A stretch of 37,499 nt of DNA from Aquificota bacterium (lineage in GTDB: Bacteria; Thermosulfidibacterota; Thermosulfidibacteria; Thermosulfidibacterales; Thermosulfidibacteraceae). Below are positions 1-37,499 of this stretch, piece by piece (the first letter of the stretch is position 1; each line of letters begins with the position of its first letter). The translations under genes were made by a program, and so were the position numbers. The notes under the pieces were generated by a model. The model made no database searches and was not told the origin of the DNA. It saw nothing but the letters and a program-made list of their open reading frames with translations. The DNA is taken from positions 1-37,499 of the forward strand of contig WGAU01000030.1 in NCBI GenBank assembly GCA_015494645.1. Direction: 5' to 3'.

Positions 1-1012
1 TGGTAACCTTTCTCTTCTCATAATTCATGGTCTGCTTGGAAAGGATTTGCTGCGCTGGTCCCAAGTTTGATTCTACTCCGGGAATACCACCCACTCCAGG
101 AACCTTGCCCTGAGCCTTTTCCTCAATCTGCTGCTCGCTTCTCACCACATTCTCAGGATCATAAACCACCTTCTCCTTCTCTATCTTACTGTAATCCAGT
201 TCAACGGTAACCTTTGCCACCGCCTTACCGGGCCCCAAGGCCTTGGTAAGCATTGATAGAATCTTTTTCTCGTAAAGCTTCTCTAACTTTCTCTTATACT
301 CCAACCTATCAAGGGCCACTTTGCCCAACTCTTCCTCTTTCTCTTTCGCTATAAGCTCCGTGAGATCCCTACCTTTTGTATCAACCACCGTCACATTTTC
401 AGGCTTCAACCCTTCAACGGCACTGGCAACAAGATGAACTATAGCCTTCACCTGCTCAGGCTTAAGATCCACATCTGGCCTCAACTTCACCACAACAGTG
501 GCTTTAGGAGGTTCCCTTTCCTCAAGGAAAACACTCTTTTTAGGTAAAGACAGCATAACCTTAGCGTTCTCTATAGGCTCAAGTTGCATAATGGTTCTTG
601 CAAGCTCTCCCTGAAGTGCCCTGACATAATTCACATGCTCCATAAACTCAGTCATTCCTATGTTGGTCTTGTCAAAGATCTCAAAACCAACTCCTCCCCC
701 CTTGGGAAGCCCTTCAGAGGCAAGCTCAAGCCTCAAGGAGTATACTCTGTCCTTGGGAACCAGTATGGTCTTACCGCCCTTGGCCAGCTTATAGGGGACT
801 CCTCTGGTCTGAAGGGCCTTTACAATTTCTCCGGCATCTTTGGGATCAAGGTTGGAAAATAGGACTCCATACTCCGGTCCTTTCCTACCAAAAGCTAAAA
901 ACAAAAGACCTGCAAAGGCTAAAACGGTAACTCCAGCTACAACATACCTTTGCCACTTGGGAAGTCTAAGAAACGGATCGGCAAGGTTCTTAAAGTAATC
1001 GGTTATCGCCAT
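1..1012 (-). CDS. fliF: Flagellar M-ring protein FliF, N-terminal part. The gene runs off the left edge of the window.
   Basis: The minus-strand ATG is at 1010-1012. The translation MAITDYFKNLADPFLRLPKWQRYVVAGVTVLAFAGLL...VLFSNLDPKDAGEIVKALQTRGVPYKL is a typical FliF N-terminus with a TM helix. It lies immediately downstream of fliE. The ORF track does not list it because the window holds no stop. Confidence 0.85.
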   Translation of the reverse strand, partial: MAITDYFKNLADPFLRLPKWQRYVVAGVTVLAFAGLLFLAFGRKGPEYGVLFSNLDPKDAGEIVKALQTRGVPYKLAKGGKTILVPKDRVYSLRLELASEGLPKGGGVGFEIFDKTNIGMTEFMEHVNYVRALQGELARTIMQLEPIENAKVMLSLPKKSVFLEEREPPKATVVVKLRPDVDLKPEQVKAIVHLVASAVEGLKPENVTVVDTKGRDLTELIAKEKEEELGKVALDRLEYKRKLEKLYEKKILSMLTKALGPGKAVAKVTVELDYSKIEKEKVVYDPENVVRSEQQIEEKAQGKVPGVGGIPGVESNLGPAQQILSKQTMNYEKRKVT

Positions 1013-1018
1013 TTAAGA

Positions 1019-1321
1019 CTACACCTGCATGCGCATTATCTCCTGATAAGCCTCAATGGCCTTGTTTCTCACCTCCATAAGCATCCTCAACGACACATCT
1101 GCCTTTTGAAGGGTAATCATCACCTTCTGTATATCCTGCTCTTTACCGGTGGAAAGAGCTTTCAGAGCCTCCTCGGCTTCCAACTGCATCCTGTTTACTT
1201 CTGCCACACTTTCTTTGAGGACTTCTGCAAAAGACTTCCCAGATACATTTTCCTTTTTGGGCTTCTGAGAAGCCGTCTGCTCCGCTGTCTTGCGGTATAT
1301 CTCAGAAACCCTGTTGTTCAT
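1019..1321 (-). CDS. fliE: Flagellar hook-basal body complex protein FliE
   Basis: 100 aa. The size and sequence fit FliE, and it sits in flgB-flgC-fliE-fliF order. Confidence 0.85.
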   Translation of the reverse strand: MNNRVSEIYRKTAEQTASQKPKKENVSGKSFAEVLKESVAEVNRMQLEAEEALKALSTGKEQDIQKVMITLQKADVSLRMLMEVRNKAIEAYQEIMRMQV

Positions 1322-1340
1322 AAAGCATCACCTCCCCTAA

Positions 1341-1796
1341 TTAAGCCCTCCCAATCTCCAATGTCTTCAATACCATATCCTTGGCAGAATTGAAAGCAGT
1401 AACATTGGCTTCAAAGCTTCTTGAAGCGGAAAGCAAATTTACCATCTCCTCAACCACATCTACATTGGGATATGTAACATAACCATCCTCATCGGCATCG
1501 GGGTGATAGGGGTCGTAAACCTTCCTGAAAGGCTTATTATCCTCTATTATTTCCAAAACCTTGACACCTTCCGACTCGGAACTTCTAAAGATCATTCTCC
1601 TCAGATAATCCCCGAAAGATTCAGGTTCCTTCTCCACACTCACAGGCATGAAAACCACATCTTTTCTGCGATAGGGTCCCCCTTCAGGGGTCCTTGTGGT
1701 CTCAGCATTGGCCAGATTGGAAGATATAACATTCATTCTCACCCTTTGAGCAGACATCCCAGAGGCGGCTATCTTAAAAACCGAGAAGAAGGTCAT
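1341..1796 (-). CDS. flgC: Flagellar basal-body rod protein FlgC
   Basis: 151 aa. The N-terminal motif MSAQRVRMNVISSNLANAETTRT is the conserved rod-protein N-terminus. Confidence 0.9.
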   Translation of the reverse strand: MTFFSVFKIAASGMSAQRVRMNVISSNLANAETTRTPEGGPYRRKDVVFMPVSVEKEPESFGDYLRRMIFRSSESEGVKVLEIIEDNKPFRKVYDPYHPDADEDGYVTYPNVDVVEEMVNLLSASRSFEANVTAFNSAKDMVLKTLEIGRA

Positions 1797-1802
1797 GGCT
1801 CA

Positions 1803-2213
1803 CTACCTCCCTGTAATAGCGTATTTGAGCTTCCCAATCTGCATGGAATAGGCCTGAGCTATGGCGTTGTATTTAAGCTGATTCTCCGCAAGCAAAGCCA
1901 TCTCCTTATCAATATCCACCGAATTCTCATCGTTTCTCACTGGAAACATCACCCTATCAACCCTGCCTTTCACATCCTCCAGCGTAGCAGGAGCAGACGG
2001 TATGTGCATGGGATGGGTCACGTACAGAGGCAGCTCATCCGTCCCATAGACCACATCCTGAAGCTCCTTTTCAAAGCTAAACCTTTTGGCCTTGTACCCT
2101 GGGGTATCGGCATTGGCTATATTGGCAGTTATATAGGCATGCCTTTTCCTCAAAAGCTCCATGGATCTGCCGGCCACATCCAACGCCATCCTGTGGTAAA
2201 TAGCATCTATCAT
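1803..2213 (-). CDS. flgB: Flagellar basal-body rod protein FlgB
   Basis: 136 aa. The ANIANADTPGYKA motif is present, and a GGAGGTGA SD precedes the ATG. Confidence 0.9.
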   Translation of the reverse strand: MIDAIYHRMALDVAGRSMELLRKRHAYITANIANADTPGYKAKRFSFEKELQDVVYGTDELPLYVTHPMHIPSAPATLEDVKGRVDRVMFPVRNDENSVDIDKEMALLAENQLKYNAIAQAYSMQIGKLKYAITGR

Positions 2214-2256
2214 GGCTCACCTCCCCAACAGGGGAGTTAGCAAAATCTTTGCCATA

Positions 2257-3117
2257 CTACTTGGAGCTTTCCGCACTGTTTCCCGCAGGCCTGTAGGGAA
2301 CAGGTATATACTGAACAGAAGATTTGGCACTCATTGGCTGCTCGTAAAGATCCATAAGAGCGTAGATCTCCTCAGGCATATCCGTGCTTACCTTTATGCC
2401 AAGCTTTTCTAAATCATCCTTCATAAGAGGATAATCATGGGTCCATTTGCCCTGAGACAAAATCTCAGCCACCTCTTCCGCCCTTTTCTCCTCCCACCCC
2501 TTATGCATCAGTATCTCCTTAACCGTCTGCCTCATCTGCTCAAGAGCCTTCTTTGAAACATCGGCAAGTATCAGGGTGTTATCGTCTATTTCCTCAACAG
2601 GCTTCTTCTCCAATACAGAAACAATGGACGCTGCAGGCATCTGGCCGATCTGGGGATCCACCGGACCAAGCACAGCATTCTCATCCATAACTACCTCATC
2701 AGCCGCAAGGGCTATGAGGGTCCCACCGGACATGGCAAAGTGAGGAACAAAAACTGTTACCTTTGCAGGATGCTTCATCAGAGCATGGGCAATCTGCTTC
2801 GCGGCAAGAACCAAGCCACCGGGAGTATGTATGATAAAATCAATGGGCACATCCTTAGGGGTCATTCTGATAGCCCTTAAAACGCTTTCCGAATCTTCCA
2901 TGTCTATAAACTTCATAAAAGGAATACCCAAAAGGCTCCTTGACTCCTGACGGTGTATCATAGTTATAACCCGGGAGCCTCTGTTTTTCTCTATCTTTCT
3001 CATAATCTTCAATCTTGCCGCCTCAAGCATCCTCTGACGCATCAGGGGCATAAAGGAGAGGAGTATGAGAAACAGCCAGAAAATATCAAACACATTGATA
3101 TGGGGCATGTTCTGCAT
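2257..3117 (-). CDS. ClpP-fold serine protease of the SDH/S49-like family, with an N-terminal TM helix
   Basis: Motifs IIHTPGGLV and SGGTLIALAADEVVMDENAVLGPVDPQ match the serine dehydrogenase proteinase family. I prefer the start MQNMPH at 3117 because AAGGAGGT lies 7 nt upstream. The track's TTG start at 3177 would overlap the divergent gene. Confidence 0.6.
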   Translation of the reverse strand: MQNMPHINVFDIFWLFLILLSFMPLMRQRMLEAARLKIMRKIEKNRGSRVITMIHRQESRSLLGIPFMKFIDMEDSESVLRAIRMTPKDVPIDFIIHTPGGLVLAAKQIAHALMKHPAKVTVFVPHFAMSGGTLIALAADEVVMDENAVLGPVDPQIGQMPAASIVSVLEKKPVEEIDDNTLILADVSKKALEQMRQTVKEILMHKGWEEKRAEEVAEILSQGKWTHDYPLMKDDLEKLGIKVSTDMPEEIYALMDLYEQPMSAKSSVQYIPVPYRPAGNSAESSK

Positions 3118-3194
3118 GGAAACTACCTCCTTTTCTATTTTTGGACTTAAATATATATTGCAAAGCAACAGCCTCAATCCTAAAAATTATCACC

Positions 3195-4496
3195 ATGAGG
3201 ATAGCTTTTTACACAATAGGCTGCAAGCTCAACCAGTTTGAAACAGAATTTATGAAGGAGCAGTTTGAGGAGGCAGGCTGGGAAACAGTTCCTTTCAAAG
3301 AAAAAGCAGACGTTTACATCGTTAACACATGCACGGTAACAGGACAGGCAGACTCAAAATCCCGCCAGACCATAAGACAAGCCCTTAAAAGAAATCCAAA
3401 TGCCCTTGTGGTTGCCGTGGGATGCTACTCCCAAGTGGCCAAAGAAGAGCTTCTCAAGACAGGCGCCTCACTGGTGCTTGGAAATCCTGAAAAGGGAAAG
3501 ATAGTAGAACTTGTGGAACAAGCCTTGAAAGAACAAAATCTCCCCAGAGTGCATGTTTCCAACATAAACAACAGCTTCTTTCCCATGACCATAGAGAATT
3601 TTTCCGGGCACTCCCGTGCCTTTATCAAAGTACAGGACGGATGCAACAGAAGATGCCCCTACTGCATAGTCTGGAAAGCAAGAGGACCTTCCAGAAGCGC
3701 TCCCCTTGAATTGGTAATCAAAGAGGCCCAGAAACTCGCCGACGCTGGATTTGAAGAGATCGTTCTAACGGGAACCCACTTAGGATGTTACGGTGAGGAA
3801 AAGGGCTTGGATCTTGTGGATCTACTTGAAAGACTCGTTGAGATTGATTCCCTGAAAAAAATCAGACTGTCCTCCCTTGAACCAACGGAAATCACTCCGC
3901 AGCTTATAGAGTTCATGAAAGAAAACAGTAAAATAGCCCGCCACCTGCACATACCTTTACAGAGCGCAAGCAACAGAATACTCAGGCTCATGAACAGACC
4001 CTACACAAAAGAGGAATTTGAAGATCTCGTAATGAAGCTTGCTGAAGCCTTGCCCGATGTGGGCATAGGAGTAGATGTTATAGTGGGCTTTCCCACAGAG
4101 GAAGAGGAGGATTTTGAAGAAACCTACAGGCTTATAGAAAAGCTGCCCATATACTACATGCACATTTTTCCTTATTCTCCACGGCCAAACACACCTGCGG
4201 CTTACATGAGACCTCAGGTCAGGCCAGACATAAAGAGAAGAAGATGGGAAATTATGAACCAGCTAAAAGATGCAAAAAAGAAATACTTTATAGAAAGATT
4301 TATAGGCAAAGAGCTTGAAGGGGTGATAGAAAACAGGCCCGCAAGTGAAAAGGGATACTGGAGTGCCCTCACAGAAAACTATATTCCTCTCGTAGTAAAA
4401 GGCCAGTTTCCCCAGTTAGCAGGTAAAGTGAAAAGGTTCAAGCTAATCCAAAGATTGGATCACCGAGCAGAAGCGTTACTTCTAACTTGGAGATAG
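3195..4496 (+). CDS. Radical SAM methylthiotransferase of the MiaB/MtaB/RimO family (MtaB-like)
   Basis: N-terminus MRIAFYTIGCKLNQFETEF..NTCTVTG (MTTase domain). It has a CxxxCxxC radical SAM core (GCNRRCPYC) and a C-terminal TRAM-like tail. I prefer the conserved N-terminal ATG at 3195 over the track's TTG at 3141. Confidence 0.8.
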   Translation: MRIAFYTIGCKLNQFETEFMKEQFEEAGWETVPFKEKADVYIVNTCTVTGQADSKSRQTIRQALKRNPNALVVAVGCYSQVAKEELLKTGASLVLGNPEKGKIVELVEQALKEQNLPRVHVSNINNSFFPMTIENFSGHSRAFIKVQDGCNRRCPYCIVWKARGPSRSAPLELVIKEAQKLADAGFEEIVLTGTHLGCYGEEKGLDLVDLLERLVEIDSLKKIRLSSLEPTEITPQLIEFMKENSKIARHLHIPLQSASNRILRLMNRPYTKEEFEDLVMKLAEALPDVGIGVDVIVGFPTEEEEDFEETYRLIEKLPIYYMHIFPYSPRPNTPAAYMRPQVRPDIKRRRWEIMNQLKDAKKKYFIERFIGKELEGVIENRPASEKGYWSALTENYIPLVVKGQFPQLAGKVKRFKLIQRLDHRAEALLLTWR

Positions 4497-7109
4497 CTCC
4501 TCCATTACTTTAGCCTGCGCCGCTGCCAAGCGGGCACCAAGTATCCTGTAAGGCGAACAGCTTACATAATCCACACCGATTTTATGGAAGAATCTGACCG
4601 ACTGGGGATGTCCTCCATGCTCCCCACACACACCCACCTTCAACTGGTGATTGGTAGCCTTCCCAAGCTCCACGGCCATCTTGACAAGCTTTCCCACGCC
4701 AAGTTCATCTATCTTTACAAATGGGTCTTCCGGTAGAAGCCCTTTTTCAACGTAAACGGGAACGAACTTGGCAGCATCATCCCTGGATATTCCGTAGGTT
4801 GTCTGAGTAAGGTCGTTGGTCCCTATAGAGAAGAAGTCTGCCTCCCTTGCTATCTGATCCGCAGTCAGTGCAGCTCTGGGAAGTTCTATCATAGTCCCCA
4901 CTTTGTAGTTAACAAATACCTGACGCTCCTGCATAACTTTGTTTGCCACCTGAGTAATGAGATCCCTGAGCAGCCTCATTTCCCTCACGCTGAATATCAG
5001 AGGAACCATTATCTCCGGATAAACCTCGCATCCCCCCTCTTTAAGGTCACAGGCAGCCTCTATAATAGCTCTGGTCTGCATCTCGTATATTTCAGGGTAG
5101 AGAATTCCAAGCCTTGCACCTCTCAATCCCAACATGGGATTAACTTCTGAAAGCTGGCGCATCCTCTCCTTTATCTTAGAAACGGGAATGCCCCTTTCCT
5201 GTGAGAAGTTTAACATTTCTTCCTCAGTCTTGGGCAAAAACTCATGCAGCGGCGGATCAAGCAGTCTAATAGTCACGGGTAAACCTTCCATCTCCCTGAA
5301 TATTCCTTTGAAATCCTCCCTTTGAAGAGGAAGGAGCTCTTCCAAAACCTCCCTCCTCTTCTCACTGCTTTCCGCAAAGATCATGTCCCGCACGATGTTG
5401 ATCCTGTCCTTTTCAAAGAACATGTGTTCTGTCCTGCAAAGGCCCACTCCCTCTGCTCCCAGCTCCTTAGCTATTCTTGCATGTTCAGGAGTGTCTACAT
5501 TGGCTCTAATCCTAAGAGTCCTTATCCTATCTACCCACTCCATCAGCTTTCTAAAATGCTCCGACGGCTTGGCTTGAACAAGCCTCACCTTACCTAAGTA
5601 AACTTCACCTGTGGTGCCATCTATGGTGATCCACTCACCCTCCTTCACCTCTACGCCATTAACCCTAATGACACCCTCCTTTTCATCCACATCAAGCTCA
5701 CCGCATCCCACGACACAGGGCTTACCCATACCCCTTGCCACCACCGCAGCATGTGAAGTTACCCCTCCCCTTGAAGTAAGTATTCCCTCAGCAACATTCA
5801 TACCACCTACATCTTCAGGAGAGGTCTCGGGTCGGACCAGTATGACCTTGTCTCCAGCTTCGGCCATTTCCTCAGCCTTTGAAGAGGAAAGCGCTACCTT
5901 CCCCACGGCAGCTCCCGGTGAGGCTGGAAGCCCTTTGGTTAAGAGGCACTTCACTTCATCGGGATCCACCATTGGATGGAGAAGTTGATCCAGCTTTCCC
6001 GGATCCACCCTCAAGACAGCAGTTGCCCTGTCAATGATACCCTCCTCCACCATATCCACAGCTATCCTGATGGCAGCAGCTATAGTTCTTTTCCCCGCTC
6101 TCGTTTGAAGAATGTAAAGTTTCCCCTTCTCAATAGTGAACTCTATATCCTGCATATCCTTGTAGTGCCTTTCCAATCTATCTGCGTACTTTTCAAGCTG
6201 AGCGTATATCTCGGGCATGATTTCTTTTAATTTTTCCACAGGATCCGGGGTTCTTATCCCAGCAACCACGTCCTCTCCTTGAGCGTTGATCAAAAACTCC
6301 CCAAACAGTCCCTTCTCCCCTGTAGCCGGATTCCTTGTAAAGCAAACACCCGTTCCCGAATCATCTCCCATGTTGCCGAAAACCATGGTCTGAACATTGC
6401 AGGCCGTTCCCCAATCATCGGGAATGTTGTGTATCCTCCTGTAGATTCGAGCCCTTTCGTTGTTCCAAGACCTAAAAACCGCTTCAACAGCACAGAAAAG
6501 CTGCTCCCAAGGATCCTGGGGAAACTCAGCCTTATACTTCTTGTAGATGTGAAAGTAGCGCTCAACCAGCTCCTCAAGGTCGTCATCGGTCAGCTCAATA
6601 TCGGTCCCTTTGCCCTTTTCTCTCTTTAGCTTCTCAATGGCATCTTCAAACTCCTCATGGGGAATCCCAAGGACCACATCTCCAAACATCTGAATGAGCC
6701 TCCTGTAAGAATCATAGGCAAAACGCCTGTTGGACGTTGATTCCGCTAAGGCCTCCACCGTTTCACTGTTCAGTCCCACATTCAGTATAGTATCCATCAT
6801 ACCGGGCATACTTACCTTGGCACCGGATCTTACTGAGAAAAGAAGTGGATTATCTTTGGAACCAAAACCTTTACCCACAAGCCTCTCAACATACCTGACC
6901 CCCTCTTCTATTTGACACCTCAAATTCCCGGAAAGCTCACCCATCCTCAGGTACTCCAAACACGCCTCCGTGGATACGGTAAACCCCGGAGGAACCGGGA
7001 TATTAAGCCTCGTCATCTCGTGAAGATTGGCTCCCTTGCCTCCAAGCAGATCCCTCATGGAGGCATCACCTTCAGCGTAACCATTTCCAAAAAAATACAC
7101 GTACTTCAT
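4482..7109 (-). CDS. ppdK: Pyruvate, phosphate dikinase
   Basis: 875 aa. The N-terminus MKYVYFFGNG...GGKGANLHEMTRLNIPVPPGFTVSTEA is recognisable, with a PEP-utilising His domain and a C-terminal TIM barrel. A GGAGGT SD is present. Confidence 0.95.
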   Translation of the reverse strand: MKYVYFFGNGYAEGDASMRDLLGGKGANLHEMTRLNIPVPPGFTVSTEACLEYLRMGELSGNLRCQIEEGVRYVERLVGKGFGSKDNPLLFSVRSGAKVSMPGMMDTILNVGLNSETVEALAESTSNRRFAYDSYRRLIQMFGDVVLGIPHEEFEDAIEKLKREKGKGTDIELTDDDLEELVERYFHIYKKYKAEFPQDPWEQLFCAVEAVFRSWNNERARIYRRIHNIPDDWGTACNVQTMVFGNMGDDSGTGVCFTRNPATGEKGLFGEFLINAQGEDVVAGIRTPDPVEKLKEIMPEIYAQLEKYADRLERHYKDMQDIEFTIEKGKLYILQTRAGKRTIAAAIRIAVDMVEEGIIDRATAVLRVDPGKLDQLLHPMVDPDEVKCLLTKGLPASPGAAVGKVALSSSKAEEMAEAGDKVILVRPETSPEDVGGMNVAEGILTSRGGVTSHAAVVARGMGKPCVVGCGELDVDEKEGVIRVNGVEVKEGEWITIDGTTGEVYLGKVRLVQAKPSEHFRKLMEWVDRIRTLRIRANVDTPEHARIAKELGAEGVGLCRTEHMFFEKDRINIVRDMIFAESSEKRREVLEELLPLQREDFKGIFREMEGLPVTIRLLDPPLHEFLPKTEEEMLNFSQERGIPVSKIKERMRQLSEVNPMLGLRGARLGILYPEIYEMQTRAIIEAACDLKEGGCEVYPEIMVPLIFSVREMRLLRDLITQVANKVMQERQVFVNYKVGTMIELPRAALTADQIAREADFFSIGTNDLTQTTYGISRDDAAKFVPVYVEKGLLPEDPFVKIDELGVGKLVKMAVELGKATNHQLKVGVCGEHGGHPQSVRFFHKIGVDYVSCSPYRILGARLAAAQAKVMEELSPS

Positions 7110-7162
7110 GATAAACCTCCAACCGAAAAGTTACCTTCAAGGATAATTATAAACCGGTAGGT

Positions 7163-8188
7163 TTAAGAATTCACGGAAACCGTATCTCTACCCGTGGATT
7201 TCGCCCGGTAAAGCGCTTCGTCAGCAGCTCTAACGAGATCGTCAGAGCTCATACCCTCTACATACTCGGATATGCCAAAGCTGGCGCTGACCCCAAGCCC
7301 CAGGGATTTAATTTTCTTCCTTATACGATTTGCAAGAACCAATGCACCTTTCGCATCGGTATCGGGAAGAACTATCAGAAATTCGTCTCCCCCATACCTT
7401 CCACAGTAATCCACCTTCCTTACAGAAGATCTTATAGCCTCAGCCACTTCCTTCAAAACCTTATCTCCAAAAATATGACCCTTCTCATCATTGAGCTTTT
7501 TGAAGTTGTCCAGATCTATCATAATTACAGAAAAGGTACTACTGTATCTATTTGCCCTCTCAATCTCTAAAGAGATAATTTCAAAGATCTTGCCCCTTGA
7601 ATAAAGCCCAGTTAGATAGTCAAACTCAGCCTTCGCCCTCAAAAGCTTCTCGTACTTTTTCCACATGCCAAAGAAAGCGAAGTAGAGGAAAGACGTAAGT
7701 ATCAAAGCCATAACCAACTGTACAAAATAAAAGGAAACCTGTGGCTGATGAATAAAACCAGATTTGAATGAGAAAAGGATACTAACCACCAAAACGTAAA
7801 AACTCGCAGCAATTCCTCCCCATGGGCTTGTGATCATAGCCACCCCGAGAACGTAAACGGGCAACCAGATGCTCATGGTCTTCTTTCCGTGAAACATCTG
7901 GTAGTACATGACAGCGGTTATGAGAAAAGTAACCGCAGCTACCCCAGCACCGATAACAAACCGTTCTTGTTTATCAACCACAAAGTAGCCCACTGCGAGA
8001 CATGCACAGACCAGAAATTCCAAAACAGCAAGGGGCTTGTATGTAAAAAGCAGATCGTAAACGGCAAGTATAAACTGCATTAGAGCAAGAGACAGGCACA
8101 GTATTTTCAGAAATCTCAATCTCAAGTTTTCAAAAGCTGCAGTCATTGCAATTTTCAAACAGATGTAATATTCTTTAGCTGAGGGCAT
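7163..8188 (-). CDS. Membrane-anchored GGDEF-domain diguanylate cyclase
   Basis: Several N-terminal TM helices precede a GGDEF domain (LTGLYSRG...DLDNFKKLNDEKGHIFGD...CGRYGGDEFLIVLPDTD). The start is uncertain: ATG at 8188 or 8146. The track's TTG at 8215 overlaps the divergent DUF59 gene. Confidence 0.8.
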   Translation of the reverse strand: MPSAKEYYICLKIAMTAAFENLRLRFLKILCLSLALMQFILAVYDLLFTYKPLAVLEFLVCACLAVGYFVVDKQERFVIGAGVAAVTFLITAVMYYQMFHGKKTMSIWLPVYVLGVAMITSPWGGIAASFYVLVVSILFSFKSGFIHQPQVSFYFVQLVMALILTSFLYFAFFGMWKKYEKLLRAKAEFDYLTGLYSRGKIFEIISLEIERANRYSSTFSVIMIDLDNFKKLNDEKGHIFGDKVLKEVAEAIRSSVRKVDYCGRYGGDEFLIVLPDTDAKGALVLANRIRKKIKSLGLGVSASFGISEYVEGMSSDDLVRAADEALYRAKSTGRDTVSVNS

Positions 8189-8191
8189 AAT

Positions 8192-8470
8192 ATGAAAAAT
8201 TTGCCAGAGCCTCAAGACATAGCGAAAATTTTATCAGAAATAAAAGATCCCGAAACAGGGTTTAATCTTCTTGACCTTGGTATTGTAAAGAACATTGACT
8301 ACATACCAGAAGATAAAAAGGCCATTGTATATGTAGATTTTAAAAGAAGAACCCCAAGCTGCGCTGCCTGTGCTCCCATAGCATGGCTTGTACAGAAAAG
8401 GATACTTGACGAATTGAGCAAAAGGCTGATGGAGTATCCTGACATAAAAAAGGTTGAAGTGAAAGAGTAG
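8192..8470 (+). CDS. DUF59/MIP18-family Fe-S assembly protein
   Basis: 92 aa. The motif ILSEIKDPETGFNLLDLGIVKNI matches the FeS_assembly_P family. A GAGGG SD lies 6 nt upstream. Confidence 0.75.
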   Translation: MKNLPEPQDIAKILSEIKDPETGFNLLDLGIVKNIDYIPEDKKAIVYVDFKRRTPSCAACAPIAWLVQKRILDELSKRLMEYPDIKKVEVKE

Positions 8471-8472
8471 CC

Positions 8473-9435
8473 TCACAAAAGTTTTTCAAGGTCCTGCCTC
8501 TCAGGGAGCTTCAATCCCAACTTTTCAATGCACTGCCTCACATCTTCGGGCAGCGGCGAAAACACCGAGATTCTCTCGCTTCTGACGGGGTGGTCAAAAT
8601 CCAGATAGGCAGCGTGAAGCGCCTGTCTATGTATGAGATCAAGCCCTTTCCTACCGTATATAGCGTCTCCCAAGACAGGACAGCCTAAATGGTGCATGTG
8701 AACCCTGATCTGGTGAGTTCTCCCGGTGTAGATCCTCACCAAAAGCACACTAAATCTGTCGCTGGAATCAAAAACCACATACTTTGTAATGGCCTCTCTC
8801 CCCCCCTCAACCACCGCCATTTTTTTCCTGTCCACAGGATGCCTCCCAATGGGAGCATCCACCGTTCCCGAAAGAAAAGGCGGCTTCCTCCAACACACCG
8901 TAACGTAAATCTTTTTTACCTTCTTGTCTTGAAACATCCGGCTCATGATCATATGAGCCTCTTCCGTTTTCGCCACTACCATAAGGCCTGAGGTGTCCTT
9001 ATCAAGTCTGTGAACTATCCCAGGCCGTTCTCTACCTCCCAAAGGGGAGAGAACTGGAAAACGGGAGATCAACACGTTAGCCAAGGTATCCTGAGCATGT
9101 CCAGCCGCAGGATGCACCGGAATTCCAGCAGGCTTCTCAATAACAGCAAGATGCTCATCTTCAAAGTACACTTTTATATCCAGATCCCACGGCACCAGCT
9201 CCAAAGGCTCTGGTTCTGGAATAAACACCTCTACCTCAGCTCCAGCAAAAACTTTCACCCCAGCCTTTCTGGGAATTCCACCGTTTAAAAGAATATGTCC
9301 TTCGTCCAAAAGCTTTTTTATTCTGCTACGGGAAAGATCAAGGTGGGTTTCAAGGAATCTGTCAAGGCGAGTGCCAGCGAATTCATCGGAAACCCTTAGA
9401 ACCTTCCGTATACCTCTGTTCCGCAGGAGGGACAT
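8473..9435 (-). CDS. rluD: RluA/RluD-family 23S rRNA pseudouridine synthase
   Basis: An S4 domain is followed by the catalytic HRLDKDTSGLMVVAKT motif. Confidence 0.85.
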   Translation of the reverse strand: MSLLRNRGIRKVLRVSDEFAGTRLDRFLETHLDLSRSRIKKLLDEGHILLNGGIPRKAGVKVFAGAEVEVFIPEPEPLELVPWDLDIKVYFEDEHLAVIEKPAGIPVHPAAGHAQDTLANVLISRFPVLSPLGGRERPGIVHRLDKDTSGLMVVAKTEEAHMIMSRMFQDKKVKKIYVTVCWRKPPFLSGTVDAPIGRHPVDRKKMAVVEGGREAITKYVVFDSSDRFSVLLVRIYTGRTHQIRVHMHHLGCPVLGDAIYGRKGLDLIHRQALHAAYLDFDHPVRSERISVFSPLPEDVRQCIEKLGLKLPERQDLEKLL

Positions 9436-10397
9436 CTGCTCCCTTCAAGGTAAGAGAAGGTCTCAAAAAAGCCTGAACGCTTAATAAGCAACCTACCACA
9501 GGACGGGCAATAGGTGCTGTTGAGCCTGTCATCAGGCACATTTCCCACGTAAACGAACTTCATCCCTTTGGATTCCGCCAAGAATTTGGCACGGATCAGG
9601 GTATCAACAGGAGTTGGGGGCAAGCTTGTCAACTCGTAGTGTGGGTAAAACCTTGTGAAGTGCAGGGGAATATCCAAGCCAACGCTGGCAACAAAGTCGG
9701 TCAGCTCTTCAAGCTCCTCTAAGGAATCATTGTATCCAGGAATGATCAAGTTGGTCACCTCCACATGAACGCCAGATTCATAGGCAAGCTCAATCGTTTC
9801 CATGGTTGCTCTTAAAGAGCCTCCCCTGCAAACATCCCTGTAAAACTCCTCCCTTATGGATTTAAGATCAATATTCATGGCATCCACATAGGGAATCAGA
9901 TCCTCAAGAGGCTTACGGTTTATCTGGCCATTGGTAACAAGAACAATAGGCAATCCTTTAGGCTTAGCTACCTTTGCCACATCCAATAAGTACTCGTACC
10001 ATATGAGAGGCTCGGTGTAGGTAAAACACACACCTTTAGAAGCGTATCTTTTGGCAACCTCCACAAGCTCTTCTGGAGATACGTATTTTGTAGGACAGGA
10101 GTACTGAGAGATTGAGTAGTTTTGACAGTGAAGACAACCAAGATTGCATCCATTGCAAGCTACAGAGATGATATAACTTCCTGGATAAAAGTGGTACAGA
10201 GGTTTTTTCTCTATAGGATCGTTGCTTATGGTAACAAGCTCACCATAGCCTGTGGCAACAAGCTTTCCTCCTTGGTTGCTTCTGATTCTGCAGAAACCAG
10301 AATTGCCATCAGCTATAACACATTCCCTCGGGCATAGCCTACATCTGACCGTGGACTTGTCCAAGGGCTCCCAGTACTTGGCCTCAGGCTTCATCAC
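9396..10397 (-). CDS. amrS: AmmeMemoRadiSam system radical SAM enzyme
   Basis: It has [10 protein letters not shown] radical SAM cysteines and an N-terminal [18 protein letters not shown] Cys cluster, giving a PflA-like fold. It is adjacent to an AMMECR1 gene. Confidence 0.8.
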
Positions 10398-10909
10398 TTG
10401 TATCTGTTCACCGTGAACCTATAGACCTTTATAGGCTCCCCGGGTGAGATACCCGCCTTAGCCATGGCTATAGCCAACTGTTGCTCAACCGTTTCCACCC
10501 CTTCCAGATCGGGCAGAAGCAATCCCCTCCTGAACCCGGACTCCACAATGACACCGTACTTTTTGGGGTCAAGCTGAGAAAGATCAGTAACAGGCTCAGG
10601 AGTGGAAAGAACATCCACAGATATATCCAGCTCGCCAAGCTCATCTTCCCTCACCGGAGGGAACCTCGGATCCTCTGTAGCTGCAGCAATGGCGTTTCTT
10701 ATAATTTCCTGAGCCACATTTTCACAGACGGGAAGAAAAGTGCCTATGCATCCCCTCAGCTCTCCCCTTTTTTTAAGTGAAACAAAGGTTCCTGCTCTCT
10801 GCTTCATTTCCGGGATCATAAGCTCCTCTGGAGGGGGATCTATCACCCTTCCGCTCCTTATGTACTCTTCAATGGCCTTTCTTGCCAATTGAACCAAAGG
10901 ATGAGCCAT
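10394..10909 (-). CDS. amrA: AMMECR1-domain protein
   Basis: 171 aa. The motif [10 protein letters not shown]...EDPRFPPV is the AMMECR1 signature. Its stop overlaps the amrS start by 4 nt. Confidence 0.85.
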
Positions 10910-10911
10910 GG

Positions 10912-11889
10912 CTAATACTCCCTCTCCACAAGGAACTCGGCTATACCTATAAGATACTCCTTCTCCTTGGAGTTATCAAAGCCCTTTATAGCCTCAACTG
11001 CTCTCATCCCATGTTCCTTTACCCTCTCTCTGGCTTTTTCCACACCGTTGTACTTGAGGATCACTTCCCTCACATATCCAAAGTCATCATAGGATATAGA
11101 TTCGGCAAGAAGAAGATCCCTGATGTGCCTTTTCTCCTCGGACGTTGCATCCCTAAGAGCATAGATCAAAGGAAGTGTCACCTTGCCTTCTCTGAAGTCA
11201 TTTCCCACAGGCTTTCCCGTCTTTCCAGGATCTCCTACAATATCCAAAATATCATCAGAAATCTGGAAAGCGTAGCCTATTTCTCTGCCGTACCTCCTCA
11301 GAGCCTCCCTGTTACCATTGGAAGCAAGCACAGCCCCCACCTCACAGGAAGCAGCTATCAACGCTGCCGTCTTGCCGTAGATAATAGCGTAGTAATCCTC
11401 TTCAGAAGTATTTATATCAAAGCTTTTCACAAGCTGGTGTATTTCTCCTTCTGCAAGACTTACACACGCCTTAGAAATTATAGCCAATGCTTCCTCCGGC
11501 AGATACTCCGTCATGAGCCAGAAAGATCGGGCAAATAGGAAATCCCCTACAAGAATAGAAGCCTGATTGCCCCAGATCTTTCTGGCGGCAAGCCTGCCCC
11601 TTCTTCTGTCCGACTCATCCACCACATCGTCATGGAGCAAAGTAGCGGTGTGTATATACTCCACAACTGCCCCTGCAACGCAGGCTGCATACCCGTTGTA
11701 CCCGCAGAGCCTTGCCGAAAGAAGCGTCAACATGGGCCTGAATCGCTTACCTCCAGATTCAAGGATGTACCGGGAAAGTTCTGGGATCACTTTTATGGCA
11801 GAGTGCAGATTTTCATTTAGTATTATCTCTACCTGCTTTAGCTCCTCAGCTATATATTCAGCTATCTCTCCGATAACGGACCTTTTCAT
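10912..11889 (-). CDS. ispB: Octaprenyl/long-chain polyprenyl diphosphate synthase
   Basis: Both aspartate motifs are present: [15 protein letters not shown] and FQISDDILD. Confidence 0.85.
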
Positions 11890-11935
11890 GTTGATGAATC
11901 TTTAAAATATATCTCACCTATTGTAAACAATCCCC

Positions 11936-12667
11936 ATGAACGAGCCGGCCATCTTTCTTGATAGGGTGAGTGTAAATATAGGAAGCAGAACCATCATTGA
12001 AGATGTTTCTCTCTCTATAAAGAGAGGAGAGTTCTGGGGCGTTATCGGCCCCAACGGTGGAGGAAAGACAACTTTGTTAAGAACCATTATTGGGATGGTT
12101 AAGCCTAATAACGGAAAAGTTGAAATTTTTGGAATGAAACCTCAGCAGGCGGTCAAAAAAGGCTTAGTGGGGTACCTACCCCAGCATATAAAGGGAATAA
12201 TCCCTTTAAGCGCATTGGATTTTGTGAGAACAGCAGGCAATCCGAAGTTTGCCGAAGAAGCCCTTGAAACCGTTGGGCTGAAGGACAAAAAGGAGTTACC
12301 CTTTGAAAAACTCTCAGGTGGGGAGAAACAAAGGACGCTAATAGCCGCAGTTCTTTCAAGGAACCCAAAGGTACTACTTCTTGATGAACCCAACACAGGT
12401 ATAGACGTTGTAGCACAGGACAGCTTTTATAATTTACTCAGAAACCTTAAGAATCAGGGGATAACCATTGTTATGGTCTCCCACGATGTGGGAGTTGTTA
12501 CTCAGTTCGTTGACAAGGTGGCGTGCTTGAACAAAAAGCTAAAATACTCAGGAGATCCAAGAAGCGCTTTAGACTGTAATCTGCTAGAAGAATTGTACGG
12601 ATCAAAGGTTGAAGTTCTTGTGCATCATCCGGAGTGTACGGGATGCCATATATACCGGAAATCATAA
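11936..12667 (+). CDS. znuC: ABC transporter ATP-binding protein, Zn/Mn-type (ZnuC-like)
   Basis: Walker A (GPNGGGKTT), the signature LSGGEKQR and Walker B (LLLDEP) are all present. Confidence 0.8.
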
Positions 12668-13431
12668 TCCCGCCTGTTCTCTGTGCTTTCATTTTAGGAA
12701 TCGCCATTTCTATTTACTCCTACTTTGTAGTGGTGAAGAGATGGGCTTTTCTGAGTGTTGGGGTATCCCATGCAGCCTTTGGAGGAGTAGCTCTTGGGCT
12801 ACTTATGGGCATTTCACCACAGGTATCTTCAGCCATCTTTGCCATTGCCGCCGCAATAATAATTTCCTTTATAAAGAGACAAGAGAGTTTAAACGAAGAC
12901 GCATCCATCGGTGTGATCTTCTCCACGTTCATGGCAATTGGAGTGATACTTTTCTCCATGGCACAGGAGTATACTTACAATGTGTTTACCTATCTCTTTG
13001 GAAACATGCTTGCCGTTGGCTGGAAAGATTTCATATGGGCTGCTTTGGTAGCAACTGTAAGCATTGCATTTTTTGTAGTCTTTAAAAAGGAACTTATCCT
13101 CATAAGCATAGATGAGGAATTTGCCTATACTTGTGGTGTACCGTCCACAGCTCTTTATTACTCCCTTGTAATACTATTTACCTTCACCGTGGTGGTCTCC
13201 ATCAAACTTTTGGGGGTAATCCTCGTGTCATCTTTGACGGTGATTCCAGCGTCTGTAGGGCTTTTCTTTTCAAGAAGGCTGAATACCATCCTCGCCATTT
13301 CCGTAGTATCCTGTATGTTTATCATGGCTGTAGGATTGATGCTTTCCTTCTTCTTCAATCTACCACCTGGAGCCACCACTGCTGCTGTGGGAGGAATGCT
13401 ATTTTTCGGCTTTCTTCCTTTCAAGAAGTAG
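12634..13431 (+). CDS. znuB: ABC-3 family permease (ZnuB-like)
   Basis: 265 aa and polytopic. It overlaps znuC by 34 nt. No substrate-binding gene is adjacent. Confidence 0.75.
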
Positions 13432-14685
13432 TGCTTCAAATTTGGGATGGGTAAGCTTTTTAATAATCATATAGTTAGAAAGGTTTAGGTATTTTTCTTT
13501 TTTGCGCTTTAATACAAGCCAAAACCGATCATCCTTTATTTCTCCGACGGACTCTATCTTTTTAGCTATTCTACCAGTGTAAAGAGAAGCACCGTATATT
13601 TTTTCGTCAAGTATATACACCGGTATATCCATCATCATTCCTTTAGCCAAAGGAGCAAAGGATCTTTTGCGAGAATACCACGGGAAAAGAACAAGCACCG
13701 CCGCTGTATATATGACAAACACAAAAACGGACACTTTCTTTATCAAGTCTTCATTATAAAAAACCTCGGAAAATATAACAGCCCACGCCGGAAAGACGCA
13801 AAGTATGTAATGGGGTAATTTTGACTTGGAAAATGAGAAAAAAACCGTGGGAAACAGTATCCAAAGAAAGATGAATCCCCAAAAGGTTTTATCCTCAAAA
13901 AAAAGAGAAAGAATGTTTTTAAATCTGAAAAACAAAATAAATGTCCATGGGGAAAGGCCTACCAAGGTTACCAGAGCAAAATAGTAAAAAGGTTGCTCCC
14001 TTTTGAAAACTCCAGTGGTATATCTCAACACATTCTCCTTCCAGAAAAAGTTGTAACAGTAGCCAGGAGTTTTCGCTTCAAGAAGAAGAAATACTGGAAC
14101 CACAATGATCAGAAACAAAATCATGCCCTTGAAGATATCTTTTAGAGATACTTTCCCTATCCAAACAAGGGGCAAAGAAACAGCAGCCGGTATAACCACC
14201 CCCACAGGCCCCTTGGTCAAAAAGGCCAAAGAGGCAAAGAAAGATGCCCATAAGATTTTGTTCTTCCACACAAAGTAAAGGGTGAGAAATATGAAAAGGG
14301 ATAGAAGCATCTCCATACGGGCAATCCTTGCGTAGGCAAAGGTTATGAGAAAGGACAGGAAATAAAAAGCGGCCAGCTCACCCTGCCACAGAAACAACAC
14401 AAAAGCTAACGCCAAAGCAGAAAAGGCCGAAATAATTCTTAAAGAAAGCTCCCACGAACCAAAAATCTTGTAGCTGACAGCCGCAAGCCAGTAGTAAAGC
14501 GGAGGCTTTTCATATCTGACTCTGCCGTTTATCCTCGGTGGAAGCCAGCTTCCCTCTTCAACGATCTCCCTAACAATCTCGCCGTTACGGGCTTCATCAG
14601 GCTCCACAAGGGGATAACCAGCAAGGTTGACAAAAAGAGGCAGAATAAACAGCAGAAAGAGACAGGTAAAGAGGCTATGCCTCAT
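13399..14685 (-). CDS. GT39/ArnT-family (PMT-like) membrane glycosyltransferase
   Basis: The first periplasmic loop has the [14 protein letters not shown] motif (DEAR..EI, ArnT/PMT family). It has 10 or more TM helices. The ATG at 14685 (MRHSLF) is preferred over the track's TTG at 14703. Confidence 0.7.
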
Positions 14686-15010
14686 CAGATTCGTTGAGGG
14701 CAACTATCCTTTTAAGGATTATAAAGTCCTGAAGAGGAATCTCCTTAAATTCAACGGCGAAGCCATCCTCTGCCTTTCTGACCACCTCTGCTTTGAGGGT
14801 AACCTCCTCCACCACATTGTCCGATTCCATCAGGTGAAGCTTCAACTCGCAAAGCGCTCCCAAAGGCGGTTTTTTTTCACACTCTATGAAGGCTCCCTTG
14901 ACACTTATGTCTCTGGTTCTTAGATTTGTAGCCTGAAAATCCCGTCCCCTCACGGAAGCCTTAACCCTGAACTTCACCCTCTTGAACCTTCTTCTCTCCC
15001 TTCCCGTCAT
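14675..15010 (-). CDS. Stand-alone PilZ-domain protein, a c-di-GMP receptor candidate
   Basis: 111 aa. The RRFKR...DISVKGAF motifs fit the RxxxR and D/NxSxxG signatures. Its ATG lies 3 nt after the cheR stop. Confidence 0.75.
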
Positions 15011-15013
15011 GGC

Positions 15014-15799
15014 TCACACCCTCTTATAAACTATGACACCATCCATAACCTCTCTTTTGTAAGGAACCACCAGTCCTAAAAGAGTTTCTGTCTTGGATAT
15101 GAAAAGATAGCCTCCAGACTTGTGTATCTGCGCCAGATTATTGAGAGCCTCTGTACGCTTTTTTGTGTCAAAATATATGAGAAGATTCCTACAAAAAATA
15201 AAATCAAAAATACCCAAACTCTTTAAAAAGGACACATCAAAAACATTGCCCACATAATATTTAACCTTCAGCTTCAGCTCGGTTTTTACTTTATAAGCCC
15301 CGTTGTACTCCTCAAAGTACTTCCTCAAAAGAGCAGGAGGAACCCTCATCACAGACCGGCGGGAGTATATTCCCTTCCTCGCTATATCAATGGCCCTTTT
15401 GTCAACATCCACTCCCACAACGTCAAACCTAAAGGTGCTCCCCATAGACTCTAAAAGCTCCATAACTATACTCAAAGGCTCCTCACCAGTGGAACAGGGA
15501 ATGCTCAAGATCCTTGCTTTCAAAAGCCTTTCCCTTTTGATAAGTTTTGGCAGAAGGGAGATATGCTCTTTTTCTCTGAAAAAGTAGGTTTCGTTAACCG
15601 TTATCACTGATATGAAATCTTCAAAAAAGCGTTGATCTTTAAGTCTTCTCAGAAGATCCTGTTCTGTAAGGTTGTTCCTTAGCAGGAAAAGATCCACCTT
15701 AGAAGCTAATAACCTCATGTTAGACTTATCTGCCACTATGCCCAACCTGTGATATATCATATCAGAAACCGTTCTTAAGGTTTCGGTGCTTACTGCCAT
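15014..15799 (-). CDS. cheR: CheR-type protein-glutamate O-methyltransferase
   Basis: 261 aa. It has an N-terminal helical CheR_N region and a SAM-binding domain. An AAGGAAAGG SD is present. Confidence 0.8.
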
Positions 15800-15995
15800 A
15801 GCCCCTTTCCTTCAATCTCTCTCTTAACGCTTTTTGCCATCTCTTAGCCCATTCAAAACGCTTAGACAATAGCAAAAACGCCAAAAGGAAAAAGGGAATC
15901 CCTGGTAAAATGGGTAGAATTGCCCCTATTACTCCCAAACCAAAAAGGACTAAGGCTACAACAATTAGAAGAATAGCTTCAAGAGACCTTTTCAA
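15762..15995 (-). CDS. Small DUF454 (YbaN-like) inner-membrane protein
   Basis: [27 protein letters not shown] matches the YbaN core. The start is TTG, with a GAGGGAAAGGA SD upstream. It overlaps both neighbours. Confidence 0.5.
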
Positions 15996-16890
15996 CGGTC
16001 ATCCTTTCCCTCAGCCTACAGAAGGCACAGGGCGGATACGTGGTAGGATACCCACAGGAAGGACACTCCACAAGCTTCGGTTTCTCTTCATCCACAAAGA
16101 GCTTGTCTTTGACCTTTAAAAACTCCCTGTAAAACCTTATCTTCGTTCCGGGAGAGTTGTACTCAATGGTATTCAAGGCCCTTTTGTAAACAAGAGTGGT
16201 TGCACCCTTAGAATAAGGACACTCATCCGAAAGGAAATTTATTCCTGTAATAAAGGCGTAAACAGCCGTCTCTCTTTCGGTAAGCTCACAAAGTGGTTTA
16301 ACTTTTCTCACAAACTTTCCTTCCTTCGGCAAAACCGGACCCTGTCTGGCCAAATACCCAATACGCCATCCCAAAAGATTGGAAAACAGCACAGCCGTTT
16401 CGTCGTTAAGATTGTGCCCTGTGGCCAACACGTCAAAGCCATTCTCATAGGCGTATTTGTTCATTATATAGCGTTTAACCATACCACAGGCAGCACAAAT
16501 GGTTCTGGTTTCTCTTTGTTTAACATCGTCTATGGAAAAGCCGTATTCTTTCTGAAGATCAAAGACCTCAAGGGGATAACCCCTCTCCTCAGCAAAGCTT
16601 TCCACTATGCCCCTTGCCTTCTGGAAGTGGTTGTTCTCCATTATACCCAAGTCTATGAACAGAGCCGTAACGTTGTAGCCAAGCCTCTTGAGAACGTCCC
16701 ACAGAACCAAGCTGTCTTTGCCACCGGACACAGCCACAAGAACCTTAGAATCCTTGTCAAACATTCTGTACTTCCTCACCACCTCTTTGACTCGCTTGAG
16801 GCAAAATTCCACAATATGTTCATGGCAAAGAGCAATGCCGAAGGACCTGACCCTTATAACAGCTTCCTTTTTACAGAGCTTACACCTCAT
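15979..16890 (-). CDS. ttuA: TtuA/NcsA-type tRNA 2-thiolation PP-loop ATPase (Fe-S dependent)
   Basis: It has an N-terminal Zn finger (CKLCKK...CHEH), the PP-loop SGGKDS, cluster cysteines (CAACG, ECPYS) and a C-terminal Zn finger (CPSCG...CAFC). Confidence 0.8.
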
Positions 16891-17081
16891 CCCCGCGACA
16901 CCACCTCGTGAATTTTTATCTCATCACCATCCATAAGCCATTTATCTTCAGTTATGGGCTTTCCATCCTTAAGCACAACCACATCTTCAGGATTTATGTG
17001 CAGATTGAGCAACAGCCTTTCCAGCTTCACCCTCCTCTCATCAACTTCAAAGATCCTATCCCTAAAAATCACTTTTATCAT
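16887..17081 (-). CDS. ThiS/MoaD-fold small protein (TtuB-like sulfur-carrier candidate) ending in -SRG
   Basis: 64 aa. The pattern MIKVIF...VVLKDGKPI...[13 protein letters not shown] fits the ThiS profile. It has a strong GGTGAGGAGG SD. Its TGA overlaps the ttuA ATG (ATGA). Confidence 0.65.
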
Positions 17082-17991
17082 AACCCCTCCTCACCTTGGC
17101 TCCCTGAAAGGTATCAAGCTCTTCCAAGCGCTTCTTTATACAGTTTATAACCTCCGACTTCCTCAAGCACCAAACTGGAGCCACTAATCTATCCGCAGGC
17201 GCCTCTCCAGTCAACCTTTGAACTACAATATCAGATCTAAGATGCTCAAGAAATGCAACACACACATTAACATACTCATCCATTGTGAAAAGGAATAGCT
17301 CACCTTTGTTGTACATATCCTCGAGGGGAGTGTTCTTCAACACATGGAGACTGTGGATCTTAACTCCATCCACCGGTAGAGCCGATAGAAAACGGGCTGT
17401 TTCCACCATATCATCAAGATCTTCCCCTGGCAGACCGAGAATAACATGGGTACCCACAAGCACACCACGCCTTTTTTTTATCCTCAGAACCGCATCCACA
17501 AAGTGAGAAACTCCATGGCCTCTGTTTATAAGCTTCAATGTCCTGTAATGAGCCGACTGAAGTCCAACCTCCACCCACACCTCGTAAGCTTTTGCAAAGG
17601 ATTCCAGAAGATCCAGAACCTCTTCAGGCAAAAGATCGGGTCTTGTTCCCACCATCAGTCCAACTATGCGGGGATCAATTAATGCTCTCCTGTAAAGCTC
17701 CTCCAACCTTTCAACAGGGGCGTAGGTATTGGAAAAAGCCTGGAAGTAAACCATAAAAAGCTTGGCTTTGTATCTTTTCTCTGCGAATTCTATGCCCCTT
17801 CTTATCTGTTCCTCTATAGGAACATACGACGGAATGACCCCAGATCCTGTGTAATCACAGTAGATACACCCTCCCGGACCGATGCCGTTGATCCTGTGGG
17901 GACATCCCAAACCCAAGTTTACAGGTATCCTCTGAACTCTGACTCCGTACTTTCCCTTAAGATAAGCGTTGAAGGAGTAGTACCTATCCAT
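17062..17991 (-). CDS. TIGR01212-family (YhcC-like) radical SAM protein
   Basis: The N-terminal CPHR...GGCIYCD cluster is present, and the architecture resembles E. coli YhcC. Confidence 0.7.
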
Positions 17992-18820
17992 AGCGGGAAG
18001 AGAGGCTTAAGAGAAGCATAACCTCCCTCAAGATGGAAGCGCCCACCACAGCAGAATTTCCCGAAGGATCCCTTTCTGGACAGAGTTCCACAACATCTGC
18101 CCCTACAAGGTCAAGCCCCTTTAGAGATGCCAAAAAGTTCACAAGTTCCCTGTAGGAAACACCGCCCGGCTCCGGCGTTCCCACACCGGGACAGAAGGCT
18201 GGATCCAAAACATCCACATCCAAAGAGAGATACACCGGCCTATCGGACACAAGCTTCTTAATGTCATCCACACACGGCAAACTAAAAGGATGGAAGAAAA
18301 GGAATTTTTCCCTACAGTAACCAAATTCCTCCCTAAGGCCCGATCGCACTCCTACCTGACACACATCTACACCCAATTCCCTAACCCTTCTCATAACCGT
18401 GGCGTGGGAGAGCCTTTCCCCAAGATAAGTACCCCGCGCATCGGTGTGGGCATCAATATGTAAAACCACAAGGTTACTGTAAGATCCCGCGTAAGCTTCA
18501 ACAGCCGCAAGGGAAAGAAGGTGCTCTCCTCCGATACTAAGAACCTTTCTTCCCTCGCCCAAAAGCTTCTCAATCTCCTTCTTTATAAGCACCAGTCCCT
18601 TTTCTCTGTTGCCTATGGGAAGCTCAAGATCTCCAAGATCCCCTATGGATTCCTCCTCTATGTCCATATTTAAGTATGGACTGTAGGTTTCTATCCCATC
18701 GGAAACCTTTCTCACCTCAACAGGAGCGAACCTCGTGCCTGGTCTAAAGCTAACCGTTTCCTCAAAGGGAACCCCCAATATCACAACCTTCCCATCAGCC
18801 TTGGTTCCCAGAAACCTCAT
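17984..18820 (-). CDS. speB: Agmatinase (ureohydrolase family)
   Basis: The Mn-binding motifs of the arginase/agmatinase family are present: SIGGEH, DAHTD and SLDVDVLDP. Confidence 0.85.
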
Positions 18821-20048
18821 CTTCCCTCTCCACTTTTATCTTCCTTATACGCCTCCTCAAGGTATCCTCCACAGTTATTCTCCAGCCTTTACCGTAGCAA
18901 ACGCTCTCCCCTTTGAAAGGGACCCTGCCGAAGATGTGCATAACAAAACCACCGGCGGTATCCACATCCAAATCTTCAGGAGGCTCCTCTCCCAGAAGTC
19001 CAAGAAAATCTTCCAAAGGACACAATGCATCCACAAGGTAGGTCCCATCTCCCAAAGACTCTATCATTTCCCTTTCCTCGTCGTATTCGTCCCGTATTTC
19101 TCCCACAAGCTCTTCAAGAATGTCCTCCAAGGTAACAAGCCCCTCAACGGCTCCGTATTCGTTCACCACAATGGCCATGTCAATTCTGTTCTGCTGAAAC
19201 TCCCTCAACAGCTCCTGTACCGATTTTGTTTCAGGCACAAAATAGCAAGGTCTTATAAGATCTCTAAGGGCTTTTTCCTTTAACCCTTTAAACACAGGTA
19301 AAACATCTGTAATCTTTATATAACCTATGATATTATCCCTTTCCCCCTCATAAACGGGGATCTTAGAGTATCTGTGCTCTTTTACGAGAGTTTTTAACTT
19401 CTCAGGAGAGATGGATACCTCCACCATAAAGATGTCTGGTTCTGGAACCATTATCTCCCGCACTTGAAGCTCAGTAAACTCAAAGACTCTATATATCATT
19501 CTCCTCTCCTTCTCCTCCAGCTCTCCCCTGCTTTTGGCCTCATCCACGATAACCTTGAAGTCTTCCTCTTTAATTGCCACATCTTCCTTCCCAAAGACTA
19601 CCGTTACAAGATGACTTGCTCCCTCAAGCACCAGCCGCAAAGGAGCAAAAAACGCAGAGAGAAACCACAAAAAGGGAGAGGCTAAATAGGCCCATATACG
19701 ATTGTACCTAACCGCCACCACTTTGGGCAGGAGCTCCCCGTAGATCAGTAGGAAGAAGGTGGTTACAAAAACGGAAATCCCCACCCACTCTTCTCCAAAG
19801 GCATCCATAAATAAAGATGCAGACAGAGCCGAGATGGCCACGTTCACTATTTCGTTTCCCAAAAGCACCGTGGTGAGAAGCCTTTCTCTGTTGCGTAGAA
19901 GGGAAAGCATGATCCTTGAAAAGATGGTATTATCCCTGTCAAGGCTCTTAACTGCCACATCGTCAATAGAAAAGAAAGCTGTCTCAGATCCGGAAAAAAA
20001 GGCGGAAAGGTTGAAAAGCACGAAGAGGGCAATGATCTTAGCCCACAA
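18795..20048 (-). CDS. DUF21-CBS-CorC_HlyC family transporter (TlyC/CNNM-like)
   Basis: It has an N-terminal DUF21 TM domain, tandem CBS domains and a C-terminal CorC/HlyC domain. The start is TTG, with a GGGGGAG SD. Confidence 0.8.
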
Positions 20049-21372
20049 TGATCTCCCCCTCTGGATACCTTATCCTCTGGGTCTCGGCATCCTCCGCCAT
20101 GGCCACCACAGCGGTAAGGGGACCCACCCTTCCAATGAGCATAATAAGGGAAATGATGAGCTTTGAAACAGGGTGAAGAGAAGGAGTTATGCCTGTGCTC
20201 AGTCCAACCGTTCCAAAGGCGGAAACTACTTCAAAAGCCACCTTGATCAAAGACTGTTTCTCTATCAGCGAAACCACAAAAGTACCTAAACAGACCAAAA
20301 GCAAAGCCAGAAAACCAATGGCCACAGACCTGTGTATGATCTCATCGGAGATTCTGCGCTTGAAGATCACCGCATCTCTCTTGTTACGCACTATGGCTAC
20401 TACACTCAGTAAGATTACCAAAAAAGTGGAAGTCTTTATGCCCCCGCCGGTACCTCCCGGAGACGCACCGATAAACATAAGAATCATCAGAAAGAACCAC
20501 GTGGTCTCTTTAAGAGCGCTTATATCCACGGTGTTGAATCCTGCCGTTCTGGGAGTCACCGACTGAAAGAGGCTGGCCAAGATCTTCCCTTTAAAAGAAA
20601 GGTGAGAAAGCACATTGTTGCTCTCAAGGCCGTAAATCACCACGGTTCCAAGCAAAATCAAGACTGAAGTCATGAAAAGAACCACTCTGGTGTGAAAGGC
20701 CAATACGTAACGCTTGCCCTGCCGTTTGCTCAAAAAATACCTGTAAAGATCGTAAAGCACGGGAAATCCTATGCCTCCAGAAACTATGAGGAAACAAACC
20801 GTCAAGTTAACTACAACGGAGCTTGCAAATCTCGTAAGACTGTCGGAATAGAGGGAAAAGCCCGCATTGCAAAAAGCAGAAATGGAATGAAAGAAGGCCG
20901 AATAAACAGCACTTTCCCAGGACATTCCTCCTGCCAAAAAAGATACAGTCAAAAGCAAAAAGCCAAAGGCTTCTATAACAAAAGTGAAGAGGAATATGTG
21001 GACAAGAAGGCTTCCTAAGGTATCCATATCGTAAAAATTCAACGCATCCTGAAGGATAAGCTTCCCTCTCAAGGACATCCTCACGCCAAAAGCCACGGCG
21101 AAAAAGGCAGACAGGGTCATTATACCCAAGCCCCCAGCCTGTATGAGAAAGAGAACCACAAGCTGACCGAAATGGGTAAGGAAACTGCCCGTATCCACCA
21201 CCACAAGACCCGTTACACAGGTAGCTGAGGTGGCGGTGAAAAGGGCATCCACAAAAGACAAACCCTTCCCATCCACCGTAGCAATGGGAAGCATTAGCAA
21301 AAAGGTTCCAAAGAGTATGGCAAGGACAAAACTACCTATTATGATCCTTGACGGAGATAGACTACCCTCCAT
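20038..21372 (-). CDS. trkH: TrkH/KtrB-family K+ uptake membrane protein
   Basis: 444 aa and polytopic. It carries GLG-type selectivity filter motifs (QAGGLGIM). Confidence 0.85.
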
Positions 21373-21829
21373 TCTGCTCCTTCACCAGCTTCTTAAGAAC
21401 CTCCCAGAAATCGGATATATCCCTGAACTGCCTGTAAACTGAAGCGAACCTCACATAGGCAACCTCATCCACCTCCTTTATAAGCTCCATCACCCTCTCA
21501 CCTATTAAACTTGTGGGAACCTCCCTTTCCCCCAAATTGAGAAGATAACGCTCCACCTCGTCAACTATGCCTTCTTGCCTCTCCACGCTTACAGGCCTCT
21601 TCTCAAACGCCTTCCTTATCCCCGCCAAAAGCTTATCCCTGTTGTAAGGCTCCCTCCTACCGTCCTTCTTAACAACCATAGGCATGGTGTCATCTATGCG
21701 CTCAAAGGTGGTAAATCTTCTACCACAGGTCATACACTCCCTTCTCCTGCGTATGGAAAATCCATCCCTGCCCGTTCTGGTCTCCACTACCTTGGTATCA
21801 CCGGAAAGACAAAAGGGGCACTTCATCAC
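21362..21829 (-). CDS. nrdR: Transcriptional repressor NrdR
   Basis: The Zn ribbon is MKCPFC...[10 protein letters not shown]. An ATP-cone domain follows. Confidence 0.9.
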
Positions 21830-22269
21830 TTCACCTTGACCAGCTCCACCCCCGCCTCTTCAAGCATTTGGAGGGAAAGCTCGTCGGGATAGCCCTTCCT
21901 GTAATAGATGACCCTAACCCCAGCATTGATAAGCATTTTAGAACAAATCACGCAGGGGAAGGTAGTGGTGTAAATAGCAGCTCCTTTCACACTGACTCCG
22001 TGCAGGGCAGCCTGTATAATGGCATTCTGCTCTGCATGCAATCCCCTGCAAAGTTCGTGTCTCTGGCCCGAAGGGACTTTTAGCCGCTCCCTGAGACACC
22101 CAGTTTCTGAACAGTGGGTTATACCAGCAGGAGGGCCATTGTAGCCAGTAGCCAAGATCCTTTTATCCTTGACCAGAACCGCCCCCACCTTACGCCTAAG
22201 GCAGGTGGAGCGAGATGAGACAAGCTCCGCTATGTCAAGGAAATACTTATCCCAAGGAGGCCTTTCCAT
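21826..22269 (-). CDS. dCMP deaminase (ComEB-like)
   Basis: The cytidine/deoxycytidylate deaminase zinc motifs HAEQNAI and PCVICS are present. Confidence 0.85.
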
Positions 22270-23550
22270 CTACTCCTTTCCCAAGGCCTTCCTGTACTGC
22301 TTGAGAAGATCCGGATAGAGAGGAAATCTCTCACACAGGGACTTAACCTTTTCTTTAACCTCTTTGCGCACCTCTGGCTTATCTATGTTTTTGAGAACGT
22401 AAGATATGAGATCGCCTATCTCCTCCATTTCTCCCTCGCCCATGCCACGAGTGGTCAAAGCCGGAGTTCCTATGCGAATTCCACTGGTAACGGTAGGTTT
22501 CTCAGGATCAAAAGGAATCATATTCTTATTTACCGTTATACCAGCCTCTTCCAAAGCCTTCTCAGCCACATTACCTGTAATGCCTATAGGCCTAAGATCC
22601 ACAAGCATGAGATGGTTGTCTGTGCCGCCTGAAACTATCCTCAAGCCGTGCTTGACAAGTCTGTTGGCAAGAACCTTTGCGTTCTTAACTATCTGCCTTT
22701 GATACTCCTTAAACTCTTCAGTAAGAGCCTCCTTCAACGCCACTGCCTTAGCAGCGATGACATGCATCAAAGGGCCACCCTGAATACCGGGAAAGACCGT
22801 CTTGTCTATATCTTTTGCGAACTCTTCTTTGCACATAATCAGACCGCCTCTGGGTCCCCTGAGGGTTTTGTGGGTAGTGGTGGTGACAAACTCACAGTAA
22901 GGAACGGGAGATGGATGGATTCCCGCTGCCACAAGACCAGCTATGTGGGCAATGTCAGCTATAACACACGCTCCCACCTCATCGGCTATTTTTCTGAAGG
23001 CTTCAAAATCTATAACCCTCGGATAGGCACTTGCCCCAACCACTATAAGCTTGGGCTTGTGCTCCTTGGCCAAAGCCCTAACCTGATCGTAATCTATAGT
23101 CTCAGTGTCCCTTCTAACACCGTAAAAGACCACGTTGTACAGCTTTCCGGAAAAGTTCACCTTGGCTCCATGGGAAAGGTGTCCACCATGGGCAAGGTCC
23201 ATAGCAAGTATGGTATCTCCAGGCTTCAACACTGCCATATAAACGGCCATGTTGGCTTGGGTACCTGAATGGGGCTGAACGTTCACATGTTCCGCTCCAA
23301 AAAGCTCTTTAGCCCTCTCAATAGCCAACCTCTCTGCAACATCAACGAACTCGCACCCCCCATAATAACGCTTTCCAGGATACCCCTCCGCATACTTGTT
23401 GGTCATTACACAGCCCTGAGCCTCCATTACAGCAGTGCTTGCAAAATTTTCGCTGGCAATCATCTCAAGCTTGTACTCCTGCCTCTCCAACTCCCCTAAA
23501 ATTGCCTCCGCTATTTCTGGATCTACCTCCCAAACCCTAAGATGCTTCAT
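22270..23550 (-). CDS. glyA: Serine hydroxymethyltransferase
   Basis: 426 aa. The PLP-lysine region [14 protein letters not shown] is present. Confidence 0.95.
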
Positions 23551-24010
23551 CTAAGCCTCCCTCCTCACAAACGGCTTTCTCTATCTCCTCAAGCTTTGAA
23601 AGCCTTCTTGCATGCCTTCCCCCCTCAAATTTTTCGGTAAGCCAAATTTTGACAATGGCTTCCGCTTTATCAGGGGAAAGCACCCTCCCACCCATACACA
23701 AGACATTAGAATCGTTGTGAAGACGGCTCATCCTGGCGGTGTACTCGTCATGGCACAATGTGGCTCTAATATTGGGAAACCTATTGGCAACTATGCTCAT
23801 GCCTATCCCCGTACCACAACAGAGGATCCCCCTATCTACCTCTCCCCTCGCAACGGCCCTCGCCACCTTGGCAGCGTACTCCGGATAGTCAACAGACTCT
23901 TCTGAGTGGGTGCCAAAGTCCAAGACCTCGTGGCCCAAACTTTGAAGCAGACTCTTAACAAACTCTTTGAGTCTGTAGCCCCCGTGATCAGAAGCCAGTG
24001 CTATTCTCAA
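23537..24010 (-). CDS. rpiB: Ribose-5-phosphate isomerase B
   Basis: The motifs [10 protein letters not shown]...CGTGIGMSI fit RpiB/LacAB. The start is TTG, with a GAGGAGG SD. The TTG overlaps the upstream TGA (TTGA). Confidence 0.85.
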
Positions 24011-24342
24011 ATGGCCTCCTCGCCCCTTTCTCCTGTTCTTATCCTAACAGCATCAAGCACATCCATTACCAACAGTGTCTCACTTCCAGCTTCCCTACCG
24101 GCACACTTCAAGAAAGCATCCACAACTTCATCCACCGCATCATCATGAACCACCGTCTCAACAAACAGTCGGGGCAAAAAGTCAGAAGAAATACCGAGCT
24201 CCTTGAGAGACGGATCCCCTCCCTCCACAAAATCGGAATACTTCACCTCTGTAACCACTATACCCCTAATACCTATCTCTTCCAACCTTTCCTTAAGCTC
24301 ATCCAGCTTAAAGGGCCTTATTACAGCCGATATCTTCTTCAT
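24007..24342 (-). CDS. P-II (GlnB)-like signal-transduction protein with divergent T- and B-loops
   Basis: 111 aa. Compared with GlnB, the N-terminus ([32 protein letters not shown]) and C-terminus ([12 protein letters not shown]) are clearly homologous. The T-loop and the B-loop GDGKIF are replaced by [16 protein letters not shown] and REAGSETLL. Its ATG overlaps the rex TGA. Confidence 0.75.
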
Positions 24343-24980
24343 CAGTACATCTTGGTGTTGACGAAAAAGGTCAAAACTTCCAACTCAATTCCCAAATCAA
24401 TATGTCTCACTACTACCCCCTTAGGCACGCTAAGCCTCACCGGTGCGAAATTCAGAATCCCCTTTATACCGGACTTCACCAAGGCGTCAACCACCCTCTG
24501 TGCCTCGGAAAAATGTACAGCCACTATAGCTATCTTTATCTTCTTCTTACGGATAACTTCTTCCATCATAGACGCATGGTACAGCTCACACCCCTCAGGA
24601 ACGGCTTTCTTTCTCTCCTCGTCTATCACCTTGTCAAAAGCAACACTTATCTTGAACCCATGCCGCTTGAATCCCTGATAGGAAAGAAGAGCTCTGCCAA
24701 GGTTGCCCACTCCCACAAGGGCCACCTCCCACTCCCGATCCAAGCCCATTATACGCTTCAGATCCTCTTTAAGATCCTTTACGTAGTACCCTACCCCCCT
24801 GGTTCCGAACTCTCCAAAGTAAGCCAGATCTTTCCTAATCTGGGCGGGATTTATACCGCATTTCTTTCCCAGCTCCGCAGAAGAGATAACCTCTACTCCT
24901 TCCTCTTCCAGCTCAGAAAGACAACGCAGGTAAAGGGAAAGCCTTGATATGGTAACCTCAGGAATCTTCCACTTTCTCAT
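24342..24980 (-). CDS. rex: Redox-sensing transcriptional repressor Rex
   Basis: It has a winged-helix N-terminus and a Rossmann domain with [13 protein letters not shown] at 24980 is the preferred start (GGTGAGGG SD). The track's GTG is at 24989. Confidence 0.85.
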
Positions 24981-25001
24981 TTCCCTCACCCCACATAACT
25001 T

Positions 25002-25019
25002 TTGTGTACACTTTCACAA
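25002..25019. promoter_or_regulatory. Rex operator (ROP-like inverted repeat) upstream of rex
   Basis: The sequence TTGTGTACACTTTCACAA differs from the Rex consensus TTGTGAA-N4-TTCACAA at one position. It lies 22 nt upstream of the rex ATG on the transcribed strand. Confidence 0.6.
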
Positions 25020-25029
25020 AAATAGCCCA

Positions 25030-25058
25030 TAATAAAGGGGGCCTCAAGCCCCCTTCCA
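25030..25058 (-). terminator. Rho-independent terminator after atpE
   Basis: The minus-strand RNA forms the hairpin GGGGGC-UUGAG-GCCCCC, followed by UUUAUUAUGGGCUAUUUUU. It lies between the atpE stop and the rex promoter region. Confidence 0.65.
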
Positions 25059-25075
25059 ATCTTTTATCTACTTTC

Positions 25076-25444
25076 TTAGTGGGCTCCACCAGCTATAACG
25101 GCAACGGCCTTGAAGGGATCGGCAAAGAGCACGATCAGAGCCACAACCAAGGCGTAAATGGTCAGCGCCTCAATCATGGCCAAACCGATGATCATAGCCA
25201 CCTGGATCTTACCAGCGGCTTCGGGATTCCTGGCTATACCCTCCATAGCCGCCTTAACGCTCAAGCCCTGACCAATTCCACAAAGACCGGCGGCAAAGCC
25301 AAGTCCCCATCCCACCGCCAAGGAGGCAAACTTCAACATATTGAGGGCTGCCACCTTCACTTCACCCTCAGCAGCCATGGCTGGAAGGGCCAAAAGCACA
25401 ACCCCTAAAACCGCAGCTCCATACCTGAGAACCCTCTTCAACAT
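25076..25444 (-). CDS. atpE: F-type ATP synthase subunit c with an N-terminal signal-peptide-like extension
   Basis: The c-subunit hairpin motifs are [14 protein letters not shown]...ARNPEA...[12 protein letters not shown]. The roughly 35-aa N-terminal extension reads [30 protein letters not shown] at 25444 with AAGGAGG 6 nt upstream is preferred over the track's GTG at 25450. Confidence 0.85.
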
Positions 25445-25466
25445 CAACACCCTCCTTTAAAAAGTA

Positions 25467-26132
25467 TTAGTGCTCTTCTGTCTCTTCAACAGCCAGAGCT
25501 ATATAGACAATTGAAAGCAAAGTAAACACAAGGGCCTGCACGAGACCAAAGAACAAGGAAAGAAACATAAGAGGTATGGGAACAAGCAGAGGTACCAAAG
25601 TAAAAAGAATCAAAGCCAAGGTTTCCTCACCCATAATGTTTCCAAATAAACGCAAAGAAAGGGAAAGAACTCTGGCAAAATGGCCGATACTCTCTAAAAT
25701 AAACATAACAGGAGCCATCCAAGGAACAGGCCCACCGAAATGCTTGAGATAATTCACAAGACCATGCTTCTTTATTCCCCAGTAATGGTAATAGACAAAC
25801 ACCACAATAGCAGGTGCTATGGTGGTATTCCAATTACTTGTGGGAGATATAAACCCTGGAACGTTACCCATCCAGTTGGAAAATAGGATAAATAAAAACA
25901 AGGTGGCTATAAGGGGCACATGAGGCCTTACATCTCCCGGTATTATACCATCCATAAAATTGTACATTCCTTCAACATAAGCTTCCATTAGGTTCTGCAC
26001 TCCAGAGGGGATCAAGGAAAGCCTTTTAGTAGCAAAGAAAGACAGCACCACCAGAAGAACAAAGACGTAAAGAGCCAATACTATATGAAAGTATTTATGG
26101 GGCAAGGGATTAAGTATAAAAGGTTCATACAT
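25467..26132 (-). CDS. atpB: F-type ATP synthase subunit a
   Basis: The motif [13 protein letters not shown] contains the essential Arg. It has 5 to 6 TM helices. Confidence 0.9.
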
Positions 26133-26145
26133 CCTCCTGCACCTC

Positions 26146-26499
26146 CTAAATGTTCTTCAACCTGGCAAACTCGGTGAAGGGGATAAGCACTATTAAGCTC
26201 AACCCCACCACAGTGGCTATGGGGTTAATCGCCTTTGAGTAAAACAACACCCCCAGTACAACAGCCATAAACAGATACTTGAAAACCTGAACGCCCCAAA
26301 ACAGGACACTTGATCCCGCCTCAACAACTTCTCTACAAACGGTGCACAAAATATAAAAATCTCCACAAGCCAAAAGGGACCCTACAAGCACCCCTAAAAA
26401 TACGTCCCACCTTCCAAACAGCATACTAAAAAGAATAAACAGACCTGCGAGCCAAAACCCCTTAACCTGCATCCTCCTTATTATCTTGTGCTCCCCCAT
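26146..26499 (-). CDS. atpI: ATP synthase protein I-like small membrane protein
   Basis: 117 aa with 4 predicted TM helices. It sits immediately upstream of atpB. Confidence 0.55.
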
Positions 26500-26505
26500 C
26501 TCGCC

Positions 26506-26739
26506 TTAAACTTCTCCTAACCTCTTTAAATACCGCTCTGAACCCAGCCACGATCCCAAGAATAAAAAAGCCATCATACCCCACGGGGAGGTTCCAAACT
26601 TTTTATCCACAAGAAGACCAAGTACCAAACCTATTACAATTGAAATCACAAGCTCTAAGCCTATAGCACTTAACCTCACCAGCTCTCTTAAAAGACCACC
26701 CGTCTCTTTATCCAACTTCACCGGATCCTCCCGGAGCAC
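26506..26739 (-). CDS. atpZ: AtpZ/AtpR-family small membrane protein (ATPase gene-1 family)
   Basis: 77 aa with two TM helices. It takes the first position in the atp cluster. The start is GTG. Confidence 0.5.
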
Positions 26740-26802
26740 TTACTTAACAACTACCCATATCTCAGTCAACTGAACTCCATTGCATTTATGCCAAACTAAG
26801 TT

Positions 26803-27573
26803 TTAAGACTTCTTCTCCTGTATAAACCCTTTTATTAGCTCTATGGGGATGGGAAAAACCACGGTGCTTGAGTTCTCAGCACTTATCTCCACAAGGGTCT
26901 GAAGATACCTAAGTTGAATGGCCACGGGATGCTCCCCTATAATATCAGCCGCTTCAGCAAGCCTCTTGGCCGCCTGATACTCTCCCTCTGCGGCAATTAT
27001 CTTTGCCCTTCTCTCTCTTTCTGCTTCCGCCTGCCTTGCCATGGCTCTCTGCATATCTTGAGGCAGATCAACATGCTTTATCTCCACGGTGGTTACTTTA
27101 ATGCCCCAAGGATCGGTGTGCTCGTCCAGTATACTCTGAAGCCTTGCATTGATTTTATCCCTGTGGCTGAGTATCTCATCTAATTCCACCTCTCCCAAGA
27201 CACTTCTGAGGGTGGTCTGGGCTAGCTGGCTTGTAGCATAAAGATAATCCTCCACCTCTATAACCGCCTTCTCCGGGGAGACCACCCTGAAATAAACCAC
27301 AGCGTTCACCTTTATGGAAACATTGTCCTTGGTTATAACATCCTGCGGCGGCACATCCATAACCACCGTCCTCAAACTCACCTTAACCACCTTGTCTATA
27401 AAGGGAATCACTATGATGAGCCCCGGTCCCTTGGTAGCATGGTACCTTCCAAACCTGAATATGACTCCTCTCTCGTATTCCCTCAAAACCTTAACGGCAG
27501 AGGCAATGAATATGACTCCGAAGAACAGAAAGACCAGTCCAAAGTTGCTCAGAAACAGAAAAATATACTCCAC
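26803..27573 (-). CDS. SPFH/band-7 (stomatin/prohibitin-like) membrane protein
   Basis: It has an N-terminal TM helix, an SPFH domain and a coiled-coil [17 protein letters not shown]. The start is GTG, with an AGGAGGT SD. Confidence 0.85.
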
Positions 27574-27584
27574 GATCCAACCTC

Positions 27585-28868
27585 CTAAATTTTCTTAAGC
27601 GCCGCCTCAATGGCGTAAAGGGTTCTGTCTATGTCCTTGTCAGTGTGGGCCACGGAAACAAAGGCCGCCTCAAACTGACTGGGGGCAAAATATACTCCAT
27701 TTTCCAGCAGGGCCCAGAAGAACTTGGAGTAAAGCTTAGTGTCACTCTTGACCGCATCGTCATAGGTCTCCACCGGCCCTTCAGTGAAGAATATACAGGA
27801 CATGGAAGCCACACCATTAATCCACACAGGGATGCCTTTGGCCTCAAATAGCCTTTTGGCTTCATCTGCCAAGCGTTTTCTTTTTCTTTCCAACTCCTCA
27901 TATGGGTTGTCTCTTCTGAGGATCTCCAACGTCTTTAAACCAGCCGCCATGGCCACAGGATTACCGGAAAGGGTTCCGGCCTGATACACGGGACCATCGG
28001 GAGCCACATGATCCATTATCTCTGCCCTTCCCCCATACGCACCCACAGGAAAACCGCCTCCTATGATCTTGCCAAGGCATGTGAGATCCGGCTCTACCTG
28101 ATAAAGCTTTTGCGCACCACCGTAGGAAACCCTGAATCCCGTTATCACTTCATCAAATATGAGAAGGGCGCCGTATCTTTCTGTAATCTCCCGCAAGCCC
28201 TGCAAGAAGCCTTCCTTAGGCGGAATAACCCCGGCATTACCCATAACAGGTTCCAGTATAACGCAGGCTATGTCCTCCCCGTACTTTTCAAAAAGGCTCT
28301 CCACACTGCTAAGATCGTTAAACCTCGCTAATAGAGTGTGTCTGGCAAAATCTTCGGGCACTCCAGGTGTTCCCGGAATTCCAAAGGTCAACACGCCCGA
28401 TCCTGCCTTGACCAGAAGATAGTCCACATGGCCATGGTAACATCCCTCAAACTTTACCACTTTATTCCTCTTGGTGTATCCTCTGGCCAACCTGATGGCA
28501 CTCATGGTTGCCTCAGTTCCGGAGTTTACAAATCTCACCTTCTCAATAGACGGAACCGCTTCCACCACCGCCTCTGCCATGGACACCTCAAGCTCGCATG
28601 GTATACCAAAGGAAGTTCCCTTCTCTGCAACTTCCTTTACGAAAGAGAGCACCTCAGGATGGGCGTGACCCAATATCAAAGGTCCCCAGGAACAAACGTA
28701 ATCAATATACTCGTTCCCATCCACATCGTATATCTTGGAACCCCTGCCTTCTTTTACGAAGAACGGATCACCACCAACAGATTTGAAGGCTCTTACAGGA
28801 CTATTGACACCACCGGGAAGAAACCTTTTAGCTTTTTCGTAAAGCTCTGCACTCCTTTCACGCTTCAT
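27585..28868 (-). CDS. hemL: Glutamate-1-semialdehyde 2,1-aminomutase
   Basis: [13 protein letters not shown]-terminal motif and a class-III aminotransferase fold. ATG at 28868 with an AGGAGGGG SD is preferred over 28889. Confidence 0.9.
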
Positions 28869-29902
28869 ATCAGCCCCTCCTGTTTCCATGGTTTTGGAAG
28901 GAAAATCGCCTTGTAAAGCTCCAAGGCGTATCTATCTGTCATGCCCGAAAGGTAATCCACCACTCGTCTCTCTACGCTATCTTCTTCTCTACTCCAACCT
29001 TTAATAGCCTCAGGATGCTCGCAGAAATAACAAAACAGAGACTCAAGAACACCATAAGCCTTTCTAAACTCCTCCCTCACCTGTGGAGCTCTGTAAACCC
29101 TTTCATACAGAAACTTCCTGAGTCTGTGCAAAAGGTGGAGACCTTCCTCGGACATGGAAACCCTTTGATAACCCATCTTTCTGGTGGTCTCAATCACATC
29201 TTTAACCATGGCATCTATTCGCTCACCGTGACTTTCCCCAAAAAAGGCCACACATTCTTTAGGCAAATCGGCCAACGAGATGAGCTTAGCCCTCAGGGCA
29301 TCGTCTATGTCATGGTTTACATAGGCTATTATATCCGAAATTCTTACCACCTCAGCTTCCAAGGTAAGAGGCCTGTTTTCATCTTTCGGAAGGATAGCCC
29401 CAAGTCCTTTAGAATGTTTAAGAATTCCGTCCCTCACCTCCATAGTGAGGTTCAAACCTTTCCCATTTCTCTCCAGAATGTCCACAACCCTAAGACTCTG
29501 CCGCGCATGGTGAAACCCTTCCTTAGAAAGCCTGTTCAAGACCTCCTCTCCCGCATGCCCAAAGGGAGTATGACCAAGATCGTGCCCTAAAGCTATCGCC
29601 TCTGTAAGGTCCTCGTTTAACCTAAGGGCCCTGGATATGGTCCTTGCTATCTGAGAAACCTCCAAAGTATGGGTAAGACGGGTTCTATAATGATCCCCAA
29701 GGGGTGCAAGAAAAACTTGAGTCTTATGCTTGAGCCTCCTGAAAGACTTGGAGTGTAGGATCCTATCCCTGTCCCTCTGAAAACAGGTCCTTACATCACA
29801 TTCTATTTCCTCTATCAATCTTCCAGCGCTTTCTGCACTCTTGGCTGCCTTGGGGTGTAGAAACCTCTTCTCCCAAGACTCTATCTCTTCTCTAAGGGTC
29901 AT
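28865..29902 (-). CDS. dgt: dGTPase-like HD-domain triphosphohydrolase
   Basis: The HD motif [14 protein letters not shown] matches the dGTP triphosphohydrolase family. Confidence 0.8.
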
Positions 29903-30078
29903 CTCCTCTCTTTTATGTGACGAATAAACTTCTCCCTCTCTTTAGCCTTTTCTGGAGCCACCTGTCTCATCCTGTCTACTATACTTTTTCTTTTGTGTAT
30001 TAGTTCCTCTAATCTCTCAAAAAGAAACTCCAGTTCTTCGTCCACAAGGTTCAGTTCCTTTTCTAAATCGTTTTTCAT
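29899..30078 (-). CDS. Unlisted 59-codon ORF encoding a highly charged, helical small protein
   Basis: [59 protein letters not shown]. Its ATG overlaps the ligT TGA and its TGA overlaps the dgt ATG, so both junctions are ATGA. It falls below the track's 60-aa cutoff. Confidence 0.45.
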
Positions 30079-30638
30079 CCCCCACCTCCCAGCTCTACTA
30101 TCTCAAGCTTAACGTAAAGTGCCCCTTCAGGTTTCAAAATACTCCTATAAAGGACAATATTATCCACAACAAACTCACCGTAAAGCCTCTCCTCACCACA
30201 AAAGCTTCTTATAAACCTTCTCTCATCCGGAGAAAGCCTCTTCAATCTGCCCAAAGTGATATGGGGATGAAACGCTCTTCTCTCTTTAGGAAAGCCCAAA
30301 GAGACCATGGACTTCTCAACTAAAGATTGCAGCTTAGCAAGTTCATCGGTAAGTTCAACCCCACACCAAACCACCTTTGGCCGGACAAACCCCGGAAAGA
30401 CTCCCTTACCTCTTATTCTAACCCTAAAAGGACCAACCGAACCAGAACAATCCCTAAGGGCAGAAACTATATTTGGCACCTTGACCTCTTCAACTTCTCC
30501 TAAGAATTTCAAAGTTATGTGGTAAGACTCCCTGGAAGGATAGGAAGCCTTTATACCATAGTCCTTCAACCTCATGGCCTCTTTATGCAGGGTATCCTTA
30601 ATATCCGAAGGGATATCAACTGCCACAAACAACCTCAA
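30075..30638 (-). CDS. thpR: RNA 2',3'-cyclic phosphodiesterase / 2'-5' RNA ligase (LigT/ThpR)
   Basis: Two H-x-T-x motifs are present, YHITLKF and PHITLGR, within the 2H phosphoesterase fold. Confidence 0.85.
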
Positions 30639-31828
30639 TTGAGACGCCTCCTCAACACATCCAGCGCCGCCTTAGCAAACGCCATCTTGTTGCCCAATCT
30701 ATCGTAAGAAAAGCGAAACTCAAAGCTATCCACACGCCCATCAATGCTCACACCTACATACACCAATCCCACAGGCTTCCCGGGAAGTGCCCCCGCTGGT
30801 CCGGCTATCCCTGTGGTGGAAAGCCCCACCTGGGATCCCAAAAGTTTTCTTACCCCTTCTGCCATCTGTTGGGCAACTTCATGGCTGTAAACTGTGTAAT
30901 TTTCTATGTCTTTTTTATCCACCCCAAGGAGCTTTTCCTTGATCTCATCAAGGTAAGCCACAACACCCCCTCTAAAGTACTCCGACGAACCAGAAACATT
31001 GGTTACAAGATGAGCGAGAAGTCCACCTGTGCAGGATTCTGCAACGGCAAGGGTAAGCCCTCTCTCCTCAAGGAGTCTCCCCACCACCCGGGAAAGCTCT
31101 TCATCGTCCATACCAAACAGATTCTCTCCCAAAGCCCTCCTCAAAACAGAATCTACAAGTCCCTCCAGCTTTGCATTGCCCTTCACATTCACCCACACTT
31201 CAGCGTCTCTGATCACAGTTCCCCACCTTACCCCCAACGTCCCAAGGGCTTCCTTAACCAAAGTGTTAACCTCAGACTCCTTCAAACCAAAGGTCTTGTA
31301 CACCTTGAAAAAATCGCTTCCCATAACACACAACTCCCCCACAACTTTGGGAAAGAGCTCCTTCAACTCCCAAGGCACACCAGGAAAGGCAGCCAAAAGA
31401 ATTTTATCCCTCACCCAGAAGGCAGGGGCCAGCCCCCTGGAACTCAGAACATACCGGGCCCCTTCGGGAATTAAAGCCATCCTCTTGTGCTCTTCCCTCG
31501 GTTCCCTTCCCCTTGCTTCAAACTTTGAGCGTATGTCACGCCAAATTTCCTCAACAAAGACGAGCTTCCTCCCGAGAAAATCCGCTACAGCCTCCCTTGT
31601 TCTATCGTCCTCGGTTGGCCCTAAACCACCGCACACAAACACCCCATCAGCGTAGTTTGAAAGAAACCTGAGGAGCTCCGAAATCATAGAAACATCATCC
31701 CTCACTTCCACCACATCCTCAACCTTAACTCCCACCGAAGCCAAAAAGGACTTCATAAAAGAAGCGTTGGTATTCTCCACAAGTCCGTCCACCACTTCAT
31801 CACCAACGAAAAGCAGAGAGACTCTCAT
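30635..31828 (-). CDS. cinA: CinA-family protein: N-terminal MoCF-binding domain plus C-terminal NMN deamidase (PncC-like)
   Basis: 397 aa. It carries the N-terminal GGLGPTEDD motif and a C-terminal CinA domain. Confidence 0.85.
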
Positions 31829-31837
31829 GTAAGGTCC

Positions 31838-32368
31838 TCAATAAGAAAGGGGATCGGACTCACTCCTTGCTAAATACTGAAGCCTGCTAACTCCATCAAT
31901 CTCATTAATAATTCTTGCCACCGCTGGTGGAACAAGCTCCTCCCAAGGCTCTCCCCTTAACATCCTCTCCCTTATGGTGGTGGCACAGTAAAGCTCCCTT
32001 TTGATCATCTTGAGCGGAACCACATCAACACCAGCCTCCATAAGCAGAATCTGGGTTAGGGGATTACCCGTATAAGCCCTCTTAAAAGGGGGAAAGAGGG
32101 AGCGTATATAAGAAGCCCACATGGCGTTGTTCTCTATGTTGGAGTAGGCTCCTATGTAAACTCTCTTTAAATCTATCCTTGCCTCTACCAAAGCCTCATG
32201 GATCATCCAGATACGCTCACCACAGGTGAATGGACTCTTCAAATTGTAATTAAAGTTAGCCGATCCCACAGCAATAATTATCTCGTCATTCTCCTCAAGT
32301 ATCCTTTTTACTACTTCAAGGTGGCCCCTGTGAAAGGGTTGGAACCTTCCCATGTAAAGAGCCCTCAT
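31838..32368 (-). CDS. nadM: Archaeal-type nicotinamide-nucleotide adenylyltransferase
   Basis: 176 aa. [10 protein letters not shown] is the nucleotidyltransferase H-x-G-H motif of the archaeal NMNAT type. Confidence 0.75.
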
Positions 32369-32371
32369 GGC

Positions 32372-33373
32372 CTACCTCACCACCACCCTTCCACTACCCT
32401 TAACTACGTATCCTACACAGGGATACCTGTACAGTCCAGCCCTATCCTCGGGAACGGCCACGAGAAGTCCTCCGGAAGTCTGCGGATCAAAAAGGACCAT
32501 CTCCCAATCTCCCACATTCCTTTCAAACACCACCTTCTGGGAAAAGTATTCCCTATTCCTGTATGCTCCTGCGGGAATAAGTCCCATGGAAGCATACTCA
32601 AAGGCCTCTTCAATAACAGGGATTTTCTCCACCTCCACCACAATATCAAACTCACCGGAAGAGCACATCTCAAGGGCATGGCCGATAAAGCCAAATCCTG
32701 TAACATCTGTTGCGGCAACAGCTCCCACCTCAAGCATCTTCAACGAAGCCTCTTTATTTAATTTCCTCATAGACTCAACAGCTTTCTCCACCGCCTCTTC
32801 TGAAGCAAGACCGGCCTTTATGGCAGTGGTAACTATCCCAACCCCTAGGGGCTTTGTTAGATAGAGCAAAGCACCTTCTTCAAGGGTACTGTTTCTCACC
32901 ACCCTTTCCGGATGAACCCTGCCCACAACACACAATCCGTATTTCGGCTCCTCATCATCTACACTGTGCCCTCCAACAAGGAATGCCCCTGCTTCCTTAA
33001 CCTTCCTCAAACCTCCCACCACAACGCCCCTTGCAACCTCCGCAGGAAAAGCACAGGGAAGACAGAGGATATTCAGGGCAAACCAAGGGTCTCCCCCCAT
33101 GGCGTAAACATCACTTAAAGCGTTGGCAGCGGCTATTTCGCCGAAAAGCTCCGGATCATCCACCACAGGAGTGATAAAATCAACAGTAGCTACAAGGGCA
33201 AGGTCATCCGCTACCTTTACAACTGCCGCATCCTCAAAACCACCAAGTCCGGCAAGTACCTCCTCACCTAAAGGTAAAGCCAACCCCTCCAGAACTTCTG
33301 CAAGGTCCGCCGGACCTATCTTGGCCCCTCAGCCAGAGGCCTTAACCATCTGGGTAAGCTTTATTTCCTTCAT
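32372..33373 (-). CDS. selD: Selenide, water dikinase (selenophosphate synthetase), a selenoprotein with an in-frame UGA
   Basis: The track's ORF (TTG at 33283) is truncated. Reading the same frame upstream gives [30 protein letters not shown]..., which matches the SelD N-terminus (E. coli ..IRLTQYSHGAGCGCKISP..). The TGA falls at the catalytic Cys/Sec position. ATG at 33371-33373 overlaps the yedF TGA. PurM-like domains follow. Confidence 0.85.
33304..33316 (-). other. SECIS-like hairpin 3' of the selD UGA
   Basis: The mRNA reads GGUCC-GGC-GGACC starting 12 nt after the UGA. A possible outer pairing CAAG/CUUG extends it. This is the position expected for a bacterial SECIS. Confidence 0.5.
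33329..33331 (-). other. Selenocysteine (UGA) codon of selD
   Basis: This in-frame TGA is codon 15 of the extended selD reading frame. It aligns with the active-site Cys/Sec of SelD. Confidence 0.8.
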
Positions 33374-33948
33374 ATCCTCACCACGGAAGCAGATCCCAAC
33401 AGGCTCTCAACGGTATCGTACATATTGGTCACACTTCCCACCACAAGCTTATCCTTCAAACCAAAGTACTCCAAACATGTGCCACAGGATAATATCTCTA
33501 CTCCTTCTCTCTCAAGTTCCTTCAAAACATCCGCCACTTTAGAGCCTTCGGTGGTAAGATAGACACCGCGATTTATAAAGATAAGTTTTTTAGGCTTTAC
33601 TGAAGACTCTCTCAAAGTCGCTATAAACGCCCTTATTAGAATCTGGCCAAGCTCCCTATCCTCACCCATGGAATCTGACAAAAAGATCATGACCTTATCG
33701 GATGTTGTTTTGTCTTCAACCTGAGGTAGAGAACAGGCGTATCCCTTGGTGATAATAAGGCGATACCCCCACTCCTCCTCTTTAATTTCAAGCGAGCACC
33801 CCTGCTTCTGAGCAAACCTCGCCACATTCTCCTTAGAAGCGGGATTGTCAACAAGCACCTCTACAATGCCCTCTTCAATGCCCTCAAGGGCCTCTTTGGT
33901 CATGAGAACCGGCTTGGGACAGGCACATCCTCTCGCATCAACAACCAT
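33370..33948 (-). CDS. yedF: Selenium metabolism protein YedF (TusA-like N-terminus plus DsrE-like C-terminus)
   Basis: CACPKP is the TusA-type Cys motif. The C-terminal DsrE/DsrF-like domain gives the architecture of the selD-associated YedF family. ATG at 33948 with a GGAGG SD is preferred over the track's GTG at 33954. Confidence 0.75.
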
Positions 33949-35107
33949 TTCCACCCTCCGCTATGCTTTTCACAGCATCAACGGCAAGCTTCACATCCTC
34001 TTCACTGTTGAAGGGTCCCAAAGAAAACCTAACAGTACCTTTGGGATATGTACCATAGGCCTTGTGCGCCCACGGAGCACAGTGAAGCCCAGGCCTTGAA
34101 GCGATGCCAAACTCCCTGTCAAGGACAGAAGAAACCTGGGCAGCATCCATCCCTTCTATTACGAAAGATACCACAGGCACCCGCTTATCAATCCTCTCCA
34201 GATCGGCAAAAACCCTCACTTTAGATATACCTTTAAGTCCCTCAACAAGAGACTCAAAAAGTCCCATCTCATGTTTTCTAATCTTCTCCACTCCCTTCTC
34301 AATTACCCACTCAATACCAGCTTGAAGACCTGCAAGGCCATGCACATTCAATGTCCCACTCTCAAACCTGTCCGGCAAGACATCGGGTTGCTCATCAAGT
34401 TCTGAATAACTCCCCGTACCTCCCCTGATCATAGGAGCGAGTTGATACGCAGCAGGGATGAACAGACCGCCTACCCCCTGAGGACCAAGAAGCCCCTTAT
34501 GTCCGGTGAAGACAACAAAGACATTGTCAAAATCTCCTACATCAAAGGGATAGGCGCCCAAGGTCTGGGTTGCATCAACCACCACAGGGACTTTGACCTT
34601 ACGAGCCACCTCCTCAAAAGGCGTAACCACGCCAAATACATTGCTGGCATGATTTATGCAAATAACCCTCGTCTCCGAATCCACGAGGGAAAGGATGCTT
34701 TTCGGCTCAACATAGCCCGAAGGAGAAGTCCCAGCGATACGAAGCTCTATTCCATTTCTCTTGCACCAGTACTTCAGGGGCCTTGCCACTGCATTGTGCT
34801 CCAACGCAGTGGCCACAACATTTCCCCCGCTAACCTCAGAAAGCAATCCGTAAATGGCAAAATTTGCCGCATAGGTAGCGTTCATGGTGAAGATTACACG
34901 TTCAAGATGATCCACATTGAGAAGCTCAGCGATAAGTTTTCTGCACCTATAGACAATTCTTGCCGCCTCTACAGAAAGTATGTGTCCGGAACGCCCCGGA
35001 TTTCCCCCAATACCTTTCCCGTATTCCAAAAGTTTCTCCCAAACACTTTCCGGTTTGGGGAAGGAAGTAGCAGCGTTGTCAAGGTAGCAAACGTTCAAAG
35101 CCCTCAT
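33938..35107 (-). CDS. Class-V aminotransferase: cysteine desulfurase / selenocysteine lyase-like, selD-associated type
   Basis: 389 aa. It has the PLP-lysine region [12 protein letters not shown] and a C-terminal active-site region [10 protein letters not shown]. Confidence 0.8.
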
Positions 35108-35303
35108 TGTAAACAGACTCCACTTTCAAACCTTTCAAAACTTCCATTACCCTTTCAAGAGGCTCCTCTGTCTTTATGCACAGACCACAGCCAGCAGATA
35201 TACTCTTGGGAACAGGCATAAGCTCACAAGATAACCCACACTCCAACATCCTCTCTTCCGCTTTAAGGGCCTCAGTGGTACTATGAAACACTACATAGAT
35301 CAT
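35079..35303 (-). CDS. DUF3343-family small protein (putative Se/S carrier)
   Basis: The sequence [47 protein letters not shown] fits the DUF3343 pattern of an FHST N-terminus and a C-G-L cysteine. ATG at 35303 is preferred over the track's TTG at 35369. Confidence 0.65.
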
Positions 35304-35383
35304 CTGAAGAATGAAATACTCAACCGACAACTGATTTTCAAATTGAATAGACAAAAACAGAAGGATCAAAGAATAGAAAAAAG

Positions 35384-36559
35384 CTATTTCATAAGGAGAG
35401 CAACCCTTTCGTCCAACCTATCAAGCTGGGCTTTCACATACTCCAGGGCTTTGCCTTTAAGACGCCTTTTAACCACCCTCCTCACCCTAACCCTTGAATG
35501 CCTTGCAAGGAACCTAAGCGGGTTAACGAACCTTCCGTTCACTTTTATGCGAAAGTCCAAGTGGGGACCTGTGGCAAGTCCAGACATTCCCACATAACCA
35601 ATAACCTGTCCTTTCCTCACCCTGCTACCTACTTTTATACCTTTTGCGTATCTCGATAAATGAGCGTACTGCGTAACTATACCGCCTTTGTGTTTAATCT
35701 TTATTAACCTACCGTACCCACCGTACCACCCCTTGTATATAACCACACCGTCAGCCACACTCTTAACCGGTGTTCCCATGGGAGCCGCGTAATCCACTCC
35801 CAAATGGGGCCTGACGATACCGAGGATAGGGTGAAGCCTGTGCCACGAATACCCGCTAGAAATCCTCTTATACCTCAGAGGTGCTCTCAACCAACTATCA
35901 ACCCCAATGGGCGATGCCAAAAAAGCACCTTTCAACGGATAACCCTTACTGTCGTAATAGGCCCCTTTGTAGTAAACCGCCTCCGCCTTTACCTTCTTCC
36001 CCACATATTTTGCCACAAGGATCCTACCGTACTTTTCGTTCCCAAACTCGTCCCTCAAATGCTCACATATAAAAGCATAGTAATCCCCTGGTCTGGTCCA
36101 TGTGTGAAAATCTATCCTGTGCTTGAATATGCTCACAAACTGATAGGCAAGCTTGGTGTCTCCTGTTTTCTCGTAAATAGAATAAAAGACAGAATCCCCC
36201 TCCTTGAGCACCCCGACAAATACCCTCTTTTCTATCTCCACCTTCCCTTTCTTCTCCATCACGTCCAAGGTTCTGAGATCCACATCGTAGATAACTCCAA
36301 CATCATAGGGAATCTCCAGTCGCACCGGAATTCCATTTTCCCAATCTATGAAGTACTGGAATCCTTCCCTCACGTTGTGCAGATTCACATACCTTTCAAG
36401 GGCTCCAGCAACAAGGGTGGCCTCTTCCCTGCTTATGTAATGGTCAACCAGCGAATCAACAAAACTCTCGCCCTTTTCAACCATTACCTTTTGAAGTTGT
36501 GCCTGGGATAAAACGGGAAAGAAAAGTACAAGCAAGAAAACAATTACTTTCCTAAGCAA
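35384..36559 (-). CDS. M23-family metallopeptidase (LytM-like), secreted
   Basis: The C-terminal M23 motifs are [14 protein letters not shown] and [15 protein letters not shown]. The signal peptide reads [24 protein letters not shown] at 36559 with GAGGGAGGA upstream is the probable start. The track's TTG at 36625 and the ATG at 36613 are alternatives. Confidence 0.8.
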
Positions 36560-36688
36560 GCTCCCATCCTCCCTCAAAATCAAACCACCTTGTAAAAAGC
36601 TACAGCAGGCCATCCCTCCTGTCAAGCTTGACTATTCTCACAAGAAAAGCCACACTTATCCTAATAGTTCCAAGCAGGGAGGCAAGGT

Positions 36689-37423
36689 ATGAAGAGGTTA
36701 ACCATCGCAGCAGCCATATTTCTAACTCTTTTAACGGGATGCTCATCCTATCAAGAAACCGTTCAGCCTATAAAGATACCCCAGTATCAGAGCAAAAAGG
36801 TTGAAGTTAACGGTGCCTATATCATCGCAGAAGCCTACGTTGAACCTAAAATAGCCAAAGAAAAGTTCGGCTTTGACATAAGAGGGGCGGGAATAATACC
36901 GGTGCAGGTGGTTATACAGAACAACGGCAACCACACTATTCTTATAGACGAGGAACAAACCTTCCTGATTGATGAGAAGGGTCAAGGGTGGCCTCTTTTA
37001 AGCTTTGAGCAGGTGTACAACAGGATTAAAGATAAAGTAGAAATCGGAGAAGCCGTGCAGGGAGCCAAAAAGCCTTCCATACTGGGAGCTGCAGCGGGGG
37101 CTATCATAGGAGCAGCCATAGCTATTGTTTCTGGAGAAAACGTGGGAAAAGCCACAGGAAAAGGTGCAGCAGCAGGAGCAGCAGCAGGAATTCTCATCGG
37201 AGGAGCACAATCCATGGCCCAAGCAGAGGAAAAAATCAAGGATGATCTCACCCACAAGACTTTAAGAAACAGAGTTATAGCTCCCAAGGAATTAGTTCAC
37301 GGTTTCCTATTTTTCCCAGGAAGAAAAGAAGAAGCGCAATCTGTAAAAGTGCTGAGGCTGGCCCTGAGATTTGATAACAGTCCCCACCCCAAAATAGTTG
37401 AAATACCTCTGAAAAGGATGTAA
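36689..37423 (+). CDS. Lipoprotein with a glycine-zipper membrane segment; function unknown
   Basis: It has a signal peptide with the lipobox LTGC, and a Gly/Ala zipper [19 protein letters not shown]...[26 protein letters not shown] is present. Confidence 0.65.
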
Positions 37424-37452
37424 GTCTTTCCTCAAACCAAACGGGGGTAGTA

Positions 37453-37499
37453 GTCATGATTTGGAACGACGAATACGAAACCATGCCAAGGGAGGCTCT
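37453..37499 (+). CDS. Phenylacetate-CoA ligase / coenzyme F390 synthetase-family protein, N-terminal fragment; runs off the right edge
   Basis: The fragment begins MIWNDEYETMPREA, which matches the conserved PaaK-family N-terminus. A GGGGGTAG SD is upstream. Confidence 0.5.

Follow-up and report, generated by a model that had tools for sequence, protein, structure and literature searches.

The question raised by this locus is whether an isolated cheR gene, followed by genes for a stand-alone PilZ protein and a membrane glycosyltransferase, forms a c-di-GMP-responsive unit with either of them and, if so, which genes belong to that unit. The DNA analysed (hereafter the window) is a single 37.5-kb contig from the metagenome-assembled genome of a heat-loving vent bacterium. 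All three ORFs reported in the first-pass annotation were recovered on the minus strand at the same coordinates, namely cheR (15014..15799; Pfam CheR PF01739, E 1.8e-42; 261 aa), pilZ (14675..15010; Pfam PilZ PF07238, E 7.9e-16; 111 aa) and an ArnT-like GT-C glycosyltransferase gene (13399..14685; NCBIfam ArnT, E 9e-35; 428 aa from the ATG). The longest ORF of the glycosyltransferase begins at TTG 14703, and the ATG at 14685, from which the overlap of 11 nt with pilZ is counted, agrees with the starts of its orthologues. The cheR stop codon is a TGA, followed by GCC (3 nt) and then the pilZ ATG at 15010, and a Shine-Dalgarno-like stretch (AGAGGG) ahead of pilZ lies within the 3' end of cheR. 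Read-through of the in-frame cheR-TGA-GCC-pilZ arrangement was considered and ruled out; the frames differ in L001 and in the contig resembling Thermosulfidibacter takaii (T. takaii-like). A further minus-strand gene, not mentioned in the first-pass annotation, encodes a DUF454/YbaN-like membrane protein (15762..15995; Pfam DUF454, E 1.8e-10; 77 aa) with two hydrophobic segments by hydropathy, and its 3' end overlaps the start of cheR by 38 nt.

The close spacing of cheR, pilZ and the glycosyltransferase gene had been read as a sign of coupling, and that reading does not survive a window-wide control. Same-strand neighbours lie ≤5 nt apart or overlap in 23 of 37 pairs, and from Rex (24989) to the glycosyltransferase (13399) 16 functionally unrelated genes follow one another with every gap ≤3 nt. 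Junctions of 3 nt and 11 nt are ordinary here, and because the genome is packed alike everywhere in the window, the spacing of these three genes is no evidence of coupling. A scan of the window for promoters and terminators gave signal no better than chance.

The predicted product of cheR is a two-domain protein-glutamate O-methyltransferase with intact catalytic residues. An exact-sequence look-up of this protein found no record. Its entire sequence can be aligned with Salmonella CheR (1AF7/1BC5; E 3e-27 for 1AF7) and with Pseudomonas aeruginosa CheR1 (5XLY_A, E 2.6e-24), and the PF01739 match covers residues 69-241. Invariant in the CheR alignment are R75 (FFRE) and Y209 (IYFD), the equivalents of the catalytic Salmonella residues R98 and Y235, together with STGEEP, D131 and CRN, and the SAM-binding motifs are kept. 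Pfam CheR_N (PF03705) found no match in the window CheR, whereas relatives 40-45% identical to it do match; by phmmer, residues 2-246 align with residues 6-257 of Salmonella CheR. K34 aligns with Salmonella R53, and the other basic residues of the receptor-binding helix are not retained.

The adjacent gene is predicted to encode a stand-alone c-di-GMP-binding protein. Its likeness to MapZ, as first proposed, was tied to the presence of c-di-GMP-binding residues, and on careful alignment both motifs are there, complete and invariant in the family: R7, R8 and R11 of RxxxR, and D34, S36 and G39 of DxSxxG (the family motif being [D/N]hSxxG). R7 and R11 align with R9 and R13 of MapZ, and D34-I35-S36-x-x-G39 with D35-V36-S37..G40. 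An AF2 model (pLDDT 88.3) shows a six-strand β-barrel, the strands falling within residues 14-89, followed by a single C-terminal helix at residues 93-107 with no second helix. The best Foldseek matches of this model are all PilZ domains, those of Alg44 and BcsA scoring level with MapZ (E about 1e-4), so that the fold does not discriminate between them. Searched against the PDB as a single sequence, the window PilZ matched nothing up to E 1, and MapZ was reached by the family profile only. That profile, built with MapZ left out, found MapZ/PA4608 (5XLY_B) as its best match over the full length (E 5.7e-8), the other solved PilZ proteins following at E 0.005 to 0.55; hhalign of the family with MapZ gave 93% probability, and the pairwise comparison with the window protein about 26% identity (E 1e-4). 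At the level of sequence, then, the identities of the genes, the c-di-GMP motifs, the catalytic residues of CheR and the position of MapZ as the closest solved relative of this PilZ are shown.

DUF454, cheR and pilZ genes occur together in every Thermosulfidibacter-like lineage member examined, the comparison covering pieces of about 20 kb from relatives and, for the T. takaii-like locus, the annotation of a 6-kb Logan contig. The DUF454 gene lies upstream of cheR in the T. takaii-like, L007, L115/116 and L088 contigs, and in L001, L009, L117 and L092 it is unannotated but was detected by tblastn. CheR identity within the lineage (61-73%) is level with that of housekeeping neighbours, CheR and PilZ together ranging over 58-73%, and synteny spans SAMP2 through the ABC-3 transporter; because the whole neighbourhood is syntenic, conservation within the lineage is weak evidence. 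The outgroup L088 also keeps DUF454-cheR-pilZ, with CheR 44% and PilZ 47% identical, and there the gene after pilZ is a convergent UbiD gene, with no glycosyltransferase. In a JGI metagenome contig (Ga0256914_1000663; L096), a homologue of the window PilZ (29-36% identity, with LRRLLSLN against LRRLVELN of MapZ) is found in the order MCP-CheW-CheA-PilZ-CheR-CheB-CBS-CheX-CheY-Hpt. Outside the lineage PilZ adjoins cheR at 2 of about 21 PilZ loci, and by a rough estimate a random gene would have cheR as its immediate neighbour at ~0.1-0.2% per locus. Beyond the lineage L094 and L095, both among the closest PilZ homologues, do not adjoin cheR, and the nearest CheR homologues beyond the DUF454-cheR-pilZ group (L004-L006 and L089) have no PilZ alongside. 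In the che locus L004, one PilZ-like regex match was seen at a distance of ~6 kb from cheR. Gene order thus establishes, as far as genomic comparison reaches, that the pair has been kept across a divergence of roughly 44-47% identity in a changed context and that PilZ-CheR adjacency recurs in a che operon, and the functional unit it predicts is DUF454-cheR-pilZ, without the glycosyltransferase.

As regards GT39 (PMT family), the glycosyltransferase gives a borderline match to Pfam PMT_2 (27.1 bits, cutoff 26.1), its T. takaii-like orthologue is annotated with PF02366 and PF13231, and it contains about 10-11 hydrophobic segments. Against the NCBIfam ArnT equivalog it scores 120 bits (cutoff 567; E 9e-35) over profile positions 6-334 of 539, and ArnT (5EZM, E 1e-35) is its sole relative by sequence with a solved structure, matched over residues 6-308 in the transmembrane region. 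It is the least conserved gene of the neighbourhood (46-51% within the lineage). Its closest homologues outside the lineage follow MlaD-MlaA-MlaC (L010, L012) or precede OEP-HlyD (L011), with neither PilZ nor CheR found beside these three, and among 80 homologue loci from species-representative genomes PilZ was present in 2, both from the window's own lineage. Matches to a PilZ-motif regex near homologues outside the lineage were spurious ORFs or long unrelated proteins, and where L115 seems to lack the glycosyltransferase, a run of N marks a gap in the scaffold and no true loss. The earlier suggestion that the glycosyltransferase belongs to the unit, or is the substrate of CheR, finds no footing in these comparisons: L088 has none, the closest outside homologues have no pilZ or cheR, and the junctions are ordinary. 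We judge the ArnT-like protein to be an envelope enzyme outside the functional unit, a mere neighbour whose adjacency appears to be lineage-specific.

The genomic setting bears on what CheR might methylate. The membrane GGDEF cyclase of the first-pass annotation was confirmed (7163..8215 on the minus strand, ATG at 8188; PF00990, E 1.9e-41); its RYGGDEF motif is intact, an RKVD I-site (RxxD) lies five residues upstream and there are about five hydrophobic segments. Since a GGDEF cyclase is present in the window, the organism makes c-di-GMP. The gene is 5 kb from the cheR-pilZ pair, and this location is the entire connection seen between them. The window also holds fliE, flgC and flgB (flagellar basal body and rod; 1019..2213, minus strand; Pfam FliE, Flg_bb_rod and Flg_bbr_C), which had been overlooked, and the organism is therefore flagellated. 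Pfam scans of all large ORFs and six-frame HMM searches found no CheA, CheW, CheB, CheY or MCP in the window, in agreement with the first-pass annotation, and MCP, CheA and CheB were likewise absent from about 60 kb of lineage DNA, which covers ~3% of a genome of roughly 1.8 Mb. Among the best 120 matches to the CheA from the nearest che operon type there was none from Thermosulfidibacter, and a search for literature on Thermosulfidibacter chemotaxis or flagella yielded nothing usable. The nearest other CheRs sit within che operons, and related genomes have their che genes dispersed, as with HEAT-CheR-CheY standing alone in L089. Because flagellar genes are present in the window and the nearest other CheRs lie in che operons, the default expectation is that CheR acts on an MCP whose gene lies elsewhere in the genome.

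Our preferred explanation, to which we assign a probability of roughly 0.58, is that the locus encodes a MapZ-type c-di-GMP control of CheR in the form of DUF454-cheR-pilZ, the neighbouring glycosyltransferase being unrelated. We consider that CheR and PilZ probably work like CheR1 and MapZ because the pairing recurs in other genomes. When c-di-GMP rises, through the GGDEF cyclase 5 kb away, for example, or through others, ligand-bound PilZ would bind the co-translated CheR via its conserved basic C-terminal helix (L93...K100-R101...N106). CheR in the complex would show altered methylation of chemoreceptors encoded elsewhere, most likely inhibition, and in this way the level of the second messenger would be linked to adaptation in flagellar chemotaxis. 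In this scheme we infer the physical binding of PilZ to CheR, inhibition as its direction and MCPs as the substrate.

It could be argued that cheR and pilZ are merely coincidental neighbours, independent genes packed together in a compact genome and co-inherited in one lineage, the PilZ target being elsewhere. The frequency of same-strand pairs ≤5 nt apart, the run of 16 unrelated genes lying head to tail, the full synteny of the lineage from SAMP2 to the ABC-3 transporter, the L094 and L095 homologues of PilZ that lie away from cheR and the close CheR homologues without PilZ would all be expected under such an arrangement. We nevertheless regard coincidence as unlikely, since the pair is retained in L088 despite a new downstream context, an independent PilZ-CheR adjacency exists in the L096 che operon (the two together being the 2 of about 21 outside loci, set against the rough chance estimate) and MapZ is the closest solved relative by profile. 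A different kind of c-di-GMP control would follow if the lineage, flagellated as it is, had no MCP, CheA, CheW or CheB, so that DUF454-CheR-PilZ gated the methylation of a non-MCP protein (DUF454, the glycosyltransferase or another envelope protein). The isolation of cheR as the sole che gene in the window and the examined lineage contigs, the CheA search, the divergent CheR N-terminal domain that escapes Pfam CheR_N and the constant coupling of a membrane protein gene (DUF454) to cheR are consistent with an orphan module of this kind. However, the DNA seen amounts to ~3% of the genome and the CheA search to the best 120 matches, the organism is flagellated, che genes are dispersed in relatives (L089) and CheR keeps a basic residue where Salmonella CheR binds receptors. 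To our knowledge all characterized CheR enzymes methylate MCP-type receptors, and we consider an orphan module improbable.

The remaining explanation places the target of PilZ on its other side, such that c-di-GMP-bound PilZ activates the ArnT-like GT-C enzyme, much as polysaccharide synthases are switched on by the PilZ domains of BcsA and Alg44. The PilZ model is structurally as near to those two domains as to MapZ. The overlap of 11 nt, the adjacency of the two genes in all lineage members and the coincidence of that adjacency with a lineage-specific loss of the second MapZ helix (α2) would also fit control of the glycosyltransferase. Against this, CheR and PilZ occur in L088 without a glycosyltransferase, PilZ is found at 2 of the 80 homologue loci, both of the lineage, with the closest outside homologues lying by Mla or efflux genes, and the overlap is typical of the genome. 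BcsA and Alg8 are GT2 enzymes, we know of no GT-C enzyme that is controlled by PilZ, and we hold such control to be very improbable.

If MapZ-type control of CheR is indeed what the locus encodes, it is interesting to speculate on its distribution. MapZ-CheR1 has so far been a Pseudomonas paradigm, and here a MapZ-like PilZ has cheR as its neighbour in a thermophile lineage that branches deeply; its occurrence there and in a complete che operon on an unrelated metagenomic contig suggests an older origin and a wider spread of c-di-GMP control over receptor methylation than described. Natural CheR-PilZ pairs encoded side by side in thermophiles may also prove practical material for structural and biochemical studies. 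Should the window PilZ, lacking α2, still bind CheR, it would define a minimal CheR interface, and the ever-present DUF454 gene is a candidate for an additional partner. An orphan module, if true, would make this CheR the first to act on a protein other than an MCP.

Among known systems the nearest is MapZ-CheR1 of P. aeruginosa (PDB 5XLY, 5Y4R). The window PilZ is, like MapZ, a single-domain protein with RxxxR and DxSxxG, the C-terminal helix pattern L..(I/F)..L(R/K)R(L/I)V.LN is common to both and the partner in both is, judged by alignment, a canonical two-domain CheR. The window genes are adjacent, with a DUF454 gene ahead, whereas mapZ (PA4608) and cheR1 are presumably unlinked in PAO1. 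MapZ binds CheR1 chiefly via helix α1 (residues 92-106), in which R99 is essential and R100, N105, S96 and H97 as well as L92, I95, L101 and L104 make contacts (bioRxiv 10.1101/2020.02.11.943704). MapZ R99, R100 and N105 correspond to K100, R101 and N106 of the window PilZ, in which L93, F96, L99, I102 and L105 are conserved, but the essential arginine has become a lysine and S96/H97 are replaced by I97/I98. Helix α2 of MapZ (residues 109-121), which makes hydrophobic contacts to CheR1, is missing from the window protein, which stops five residues past N106, as do all lineage members; an α2-like extension is kept in PilZ of L088, L094, L095 and L096. Several of the α1 contact residues are core positions in any PilZ, and PilZ proteins in general carry the C-terminal helix and use it for many partners (bioRxiv 10.1101/814665). 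Sequence clustering predicted the MapZ cluster for proteobacteria only (bioRxiv 10.1101/2020.02.11.943704), to which the window host does not belong. Of the resemblance to MapZ-CheR1 proposed at the outset, the motifs, the match to a MapZ-free profile, the pair kept in L088 and PilZ-cheR in the L096 che operon speak in its favour, while the absence of α2 speaks against it.

The L096 operon shares with the window a homologous stand-alone PilZ immediately beside cheR. It differs in that PilZ immediately precedes CheR, with the other genes of a full che operon around them, and retains the α2-like extension, there is neither DUF454 nor a glycosyltransferase, and CheR is just 37% identical, in the catalytic domain. 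As in Alg44/BcsA systems, the window PilZ has the canonical fold and a glycosyltransferase next to its gene, but the Alg44 and BcsA domains are fused to or within GT2 synthase complexes and the window PilZ has an ArnT-like GT-C enzyme as its neighbour, in a link limited to one lineage and with a profile similarity that is much weaker (E 0.024 to 0.55). That enzyme itself resembles ArnT (GT83; lipid A 4-amino-4-deoxy-L-arabinose transferase; 5EZM) in a homologous transmembrane catalytic region, with PDE (EPDEARNGE), (E/Q)KPP, LTKGP and SKLPxY (SKSKLPHY) motifs that align with 5EZM. At 428 residues it is about 150 shorter than 5EZM (578), and the large periplasmic C-terminal domain of ArnT is therefore taken to be absent. 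Finally, Azospirillum Tlp1 and Azorhizobium Cbp1 illustrate another c-di-GMP route into chemotaxis through a PilZ domain; theirs is fused to the MCP, whereas the window PilZ is a separate protein encoded beside the methyltransferase.

On the minus strand of the window, which is a complete NCBI MAG contig of 37,499 bp, four genes lie head-to-tail, encoding a DUF454 membrane protein (15995..15762; 77 aa), CheR (15799..15014; 261 aa), a stand-alone PilZ protein (15010..14675; 111 aa) and a polytopic GT-C glycosyltransferase (14685..13399 from its ATG, the longest ORF starting from a TTG at 14703). The first-pass annotation had presented cheR, pilZ and the glycosyltransferase gene as a coupled trio; their placement was confirmed in the sequence, as were the 3 nt gap between cheR and pilZ (a TGA stop, then GCC, then the pilZ ATG, with a Shine–Dalgarno-like AGAGGG within the cheR 3' end) and the 11 nt overlap between pilZ and the ATG start of the glycosyltransferase gene. 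The membrane-bound GGDEF cyclase that it described is also present (7163..8215), its GGDEF motif intact and followed through to the I-site type RxxD. Two features absent from that annotation are the DUF454 gene, the 3' part of which overlaps the cheR start by 38 nt, and fliE, flgC and flgB (1019..2213), from which we conclude that the organism is flagellated.

Tight spacing was considered as a sign of cheR–pilZ coupling and rejected, as 23 of the 37 pairs of same-strand neighbours in the window are equally close (no more than 5 nt apart or overlapping), overlaps making up 19 of the 37 junctions. From Rex (24989) to the glycosyltransferase (13399), 16 functionally unrelated genes follow head-to-tail on the minus strand with every gap at most 3 nt, including those for a P-II protein, RpiB, SHMT, dCMP deaminase, NrdR, TrkH, CorC, agmatinase, a radical-SAM enzyme, TtuB and TtuA, and promoter and terminator scans gave results at chance level. 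Since such spacing is ordinary for the window, claims of coupling must rest on comparative data. Gene packing is extreme across the window and GC skew is strongly negative over the whole contig; the plus strand, otherwise almost empty, carries a 244 aa ORF without a Pfam match (36689..37423). The convergent 3' ends of an ABC-3 permease gene (12634..13431, plus strand) and the glycosyltransferase gene overlap by 33 nt (13399..13431), an arrangement that recurs in contig L001 and the T. takaii-like contig. Directly upstream of DUF454–cheR–pilZ (15979..17081, minus strand) are genes for TtuA, a tRNA 2-thiouridine synthetase with a PP-loop and a LIM zinc finger, and for a 64 aa SAMP2/TtuB-like ubiquitin-fold sulfur carrier, both in conserved synteny with it throughout the lineage.

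The block SAMP2/TtuB–TtuA–DUF454–CheR–PilZ–glycosyltransferase is found in all Thermosulfidibacter-like contigs compared (L001/L008, L002, L007, L009, T. takaii-like, L091, L092, L115/116 and L117/118), but the rest of the neighbourhood is likewise syntenic, so that conservation of the block there says little by itself. Within the lineage, conservation of CheR and PilZ (58–73% identity) is on a par with that of housekeeping neighbours (53–85%); in the closest named relative, Thermosulfidibacter takaii ABI70S6, CheR is 64% identical and PilZ 64% (BLAST local alignment). The next most similar CheRs (40–45%) lie in CheW–MCP–CheY–CheA–CheB–HEAT–CheR–CheY operons without PilZ, or in a HEAT–CheR–CheY fragment. 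The exception is CheR P0008 (44%) on contig L088, which is encoded in a DUF454–CheR–PilZ array followed by convergent UbiD, without the glycosyltransferase, and whose PilZ neighbour is 47% identical to that of the window. In a PilZ-centred metagenome scan (24 loci), the closest homologues besides these were in L094, between ACS/CODH–RACo genes and an oxidoreductase; in L095, after a giant ORF; and in the JGI metagenome contig L096 (Ga0256914_1000663, 1..10240), within a complete che operon, MCP–CheW–CheA–PilZ–CheR–CheB–CBS–CheX–CheY–Hpt. The last is a stand-alone, MapZ-like protein of 127 aa, encoded between cheA and cheR, with an LRRLLSLN helix and an alpha2-like tail. PilZ–CheR adjacency thus occurs in three settings (the lineage, L088 and L096), with the glycosyltransferase attached in one of the three. 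By our own rough estimate, a random gene has cheR as its immediate neighbour in about 0.1–0.2% of cases; in this informal comparison, adjacency at 2 of about 21 loci outside the lineage would be far above expectation.

All lineage members and the outgroup L088 (44% identity) carry the DUF454 gene upstream of cheR, always overlapping the cheR start; in several assemblies it is uncalled but was recovered by tblastn. Its product, a small, two-helix, YbaN-like membrane protein (elsewhere at L088 2..163, L007 9814..10038 and L115 2838..3101), may belong to the CheR–PilZ module as its third component.

Inclusion of the glycosyltransferase in this unit was not borne out: the pairs in L088 and L096 lack it, and a glycosyltransferase-centred scan of species-representative genomes (80 loci kept) placed CheR and PilZ beside a homologue at only two loci, both from this lineage. 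It is the least conserved of the genes within the lineage (46–51% identity). The protein is ArnT-like, its sole solved sequence relative being ArnT (5EZM; E 1e-35, the match covering the transmembrane region with catalytic motifs aligned), but unlike ArnT it lacks a large periplasmic domain, and it scores 120 bits against the NCBIfam ArnT model, whose equivalog cutoff is 567. The closest homologues outside the lineage (40–43% identity) directly follow the outer-membrane lipid asymmetry genes MlaD–MlaA–MlaC (L010 2288..5516; L012 4005..7356), which hints that the enzyme could modify an outer-membrane lipid, or lie between histidine kinase and OEP–HlyD efflux genes (L011). The best-supported reading is of an envelope enzyme merely abutting cheR–pilZ, its relatives being found with genes for outer-membrane lipid transport and for efflux.

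The full length of CheR can be aligned with both Salmonella CheR (1AF7/1BC5) and Pseudomonas aeruginosa CheR1 (5XLY_A). Catalytic R75 and Y209 are retained, as are the SAM-binding motifs, and K34 provides a basic residue at the position of Salmonella R53. Pfam CheR_N, which matches the 40–45% identical relatives, finds no match in the divergent N-terminal domain. Judged by these residues the enzyme is catalytically intact, and it is under purifying selection. That it is an orphan acting on a non-MCP substrate, which the first-pass annotation had raised for the case that the organism lacks canonical chemotaxis, would fit the lack of CheA, CheW, CheB, CheY and MCP genes in the 37.5 kb window, which we confirm, and of che genes other than cheR across the approximately 60 kb examined from the lineage. 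Among the best 120 matches to a CheA taken from the che operon type of greatest similarity, none was from Thermosulfidibacter, a result that excludes only CheA of that type. However, the flagellar genes and an intact, selected CheR argue for receptors encoded elsewhere, and related compact genomes have their che genes dispersed, as in L089, where a HEAT-repeat protein–CheR–CheY fragment (7151..9116) sits between transhydrogenase genes and MutS2, apart from any CheA or MCP. We therefore consider an orphan CheR, or one with a non-MCP substrate, improbable. In an Aquificota contig, L004, a protoglobin–PAS–GGDEF–EAL protein (9177..11687, minus strand) adjoins a che operon, and about 6 kb beyond is a 241 aa ORF (14867..15592, minus strand; called as 232 aa) with PilZ-like RxxxR...DxSxxG and no recorded Pfam match, through which this genome may likewise connect c-di-GMP to chemotaxis.

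For CheR and PilZ, the evidence best supports an arrangement of the MapZ type. Both c-di-GMP motifs were found in PilZ by alignment, RxxxR (R7, R11) and D-I-S-x-x-G (34–39), and the AF2 model (pLDDT 88) has a six-strand barrel and a single C-terminal helix (93–107). The T. takaii orthologue (P0126) carries the name 'orotate phosphoribosyltransferase' in both NCBI and UniRef, which looks like a mis-annotation because PilZ is its only Pfam domain. The single window PilZ sequence had no match in the PDB, but a family profile built without MapZ matched MapZ (PA4608) over the whole length (E 5.7e-8; PA0012 0.005, BcsA 0.024, Alg44 0.55), with 93% probability in hhalign; by Foldseek, MapZ was not separable from the Alg44 or BcsA PilZ domains. 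MapZ binds CheR1 through helices alpha1 (92–106) and alpha2 (109–121), alpha1 contributing R100 and N105 as well as the essential R99 (bioRxiv 10.1101/2020.02.11.943704). In the window protein, alpha1 is well conserved (L93, F96, L99, K100, R101, I102, V103, L105 and N106), although MapZ S96 and H97 are not kept; this is suggestive but not specific, because Galperin and Chou (bioRxiv 10.1101/814665) describe the basic helix at the C-terminus as a surface through which PilZ proteins interact in general. Unlike MapZ, the protein ends five residues past N106 and so lacks alpha2, an extension resembling which is present in the homologues outside the lineage (L088, L094, L095 and L096), and the essential R99 is replaced by K. 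The proposed partnership is favoured by the c-di-GMP motifs, the profile match and recurrent adjacency, and weakened by the missing alpha2 and the R99-to-K change.

Our working hypothesis is that c-di-GMP-loaded PilZ would bind co-expressed CheR via its C-terminal helix, and that receptor methylation would then be modulated, probably inhibited, tying c-di-GMP level to chemotactic adaptation of the flagellated cell; that PilZ binds CheR, that the effect is inhibitory and that MCPs are the substrate are all inferred. Of two alternative readings, a non-MCP substrate is judged improbable and control of the glycosyltransferase is contradicted. A cheR–pilZ gene pair was not described in the literature searched, coverage of which was incomplete. 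Control of CheR by c-di-GMP through a PilZ adaptor is already known from MapZ–CheR1. What is new is a probable MapZ-like instance outside the proteobacteria, an adjacent cheR–pilZ pair with a constant DUF454 partner, where elsewhere PilZ lies within a che operon, and a minimal PilZ without alpha2. We speak of the system as probably working in the manner of MapZ, but because alpha2 is missing and R99 is changed to K we do not class its PilZ protein as a MapZ orthologue.

Follow-up and report, generated by a model that had tools for sequence, protein, structure and literature searches.

The closest described counterparts of the locus analysed here are the TtuB-TtuA pair of Thermus thermophilus (5GHA, 5ZTB) and SAMP2 (PF1061; Pyrococcus furiosus and Haloferax volcanii; family PF21965), a small ThiS-type ubiquitin-like protein (Ubl) that is linked to tRNA thiolation and also serves as a JAMM-processed protein modifier. 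Both carriers end in Gly-Gly, T. thermophilus TtuB as ...AISGG, and the reactive group of such a carrier is the carboxylate of its terminal glycine. The thiocarboxylated form, TtuB-COSH, binds the cluster of TtuA, with a role for Lys137 in the mechanism (PMC7138817). The C-terminal Gly-Gly motif has been used to search for Ubls and has been called functionally essential (PMC2948915), and penultimate-glycine mutants of plant Cnx7 show weakened partner binding (PMC5694649); an account of Ubl ends adds, "more rarely, a single glycine" (PMC12645042).

The window, i.e. the whole stretch of 37,499 nucleotides that was analysed, carries the same gene pair within a minus-strand trio that reading of the open reading frames confirmed. 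In order of transcription, this comprises an mnmL/yhcC-type radical SAM gene (TIGR01212; 17062..17991, 309 residues), a ttuB-like gene for a beta-grasp sulfur carrier of the TtuB/SAMP2 family (16887..17081, 64 residues, MIKVIF...HEVVSRG*) and ttuA (15979..16890, 303 residues), a predicted [4Fe-4S]- and ATP-dependent tRNA 2-thiouridine synthetase acting on m5U54 to give m5s2U54. The first two genes overlap by 20 nt and the last two by the ATGA at 16887..16890, in which the ttuB stop and the ttuA start are shared, an arrangement for translational coupling. As read from the sequence, GGTGAGGAGGGGTT (17082..17095, minus strand, within the 3' end of mnmL) lies ahead of the carrier ATG and holds a GGAGG Shine-Dalgarno motif at a spacing of about 5 nt; the stop/start overlap and strong ribosome-binding site described in an earlier note on this DNA are hence both present. 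The same -4 overlap between ttuB and ttuA occurs in loci L001, L002, L003, L056 and L057 and in many Gly-Gly-type pairs, and in most of the approximately 90 carrier-containing loci the carrier gene lies, as here, directly upstream of ttuA and coupled to it. A promoter and terminator scan of 14500..24500 gave counts at or below shuffle expectation, so that a separate ttuBA transcription unit is unsupported. The radical SAM gene is regarded here as adjoining the ttuBA unit and not as belonging to it. The 64-residue carrier is already present in a public protein collection.

The pairing of this small TtuB-like protein with a TtuA orthologue, likewise proposed in the earlier note, is borne out by family profile, fold and enzyme match. 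SAMP2 is its best sequence-profile match, with a score of 28.6 bits against PF21965 that barely exceeds the cut-off of 27, and the profile of the carrier family matches P. furiosus SAMP2 (5LDA_B, 8e-16) and T. thermophilus TtuB (5ZTB_E, 1e-12). The AF2 model (pLDDT 92.6) adopts the beta-grasp, ubiquitin-like fold, and its top Foldseek matches are TtuB chains (5GHA_H: TM 0.87, rmsd 1.3 A). Like T. thermophilus TtuB, the carrier has a serine at position -3 and a glycine at the end, and Gly64 abuts the stop codon, leaving a free C-terminal glycine carboxylate. However, in place of the Gly-Gly that serves as the criterion for TtuB and SAMP2 carriers, the protein ends in Arg-Gly (...VVSRG), encoded by TCG CGG GGA TGA, the TGA being part of the ATGA shared with ttuA.

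Orthology of the enzyme to the TtuA proteins of T. thermophilus and P. horikoshii is supported by its sequence scores: T. thermophilus TtuA (5GHA_A/5ZTB) is matched at 300 bits and PH0300 at 285 bits, compared with 93 bits for NcsA (6SCY). The match to NF049949, a lineage-specific equivalog model of Pyrococcus type, is about 325 bits (325.5) and lies below the equivalog cut-off of 450. A TtuA_LIM_N domain (PF22082, 29.3 bits) is combined with a PP-loop domain whose ATP motif, SGGxDS, reads SGGKDS at residues 55-60 and is invariant in alignment A2. The same alignment shows as invariant C132, C135, C224 and K139, which align with C130, C133, C222 and K137 of T. thermophilus, and the zinc-finger ligands C3, C6 and C22 as well as C276, C279, C288 and C291, with H25 as a further ligand read from the sequence. 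The two enzymes are thus alike in the PP-loop, the three cluster cysteines, the Lys137 equivalent and both zinc fingers, and differ at T. thermophilus Gly168, which is Ser170 here.

A single base separates the penultimate codon CGG from the glycine codon GGG, and the contig comes from a metagenome-assembled genome, both of which would suit a sequencing or assembly error or else a decaying gene. Comparison with orthologues leaves this reading a negligible probability. At 58-98% identity these end in SRG or SQG (SRG, SRG and SQG in the three close homologues), and SRG is found in independent assemblies such as the same-species contigs L056 and L057, as well as in the Aquificales loci L001-L003 (carrier identity 58-70%), in Desulfovibrionales L010 and in L059. 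Moreover, the arginine codon is CGG in the window, as in L059, whereas L001-L003 and L010 have AGA or AGG. Since the orthologues keep SRG or SQG with different arginine codons and the trait recurs in 54 members of the family, base-call error and pseudogene are ruled out by the comparative data. The earlier note had named orthologue comparison as a test that could overturn its single-glycine end, and no orthologue restored Gly-Gly; judged from these sequences, the Arg-Gly end is genuine, and as a natural variant it is conserved, recurrent and lineage-wide.

Among 230 distinct tails of the family, 109 end in Gly-Gly, 62 in Gly-Gly followed by an extension and 54 in x-Gly, the last falling into at least 12 sequence clusters (55% linkage). 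The penultimate (-2) residue of the x-Gly tails is Arg in 35, Gln in five, Lys in five, Ser in three, Thr in three, Trp in two and Ala in one, with R/Q/K/W swaps among close relatives, and one closely related pair of carriers, at 91% identity, differs as SSSG and SSGG. Ser(-3) and the terminal glycine are invariant in two alignments (A1, A3). Many of the x-Gly carriers are unnamed in databases, and no earlier description of x-Gly prokaryotic sulfur carriers was found in the literature searched, which is not proof of novelty. The statement that Gly-Gly is required for activation, made in the earlier note, is overstated in view of these 54 tails and of the eukaryotic Ubls with a single terminal glycine, Atg8 (...FG), Atg12 (...WG/FG) and Ufm1 (...VG). 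These are beta-grasp proteins in which one terminal glycine, following a bulky -2 residue, is adenylated by an E1-like enzyme, meaning that an E1 can accept x-Gly; they differ in not being sulfur carriers, in their distant sequences and in their dedicated E1s (Atg7, Uba5).

Taken together, we consider it probable that ttuB and ttuA form a unit for m5s2U54 in which only the terminal glycine and Ser(-3) of the carrier are indispensable, and that the MnmL gene adjoins it through packing. The Arg-Gly protein would most likely be a working thiocarboxylate carrier that needs just its terminal glycine, and we propose the following mechanism. The Gly64 carboxylate would first be adenylated by an E1-like enzyme (MoeB/ThiF/TtuC) with its gene at another place in the genome, and the adenylate would then become a thiocarboxylate. 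The tail would then enter TtuA, where the thiocarboxylate would bind the free iron of the [4Fe-4S] cluster, whose ligands are C132, C135 and C224. Sulfur freed with the help of K139 would replace the adenylated O2 of U54, giving the 2-thioribothymidine (m5s2U54) of thermophile tRNA, with R, Q, K, S, T, A or W presumably tolerated at the -2 position across the carrier family. The coding-strand ORFs of the 37.5-kb contig include no E1 (ThiF/MoeB), JAMM or rhodanese gene and, in a difference from the T. thermophilus system, no ttuC/ttuD-type gene lies near ttuBA in the contig; activation of this carrier, like the choice of U54 as target, is something that we infer. An archaeal locus (L146) does hold, in one cluster, a MoeB/ThiF E1, MoaD (..PSGG), MoaE, a -SSSG carrier and a ttuA-like gene. 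The SRG carriers P0085 and P0081 have neither an adjacent ttuA nor an E1 nearby, and ttuA is not adjacent to the SRG carrier in L063 and L145 or to the KG carrier P0113 either.

The lack of an E1 gene in the contig would suit an Arg-Gly protein devoid of carrier chemistry, acting as a non-catalytic partner of a TtuA that takes its sulfur from free sulfide. Some TtuA enzymes (T. maritima, P. horikoshii) use free sulfide in vitro, so that a carrier is not strictly needed, and free sulfide is abundant in hydrothermal habitats. The partner might, for instance, cap or stabilise the oxygen-labile [4Fe-4S] cluster with its terminal carboxylate, or regulate access to it. The TtuA cluster is more stable with TtuB-COOH bound (PMC7138817), T. 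kodakarensis can partly do without its Ubls once S0 is provided (PMC11323500), and a few relatives without a terminal glycine (L087, ...TTAER; P0015, ...TIAER) still sit beside ttuA and overlap it, from which it follows that gene retention alone is no proof of carrier chemistry. However, tail decay of the ...AER kind is seen in none of the 54 x-Gly carriers, all of which retain Ser(-3) and the terminal glycine while identity elsewhere drops to approximately 40%, as expected for retained C-terminal chemistry, and L146 clusters an x-Gly carrier with an E1. We therefore regard a purely non-catalytic partner as unlikely.

In another rival reading, a penultimate Arg, Gln or Lys would act as a specificity switch, insulating the tRNA-thiolation carrier from Gly-Gly-dependent partners (for example MPT synthase, JAMM proteases or protein conjugation) or fitting a matched pocket of the E1 or of TtuA. 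Position -2 strongly favours long polar or basic residues (45 of 54 being Arg, Gln or Lys), and an extension after the glycine occurs in 0/54 x-Gly carriers as compared to 62/171 Gly-Gly carriers. The equivalent of Gly168 is Ser in 9/10 x-Gly-paired TtuA proteins, from three lineages, and in 4/69 Gly-Gly-paired ones, a correlation that is confounded by phylogeny; Ser170 is the top TtuA column separating the two sets and, given this confounding, a lead only. On the other hand, Ser, Thr, Ala and Trp are found at -2 too and R/Q/K/W interchange in close relatives, a mixture that suggests relaxed rather than directed selection, and the single E1 of L146 has a GG carrier as well as an SG carrier alongside it. 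Such a switch is in our judgement quite unlikely, and there is an equally small chance that the -2 residue is an evolvable specificity code by which R/Q/K-Gly carriers have become dedicated to tRNA thiolation, insulated from those Gly-Gly-dependent partners and co-evolving with TtuA (through Ser at the Gly168 position, for instance) and/or the E1. Ubiquitin and NEDD8 are told apart at their E1s by residue 72, which the switch would resemble, and the code, if true, would be a prokaryotic counterpart of that discrimination.

The upstream radical SAM protein scores 358.6 bits against TIGR01212 (equivalog cut-off 180) and contains Radical_SAM (PF04055, 67.7 bits) and Radical_SAM_C (PF16199, 108.6 bits) domains. 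Its description as a family of unknown function is outdated, as the NCBIfam name is now MnmL/YtqA and B. subtilis MnmL and E. coli YhcC convert cmnm5s2U to nm5s2U (bioRxiv 10.1101/2023.12.21.572861; 10.64898/2026.05.18.725915). Score and domain content place the gene with MnmL/YtqA/YhcC, and its predicted role is conversion of cmnm5s2U34 to nm5s2U34 in tRNA, with the caution of the MnmL authors that subgroups are possibly not isofunctional (10.1101/2023.12.21.572861); re-annotation as MnmL suffices. The physical overlap of all three genes, and the fact that both enzymes act on tRNA uridines with 2-thiolated U34 as the MnmL substrate, could point to a one-pathway operon in which, for example, MnmL acts on xm5s2U34 that owes its 2-thio group to the TtuA-like enzyme. 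However, the enzyme is nearer to U54-specific TtuA than to U34-specific NcsA by the scores given above, MnmL is reported to cluster with mnmM and MnmC2 and not with TtuA (10.1101/2023.12.21.572861), a clustering not seen here, and TIGR01212 adjoins ttuBA only in L056 and L057, contigs of the same species. This adjacency is missing in L002 and L003 (4 kb each side), where the upstream neighbours are RlmN and SecA, respectively, in L059-L062 (8 kb each side), with L059 retaining the same syntenic block and ttuBA at its opposite end, and in about 80 metagenomic ttuA loci gathered by a TtuA-alignment scan (1.5 kb flanks only). Unrelated neighbours, from P-II to PMT_2, overlap mostly by 4-38 nt as well. 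Of the two explanations offered in the earlier note for the 20-nt overlap, which is present, a functional link does not hold as the adjacency is not conserved, and compaction does; a shared pathway is very improbable, and by all appearances the MnmL gene abuts ttuBA because the co-directional gene string is tightly packed.

In conclusion, reviews and comparative-genomic screens take Gly-Gly as the defining, essential mark of prokaryotic Ubl sulfur carriers, and the sizeable, recurrent set of x-Gly proteins, mostly Arg-Gly, among TtuA-linked carriers implies that Gly-Gly-based screens and annotation rules miss real carriers. Chemically, a single terminal glycine together with Ser(-3) seems to be the minimum, and the tail channels of the E1 and of TtuA would have to fit a large charged side chain. 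The close SSSG/SSGG and SRG/SQG/SWG relatives represent a natural mutagenesis series for the role of the second glycine in sulfur transfer versus protein conjugation.

On the minus strand, three overlapping open reading frames encode a 309-residue radical SAM protein (17062..17991), a 64-residue protein (16887..17081) and a 303-residue protein (15979..16890), exactly as described in an earlier note on this DNA, the 37,499 nt of which constitute the complete public contig. The 64-residue gene ends with TCG CGG GGA TGA on the coding strand, where ATGA is common to its stop codon and the ttuA start codon, and a strong Shine-Dalgarno sequence, GGTGAGGAGGGGTT, precedes its ATG within the 3' end of the 309-residue gene, whose last 20 nt overlap the carrier gene; the stop-start overlap and the strong Shine-Dalgarno sequence had both been noted. 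A 77-residue frame (15762..15995, minus strand), whose match to DUF454/YbaN is confined to the N-terminal half (41 bits, profile positions 2-47 of 115), overlaps the ttuA 3' end by 17 nt and has no gene call in L056, a contig of the same species.

The 303-residue protein is classified as a TtuA orthologue, in agreement with the earlier assignment, from its scores against T. thermophilus TtuA (5GHA/5ZTB, 300 bits) and P. horikoshii PH0300 (285 bits), compared to only 93 bits against the U34-specific NcsA of M. maripaludis. It contains the PP-loop SGGKDS, the cluster cysteines C132, C135 and C224, K139 (equivalent to Lys137) and both zinc fingers, and none of these catalytic and metal-binding motifs varies when 14 bacterial relatives are aligned. 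The protein misses the Pyrococcus-type NCBIfam equivalog cut-off (325 versus 450), which we read as lineage distance. The 64-residue protein only barely exceeds the Pfam SAMP2 cut-off (28.6 versus 27); the carrier-family profile, in turn, matches P. furiosus SAMP2 and T. thermophilus TtuB. Its AlphaFold model displays a beta-grasp fold (pLDDT 92.6) whose closest PDB matches are TtuB chains in complex with TtuA (TM 0.87, rmsd 1.3 Å). Profile and predicted fold thus identify a TtuB/SAMP2-type carrier, as had been proposed.

Several independent comparative lines show that the Arg-Gly terminus of this carrier, previously flagged for its single glycine, is real. Near homologues in other assemblies end with SRG, SRG and SQG. 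Among 55 genome loci in which carrier termini were read upstream of ttuA, three from Aquificales (L001-L003; 58-70% identical carriers) end with EVVSRG and one from Desulfovibrionales (L010) with QVTSRG, while Chloroflexota, proteobacterial and Methanomicrobiales carriers end with SGG or HGG. The suggested comparison with orthologs, CGG against GGG, returned arginine encoded by CGG in the window and in L059, a further compared locus, and by AGA or AGG in the Aquificales and Desulfovibrionales loci. Because these codons differ, the arginine is kept at the protein level rather than being a miscalled GGG, and a sequencing error is excluded by the comparative data.

Pooling an exhaustive HMMER search, a profile search and 80 metagenomic ttuA loci yielded 230 distinct carrier tails, a sample enriched for single-glycine (x-Gly) ends since the queries were x-Gly proteins, so that fractions are not population estimates. 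GG ends are found in 109 tails, and GG followed by 1 to about 25 extra residues in 62; 54 are x-Gly (R 35, Q 5, K 5, S 3, T 3, W 2, A 1), four are without glycine and one, P0172 (...SGGRVG), has GG plus an extension that itself ends with glycine. Only the serine at -3 and the terminal glycine are invariant alignment columns. At a threshold of 55% identity, x-Gly carriers separate into at least 12 clusters, an archaeal ..PVSSSG group is 91% identical to a sister ending with ..PVSSGG, and R, Q, K and W swap at -2 between close relatives; the second glycine has therefore been replaced repeatedly. No residues follow the terminal glycine in any of the 54 x-Gly tails. In the metagenomic and genomic loci L066-L144, roughly every second bacterial carrier of the GG type that adjoins ttuA extends 1-12 or more residues past GG (e.g. 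SGGAR, SGGSGAVEGARA), which implies C-terminal processing before use. In two Thermosulfidibacter takaii-like metagenome contigs (L061:8001-9976 and L062), ttuB and ttuA are separated by an inserted nucleotidyltransferase/HEPN pair that probably constitutes a toxin-antitoxin module; its first gene overlaps the end of ttuB, which reads ...VLSWG there and ...VLSRG in near relatives without the insertion.

It is well established that all ThiS/MoaD/Urm1/Ub systems react through the carboxylate of their last glycine, and that eukaryotic Atg8, Atg12 and Ufm1 are activated with a bulky residue at -2. No ThiF/MoeB gene was detected by gene and domain search of the 37,499 nt. A Thermoprotei-type metagenomic locus (L146:3479-7208) holds a ttuA-like gene on the minus strand, a MoeB/ThiF E1 (258 bits to MoeB), MoaD, MoaE, a TtuB-like carrier and a second ttuA/ncsA-like gene, i.e. 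carriers for Mo/W-cofactor and tRNA-thiolation beside a single E1. MoaD terminates with PSGG and the carrier with SSSG, and this grouping lends associative support to an x-Gly carrier working with an E1. One paper notes 'more rarely, a single glycine' (PMC12645042). T. thermophilus TtuB attaches to the unique Fe of the TtuA cluster through its C-terminal carboxylate or thiocarboxylate, and Lys137 helps in desulfurisation (PMC7138817); the residues for tail binding and desulfurisation all have counterparts in the window's TtuA. Together with L146 and the single-glycine ubiquitin-like proteins, this makes a working TtuB the best explanation, and we consider it likely that glycine is just not obligatory at its -2 position.

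That the protein is instead a non-carrier partner capping the TtuA cluster, with sulfide as sulfur source, seems unlikely given that the terminal glycine and Ser(-3) are strictly invariant among x-Gly carriers, although an S0-rescue phenotype is reported for T. kodakarensis (PMC11323500) and TtuB-like frames in L087 (~1100-1325, ...TTAER) and P0015 (...TIAER) overlap ttuA by ATGA without terminal glycine or Ser(-3). As they stand, these TtuB-like frames could not be thiocarboxylated; a relative in L072 (~1290-1504) ends with ...TVGTG. Also unlikely is a specificity switch at -2, to which the preference for R, Q and K, the lack of extensions and, were it to lie at the interface, TtuA Ser170 (Gly168 in T. 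thermophilus; Ser in 9/10 x-Gly-paired versus 4/69 GG-paired enzymes) would point, as the Ser170 correlation is phylogenetically confounded.

The 309-residue protein scores 358.6 bits against TIGR01212 (cut-off 180), and is by this match an MnmL/YhcC-type radical SAM enzyme. The 'unknown function' given earlier is out of date, since NCBIfam now names the family 'tRNA modification radical SAM protein MnmL/YtqA' and two preprints demonstrate conversion of cmnm5s2U34 to nm5s2U34 by the B. subtilis enzyme MnmL and by E. coli YhcC (bioRxiv 10.1101/2023.12.21.572861; 10.64898/2026.05.18.725915). Of the two readings offered for its adjacency to ttuBA, functional link or compaction, the gene neighbourhoods establish the second: the link is not conserved, which refutes it by the criterion of the earlier note. 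The mnmL-ttuB overlap is found only in the same-species contigs L056 and L057, and the carrier is directly preceded by RlmN in L002, SecA in L003 and BacA in L059-L062. L059 retains the window's block (P-II, rpiB, SHMT, deaminase, NrdR, TrkH, CNNM, agmatinase) with ttuBA at the opposite end. The other ttuA loci gave no TIGR01212 hit, save a weak radical SAM match (27% identical) downstream in L020. Irrespective of function, most of the co-directional window genes from P-II to PMT_2 share 4-38 nt with the adjoining gene, and a promoter and terminator scan of 14500..24500 gave nothing above chance. About 15 kb from ttuBA lies a sulfur/selenium-trafficking cluster (32372..35369, minus strand) with an AIR-synthase-related (SelD/ThiL-like) protein, a 194-residue TusA-domain protein, a cysteine desulfurase-like class-V aminotransferase and a PF11823 'Se/S carrier'. 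Further RNA-modification-type genes (9396..10909 and 8473..9435, minus; 3141..4496, plus) encode a radical SAM protein beside an AMMECR1 protein, a MiaB/RimO-type methylthiotransferase (UPF0004 and Radical_SAM) and an RluA-family pseudouridine synthase.

In the searchable literature, we came across no account of prokaryotic sulfur carriers with x-Gly ends. Reviews and an archaeal Ubl survey, where GG also serves as search criterion, call it 'functionally essential' (PMC2948915); older comparative work stresses only the conserved terminal glycine (PMC1779556). The x-Gly carrier represents a real and recurrent variant, with many records lacking annotation, that is easy to test and consistent with the accepted chemistry.

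Follow-up and report, generated by a model that had tools for sequence, protein, structure and literature searches.

It was found that the rex gene of a Thermosulfidibacteraceae bacterium is followed, with a stop/start overlap, by the gene of a non-canonical PII-family protein, and that this PII-like gene belongs to the operon behind it and is joined to rex only in the lineage of the genome analysed here. Thus, there is no conserved Rex/PII sensor pair. The window, which means the whole stretch of DNA analysed (37,499 nt), probably preserves the outcome of a fusion, in this lineage, of two originally separate transcription units. Under the current classification, the organism belongs to the Thermosulfidibacterota and not to the Aquificota.

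The rex gene and its operator

The rex gene (24342..24980, minus strand) encodes an NADH/NAD+-sensing transcriptional repressor of 212 amino acids from an ATG start. An in-frame GTG at 24989 could serve as the start instead, and the rex gene of the relative L056 is called from an ATG, also with 212 residues. The protein is a clear Rex equivalog, scoring 276.5 bits against NCBIfam NF003993 (cutoff 217). It also matches Pfam PF06971 (Put_DNA-bind_N) at 79.9 bits and PF02629 (CoA_binding) at 55.6 bits, and the Rossmann motif GVGNLG is present in the translation. The assignment as rex in the initial annotation, which had been made from the letters of the DNA, was borne out by these matches.

The Rex operator TTGTGAAAGTGTACACAA (25002..25019, minus strand) lies 22 nt upstream of the rex start codon. 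It is the sole match with at most one mismatch to TTGTGAANNNNTTCACAA in the 37.5 kb, with 0.01 expected by chance, and differs from this pattern at one position. The pattern TTGTG-N8-CACAA is likewise unique in the window (0.00 expected). The Rex consensus TTGTGAAW4TTCACAA is that of the Staphylococcus aureus operator (PMC2883068). The operator block TGTGA..GT...CACA is invariant in nine relatives whose Rex proteins are 64-99% identical to the window Rex. Thus, the near-consensus Rex box that had been proposed 22 nt upstream of rex is both far from chance and phylogenetically conserved.

A hairpin scan revealed the intrinsic terminator of atpE, the gene of the F0 c-subunit, at 25035..25055 (minus strand). 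It is a G+C-rich hairpin with a T-rich tail, whose minus-strand letters are GGGGGCTTGAGGCCCCC TTTATTAT, and an equivalent hairpin was aligned at the same place in all nine relatives. Directly upstream of the terminator and the Rex box lie the F0 ATP-synthase genes, assigned by Pfam as atpZ-like, atpI, atpB, and atpE (25076..26739, minus strand), and the same F0 gene order precedes rex in L059-L067. In summary, atpI-atpB-atpE, the terminator, the Rex box, and rex form a conserved unit in all nine relatives, down to a Rex identity of 64%. A scan for the sigma-70 consensus gave counts at the chance level, and on the minus strand none of the matches ahead of rex or ahead of the PII-like gene was convincing. 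At gathering thresholds, Rfam gave no matches anywhere in the window, so no riboswitch or leader RNA accounts for the region.

A PII-family protein with replaced loops

The gene behind rex (24007..24342, minus strand) encodes a PII-like protein of 111 amino acids and leads the rpiB-glyA-dcd-nrdR-trkH operon. Residues 1-105 match Pfam P-II (PF00543) at 59.5 bits (cutoff 25), and this is the sole Pfam match at E ≤ 0.01. The P-II homology that had been asserted therefore holds over the full length. The scores against the NCBIfam models of GlnB (NF008111, 84.6 bits) and GlnK (NF007946, 70.7 bits) lie below the respective cutoffs of 202 and 181. An AF2 monomer model (pLDDT 80.8, with low confidence in both loops) has the PII fold; its elements E2-8, H10-23, E29-35, a loop, E56-65, H67-81, a second loop, and E90-94 make up the double beta-alpha-beta arrangement. 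The top 50 Foldseek matches of the model are all GlnB, GlnK, or GlnZ, with query-normalised TM-scores of 0.63-0.73.

Does the protein belong to one of the known PII-like subfamilies? In a family-profile search of the PDB at E ≤ 10, only GlnB/GlnK/NifI-type chains and three chance matches were found, with no chain named SbtB, CPII, PstA/DarA, or CutA; membership in SbtB, CPII, PstA, or CutA was ruled out on this result. The profile placement among PII subfamilies that had been suggested thus left the PF00543 match alone, with no known PII-like subfamily joined. Judged by its sequence, the protein is a degenerate PII outside every characterised PII-like subfamily. Literature searches on Rex with PII-like proteins, on the P-II of Thermosulfidibacter, and on PII-like proteins with rpiB, glyA, or nrdR yielded no description of the pairing or of the subfamily. 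By these searches, the gene is an undescribed PII variant.

The alignments place a replaced T-loop at residues 35-54 (24181..24240, minus strand), with no Tyr51, Arg38, or Gln39: residue 51 is Ile, and the canonical R38, Q39, and K58 have become F, V, and R. A replaced B-loop at residues 81-90 (24073..24102, minus strand) stands in the place of TGxxGDGKIF; GDGK has become G-S-E-T, and the canonical Gly89 is replaced by an acidic residue. Two signatures were counted, namely Y-[KR]-G-[AS]-[AE]-Y for the T-loop with its modifiable Tyr51, which I take to be PROSITE PS00496, and [ST]-x3-G-[DY]-G-[KR]-[IV]-[FW]-[LIVM] for the B-loop, which I take to be PS00638. The T-loop signature occurs in 188 of the 191 other PII matches and the B-loop signature in 184 of them, while none of the eight family members has either. 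The absence of Tyr51 and the replacement of both loops, as described in the initial annotation, are confirmed by the alignments and by these counts.

Among the family members, the T-loop varies in length from about 9 residues (L062) to 19, and a motif L-x-E-L-G-[IF]-S is retained in five of seven lineages. Q39 is missing in every member, and K58 is retained in P0242 only. Retained in the PII-like protein are the adenosine-side residues G27 and V64 and two C-terminal arginines, and 36 alignment columns are invariant in the family, including the entire C-terminal segment of 10 residues. In canonical PII, Gln39 and Lys58 bind 2-oxoglutarate (PMC6908673). I infer that the binding of ATP and 2-oxoglutarate has been lost and that the protein would not be workable as a canonical ATP/2-oxoglutarate nitrogen sensor. 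Because the canonical ligands would have been lost, a new ligand or partner is plausible. As modelled, the protein keeps the PII fold, and it is presumably a trimer, like the homotrimers of the PII superfamily with their ligand sites in the clefts between subunits.

The Thermosulfidibacter takaii homolog is annotated as "nitrogen regulatory protein P-II 1", by which the gene would be the nitrogen regulator GlnB of the organism. The full-length homology to PF00543 agrees with this annotation, and the best relative in the PDB is the Aquifex aeolicus PII (2eg1). However, the protein scores far below the equivalog cutoffs of both GlnB and GlnK and has no Q39, K58, R38, GDGK B-loop, or Tyr51, and no amtB, glnA, or nif gene is found nearby among the ORFs annotated over 9396..36625 of the window. 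The GlnB reading is hardly credible, and "nitrogen regulatory protein P-II" is a misleading annotation for these PII-like genes.

The family is small. Among 1.84 billion representatives, only three clusters at 50% identity score higher than the plateau of canonical PII, with 146 bits for the family against 117 bits for the plateau. A search of genome contigs with the window protein returned 52 loci, all with a canonical PII of 112 amino acids, from Desulfobacterota and others, with neither the source genome nor T. takaii among them. A search of metagenome contigs with P0333, a more distant PII with a short T-loop, returned 80 canonical PII loci, P0333 itself being absent. Within 4-5 kb of the 132 canonical-PII loci of other bacteria, no rex, rpiB, glyA, dcd, nrdR, or trkH gene was found. 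The members of the PII-like family all come from one bacterial family, a placement based on the T. takaii homolog, on the label "Thermosulfidibacteraceae" of P0134, and on the taxonomy, and the identity among their GlyA proteins is 83-96%. The PII-like protein is probably a paralog of canonical GlnB-type PII that is limited to this lineage and diverges rapidly.

The operon headed by the PII-like gene

The rpiB gene for ribose-5-phosphate isomerase B (23537..24010; Pfam LacAB_rpiB, 206 bits) has a TTG start, which overlaps the stop codon of the PII-like gene by 4 nt in the window. It is followed by glyA for serine hydroxymethyltransferase (22270..23550; SHMT, 584 bits), a gene of the dCMP/cytidine deaminase family (21826..22269; dCMP_cyt_deam_1, 84 bits), and nrdR for the repressor of ribonucleotide reductase genes with its Zn ribbon and ATP-cone (21362..21829; PF22811 and PF03477). 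Further genes assigned by Pfam, namely trkH, a CNNM/CorC-type transporter gene, an arginase-family gene, and a radical-SAM gene (17062..21372), overlap or abut. All of these genes lie on the minus strand, and a gap-free gene string runs from rex to the radical-SAM gene; the order from trkH to the radical-SAM gene is the same in L068.

The PII-like gene always heads the same block of rpiB-glyA-dcd-nrdR-trkH-corC, and it overlaps rpiB, by 1 or 4 nt, in every relative that has it. It is thus rpiB, and not rex, that constantly accompanies the PII-like gene. RpiB would be the first candidate for a protein partner because the two genes appear translationally coupled in every lineage. Since the members all come from one bacterial family and their GlyA proteins are closely similar, the conserved order is weak evidence for a link between the PII-like protein and RpiB.

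A transporter of the operon might be regulated instead, either the K+ uptake protein TrkH or the CorC/CNNM Mg2+ transporter. The plugging or gating of a co-transcribed membrane transporter is the commonest theme among PII proteins. A preprint (bioRxiv 10.1101/2023.08.10.552651) counts the regulation of transporters encoded together with PII among the best-conserved functions of these proteins. Both transporter genes belong to the gap-free string in the window and in L068, and no trkA-like gene was found beside trkH in the window, although trkA might lie elsewhere in the genome. Against this reading, the transporter genes are four and five genes downstream, whereas rpiB overlaps the PII-like gene in all lineages. 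The plugging of a transporter by GlnK or SbtB uses a long and conserved T-loop, but the T-loop is the least conserved part of the PII-like protein and is very short in L062. I consider the regulation of a transporter unlikely.

The rex/PII-like junction across relatives

The initial annotation had rex and the PII-like gene share an ATGA junction, but the real junction is TGATG (24340..24344, minus strand; ...TAC TGATG AAG), where the TGA of rex and the ATG of the PII-like gene share one base; there is no 4-nt overlap. Is this arrangement common in the relatives? The overlap was found in the window and in L056 only. The two genes are adjacent in six lineages (the window, L056, L061, L062/63, T. 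takaii, and L058), four of which have a promoter-bearing spacer between them. The alignment shows a spacer of 45-66 nt in L053, L058, L061, and L062, which is missing from the window and L056. In five lineages (L059/60, L064, L065, L066, and L067), rex has no PII-like gene behind it, and other genes lie downstream of rex in relatives with 87%, 74%, 69%, and 64% Rex identity. In two lineages (L068-L071), the PII-like operon lies behind cobU with neither rex nor a Rex box. The conservation check of the pairing thus showed that rex and the PII-like gene are not a conserved unit, and this was a refuting condition set in the initial annotation.

The spacer contains an element TTGCA[TA]-N17-TGnTAAATC-N8-start. 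The element has identical spacings in L053, L058, L061, and L062 and in L070, is poorly conserved in L068, and is absent from the window and L056. Its hexamers agree with those of E. coli sigma-70 at 3-4 of six positions each, and it is called a promoter here because of its conservation, its spacing, and the TGn motif. A second Rex box was looked for upstream of the PII-like gene in the relatives and was not found. There is no Shine-Dalgarno sequence before the start of the PII-like gene, so the mRNA in the relatives is probably leaderless. In the window, the motif of the relatives has four weak matches against six expected by chance, none of them near 24342. A weak sigma-70-like match within the PII-like gene (24285..24257) is at the chance level, and there may be a promoter within the 3′ part of rex. 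Since the PII-like gene of the window and its closely packed followers have no promoter-like element of their own, they are probably transcribed from the Rex-controlled promoter, as the initial annotation had suggested.

The initial annotation had also proposed a Rex/PII-like sensor pair. In its fullest form, this would be a dedicated, co-evolved pair, co-expressed by design, and the PII-like protein would either act on Rex as a modulator or pass a second signal on to the Rex regulon. The overlap in the window and L056, the neighbourhood in T. takaii, L058, L061, and L062/63, and the likely loss of the canonical ligands, which makes a new ligand or partner plausible, speak for such a pair. In contrast, each gene occurs without the other, rex alone in five lineages and the PII-like gene alone in two, and in four of the adjacent cases the genes are parted by a spacer with its promoter-like element. 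Moreover, Rex is 82-88% identical where the PII-like protein is 54-63% identical and its T-loop shrinks from 19 to 9 residues, which is unlike a co-evolving interface with a slow partner. A dedicated pair is therefore very unlikely. Some functional relation with rex remains conceivable, since the adjacency occurs in several lineages. A stop/start overlap observed in a single genome is no evidence for a functional pair.

Evolutionary rate and selection

The PII-like protein is the fastest-evolving product of the operon, its identity being 54-63% where Rex, GlyA, Dcd, and NrdR reach 82-88%. Could the gene be a decaying glnB relic without function, kept at the head of an essential operon? Its rate, the loss of both canonical signatures, and functional loops that vary in length and are near saturation (loop dN 0.5-1.3) would fit such a relic. 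However, every lineage has an intact ORF of similar length, and 36 columns are invariant, with the C-terminal segment conserved as a whole. The dN/dS ratio is 0.053 between the window and L056 (dS 0.42) and 0.057 between L053 and L058, which is similar to rpiB and glyA, and even the loops are constrained in the closest pair (0.059). These close pairs show that the PII-like gene is under purifying selection. On the dN/dS evidence, pseudogene status was rejected, and the chance of a functionless relic is slight.

A probable fusion of two transcription units

The findings are most consistent with two originally separate transcription units that were fused in the window lineage, and I hold this reading to be probable. 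The first unit would be an autoregulated rex, whose operator lies just behind the atpE terminator in the rex promoter region; as inferred from the Rex family, Rex would be bound there and repress when the NADH/NAD+ ratio is low, and NADH would release it from the DNA. The second would be an operon on the scale of ten kilobases with the genes for the PII-like protein, rpiB, glyA, dCMP deaminase, nrdR, trkH, CorC/CNNM, and the arginase-family and radical-SAM proteins. In the relatives, it would be transcribed from its own promoter-like element, probably as a leaderless mRNA.

In the window lineage, the spacer of 45-66 nt appears to have been deleted, so that the stop codon of rex now overlaps the start codon of the PII-like gene. 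From the deletion and the TGATG overlap, it is most likely that the second unit is co-transcribed with rex and translationally coupled to it, being translated after rex by termination-reinitiation. The fusion probably brings the second unit under Rex control. As a result, genes for ribose-5-phosphate, one-carbon units, and dNTP precursors would have come under the control of the NADH/NAD+ ratio in a secondary, lineage-specific event.

As a best guess, the PII-like protein serves as a regulatory subunit whose ligand has changed, and its target is a product of its own operon and not Rex. More tentatively, the eight proteins might represent a new PII subfamily limited to the Thermosulfidibacteraceae. 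Their ligand pocket would be altered, having an acidic residue at the ATP-phosphate clamp while keeping the C-terminal arginines, and they would have a new target, most plausibly RpiB or another operon product; in the window lineage, the subfamily would have been wired to Rex by the promoter deletion. I regard this combined proposal as possible, though doubtful.

Few signal integrators are as widespread as the PII proteins. With each PII-like branch so far (SbtB, CPII, PstA/DarA, and PotN), a new ligand or target has come to light. If enzymes of the pentose-phosphate pathway or of nucleotide-precursor supply were regulated by a PII-type protein, this would extend the known reach of the superfamily, and the fusion would link the redox state to the supply of nucleotide precursors. 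The branch has few members, all of them from a single thermophilic family, of which T. takaii is cultivable. The locus would also be a clean natural example of regulon growth, in which the loss of 45-66 bp takes out a promoter and brings a whole biosynthetic operon under a redox repressor.

Comparison with known systems

The PII-like protein resembles canonical GlnB and GlnK in its length, in a full-length alignment with about 44-50% identity, in the beta-alpha-beta ferredoxin-like fold of its model, and in an identical N-terminal MKK..I.PFKLDE and an identical C-terminal segment of 12 residues. The A. aeolicus PII is the closest solved relative, and E. coli GlnB (1pil/2pii) and GlnK (1gnk) are also among the solved relatives. 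It differs from them in the replaced T-loop of variable length, in the change of K58 to R, and in the replaced B-loop, where an acidic residue is conserved. Few proteins are as conserved as canonical PII, whereas the PII-like gene evolves several times faster than its neighbours. Canonical GlnB and GlnK genes are linked to amtB, glnA, or nif, while the PII-like gene precedes rpiB-glyA and has none of these nearby in the annotated 9396..36625.

With SbtB (encoded with SbtA), CPII, PotN, PII-NG, and PstA/DarA, the PII-like protein shares the PII fold, non-canonical loops, and co-transcription with non-nitrogen genes. They probably also share a working logic, in which a small trimer senses a ligand and acts on a protein encoded alongside it; SbtB is such a target-coupled sensor (PMC9974498, PMC8042125). 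The PII-like protein has no sequence relationship to these proteins beyond the general PII fold and has no R-loop or C-terminal extension, and its partner genes code for soluble enzymes that serve pentose, one-carbon, and nucleotide metabolism.

The window Rex has the winged-helix and Rossmann architecture of known Rex repressors, scores above the equivalog cutoff as they do, and has no unusual feature. The inverted repeat of 18 bp directly upstream of rex, with one mismatch to the consensus, is also typical; in the rex-hemACD operon of Streptomyces coelicolor, rex likewise has an operator at its own promoter. As a local peculiarity, rex of this clade is fixed behind a split F0 cluster of atpI-atpB-atpE, and a long biosynthetic operon is attached to rex in the window genome only. 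The stop/start overlap, the lack of a Shine-Dalgarno sequence, and the loss of the spacer are all common to operon fusions by deletion of an intergenic promoter with TGATG or ATGA coupling. What would be specific to this case, compared with an ordinary operon fusion, is the recruitment of nucleotide-precursor genes into the Rex regulon.

The rex gene and its operator

All genes of the rex/PII-like locus lie on the minus strand. The rex gene (24342..24980) has an ATG start codon, with an in-frame GTG at 24989 as another possible start, and is followed by the PII-like gene (24007..24342), which encodes 111 amino acids with a full-length Pfam P-II match. Next comes rpiB (23537..24010), which starts with TTG and overlaps the PII-like stop codon by 4 bases. 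The glyA, dCMP deaminase, nrdR, trkH, CNNM/CorC transporter, arginase-family, and radical-SAM genes then continue to 17062 with zero intergenic gaps. The stop codon of rex and the start codon of the PII-like gene have one base in common (TGATG), rather than the ATGA junction reported in the initial annotation. Except for this detail, what that annotation had observed was confirmed, since the genes, the loops, and the box are present as stated.

The Rex ORF scores 276.5 bits against the NCBIfam equivalog NF003993 (cutoff 217) and has the N-terminal DNA-binding and CoA_binding Rossmann domains of Pfam, which identifies it as a Rex repressor. The box TTGTGAAAGTGTACACAA (25002..25019), described earlier as near-consensus, lies between a G+C-rich terminator hairpin (25035..25055) and rex. 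It has one mismatch against TTGTGAANNNNTTCACAA and is the sole such match in the window (0.01 expected), while the core TTGTG-N8-CACAA occurs once (0.00 expected). Scoring was based on TTGTGAAW4TTCACAA, the experimentally supported consensus of Staphylococcus aureus Rex (PMC2883068).

Rex homologs of graded identity were used as anchors, and their contigs were inspected. In all nine relatives (64-99% Rex identity), rex is preceded by atpI-atpB-atpE, and the atpE-rex intergenic region holds the terminator hairpin and then the Rex box, whose block TGTGA..GT...CACA is invariant. The predicted operator is thus well supported. In the window, the F0 genes (atpZ-like, atpI, atpB, and atpE) occupy 25076..26739; here and in the relatives' loci L059-L067 (at about 1700-3500 in each), they lack F1 genes and are always followed by the terminator, the Rex box, and rex. 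Desulfovibrio presumably has a similar arrangement of rex beside F0 genes. Rex and its operator are ordinary. A TGTG-N8-CACA core in or beside a peptidase M28/M20 gene of two other relatives (L068:2621-2636 and L069:1707-1722), lying about 3.4 kb away from the PII-like gene, is probably there by chance.

The constant partner of the PII-like gene

The downstream neighbor of rex varies among relatives. The PII-like-rpiB-glyA-dcd-nrdR-trkH string follows rex in the window, L056, L061, L062/63, L058, and Thermosulfidibacter takaii (L053). Convergent AtuA genes lie there in L059/60 (87% Rex identity), convergent rpsI-rplM in L064 and L065 (74%), and still other genes in L066 and L067. The genes for P0246 and P0244, two divergent members of the PII-like family, head the same rpiB operon, and in L068 the string reaches the radical-SAM gene. 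Upstream of these two genes is a divergently transcribed cobU, and neither rex nor the Rex-box core is found near them. The PII-like stop codon and the rpiB start codon overlap by 1 or 4 nt in every case. None of rex, rpiB, glyA, dcd, nrdR, and trkH was found within 4-5 kb at any of 132 canonical-PII loci of other bacteria. It is the rpiB operon, and not rex, that accompanies the PII-like gene throughout. The F0-terminator-Rex box-rex linkage, which reaches down to 64% Rex identity, is far more conserved than the pairing of rex with the PII-like gene. The proposed Rex/PII-like sensor pair does not pass the conservation test set for it, as either gene occurs in relatives without the other. There is no evidence for a new kind of system at this locus.

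Within the string, trkH (20038..21372) lies between nrdR upstream and the CNNM/CorC gene downstream and has no adjoining trkA/ktrA-type gating-subunit gene. The 3' end of rpiB differs even between very close relatives: the 157-codon window gene overlaps glyA by 14 nt (23537..23550), while the 152-codon gene of L056 (94-96% identical) abuts glyA with zero overlap.

Loss of a spacer element in the window lineage

In relatives with rex next to the PII-like gene, 45-66 nt separate the two. The spacer holds TTGCA[TA], exactly 17 nt, TGnTAAATC, exactly 8 nt, and the start codon, without a Shine-Dalgarno sequence. These spacings are invariant in L053 (395-436), L058, L061 (4150-4190), L062 (4170-4211), and L070 (1823-1872), and the element is poorly recognizable in L068. 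Since the identical element precedes the PII-like gene in L070, where cobU lies upstream, it travels with the PII-like gene. Judging from its conservation and geometry, it probably acts as an extended -10 promoter from which a leaderless mRNA is made.

The entire spacer is missing from the window and L056 (96-99% identical), where the rex stop codon abuts the PII-like ATG, and no equivalent element was found nearby in the window. Most parsimoniously, a single deletion in the window lineage fused the operon to rex. The PII-like operon would then rely on the Rex-controlled promoter for its transcription, and the PII-like ORF on termination-reinitiation at TGATG for its translation. Judging from the Rex family, Rex would repress its own promoter at low NADH/NAD+, and in the window lineage this repression probably extends to the appended operon. 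The earlier proposal of an NADH/NAD+-responsive promoter acting on the PII-like gene, rpiB, glyA, and genes further on is accordingly plausible in a sense limited to this lineage. The locus may serve as a tidy example of regulon growth through promoter deletion.

A derived offshoot of GlnB-type PII

The PII-like protein scores 59.5 bits against Pfam P-II over its whole length (cutoff 25), and falls below the NCBIfam equivalog cutoffs for GlnB (84.6 vs 202 bits) and GlnK (70.7 vs 181 bits). It was aligned with Escherichia coli GlnB and GlnK, Synechococcus PII, and the nearest database matches. As had been noticed, both termini (the N-terminal MKKI.A.I.PFKLDE and a 12-residue C-terminal segment) are near-identical to canonical PII, while the two functional loops have been replaced. 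The canonical residues T29, R38, Q39, Y51, and K58 correspond to V, F, V, I, and R, respectively, and G-S-E-T takes the place of G87-D88-G89-K90 in the B-loop. In PII, 2-oxoglutarate is bound mainly through Gln39 and Lys58, and K58 also anchors the two loops (PMC6908673).

The AF2 model (49-sequence alignment) has the PII fold with a mean pLDDT of 80.8; only the two loops and the C-terminal tip are of low confidence. Its best structural matches in the PDB are GlnK, GlnB, and GlnZ (TM about 0.7), and the nearest solved structure by sequence is Aquifex aeolicus PII (2eg1). Two PROSITE-type PII patterns were applied as regular expressions; they match none of the eight family members, but 188 and 184 of the 191 other PII matches collected. 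Membership in a known PII-like subfamily was rejected: searched against the PDB at E <= 10, the family profile yields only chains of the GlnB/GlnK/NifI type, and none named SbtB, CPII, PstA/DarA, or CutA. From the termini, the loops, the model, and the profile results, the protein is a derived offshoot of canonical GlnB-type PII.

A word-indexed search gave only three close clusters, one 96% identical and two 61% (the T. takaii protein, annotated as 'nitrogen regulatory protein P-II 1', and one JGI sequence), below which matches drop to canonical PII at about 50%. Four more divergent members (P0241, P0242, P0244, and P0246) came from a profile search. When 1.84 billion 50%-identity representatives were searched exhaustively with HMMER, only three family clusters stood above the canonical plateau, with scores falling from 146 to 117 bits; a 182-aa tandem canonical PII also did so, only because it is matched twice. 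The family is confined to Thermosulfidibacter relatives, in the phylum Thermosulfidibacterota. Neither it nor any Rex-PII link was found described in the literature searched. The protein is a new, narrowly distributed variant inside the PII superfamily, and an undescribed PII offshoot is available in a cultivable thermophile.

Two matches, P0243 (169 aa) and P0329 (182 aa), are 'one-and-a-half' tandem canonical PIIs with residues 1-60/70 repeated and inflated profile scores; these are genuine internal duplications or else artefacts of assembly on short contigs. P0333 (102 aa) and P0386 (107 aa) are degenerate PIIs outside the family, with shortened T-loops, non-GDGK B-loops, and canonical-like scores. 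A 111-aa ORF in the window (14675..15010), suspected from its length to be a second PII, was rejected as a stand-alone PilZ-domain gene between CheR methyltransferase and PMT_2 glycosyltransferase-like genes (13399..15799).

The PII-like protein is the fastest-evolving of its operon, with 54-63% identity to the window protein, compared with 82-87% for Rex, 87-88% for GlyA, 78-82% for Dcd, 85-86% for NrdR, and 67-75% for RpiB. The T-loop has 19 residues in the window and 17, 16, or about 9 (L062) elsewhere, and five of seven lineages share a semi-conserved L-x-E-L-G-[IF]-S motif. The B-loop is variable, but an acidic residue is kept at the canonical G89 position. Close pairs differ by far more synonymous than replacement changes: dN/dS is 0.053 for the window and L056 (dS 0.42) and 0.057 for L053 and L058, with 0.017-0.041 for neighboring genes. 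This purifying selection and 36 invariant columns (including G27, V64, both C-terminal arginines, and RGE) rule against a pseudogene. The pattern indicates that the gene works, its loops having drifted or adapted between lineages.

Other features of the window

A TusA-DsrE fusion gene (33370..33954) lies in a sulfur-relay-like cluster (32372..35107) between a class-V aminotransferase/cysteine-desulfurase-like gene (33938..35107) and an AIRS-family gene (32372..33283). A 244-aa ORF on the plus strand (36689..37423) has no Pfam match at E <= 1e-4.

Proposed function and comparison with canonical PII

The theme of the operon (ribose-5-P, methylene-THF, dUMP supply, and the dATP/ATP-sensing NrdR) is suggestive, although the link is weak, since every member belongs to a single bacterial family in which synteny is conserved. 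The target of the PII-like protein may be encoded in its own operon. A tentative first candidate is RpiB, as its gene shows translational coupling to the PII-like gene in every case and the protein is the second-fastest of the operon; the main alternative is a transporter, TrkH or CorC. The protein would still form a trimer with some anionic ligand bound in its clefts, since the arginines and G27 are kept and the phosphate clamp has given way to a new acidic residue. It is presumably no longer a sensor of Mg-ATP and 2-oxoglutarate, nor uridylylated. Unlike canonical GlnB and GlnK, it lacks R38, Q39, Y51, K58, and the GDGK B-loop.

Follow-up and report, generated by a model that had tools for sequence, protein, structure and literature searches.

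The selD gene lies on the reverse strand of the analyzed stretch of DNA (37,499 nt, hereafter the window), in a cluster whose order is DUF3343, TIGR01977 enzyme, yedF, selD, NMNAT and CinA. The features on which our analysis rests are as follows, with positions numbered from the first letter of the window.

32372..33373 (-), full-length selD coding sequence, 333 codons plus the stop TAG (32374..32372), with the proposed selenocysteine (Sec) at codon 15
33371..33373 (-), proposed true start ATG, overlapping the yedF stop as ATGA
33375..33382 (-), Shine-Dalgarno-like GGTGAGGA just 5' of the ATG, a putative function judged from sequence
33329..33331 (-), in-frame TGA, proposed Sec codon (residue 15) from alignment and conservation
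33320..33322 (-), AAG, Lys18 of the U-G-A-K motif and catalytic Lys by alignment with SelD homologs
33281..33283 (-), TTG start used by ORF and gene callers, codon 31 (Leu) of the full-length protein
33303..33317 (-), proximal SECIS candidate AGGUCC-GGC-GGACCU, with a 6-bp stem, 3-nt loop GGC and 11-nt spacer from the UGA
33278..33311 (-), distal, overlapping SECIS candidate, an irregular hairpin at +18..+51
33370..33948 (-), yedF, TusA-like plus DsrE-like selenium-metabolism protein (TIGR03527, 222 bits versus a cut-off of 110)
33938..35107 (-), cysteine desulfurase/selenocysteine-lyase-family PLP enzyme (TIGR01977, 415 bits versus a cut-off of 377)
35079..35303 (-), small DUF3343/Se_S_carrier protein, 74 aa as called (PF11823 on the called gene)

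The public gene call for yedF is 192 aa, and the gene adjoins selD in L003 and in the two nearest relatives, L001 and L002, which are syntenic. The PLP enzyme gene is also syntenic in L001 and L002, and its product scored below the cut-off of the SclA model NF040779 (294 versus 525 bits). No NCBIfam match was found for the DUF3343 protein at 35079..35303. Both the link of YedF to SelD and the association of DUF3343 with YedF and the Sec lyase have been described (PMC5322559).

The mechanical ORF list gives selD as 32372..33283 (-), a 303-aa product starting at TTG, and the public gene calls we examined (ENA ERZ23495249 scaffold_115 and Logan SRR10312501) give the same product, for which the AIRS domains PF00586 and PF02769 are recorded. 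Those calls leave an 86-nt gap after yedF and do not label selD as a selenoprotein. A preliminary description of the locus had proposed that this 303-aa call conceals a longer gene with an in-frame UGA and an ATG overlapping yedF, and the sequence bears this out. Translation from the ATG at 33373 to 32372 yields 29 residues and a single TGA followed by the called protein, the TGA at codon 15 (33331..33329) being the only internal stop of the frame. The bases of the overlap are likewise as described, with the yedF stop TGA (33372..33370) sharing bases with the selD ATG (33373..33371), and similar four-base start/stop overlaps occur at several other junctions in the window, examples being 10394-10397, 21826-21829, 24007-24010, 30075-30078 and 30635-30638. 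Because of this overlap, translation of selD is probably coupled to that of yedF. L001 and L002 likewise have an ATG at the yedF stop or overlapping it, lying 11-14 codons ahead of the TGA, and a GGTGAG/TGTGAGG motif before the ATG is kept.

The extended product is a member of the SelD family along nearly its entire length. It matched TIGR00476 with 360 bits (cut-off 125), residues 5-311 corresponding to profile positions 1-310 of 311, and also passed NF002098 (304 bits versus a cut-off of 299). Alignments with proteins of known structure, for which Cys was written at the TGA codon, extended over residues 4-311 for Aquifex aeolicus SelD (2yye/2zod; E = 3.8e-70) and began at residue 4-5 for Escherichia coli SelD (3u0o; E = 7.9e-64). 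In these alignments the TGA is opposite the Cys of Aquifex 'SGCAAKVGP' and of E. coli 'AGCGCKISP', the latter being Cys17, and the earlier assignment of the TGA to the Cys17 column therefore holds. The motif A-S-G-[TGA]-G-A-K matches AGCGCK of E. coli and SGCAAK of Aquifex, and this N-terminal loop is present only if the UGA is translated. By the same alignments, the protein started at the TTG is devoid of the loop that bears the catalytic Sec/Cys and Lys.

Comparison with related loci revealed that the TGA is the rule at the catalytic column rather than a peculiarity of the window. It is present in 78/80 related genome loci and 74/79 metagenome loci, 152 in all, versus a Cys in E. coli, L022, L067 and five metagenome loci. 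A (R/K)LT...G*(G/A)(A/S)K block is kept on either side of the TGA across related loci, and the catalytic Lys three residues after it is conserved in 80/80 relatives. The 14 codons before the TGA and the 15 from the TGA to the TTG display conservation at the protein level across phyla. Both L001 and L002 carry the TGA at the catalytic column, and over the ten codons before it the window and these relatives differ by nothing beyond synonymous changes and K/R- or Q/E-type substitutions. On the question of whether relatives start at the downstream TTG/ATG, the outcome favors the earlier proposal, as the relatives keep the upstream block through the TGA. The best match of the window SelD is 71% identical; L088 is 71% identical but begins at residue 116, and SelDs of Actinomycetota and Chloroflexota match it at ~50%. 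A metagenome scan for closer relatives, with hairpin covariation in mind, returned no N-terminus of >51% identity.

The RNA immediately after the UGA has the form anticipated of a bacterial SECIS element. The hairpin core GGUCC-GGC-GGACC named in the preliminary description is present at 33316..33304, 12 nt downstream of the UGA, and an additional A-U pair extends its stem to 6 bp. The first loop G of this proximal hairpin is at +18, with a UGA-to-loop distance of 17 nt. The bSECIS model calls for a loop of 3-9 nt, a stem of 4-16 bp, a G in loop positions 1-2 and a UGA-to-loop distance of 16-37 nt (PMC13188914), and another description gives a stem of 6-8 bp and, ~20 nt downstream, a conserved G in the loop (PMC4605307); the proximal hairpin fits both. 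[quoted passage not shown]

Several comparisons indicate that this structure is not a by-product of the encoded peptide. Synonymous recodings of the proximal region have a mean of -1.9 +/- 1.7 kcal/mol versus its -7.9, and 0.2% of them are equally stable. The hairpin uses codons that are uncommon in the remainder of selD, GAC (2/15 Asp codons elsewhere) and GCG (4/34 Ala codons), and in the 18 genes encoding the G-P-x-D-L peptide the Gly is GGT in 18/18, whereas GGT accounts for 10.5% of their remaining Gly codons. The UGA plus 15 codons folds at -18.4 kcal/mol (z = -2.8 relative to synonymous recodings, at -10.9 +/- 2.6), and z was below zero in 71/79 Sec-type genes. The RNA after the UGA carries structure in excess of what the encoded protein calls for. 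The observation also exceeds what chance would give: of the 1286 TGAs in the window, 7.5% pass a loose SECIS-like rule, and 1.9% pass a stricter rule under which the stem must start 10-14 nt after the TGA. A proximal G-loop hairpin of this class was found in 94/127 distinct Sec-type sequences (74%), in ~24% of controls and in 0/6 Cys-type genes, although since the sequences share phylogeny these enrichments, like the recoding figures, are not strict probabilities. L008, L010 and L030 share the GGUCC-GGC-GGACC core exactly, and other relatives, mostly Actinomycetota, have a version with a GGA loop. Searches of Rfam, with the whole window at gathering thresholds and with 33230..33400 at E <= 10, returned chance-level matches only, a result that carries little weight.

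A longer, distal hairpin overlaps the proximal one and competes with it. Its apical stem of 4 bp (CAGA/UCUG, 33300..33290) sits on lower stems of 6 and 3 bp, its AGU loop lies at 33296..33294 (+33..35), 32 nt past the UGA, and it also fits the bSECIS geometry. At -14.7 kcal/mol it passes the -7.5 criterion (recodings -8.8 +/- 2.5, 1.65% equally stable) and is the MFE structure of the free RNA; its class is weakly enriched (49/127 Sec-type sequences versus 26% of controls). In the free-RNA ensemble at 37 C the probability of the proximal hairpin is practically nil, owing to an alternative fold of -23.5 kcal/mol, and at ~85 C, the temperature suggested by protein composition, this hairpin is predicted to have almost melted. 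L001 and L002 have a longer, GC-rich stem of 8-9 bp, its register shifted by 3 nt and its GGA loop at +21..23, whereas a Glu-to-Asp codon difference (GAG/GAC) leaves the window with the 6-bp hairpin only. Two tandem G-loop hairpins occur in 26/127 Sec-type selD mRNAs. Possibly, the SECIS has been remodeled in this lineage, either by a move of the SelB element to the distal hairpin or by use of either of the tandem hairpins, because the 6-bp proximal hairpin should be near-melted at ~85 C and a stabler, window-specific distal hairpin arose. We regard such remodeling as unlikely; were it true, it would be a natural case, in a hyperthermophile, of SECIS turnover or redundancy. The proximal AGGUCC-GGC-GGACCU remains most likely the stem-loop that would recruit SelB.

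The machinery for Sec decoding was sought around selD. Neither selA, selB nor tRNA-Sec turned up in the window or in the ~60 kb covered on scaffold and MAG (GCA_027040215.1) contigs, comprising scaffold_115 at ~33.6-81 kb and ~10 kb beyond the window start via JALUHD010000163.1. The scaffold beyond the window, extended from the proteins at the window edges, has flagellar, POR and acyl-CoA-ligase genes and no sel genes. ARAGORN identified no tRNA in the window or L081 (L084-L086 were left out), and an NCBIfam scan of 26 window proteins and eight from L001/L002 identified no selA and no selB. A scan of the ~60 kb for genes interrupted by TGA, run against a greedy non-overlapping gene set, singled out selD as the one credible case of a gene that can be extended past one TGA into sequence without an assigned gene, and disclosed no other selenoprotein gene nearby. 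A second TGA-interrupted match, in L086, was rejected as low-complexity and implausible.

That no Sec genes were found in the region covered is a point in favor of a UGA that is read through as something other than Sec, whether by reassignment to Trp or Gly or by near-cognate suppression with Cys- or Trp-tRNA to give a Cys- or Trp-containing SelD. Precedents exist for each route, as UGA has been reassigned to Trp or Gly in some reduced-genome lineages, and near-cognate tRNAs read through some UGA under limiting selenium. Against these stands the finding that, among the other long ORFs of the window that do not overlap, 13/36 end in TGA, yedF directly upstream being one of them, so the genetic code is standard and UGA is not reassigned. 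Moreover, the only TGA-interrupted gene in ~60 kb is interrupted exactly at the known Sec/Cys catalytic column, and simple suppression needs no SECIS-like hairpin under synonymous-site constraint after the UGA. Relatives with the same TGA also carry the Sec genes beside selD: ten with a TGA-type selD have tRNA-Sec within ~6 kb, and the locus L003 reads selD-yedF-selA-selB-tRNA-Sec. We therefore consider read-through as another amino acid very improbable. An error of sequencing or assembly, by which TGC or TGT of an ordinary Cys-type selD became TGA, has been given even less credence and we practically discount it. Metagenome assemblies do contain errors, and one affects this locus in the NCBI MAG, where a 17-nt difference is an N-run scaffolding artefact in yedF and not biology. 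However, three assemblies that may stem from overlapping read sets, the ENA scaffold, Logan SRR10312501 and the NCBI contig JALUHD010000194.1, agree over all 220 nt around the selD TGA, and the independent MAGs L001 and L002, like >150 further loci, carry TGA at this column. The window selD also has the hairpin that none of the six Cys-type genes has.

A different objection is that the TTG at 33283 is the real start of a 303-residue SelD without the N-terminal loop, or else that the gene is a decaying pseudogene, with the upstream 30 codons being an untranslated leader. Mechanical ORF finding and the public gene calls both give this start, and a GGAGGGG stretch immediately precedes the TTG. 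That GGAGG-like stretch, however, leaves a gap of only ~2 nt to the TTG, less than a normal ribosome-binding site needs. An untranslated leader is also at odds with the protein-level conservation of the 14 codons before the TGA and the 15 that follow, and with the synonymous or conservative nature of the differences among the window, L001 and L002. The segment that such a protein would be missing holds the catalytic Sec/Cys and Lys, and among N-terminally truncated selenophosphate synthetase constructs without the catalytic residues, one failed to complement selD-deficient E. coli (PMC7595633). Both versions are, in our estimation, extremely unlikely.

We are consequently highly confident that selD encodes a full-length selenophosphate synthetase of 333 residues with Sec at catalytic residue 15, the insertion of Sec itself being deduced from the gene. 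The original proposal of a selenoprotein hidden by ORF truncation is thereby supported by the family match, the column of the TGA, the conserved block, the normal use of TGA as a stop and the excess of RNA structure. Translation would begin at the ATG at 33373, overlapping the yedF stop. At the UGA (33331..33329), SelB with Sec-tRNA(Sec) would be recruited by a stem-loop just downstream in the coding sequence, most likely AGGUCC-GGC-GGACCU, and Sec would be inserted in place of termination. The product would have the SelD N-terminal motif G-U-G-A-K on a flexible selenium-handling loop and would make selenophosphate from selenide and ATP. The products of the upstream genes, DUF3343, the TIGR01977 enzyme and YedF, plausibly deliver selenium to SelD. 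The public 303-aa protein with its TTG start would be an artefact of reading the UGA as a stop.

The main consequence of this finding is for annotation, as the public 303-aa SelD lacks its catalytic loop. As a result, pipelines that survey selenium traits or selenoproteomes would record a truncated enzyme and miss the Sec-decoding trait, here in a lineage that is thinly sampled and probably hyperthermophilic. If SelD is of the Sec type, the use of selenium by the organism itself depends on selenium, and the organism is predicted to carry selA, selB and selC.

The locus has counterparts in several known systems. The four families of the neighborhood described by Lin et al. 2015 (PMC5322559), DUF3343, Sec-lyase family, YedF and SelD, are adjacent and co-oriented in the window as well. 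The resemblance to the E. faecalis SclA operon (cited in PMC13188914) is partial, with the window PLP enzyme matching TIGR01977 and missing the SclA-specific model. The flanks of the window selD are without YedE, LysR_Se, selA and selB, unlike those of L003. Native Aquifex SelD has Sec at position 13 and was crystallized as a Sec-to-Cys mutant; in the window SelD, Sec is at residue 15. The two proteins share the loop motif SG-[Sec/Cys]-xAK-xGP and a thermophile context, and Aquifex SelD (2yye/2zod; N-terminally truncated form 2zau) is of the same family and fold class, AIRS/AIRS_C. Their alignment is well short of identity, and the window SelD is thus not a close ortholog. E. coli SelD (3u0o) is of the same enzyme family with the same Cys17/Lys20 spacing, but uses Cys (UGC) and no SECIS, whereas the window selD has a UGA and then a hairpin. 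Relative to the bSECIS consensus (bSECISearch model, PMC13188914 Fig. 2), the window has in addition a stabler overlapping AGU-loop hairpin that fits the geometry. Sec-containing SelD has been described as ranking second among prokaryotic selenoprotein families in how widespread it is (PMC13188914; Zhang et al. 2006, PMC1794560), and is among the commonest and best-known bacterial selenoproteins. The window selD would share the arrangement of other Sec-type bacterial SelDs, a UGA in the N-terminal selenium-binding loop and then a SECIS in the coding region (PMC1794560; PMC9312934; PMC13188914). It leaves knowledge of SelD, SECIS and Sec decoding unchanged and, with no essential difference from Sec-type SelD generally, adds a further member to that well-known group from a thinly sampled thermophilic lineage.

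The selD gene of the window very probably encodes a full-length, Sec-containing SelD. The preliminary description had proposed a selenoprotein hidden by ORF truncation, and this proposal is supported by the position of an in-frame TGA at the catalytic column, by its conservation in relatives and by UGA not being reassigned. Re-reading of the window sequence reproduced the frame, TGA and ATG as described, with one refinement to the hairpin that follows the UGA:

32372..33283, minus strand: ORF of the mechanical ORF list, 303 aa, TTG start
From ATG 33373..33371, minus strand: full-length selD frame (translation of the same frame), 333 sense codons and terminal TAG
33331..33329, minus strand: single internal TGA of the selD frame (translation)
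33317..33303, minus strand: proximal hairpin AGGUCC-GGC-GGACCU, 6-bp stem, GGC loop, 11-nt spacer after the UGA

The upstream gene, yedF, ends in a TGA that is overlapped by the selD ATG (ATGA), with a GGTGAGGA stretch directly 5' of that ATG, and several further junctions in the window ORF tables show 4-base start/stop overlaps, as had been noted. The truncation is also present in public data, since public gene calls give a SelD of 303 aa and leave an 86-nt gap without a gene call after yedF. The window belongs to an 87-kb metagenome scaffold (ENA ERZ23495249 scaffold_115); the same DNA occurs in the Logan assembly of SRR10312501 and, fragmented, in the NCBI MAG GCA_027040215.1. On NCBI MAG contig JALUHD010000194.1 (L085:1-1200; ~window 33640 and 32818), a 10-N scaffolding gap and a 7-nt duplication inside yedF split that gene into small ORF calls and the contig terminates within selD, so that the deposited MAG has no intact copy of either gene. 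A biological origin for the 17-nt difference in the NCBI copy was rejected, as it is an N-run scaffolding artefact within yedF.

Profile and structure comparisons, run with Cys written at the TGA codon, identified the full-length protein as SelD. It scored 360 bits against TIGR00476 (cut-off 125; residues 5-311 on profile positions 1-310), also passed the NF002098 cut-off, and matched the solved structures of Aquifex aeolicus SelD (2yye/2zod; 3.8e-70, residues 4-311) and E. coli SelD (3u0o; 7.9e-64). The TGA aligns with the catalytic Cys of each, within 'SGCAAKVGP' of Aquifex and 'AGCGCKISP' of E. coli, confirming its assignment to the E. coli Cys17 column, and a conserved Lys follows three residues on.

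The TGA is retained at the aligned column in 78 of the 80 nearest genome loci, with Cys in the other two (L022 and L067), and the block (R/K)LT-x-(L/M)-x(3)-(A/S)G-*-(G/A)(A/S/C)K is kept across the stop in this set; TGA also stands there in 74 of 79 informative metagenome loci, the other five having Cys. Relatives therefore do not start downstream without the upstream block, the observation that would have spoken against the preliminary description. The window's species has no entry among the 185,579 GTDB representatives searched, and the best SelD matches were to an 'uncultured Aquificales' MAG (L001, 71%) and an unclassified MAG (L002, 68%). These share with the window the gene order M23 peptidase, TIGR01977 enzyme, yedF, selD, NMNAT, CinA, LigT, HD hydrolase, hemL and Band-7. 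In all three, an ATG lies at the yedF stop with a GTGAG-type motif just before it, and the only differences in the 10 codons 5' of the TGA are synonymous or replacements of the K/R and Q/E types. We infer that the UGA is decoded, as its retention at the catalytic codon in three ~70%-identical syntenic genomes would otherwise make no sense.

Reassignment of UGA would also allow readthrough, and was rejected because 13 of the 36 long non-overlapping ORFs in the window, yedF among them, end in TGA. Around the selD TGA, a stretch of 220 nt is the same in the three assemblies. A scan of the window and both flanks for genes extendable through one TGA into sequence without a gene call recovered selD and no other credible gene.

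Bacterial SECIS elements have been modelled with an apical loop of 3-9 nt, an upper stem of 4-16 bp, a G within loop positions 1-2, a UGA-to-loop distance of 16-37 nt and an MFE <= -7.5 kcal/mol (PMC13188914), and alternatively described as a 6-8 bp stem with a conserved loop G ~20 nt 3' of the UGA (PMC4605307). The hairpin GGUCC-GGC-GGACC of the preliminary description was correct in position and sequence, and gains one more A-U pair, which sets the spacer at 11 nt. Its loop begins 17 nt from the UGA, with the first loop G at +18, and its energy (-7.4 kcal/mol alone, -7.9 in context) is borderline against the threshold. Only 0.2% of synonymous recodings of the same peptide in the gene's own codon usage fold as stably over +11..+28, and the hairpin employs GAC and GCG, which elsewhere in the gene account for 2 of 15 Asp and 4 of 34 Ala codons. 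The GGUCC-GGC-GGACC core is identical in Thermovirga (L008), a Eubacteriales MAG (L010) and a Synergistales MAG (L030), and other relatives, mostly Actinomycetota, have a version with a GGA loop. All 18 genes with G-P-x-D-L at this site use GGT for Gly, the rarest Gly codon elsewhere in those genes (10.5%), and GAC for Asp. Hairpins of different sequence occupy nearly the same place in L001 and L002 (GGGCCGGC/GCUGGCCC), Dehalococcoidia (CCCAGA/UCUGGG) and L043 (GGUCAG/CUGACC). Overall, a G-loop hairpin with its loop at +17..+24 was found in 94 of 127 distinct Sec-type sequences, compared with ~24% at control positions in the same genes and none of six Cys-type genes; at all window TGAs, the base rate was 7.5% for a loose SECIS-like rule and 1.9% with strict spacing. 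The recodings, codon choice, recurrence in relatives and enrichment are evidence for selection on the proximal hairpin.

In free RNA at 37 C, however, the proximal hairpin is outside the predicted ensemble. In the minimum-energy fold (-23.5 kcal/mol), GGGCC (+2..6) is paired with GGUCC (+13..17), and +18 to +51 form a longer, irregular distal hairpin, whose AGU loop (+33..35) tops the apical stem CAGA/UCUG. A ribosome with UGA in its A site would cover roughly the first dozen nt after the UGA, and the GGGCC/GGUCC helix therefore cannot persist. The distal hairpin overlaps the 3' arm of the proximal one, making the two mutually exclusive in full. Its geometry too agrees with the bSECIS model (32 nt to the loop, G at loop position 2), and it is stabler than 98.35% of synonymous recodings, but its class is only weakly enriched in Sec-type genes (39% versus 26%), and L001 and L002 lack it, having instead a proximal hairpin of 8-9 bp with the register shifted 3 nt. 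For these reasons the proximal hairpin is favoured, by homology, as the candidate SelB site. Both hairpins are predicted to be weak at ~85 C, a temperature to which nearest-neighbour extrapolation is unreliable, and SelB binding would stabilise its target. A remodelled or redundant SelB-binding element in this hyperthermophilic lineage would be mildly novel, and we consider it unlikely.

Two further observations concern RNA structure. Tandem G-loop hairpins 3' of the UGA, with loops near +18-22 and +32-35, occur in 26 of 127 distinct Sec-type selD loci (L038 and L062 among them), and the window carries weak versions of both (33317..33303 and 33300..33290). The Cys-type selD of L022, a Melioribacteraceae MAG, has excess structure ~60 nt after its UGU (-12.8 versus -5.5 kcal/mol for synonymous recodings, z = -3.06) and no G-loop hairpin fitting the rule after its Cys codon; in this single case the structure may be what is left of a SECIS, such remnants having been described in PMC1794560.

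No selA, selB or selC was found in the window or the flanks examined, and our reading predicts that the bin must contain tRNA-Sec, selA and selB. Ten relatives with TGA-type selD have tRNA-Sec within ~6 kb of it, at a similar distance downstream (L003 and L004, L005, L007, L009, L014, L023, L042, L053, L057). In an Actinomycetota MAG (L003:6001-12607), selD(TGA), yedF, selA, selB, tRNA-Sec and a LysR-type regulator, which may belong to the LysR_Se subfamily of PMC5322559, form a compact row. In the window (30635..32368, minus strand), the next gene after selD, 3 nt away, is an archaeal-type nicotinamide-nucleotide adenylyltransferase, with CinA/PncC (NMN deamidase family) behind it, an order that L001 and L002 share; NAD salvage and selenium metabolism have no functional connection known to us.

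Amino-acid composition (IVYWREL 0.45 for window proteins, or ~87 C by the Zeldovich regression) suggests a hyperthermophile. Minus-strand genes make up 28 of the 34 long genes, and GC skew stays negative (-0.1 to -0.34) throughout but for ~12-14 kb, the site of two plus-strand ABC-transporter genes. A 244-aa ORF at 36689..37423 (plus strand), with no Pfam family on record, has a hydrophobic N-terminal segment with Cys, lipoprotein-like by eye, and a Gly/Ala-rich stretch. A sulfur-relay cluster (15979..16890, minus strand, and L086:29-223) lies some 16 kb away from the selenium genes; in it, a TtuA-type tRNA 2-thiolation enzyme adjoins the gene for a SAMP2/ubiquitin-like sulfur carrier of 64 aa and MnmL/YtqA, a radical-SAM tRNA modification gene.

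Genes for DUF3343, an enzyme of the Sec-lyase family, YedF and SelD have been described together as a selenium-metabolism cluster (PMC5322559); in the window, the PLP enzyme passes TIGR01977 (415 bits versus 377) and falls below the SclA-specific model (294 versus 525). The window locus shows no departure from what is known of such genes. The third structure match, 2zau, is an N-terminally truncated Aquifex construct whose alignment starts at query residue 37, and the gene caller's 303-aa SelD is essentially its equivalent. Selenophosphate synthetase constructs with a truncated N-terminus are without the catalytic residues, and one failed to complement selD-deficient E. coli (PMC7595633); the practical value of our analysis is the correction of this annotation, together with the prediction made above for the bin. 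FdhA and SelD have been reported to be the most widespread bacterial selenoproteins, at least one being present in every selenoprotein-containing organism examined (PMC1794560). Sec-type SelD is already well known, and the window gene is another such case.

Follow-up and report, generated by a model that had tools for sequence, protein, structure and literature searches.

A DUF3343, selenocysteine lyase-like, YedF and SelD gene unit in an Aquificota bacterium: a further instance of a published association with a probable role in selenium delivery

Introduction

Experiments have yet to settle how selenium is kept apart from a far larger pool of sulfur and brought to SelD, and four overlapping genes on the 37.5-kb stretch of DNA analysed here in full (hereafter, the window) raise this question in a compact form. 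They encode a small DUF3343 protein, a cysteine desulfurase-like (Csd-like) enzyme, YedF and SelD: do they constitute a unit for selenium delivery and, if so, is this unit a new one? TusA, DsrE and NifS-like proteins are classically those of sulfur relays. The linkage of DUF3343, selenocysteine (Sec) lyase, YedF and SelD was published, together with a model for selenium trafficking, by Lin et al. 2015 (PMC5322559), where FdhU is given as the other name of YedF and where the candidate selenium genes were described as co-occurring in a limited number of organisms only. Furthermore, a ranking of the genes that overlap selD ORFs has yedF and duf3343 in its top five (Kayrouz et al. 2022; 10.1101/2022.04.13.486033). 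Because the literature that could be searched yielded no experimental work on long-form YedF or on DUF3343, the carrier roles of both proteins are proposed from gene context only, which is also how they came to be named as candidates for selenium delivery.

Results

The four genes were found packed on the minus strand, from position 35303 to position 32372, in the order DUF3343, Csd-like, YedF and SelD. They encode a 74-aa small protein of the DUF3343 family (PF11823, Se_S_carrier; 35079..35303), a 389-aa Csd-like class-V aminotransferase of the cysteine desulfurase/Sec lyase family associated with selD (TIGR01977; 33938..35107), a 192-aa long-form YedF (TIGR03527; 33370..33948 from its ATG, with an alternative GTG start at 33954) and a 333-aa Sec-containing selenophosphate synthetase, SelD (32372..33373). 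As read from the sequence, the DUF3343 and Csd genes overlap by 29 nt, the Csd and YedF genes by 11 nt (17 nt with the GTG start of YedF), and the YedF and SelD genes by the 4 nt ATGA, with the start ATG of SelD lying within the stop of YedF. An earlier note on this DNA had placed the four genes at these coordinates, with an ATGA and overlaps of 11–29 nt, and had assigned the four domains. The sequence bore out the positions and the overlaps, and all four assignments scored above the curated HMM cut-offs, with E-values from 8e-20 to 3e-124. The overlapping stop and start codons suggest translational coupling and hence joint production of the four proteins, and a single transcript for the four genes may be supposed from these overlaps only; consensus scans for promoters and terminators over positions 27000..37499 returned fewer sites than shuffled sequence did, none of them informative. 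Four ORFs on the antisense strand (34442..35221, 32198..32761, 32367..32864 and 33123..33542) were without Pfam match and were taken as non-coding shadows. The host lineage is uncultured, and the proteins look thermophilic.

The DUF3343 protein matched PF11823 with 70.5 bits (gathering score, 25) over profile positions 3–68 of 69. It carries a cysteine, Cys39, in the loop before strand 3, which was invariant in 30 relatives adjoining Csd or YedF; one highly conserved cysteine is a described trait of the family (Lin et al. 2015, PMC5322559). A PDB sequence search with this protein gave no significant match. Its structural model adopts a small ferredoxin-like fold, and a fold search with the model returned generic ferredoxin-like proteins as the nearest solved neighbours, metallochaperone-type domains included. 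In a word-index homologue search, the DUF3343 protein matched only itself and one further protein, with 82% identity, and a selenium-specific subfamily of DUF3343 could not be defined by Lin et al. (PMC5322559).

The Csd-like protein scored 415 bits on TIGR01977 (cut-off, 377) and aligned to profile positions 2–376 of 376. Its PLP-binding lysine (Lys204, in FTGHK) and its catalytic cysteine (Cys343, in SRPGLHCAP), the latter within the group-II NifS-like motif RxGxHCA, were invariant in 23 orthologues, and its best solved relatives are SufS/CsdB. The namesake of TIGR01977, EF2568/SclA, is an experimentally characterised lyase with a preference for L-selenocysteine, on which L-cysteine acts as a competitive inhibitor, and NifS-like enzymes are reported to mobilise selenium from Sec to SelD in vitro (bioRxiv 10.1101/2020.02.07.939272). 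SclA itself is recognised by a score above 525 on its exception-level model, NF040779, and by a His at the position of D146 in human SCL (hSCL), which is H100 in SclA. The Csd-like protein scored 293.9 on this model and has an Asn at that position, its His104-Asn105 aligning with H145-D146 of hSCL and H99-H100 of SclA. This Asn105 was invariant, within EHN, in the YedF-linked orthologues, which are thereby set apart from SclA, with His-His, and from human SCL, with His-Asp. Since the H100N variant of SclA keeps its activity (bioRxiv 10.1101/2020.02.07.939272), the function of the Csd-like enzyme may still resemble that of SclA despite Asn105; given the sub-threshold score and the Asn, however, its preference for Sec is regarded here as putative.

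With regard to YedF, a score of 222.3 bits was obtained on TIGR03527 (cut-off, 110) over profile positions 1–194 of 194, and its two Pfam domains, TusA (PF01206, 76.2 bits) and DsrE (PF02635, 25.5 bits), were both above their gathering scores. [quoted passage not shown] CPxP in the TusA domain and CGxC in the DsrE domain are the motifs described for long-form YedF (Lin et al. 2015, PMC5322559). A PDB sequence search with YedF returned matches to the TusA domain only. The gene is apparently split in the NCBI copy of the metagenome-assembled genome (MAG; L002), which was traced to a run of N, a frameshift being ruled out.

SelD scored 360 bits on TIGR00476 (cut-off, 125), and the closest solved structure is that of Aquifex aeolicus SelD (2yye). 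Its reading frame reads through an in-frame TGA at 33331..33329, which is codon 15 (Sec15, in KASG-U-GAKIG), so that the N-terminal Gly-rich loop, SG-U15-GAK18, has both the Sec and the Lys. In an alignment, each of the 20 SelD genes adjoining YedF relatives had a TGA at this position. The UGA in selD implies Sec-decoding machinery in the host. A small hairpin on the minus strand, (A)GGUCC-GGC-GGACC(U), located at 33303..33317 (+15 to +29 from the first base of the UGA), is a candidate core for a SECIS element of the bacterial type. Its 5-bp stem is the consensus structure of the 20 aligned selD sequences, among which there were no compensatory changes; the region also encodes a conserved G-P-x-D-L, and the fold z-score of the hairpin sequence from the window was only -1.8. 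Scanning the whole window against Rfam at gathering thresholds revealed no RNA family, including none at the SECIS candidate, and ARAGORN found no tRNA over the whole window, which means that selC is not in the window.

The same four genes, in the same order and on the same strand and with the UGA in SelD, were found in 13 other species-representative genomes (loci L003–L008 and L010–L016), and in a fourteenth (L009) DUF3343-Csd-YedF ran up to the contig end. SelD directly followed YedF in 11 of the 13, with a gap of about 0.7 kb in the remaining two (L011 and L016). DUF3343-Csd-YedF was also present in Pelotomaculum (L028) and in two other Bacillota-type MAGs (L026 and L030). In 17 loci, Csd was the gene immediately upstream of YedF, the two either overlapping or lying a short distance apart; a truncated Csd-YedF pair in L032 is added to these, and YedF-SelD pairs without an adjacent Csd gene were observed in L018–L020 and L048. 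Judged by the HMM E-values and by the recurrence in 13 other species-representative genomes, the four-gene arrangement is far beyond chance.

Because the flanking genes vary between lineages, the four-gene unit can be taken as the core that is conserved across them. Upstream, an M23 peptidase of 413 aa (minus strand, 35384..36625; PF01551, 113.9 bits) is separated from DUF3343 by 80 nt; it was found in this position only in L003, L004 and L006–L008 and is outside the conserved core. Downstream, genes for an archaeal-type NMNAT (32368..31838; TIGR01527, 197 vs. 181.2), CinA (31828..30635; TIGR00200, 269.6 vs. 243.15) and LigT/ThpR (30638..30075; TIGR02258, 143.2 vs. 65.7) follow SelD on the same strand. 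The earlier note had read these three as a continuation of the same overlapping chain, which holds for their succession and strand but not for the first two junctions, as gaps of 3 and 9 nt are present at SelD/NMNAT and NMNAT/CinA, respectively; overlaps of 4 nt occur again at CinA/LigT, LigT/59-aa ORF and 59-aa ORF/dGTPase. All 11 genes of the string are syntenic in the closest clade. NMNAT-CinA-LigT was found after SelD only in L003–L008 (L008 ends within NMNAT), with UvrC, TyrA/HisC or EmrA in its place elsewhere. The chain is best read as lineage-specific synteny and not as part of the conserved selenium unit, and a functional tie of these genes to selenium was rejected because they are not conserved in this position beyond the closest clade.

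The earlier note had further stressed the absence of the permease YedE, which it held to be the usual partner of YedF. That YedE is missing nearby was confirmed: NCBIfam scans detected none among the main ORFs of the window, and when all six frames were searched with an HMM for YedE, the seeds of which had been verified with TIGR04112 (457–490 bits vs. 200), there was no match in the window, in L001 (which extends to 10 kb on the upstream side of the Csd gene) or in L003–L016. Past the start of the window, the genes called over approximately 7.8 kb (L050) were flagellar, with no YedE among them. The premise of a usual partnership, however, did not hold. Among the 47 loci with long-form YedF relatives, a sample biased toward relatives of the YedF studied here, YedE was within the flanks in only nine, and in none of these was it a neighbour of the long YedF; instead, a short (~66 aa) TusA-like gene directly followed YedE in eight of the nine. 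The situation in Slackia is similar: YedE is partnered foremost by a SirA-like protein there, and DUF3343, Sec lyase and YedF form a block of their own (PMC5322559). The absence of YedE is therefore not unusual and does not make the four-gene cluster special; what the locus does illustrate is a long-form YedF that is independent of an adjacent YedE.

Discussion

Taking the gene identities, the conserved residues and the gene order into account, we consider that the four genes probably form a dedicated operon for selenium mobilisation and delivery that feeds SelD via a perselenide relay. In such a relay, the PLP enzyme, which belongs to the EF2568/SclA family of selD-linked NifS-like proteins, would take selenium from free L-selenocysteine, originating from recycling or from adventitious synthesis, and would hold it as an enzyme-bound perselenide on Cys343. 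Trans-perselenidation would then load Cys39 of DUF3343 and/or Cys10 in the TusA-like domain of YedF, with the CGTC pair of the DsrE-like domain acting as acceptor or reductant, and SelD would receive the selenium on Sec15, which is part of its mobile N-terminal loop. SelD would finally make selenophosphate for Sec-tRNA synthesis and, possibly, for other selenium traits. The direction and order of transfer, the part played by each carrier and a specificity for selenium over sulfur are what we infer within this scheme. The earlier note had drawn the same path from a lyase through one or more carriers to SelD, in agreement with the comparative-genomics model of selenium homeostasis of Lin et al. 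2015 (PMC5322559), in which the proposed roles are also those of a chaperone, a lyase and a redox/carrier protein; of that interpretation, the domains stood and the route found support, while the YedE premise and the NMNAT/CinA/LigT chain did not.

Other readings of the locus were weighed against this one. It seems rather improbable that the genes encode a sulfur relay, in which a cysteine desulfurase would load persulfide on the TusA-like, DsrE-like and DUF3343 carriers for thiolation of tRNA or cofactors and the adjacency to SelD would be historical only. TusA and DsrE domains, as well as SufS/CsdB, are indeed sulfur-trafficking proteins, and the organisms that lack SelD include some with DUF3343 or YedF (a few, in the case of YedF), a sulfur role for some of these genes not having been excluded by Lin et al. 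(PMC5322559). A tRNA thiolase, TtuA, is even encoded in the window (15979..16890), but it belongs to an unrelated block of genes at a distance of more than 15 kb. Moreover, in 13 species-level genomes SelD keeps its place after YedF, with the order retained and all other neighbours differing, yedF and duf3343 are genome-wide among the genes most often overlapping selD (10.1101/2022.04.13.486033), and the sole characterised member of TIGR01977 is Sec-preferring and inhibited by cysteine (bioRxiv 10.1101/2020.02.07.939272). Simple packing, by which housekeeping genes unrelated to each other would follow head-to-tail in a compact genome, their stops overlapping the next starts, is already disfavoured and seems hardly credible to us. 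The same style of overlap does run on through CinA/LigT, LigT/59-aa ORF, 59-aa ORF/dGTPase and dGTPase/HemL, which are clearly unrelated genes, and the synteny of the closest clade extends to all 11 genes; in more distant lineages, however, only the four-gene core survives and all flanks differ, and independent published statistics tie these families to selD (PMC5322559; 10.1101/2022.04.13.486033).

An unlikely reading, although one that stays with selenium, is that of a redox or detoxification module, in which the CGTC pair of YedF, acting on selenite or on species of the selenotrisulfide type, would reduce them to the level of selenide for SelD, or would sequester excess selenium, while DUF3343 would serve for buffering and Sec would only be recycled on the side by the PLP enzyme. 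Such a selenium-related role for YedF was proposed from the CGxC motif by Lin et al. (PMC5322559), and it would suit both the invariance of CGTC in the orthologues and the YedF-SelD pairs of L018–L020 and L048 that have no adjacent Csd. Against this, the position of Csd directly upstream of YedF in 17 loci and in the truncated pair of L032 speaks for a joint action of lyase and YedF, and neither a reductase partner nor an exporter is encoded in the locus. Returning to the perselenide relay, a stricter version of it is conceivable, though we hold it to be doubtful: the lineage may lack YedE altogether, SelD being fed solely by a closed relay from Cys343 to Cys39/Cys10, to the CGTC pair of YedF and to Sec15, in which free selenide would never appear. 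If this were true, the four-gene operon would represent a minimal complete, compact and thermostable form of the system, well suited for a first demonstration. More generally, biochemical or structural tests of a perselenide relay could make use of such proteins, and the practical value of the locus is modest.

As to novelty, the locus is a further instance of the published DUF3343/Sec-lyase/YedF/SelD association, with no new component or arrangement. Slackia heliotrinireducens (Shel_25430-25450; selD, Shel_25360) likewise has DUF3343, a member of the Sec lyase family and a two-domain YedF in the same order and linked to SelD; in contrast to it, the locus studied here has SelD directly after YedF, with the ATGA overlap, and with Sec, and is without a second DUF3343, a YedE or a SirA-like gene nearby. 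The sclA (EF2568)-selD locus of Enterococcus faecalis shares with it the TIGR01977 family, RxGxHCA, the PLP lysine and the adjacent selD. The differences reside in the score of the lyase on the SclA model (293.9 vs. 525) and in Asn105 instead of His100; in addition, the E. faecalis locus serves a selenium-dependent molybdenum hydroxylase with an ‘orphan’ SelD, whereas the locus studied here implies Sec decoding.

A Cys-Pro-x-Pro TusA-like protein implicated in selenium use is also shared with the pairs of YedE and a short TusA-like protein, such as the YedE Shel_25130 and the SirA-like Shel_25120 of Slackia, to which E. coli yedE-yedF and Campylobacter jejuni fdhT-fdhU are related examples. 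Beside YedE, however, stands the single-domain protein of approximately 66 aa (eight of the nine loci) and never the 192-aa two-domain TIGR03527 protein, and the locus studied here has no YedE. Finally, the IscS/TusA/DsrEFH system is a persulfide relay of sulfur trafficking, of which the TusA-IscS complex has been solved (3lvj). Common to both is an architecture of a PLP desulfurase, a TusA-fold carrier and a DsrE-fold acceptor with conserved cysteines, but in the locus studied here TusA and DsrE are fused, CGTC is found in the DsrE-like part, and SelD takes the place of a thiolation enzyme as the end acceptor.

Organization of the selD-linked gene cluster

All genes in the selenium-cluster region are encoded on the minus strand. 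An M23 peptidase gene (36625..35384) comes first in transcription order and is followed, after an 80-nt gap, by genes for a DUF3343 protein of 74 aa (35303..35079), a Csd-like class-V aminotransferase of 389 aa (35107..33938), a two-domain YedF of 192 aa (33948..33370; alternative GTG start at 33954) and SelD (33373..32372; 333 codons). Direct reading of the sequence gave overlaps of 29 nt (DUF3343/Csd), 11 nt (Csd/YedF) and 4 nt (YedF/SelD, ATGA), and a family search with antisense ORFs within the cluster returned no matches. Curated HMM thresholds were passed by the 74-aa protein (PF11823, now named 'Se_S_carrier'; 70.5 bits, cut-off 25), the Csd-like enzyme (TIGR01977; 415 bits, cut-off 377), YedF (TIGR03527; 222.3 bits, cut-off 110) and SelD (TIGR00476; 360 bits, cut-off 125), with both the Pfam TusA and DsrE domains being matched by YedF. 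Coordinates, families and overlaps therefore bear out the four-gene cluster described in the earlier note.

This type of cluster is not new. YedE, YedF (TIGR03527) and DUF3343 (PF11823) were derived as candidate selenium genes from gene context by Lin et al. 2015 (PMC5322559), who found DUF3343, Sec-lyase-family and YedF genes adjacent to one another and linked to SelD; genes with ORFs overlapping selD have been tallied by Kayrouz et al. (10.1101/2022.04.13.486033), whose five most frequent include yedF and duf3343, and reviews of 2022 and 2026 restate the proposals without new experiments. Given this published context, only the instance in the window is new.

Conservation of the four-gene unit

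The order DUF3343-Csd-YedF-SelD(UGA), on one strand, was kept in 13 other species-level genomes (L003-L008 and L010-L016), labelled Aquificales, Aquificota, Deferribacteres, Thermodesulfobacteriota or plain 'bacterium' MAG, with YedF identities of 56-72%. In a further locus (L009) the first three genes were present and the contig ended before any SelD, while two loci (L011, L016) had a gap of about 0.7 kb between YedF and SelD; that of L011 holds an extra 147-aa ORF (10451..10894, plus strand) with no NCBIfam matches. Three further loci hold DUF3343-Csd-YedF, one from Pelotomaculum terephthalicicum (L028) and two from other Bacillota-type MAGs (L026, L030).

In the window, the four genes belong to an 11-gene same-strand string (27585..36625, minus strand) of M23, the selenium genes, NMNAT, CinA, LigT, a 59-aa ORF, dGTPase and HemL, in which most junctions overlap or are less than 15 nt apart. 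The archaeal type of the NMNAT (TIGR01527; 197 bits, cut-off 181.2) and the identities of CinA and LigT/ThpR were confirmed. The longer string was found only in the closest clade, six species-level MAGs (L003-L008); elsewhere the core was flanked by UvrC (L011, L012, L016), TyrA/HisC (L010) or EmrA (L013, L015). Since only the core persists outside the closest clade while its flanks vary, the four genes form the conserved unit. The NMNAT chain pointed out in the earlier note is not meaningful: overlapping stops and starts are routine in this genome, where the NAD-salvage and LigT genes adjoin the unit as lineage-specific neighbours.

Absence of YedE near the cluster

An 87-kb ENA metagenome scaffold shares 99.94% identity with the window, which also has matching contigs in the NCBI MAG GCA_027040215.1. 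In the latter copy YedF appears split (L002, about 9872..9884); the cause is a stretch of N in that scaffold rather than a frameshift. Upstream of the Csd gene, 10 kb of sequence encode the M23 peptidase, a 244-aa protein without known family, two AMP-binding (phenylacetate-CoA-ligase-like) ligases, an ACT protein, an IorA-like oxidoreductase, HtrA and an epimerase, and the 32 kb downstream carry housekeeping and flagellar genes. A YedE HMM, with seeds verified against TIGR04112 (457-490 bits), gave no matches in the window or in the public copy reaching this upstream region (L001), and all genes called beyond the window start (L050) were flagellar. YedE is thus absent near the cluster, as had been noted, and no adjacent yedE that would have made the arrangement ordinary was found; its standing as the usual partner of this YedF was not upheld. 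Among 47 loci of GTDB species representatives encoding relatives of the window's YedF, YedE lay within the available flanks in only nine (Dehalococcoidales, Dehalococcoidia, Syntrophomonadaceae and one Bacillota MAG). The gene directly after YedE was a short (~66 aa), single-domain TusA-like gene in eight of them and a DUF3343 gene in the other (L048), and the long YedF adjoined YedE in none. Similarly, in Slackia heliotrinireducens the best YedE partner is a SirA-like protein, with DUF3343, Sec lyase and YedF in a separate block. According to Lin et al. (PMC5322559), the organisms in which the candidate genes occur together are limited in number. The 'missing' YedE is without meaning at this locus.

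The selenium clusters of Dehalococcoidales and Syntrophomonadaceae read YedE, usually the short TusA-like gene, DUF3343, an uncharacterised embedded gene, YedF and SelD. In L019 the embedded gene (2582..3484, plus strand) encodes a 300-aa protein with weak ribokinase-fold similarity (YjeF C-terminal domain, 33 bits; ThiM, 32 bits; both below cut-off), and gaps of ~1.2 kb occur alike in L020, L023, L037 and L048.

Conserved residues and the selD UGA codon

The PLP enzyme carries its PLP lysine (Lys204) in FTGHK and its catalytic cysteine (Cys343) in the group-II NifS-like motif RxGxHCA. It shares TIGR01977 with the namesake of that family, EF2568 of Enterococcus faecalis (SclA), a lyase that prefers Sec and whose gene adjoins selD (10.1101/2020.02.07.939272), and fell short of the narrow SclA model (293.9 versus 525). 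At the Sec-specificity position, H145-D146 in human SCL and H99-H100 in SclA, it has His104-Asn105, within an EHN motif invariant in 23 of 23 orthologues collected beside YedF. Because the SclA H100N mutant still acts as a Sec lyase and is still inhibited by Cys, with changes below 2-fold (10.1101/2020.02.07.939272), Asn105 is compatible with a Sec lyase and proves nothing. In contrast to His-His of SclA and His-Asp of human SCL, the invariant Glu/Gln-His-Asn motif of the YedF-linked lyases (residues 103-105) may mark a subgroup within TIGR01977.

In YedF, the motifs are C10-P-K-P and C155-G-T-C158, with all three cysteines invariant in 38 long-form orthologues. DUF3343 has one invariant cysteine, Cys39, in the loop P-x-P-K-x-x-S-x-x-C-G, and an AlphaFold2 model built without alignment was confident (pLDDT 94), with beta-alpha-beta-beta-alpha-beta topology. 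A sequence search of solved structures matched neither DUF3343 nor full-length YedF.

The SelD frame is broken solely by a TGA at codon 15 (33331..33329), in the context KASG-U-GAKIG of the catalytic Sec/Cys-x-x-Lys loop of selenophosphate synthetases; an alignment of the 20 SelD genes found beside YedF relatives placed a TGA at this position in every one. A small GGNCC-GGN-GGNCC hairpin lies 15-29 nt past the UGA, roughly at the expected site of a bacterial SECIS element. It showed no compensatory changes and overlaps conserved G-P-x-D-L codons, and is consistent with, not proof of, a SECIS element. tRNA and Rfam searches of the window gave no matches.

Proposed selenium relay and alternatives

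With these gene identities, residues, UGA and conserved order observed at the locus, we consider a selenium relay from the lyase through DUF3343/YedF to SelD the likeliest mechanism, and a reasonably probable one. The PLP enzyme would take selenium from L-selenocysteine and hold it as a Cys343 perselenide; trans-perselenidation would move it onto DUF3343 Cys39 and/or YedF Cys10, with the YedF CGTC pair as acceptor or reductant, and SelD would receive the selenium at Sec15 and make selenophosphate. This scheme presumes in which direction and order selenium is transferred, that it is preferred over sulfur and that the genes are co-transcribed. The route claimed in the earlier note is in this respect plausible, and already published.

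In the selenium-homeostasis model of Lin et al. 2015 (PMC5322559), DUF3343 is a proposed Se/S chaperone and YedF a proposed redox protein. A redox or detoxification function with YedF at its centre seems rather unlikely. A sulfur relay that lies beside selD only incidentally is less likely still. Mere gene packing, in a genome with routine overlaps and a core that outlasts its flanks, is highly improbable.

Other genes in the window

The Glu/Lys-rich 59-aa ORF (29899..30078, minus strand) lies between LigT and dGTPase with a 4-nt overlap at each side; Pfam gave no match for it and NCBIfam only one below threshold, and it is conserved at 59-68% identity in L003, L004 and L007. Divergent from the M23 gene, the 244-aa ORF (36689..37423, plus strand) resembles a lipoprotein at its N-terminus (..LTGCSS..) and includes a stretch rich in Gly and Ala; it matched no family in a Pfam search and is an annotated gene in both public copies. 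At 9396..10909 (minus strand), AmmeMemoRadiSam system protein A (AMMECR1) adjoins a radical SAM enzyme, with no Memo-like protein B adjoining the pair and with RluD and a polyprenyl synthase as neighbours.
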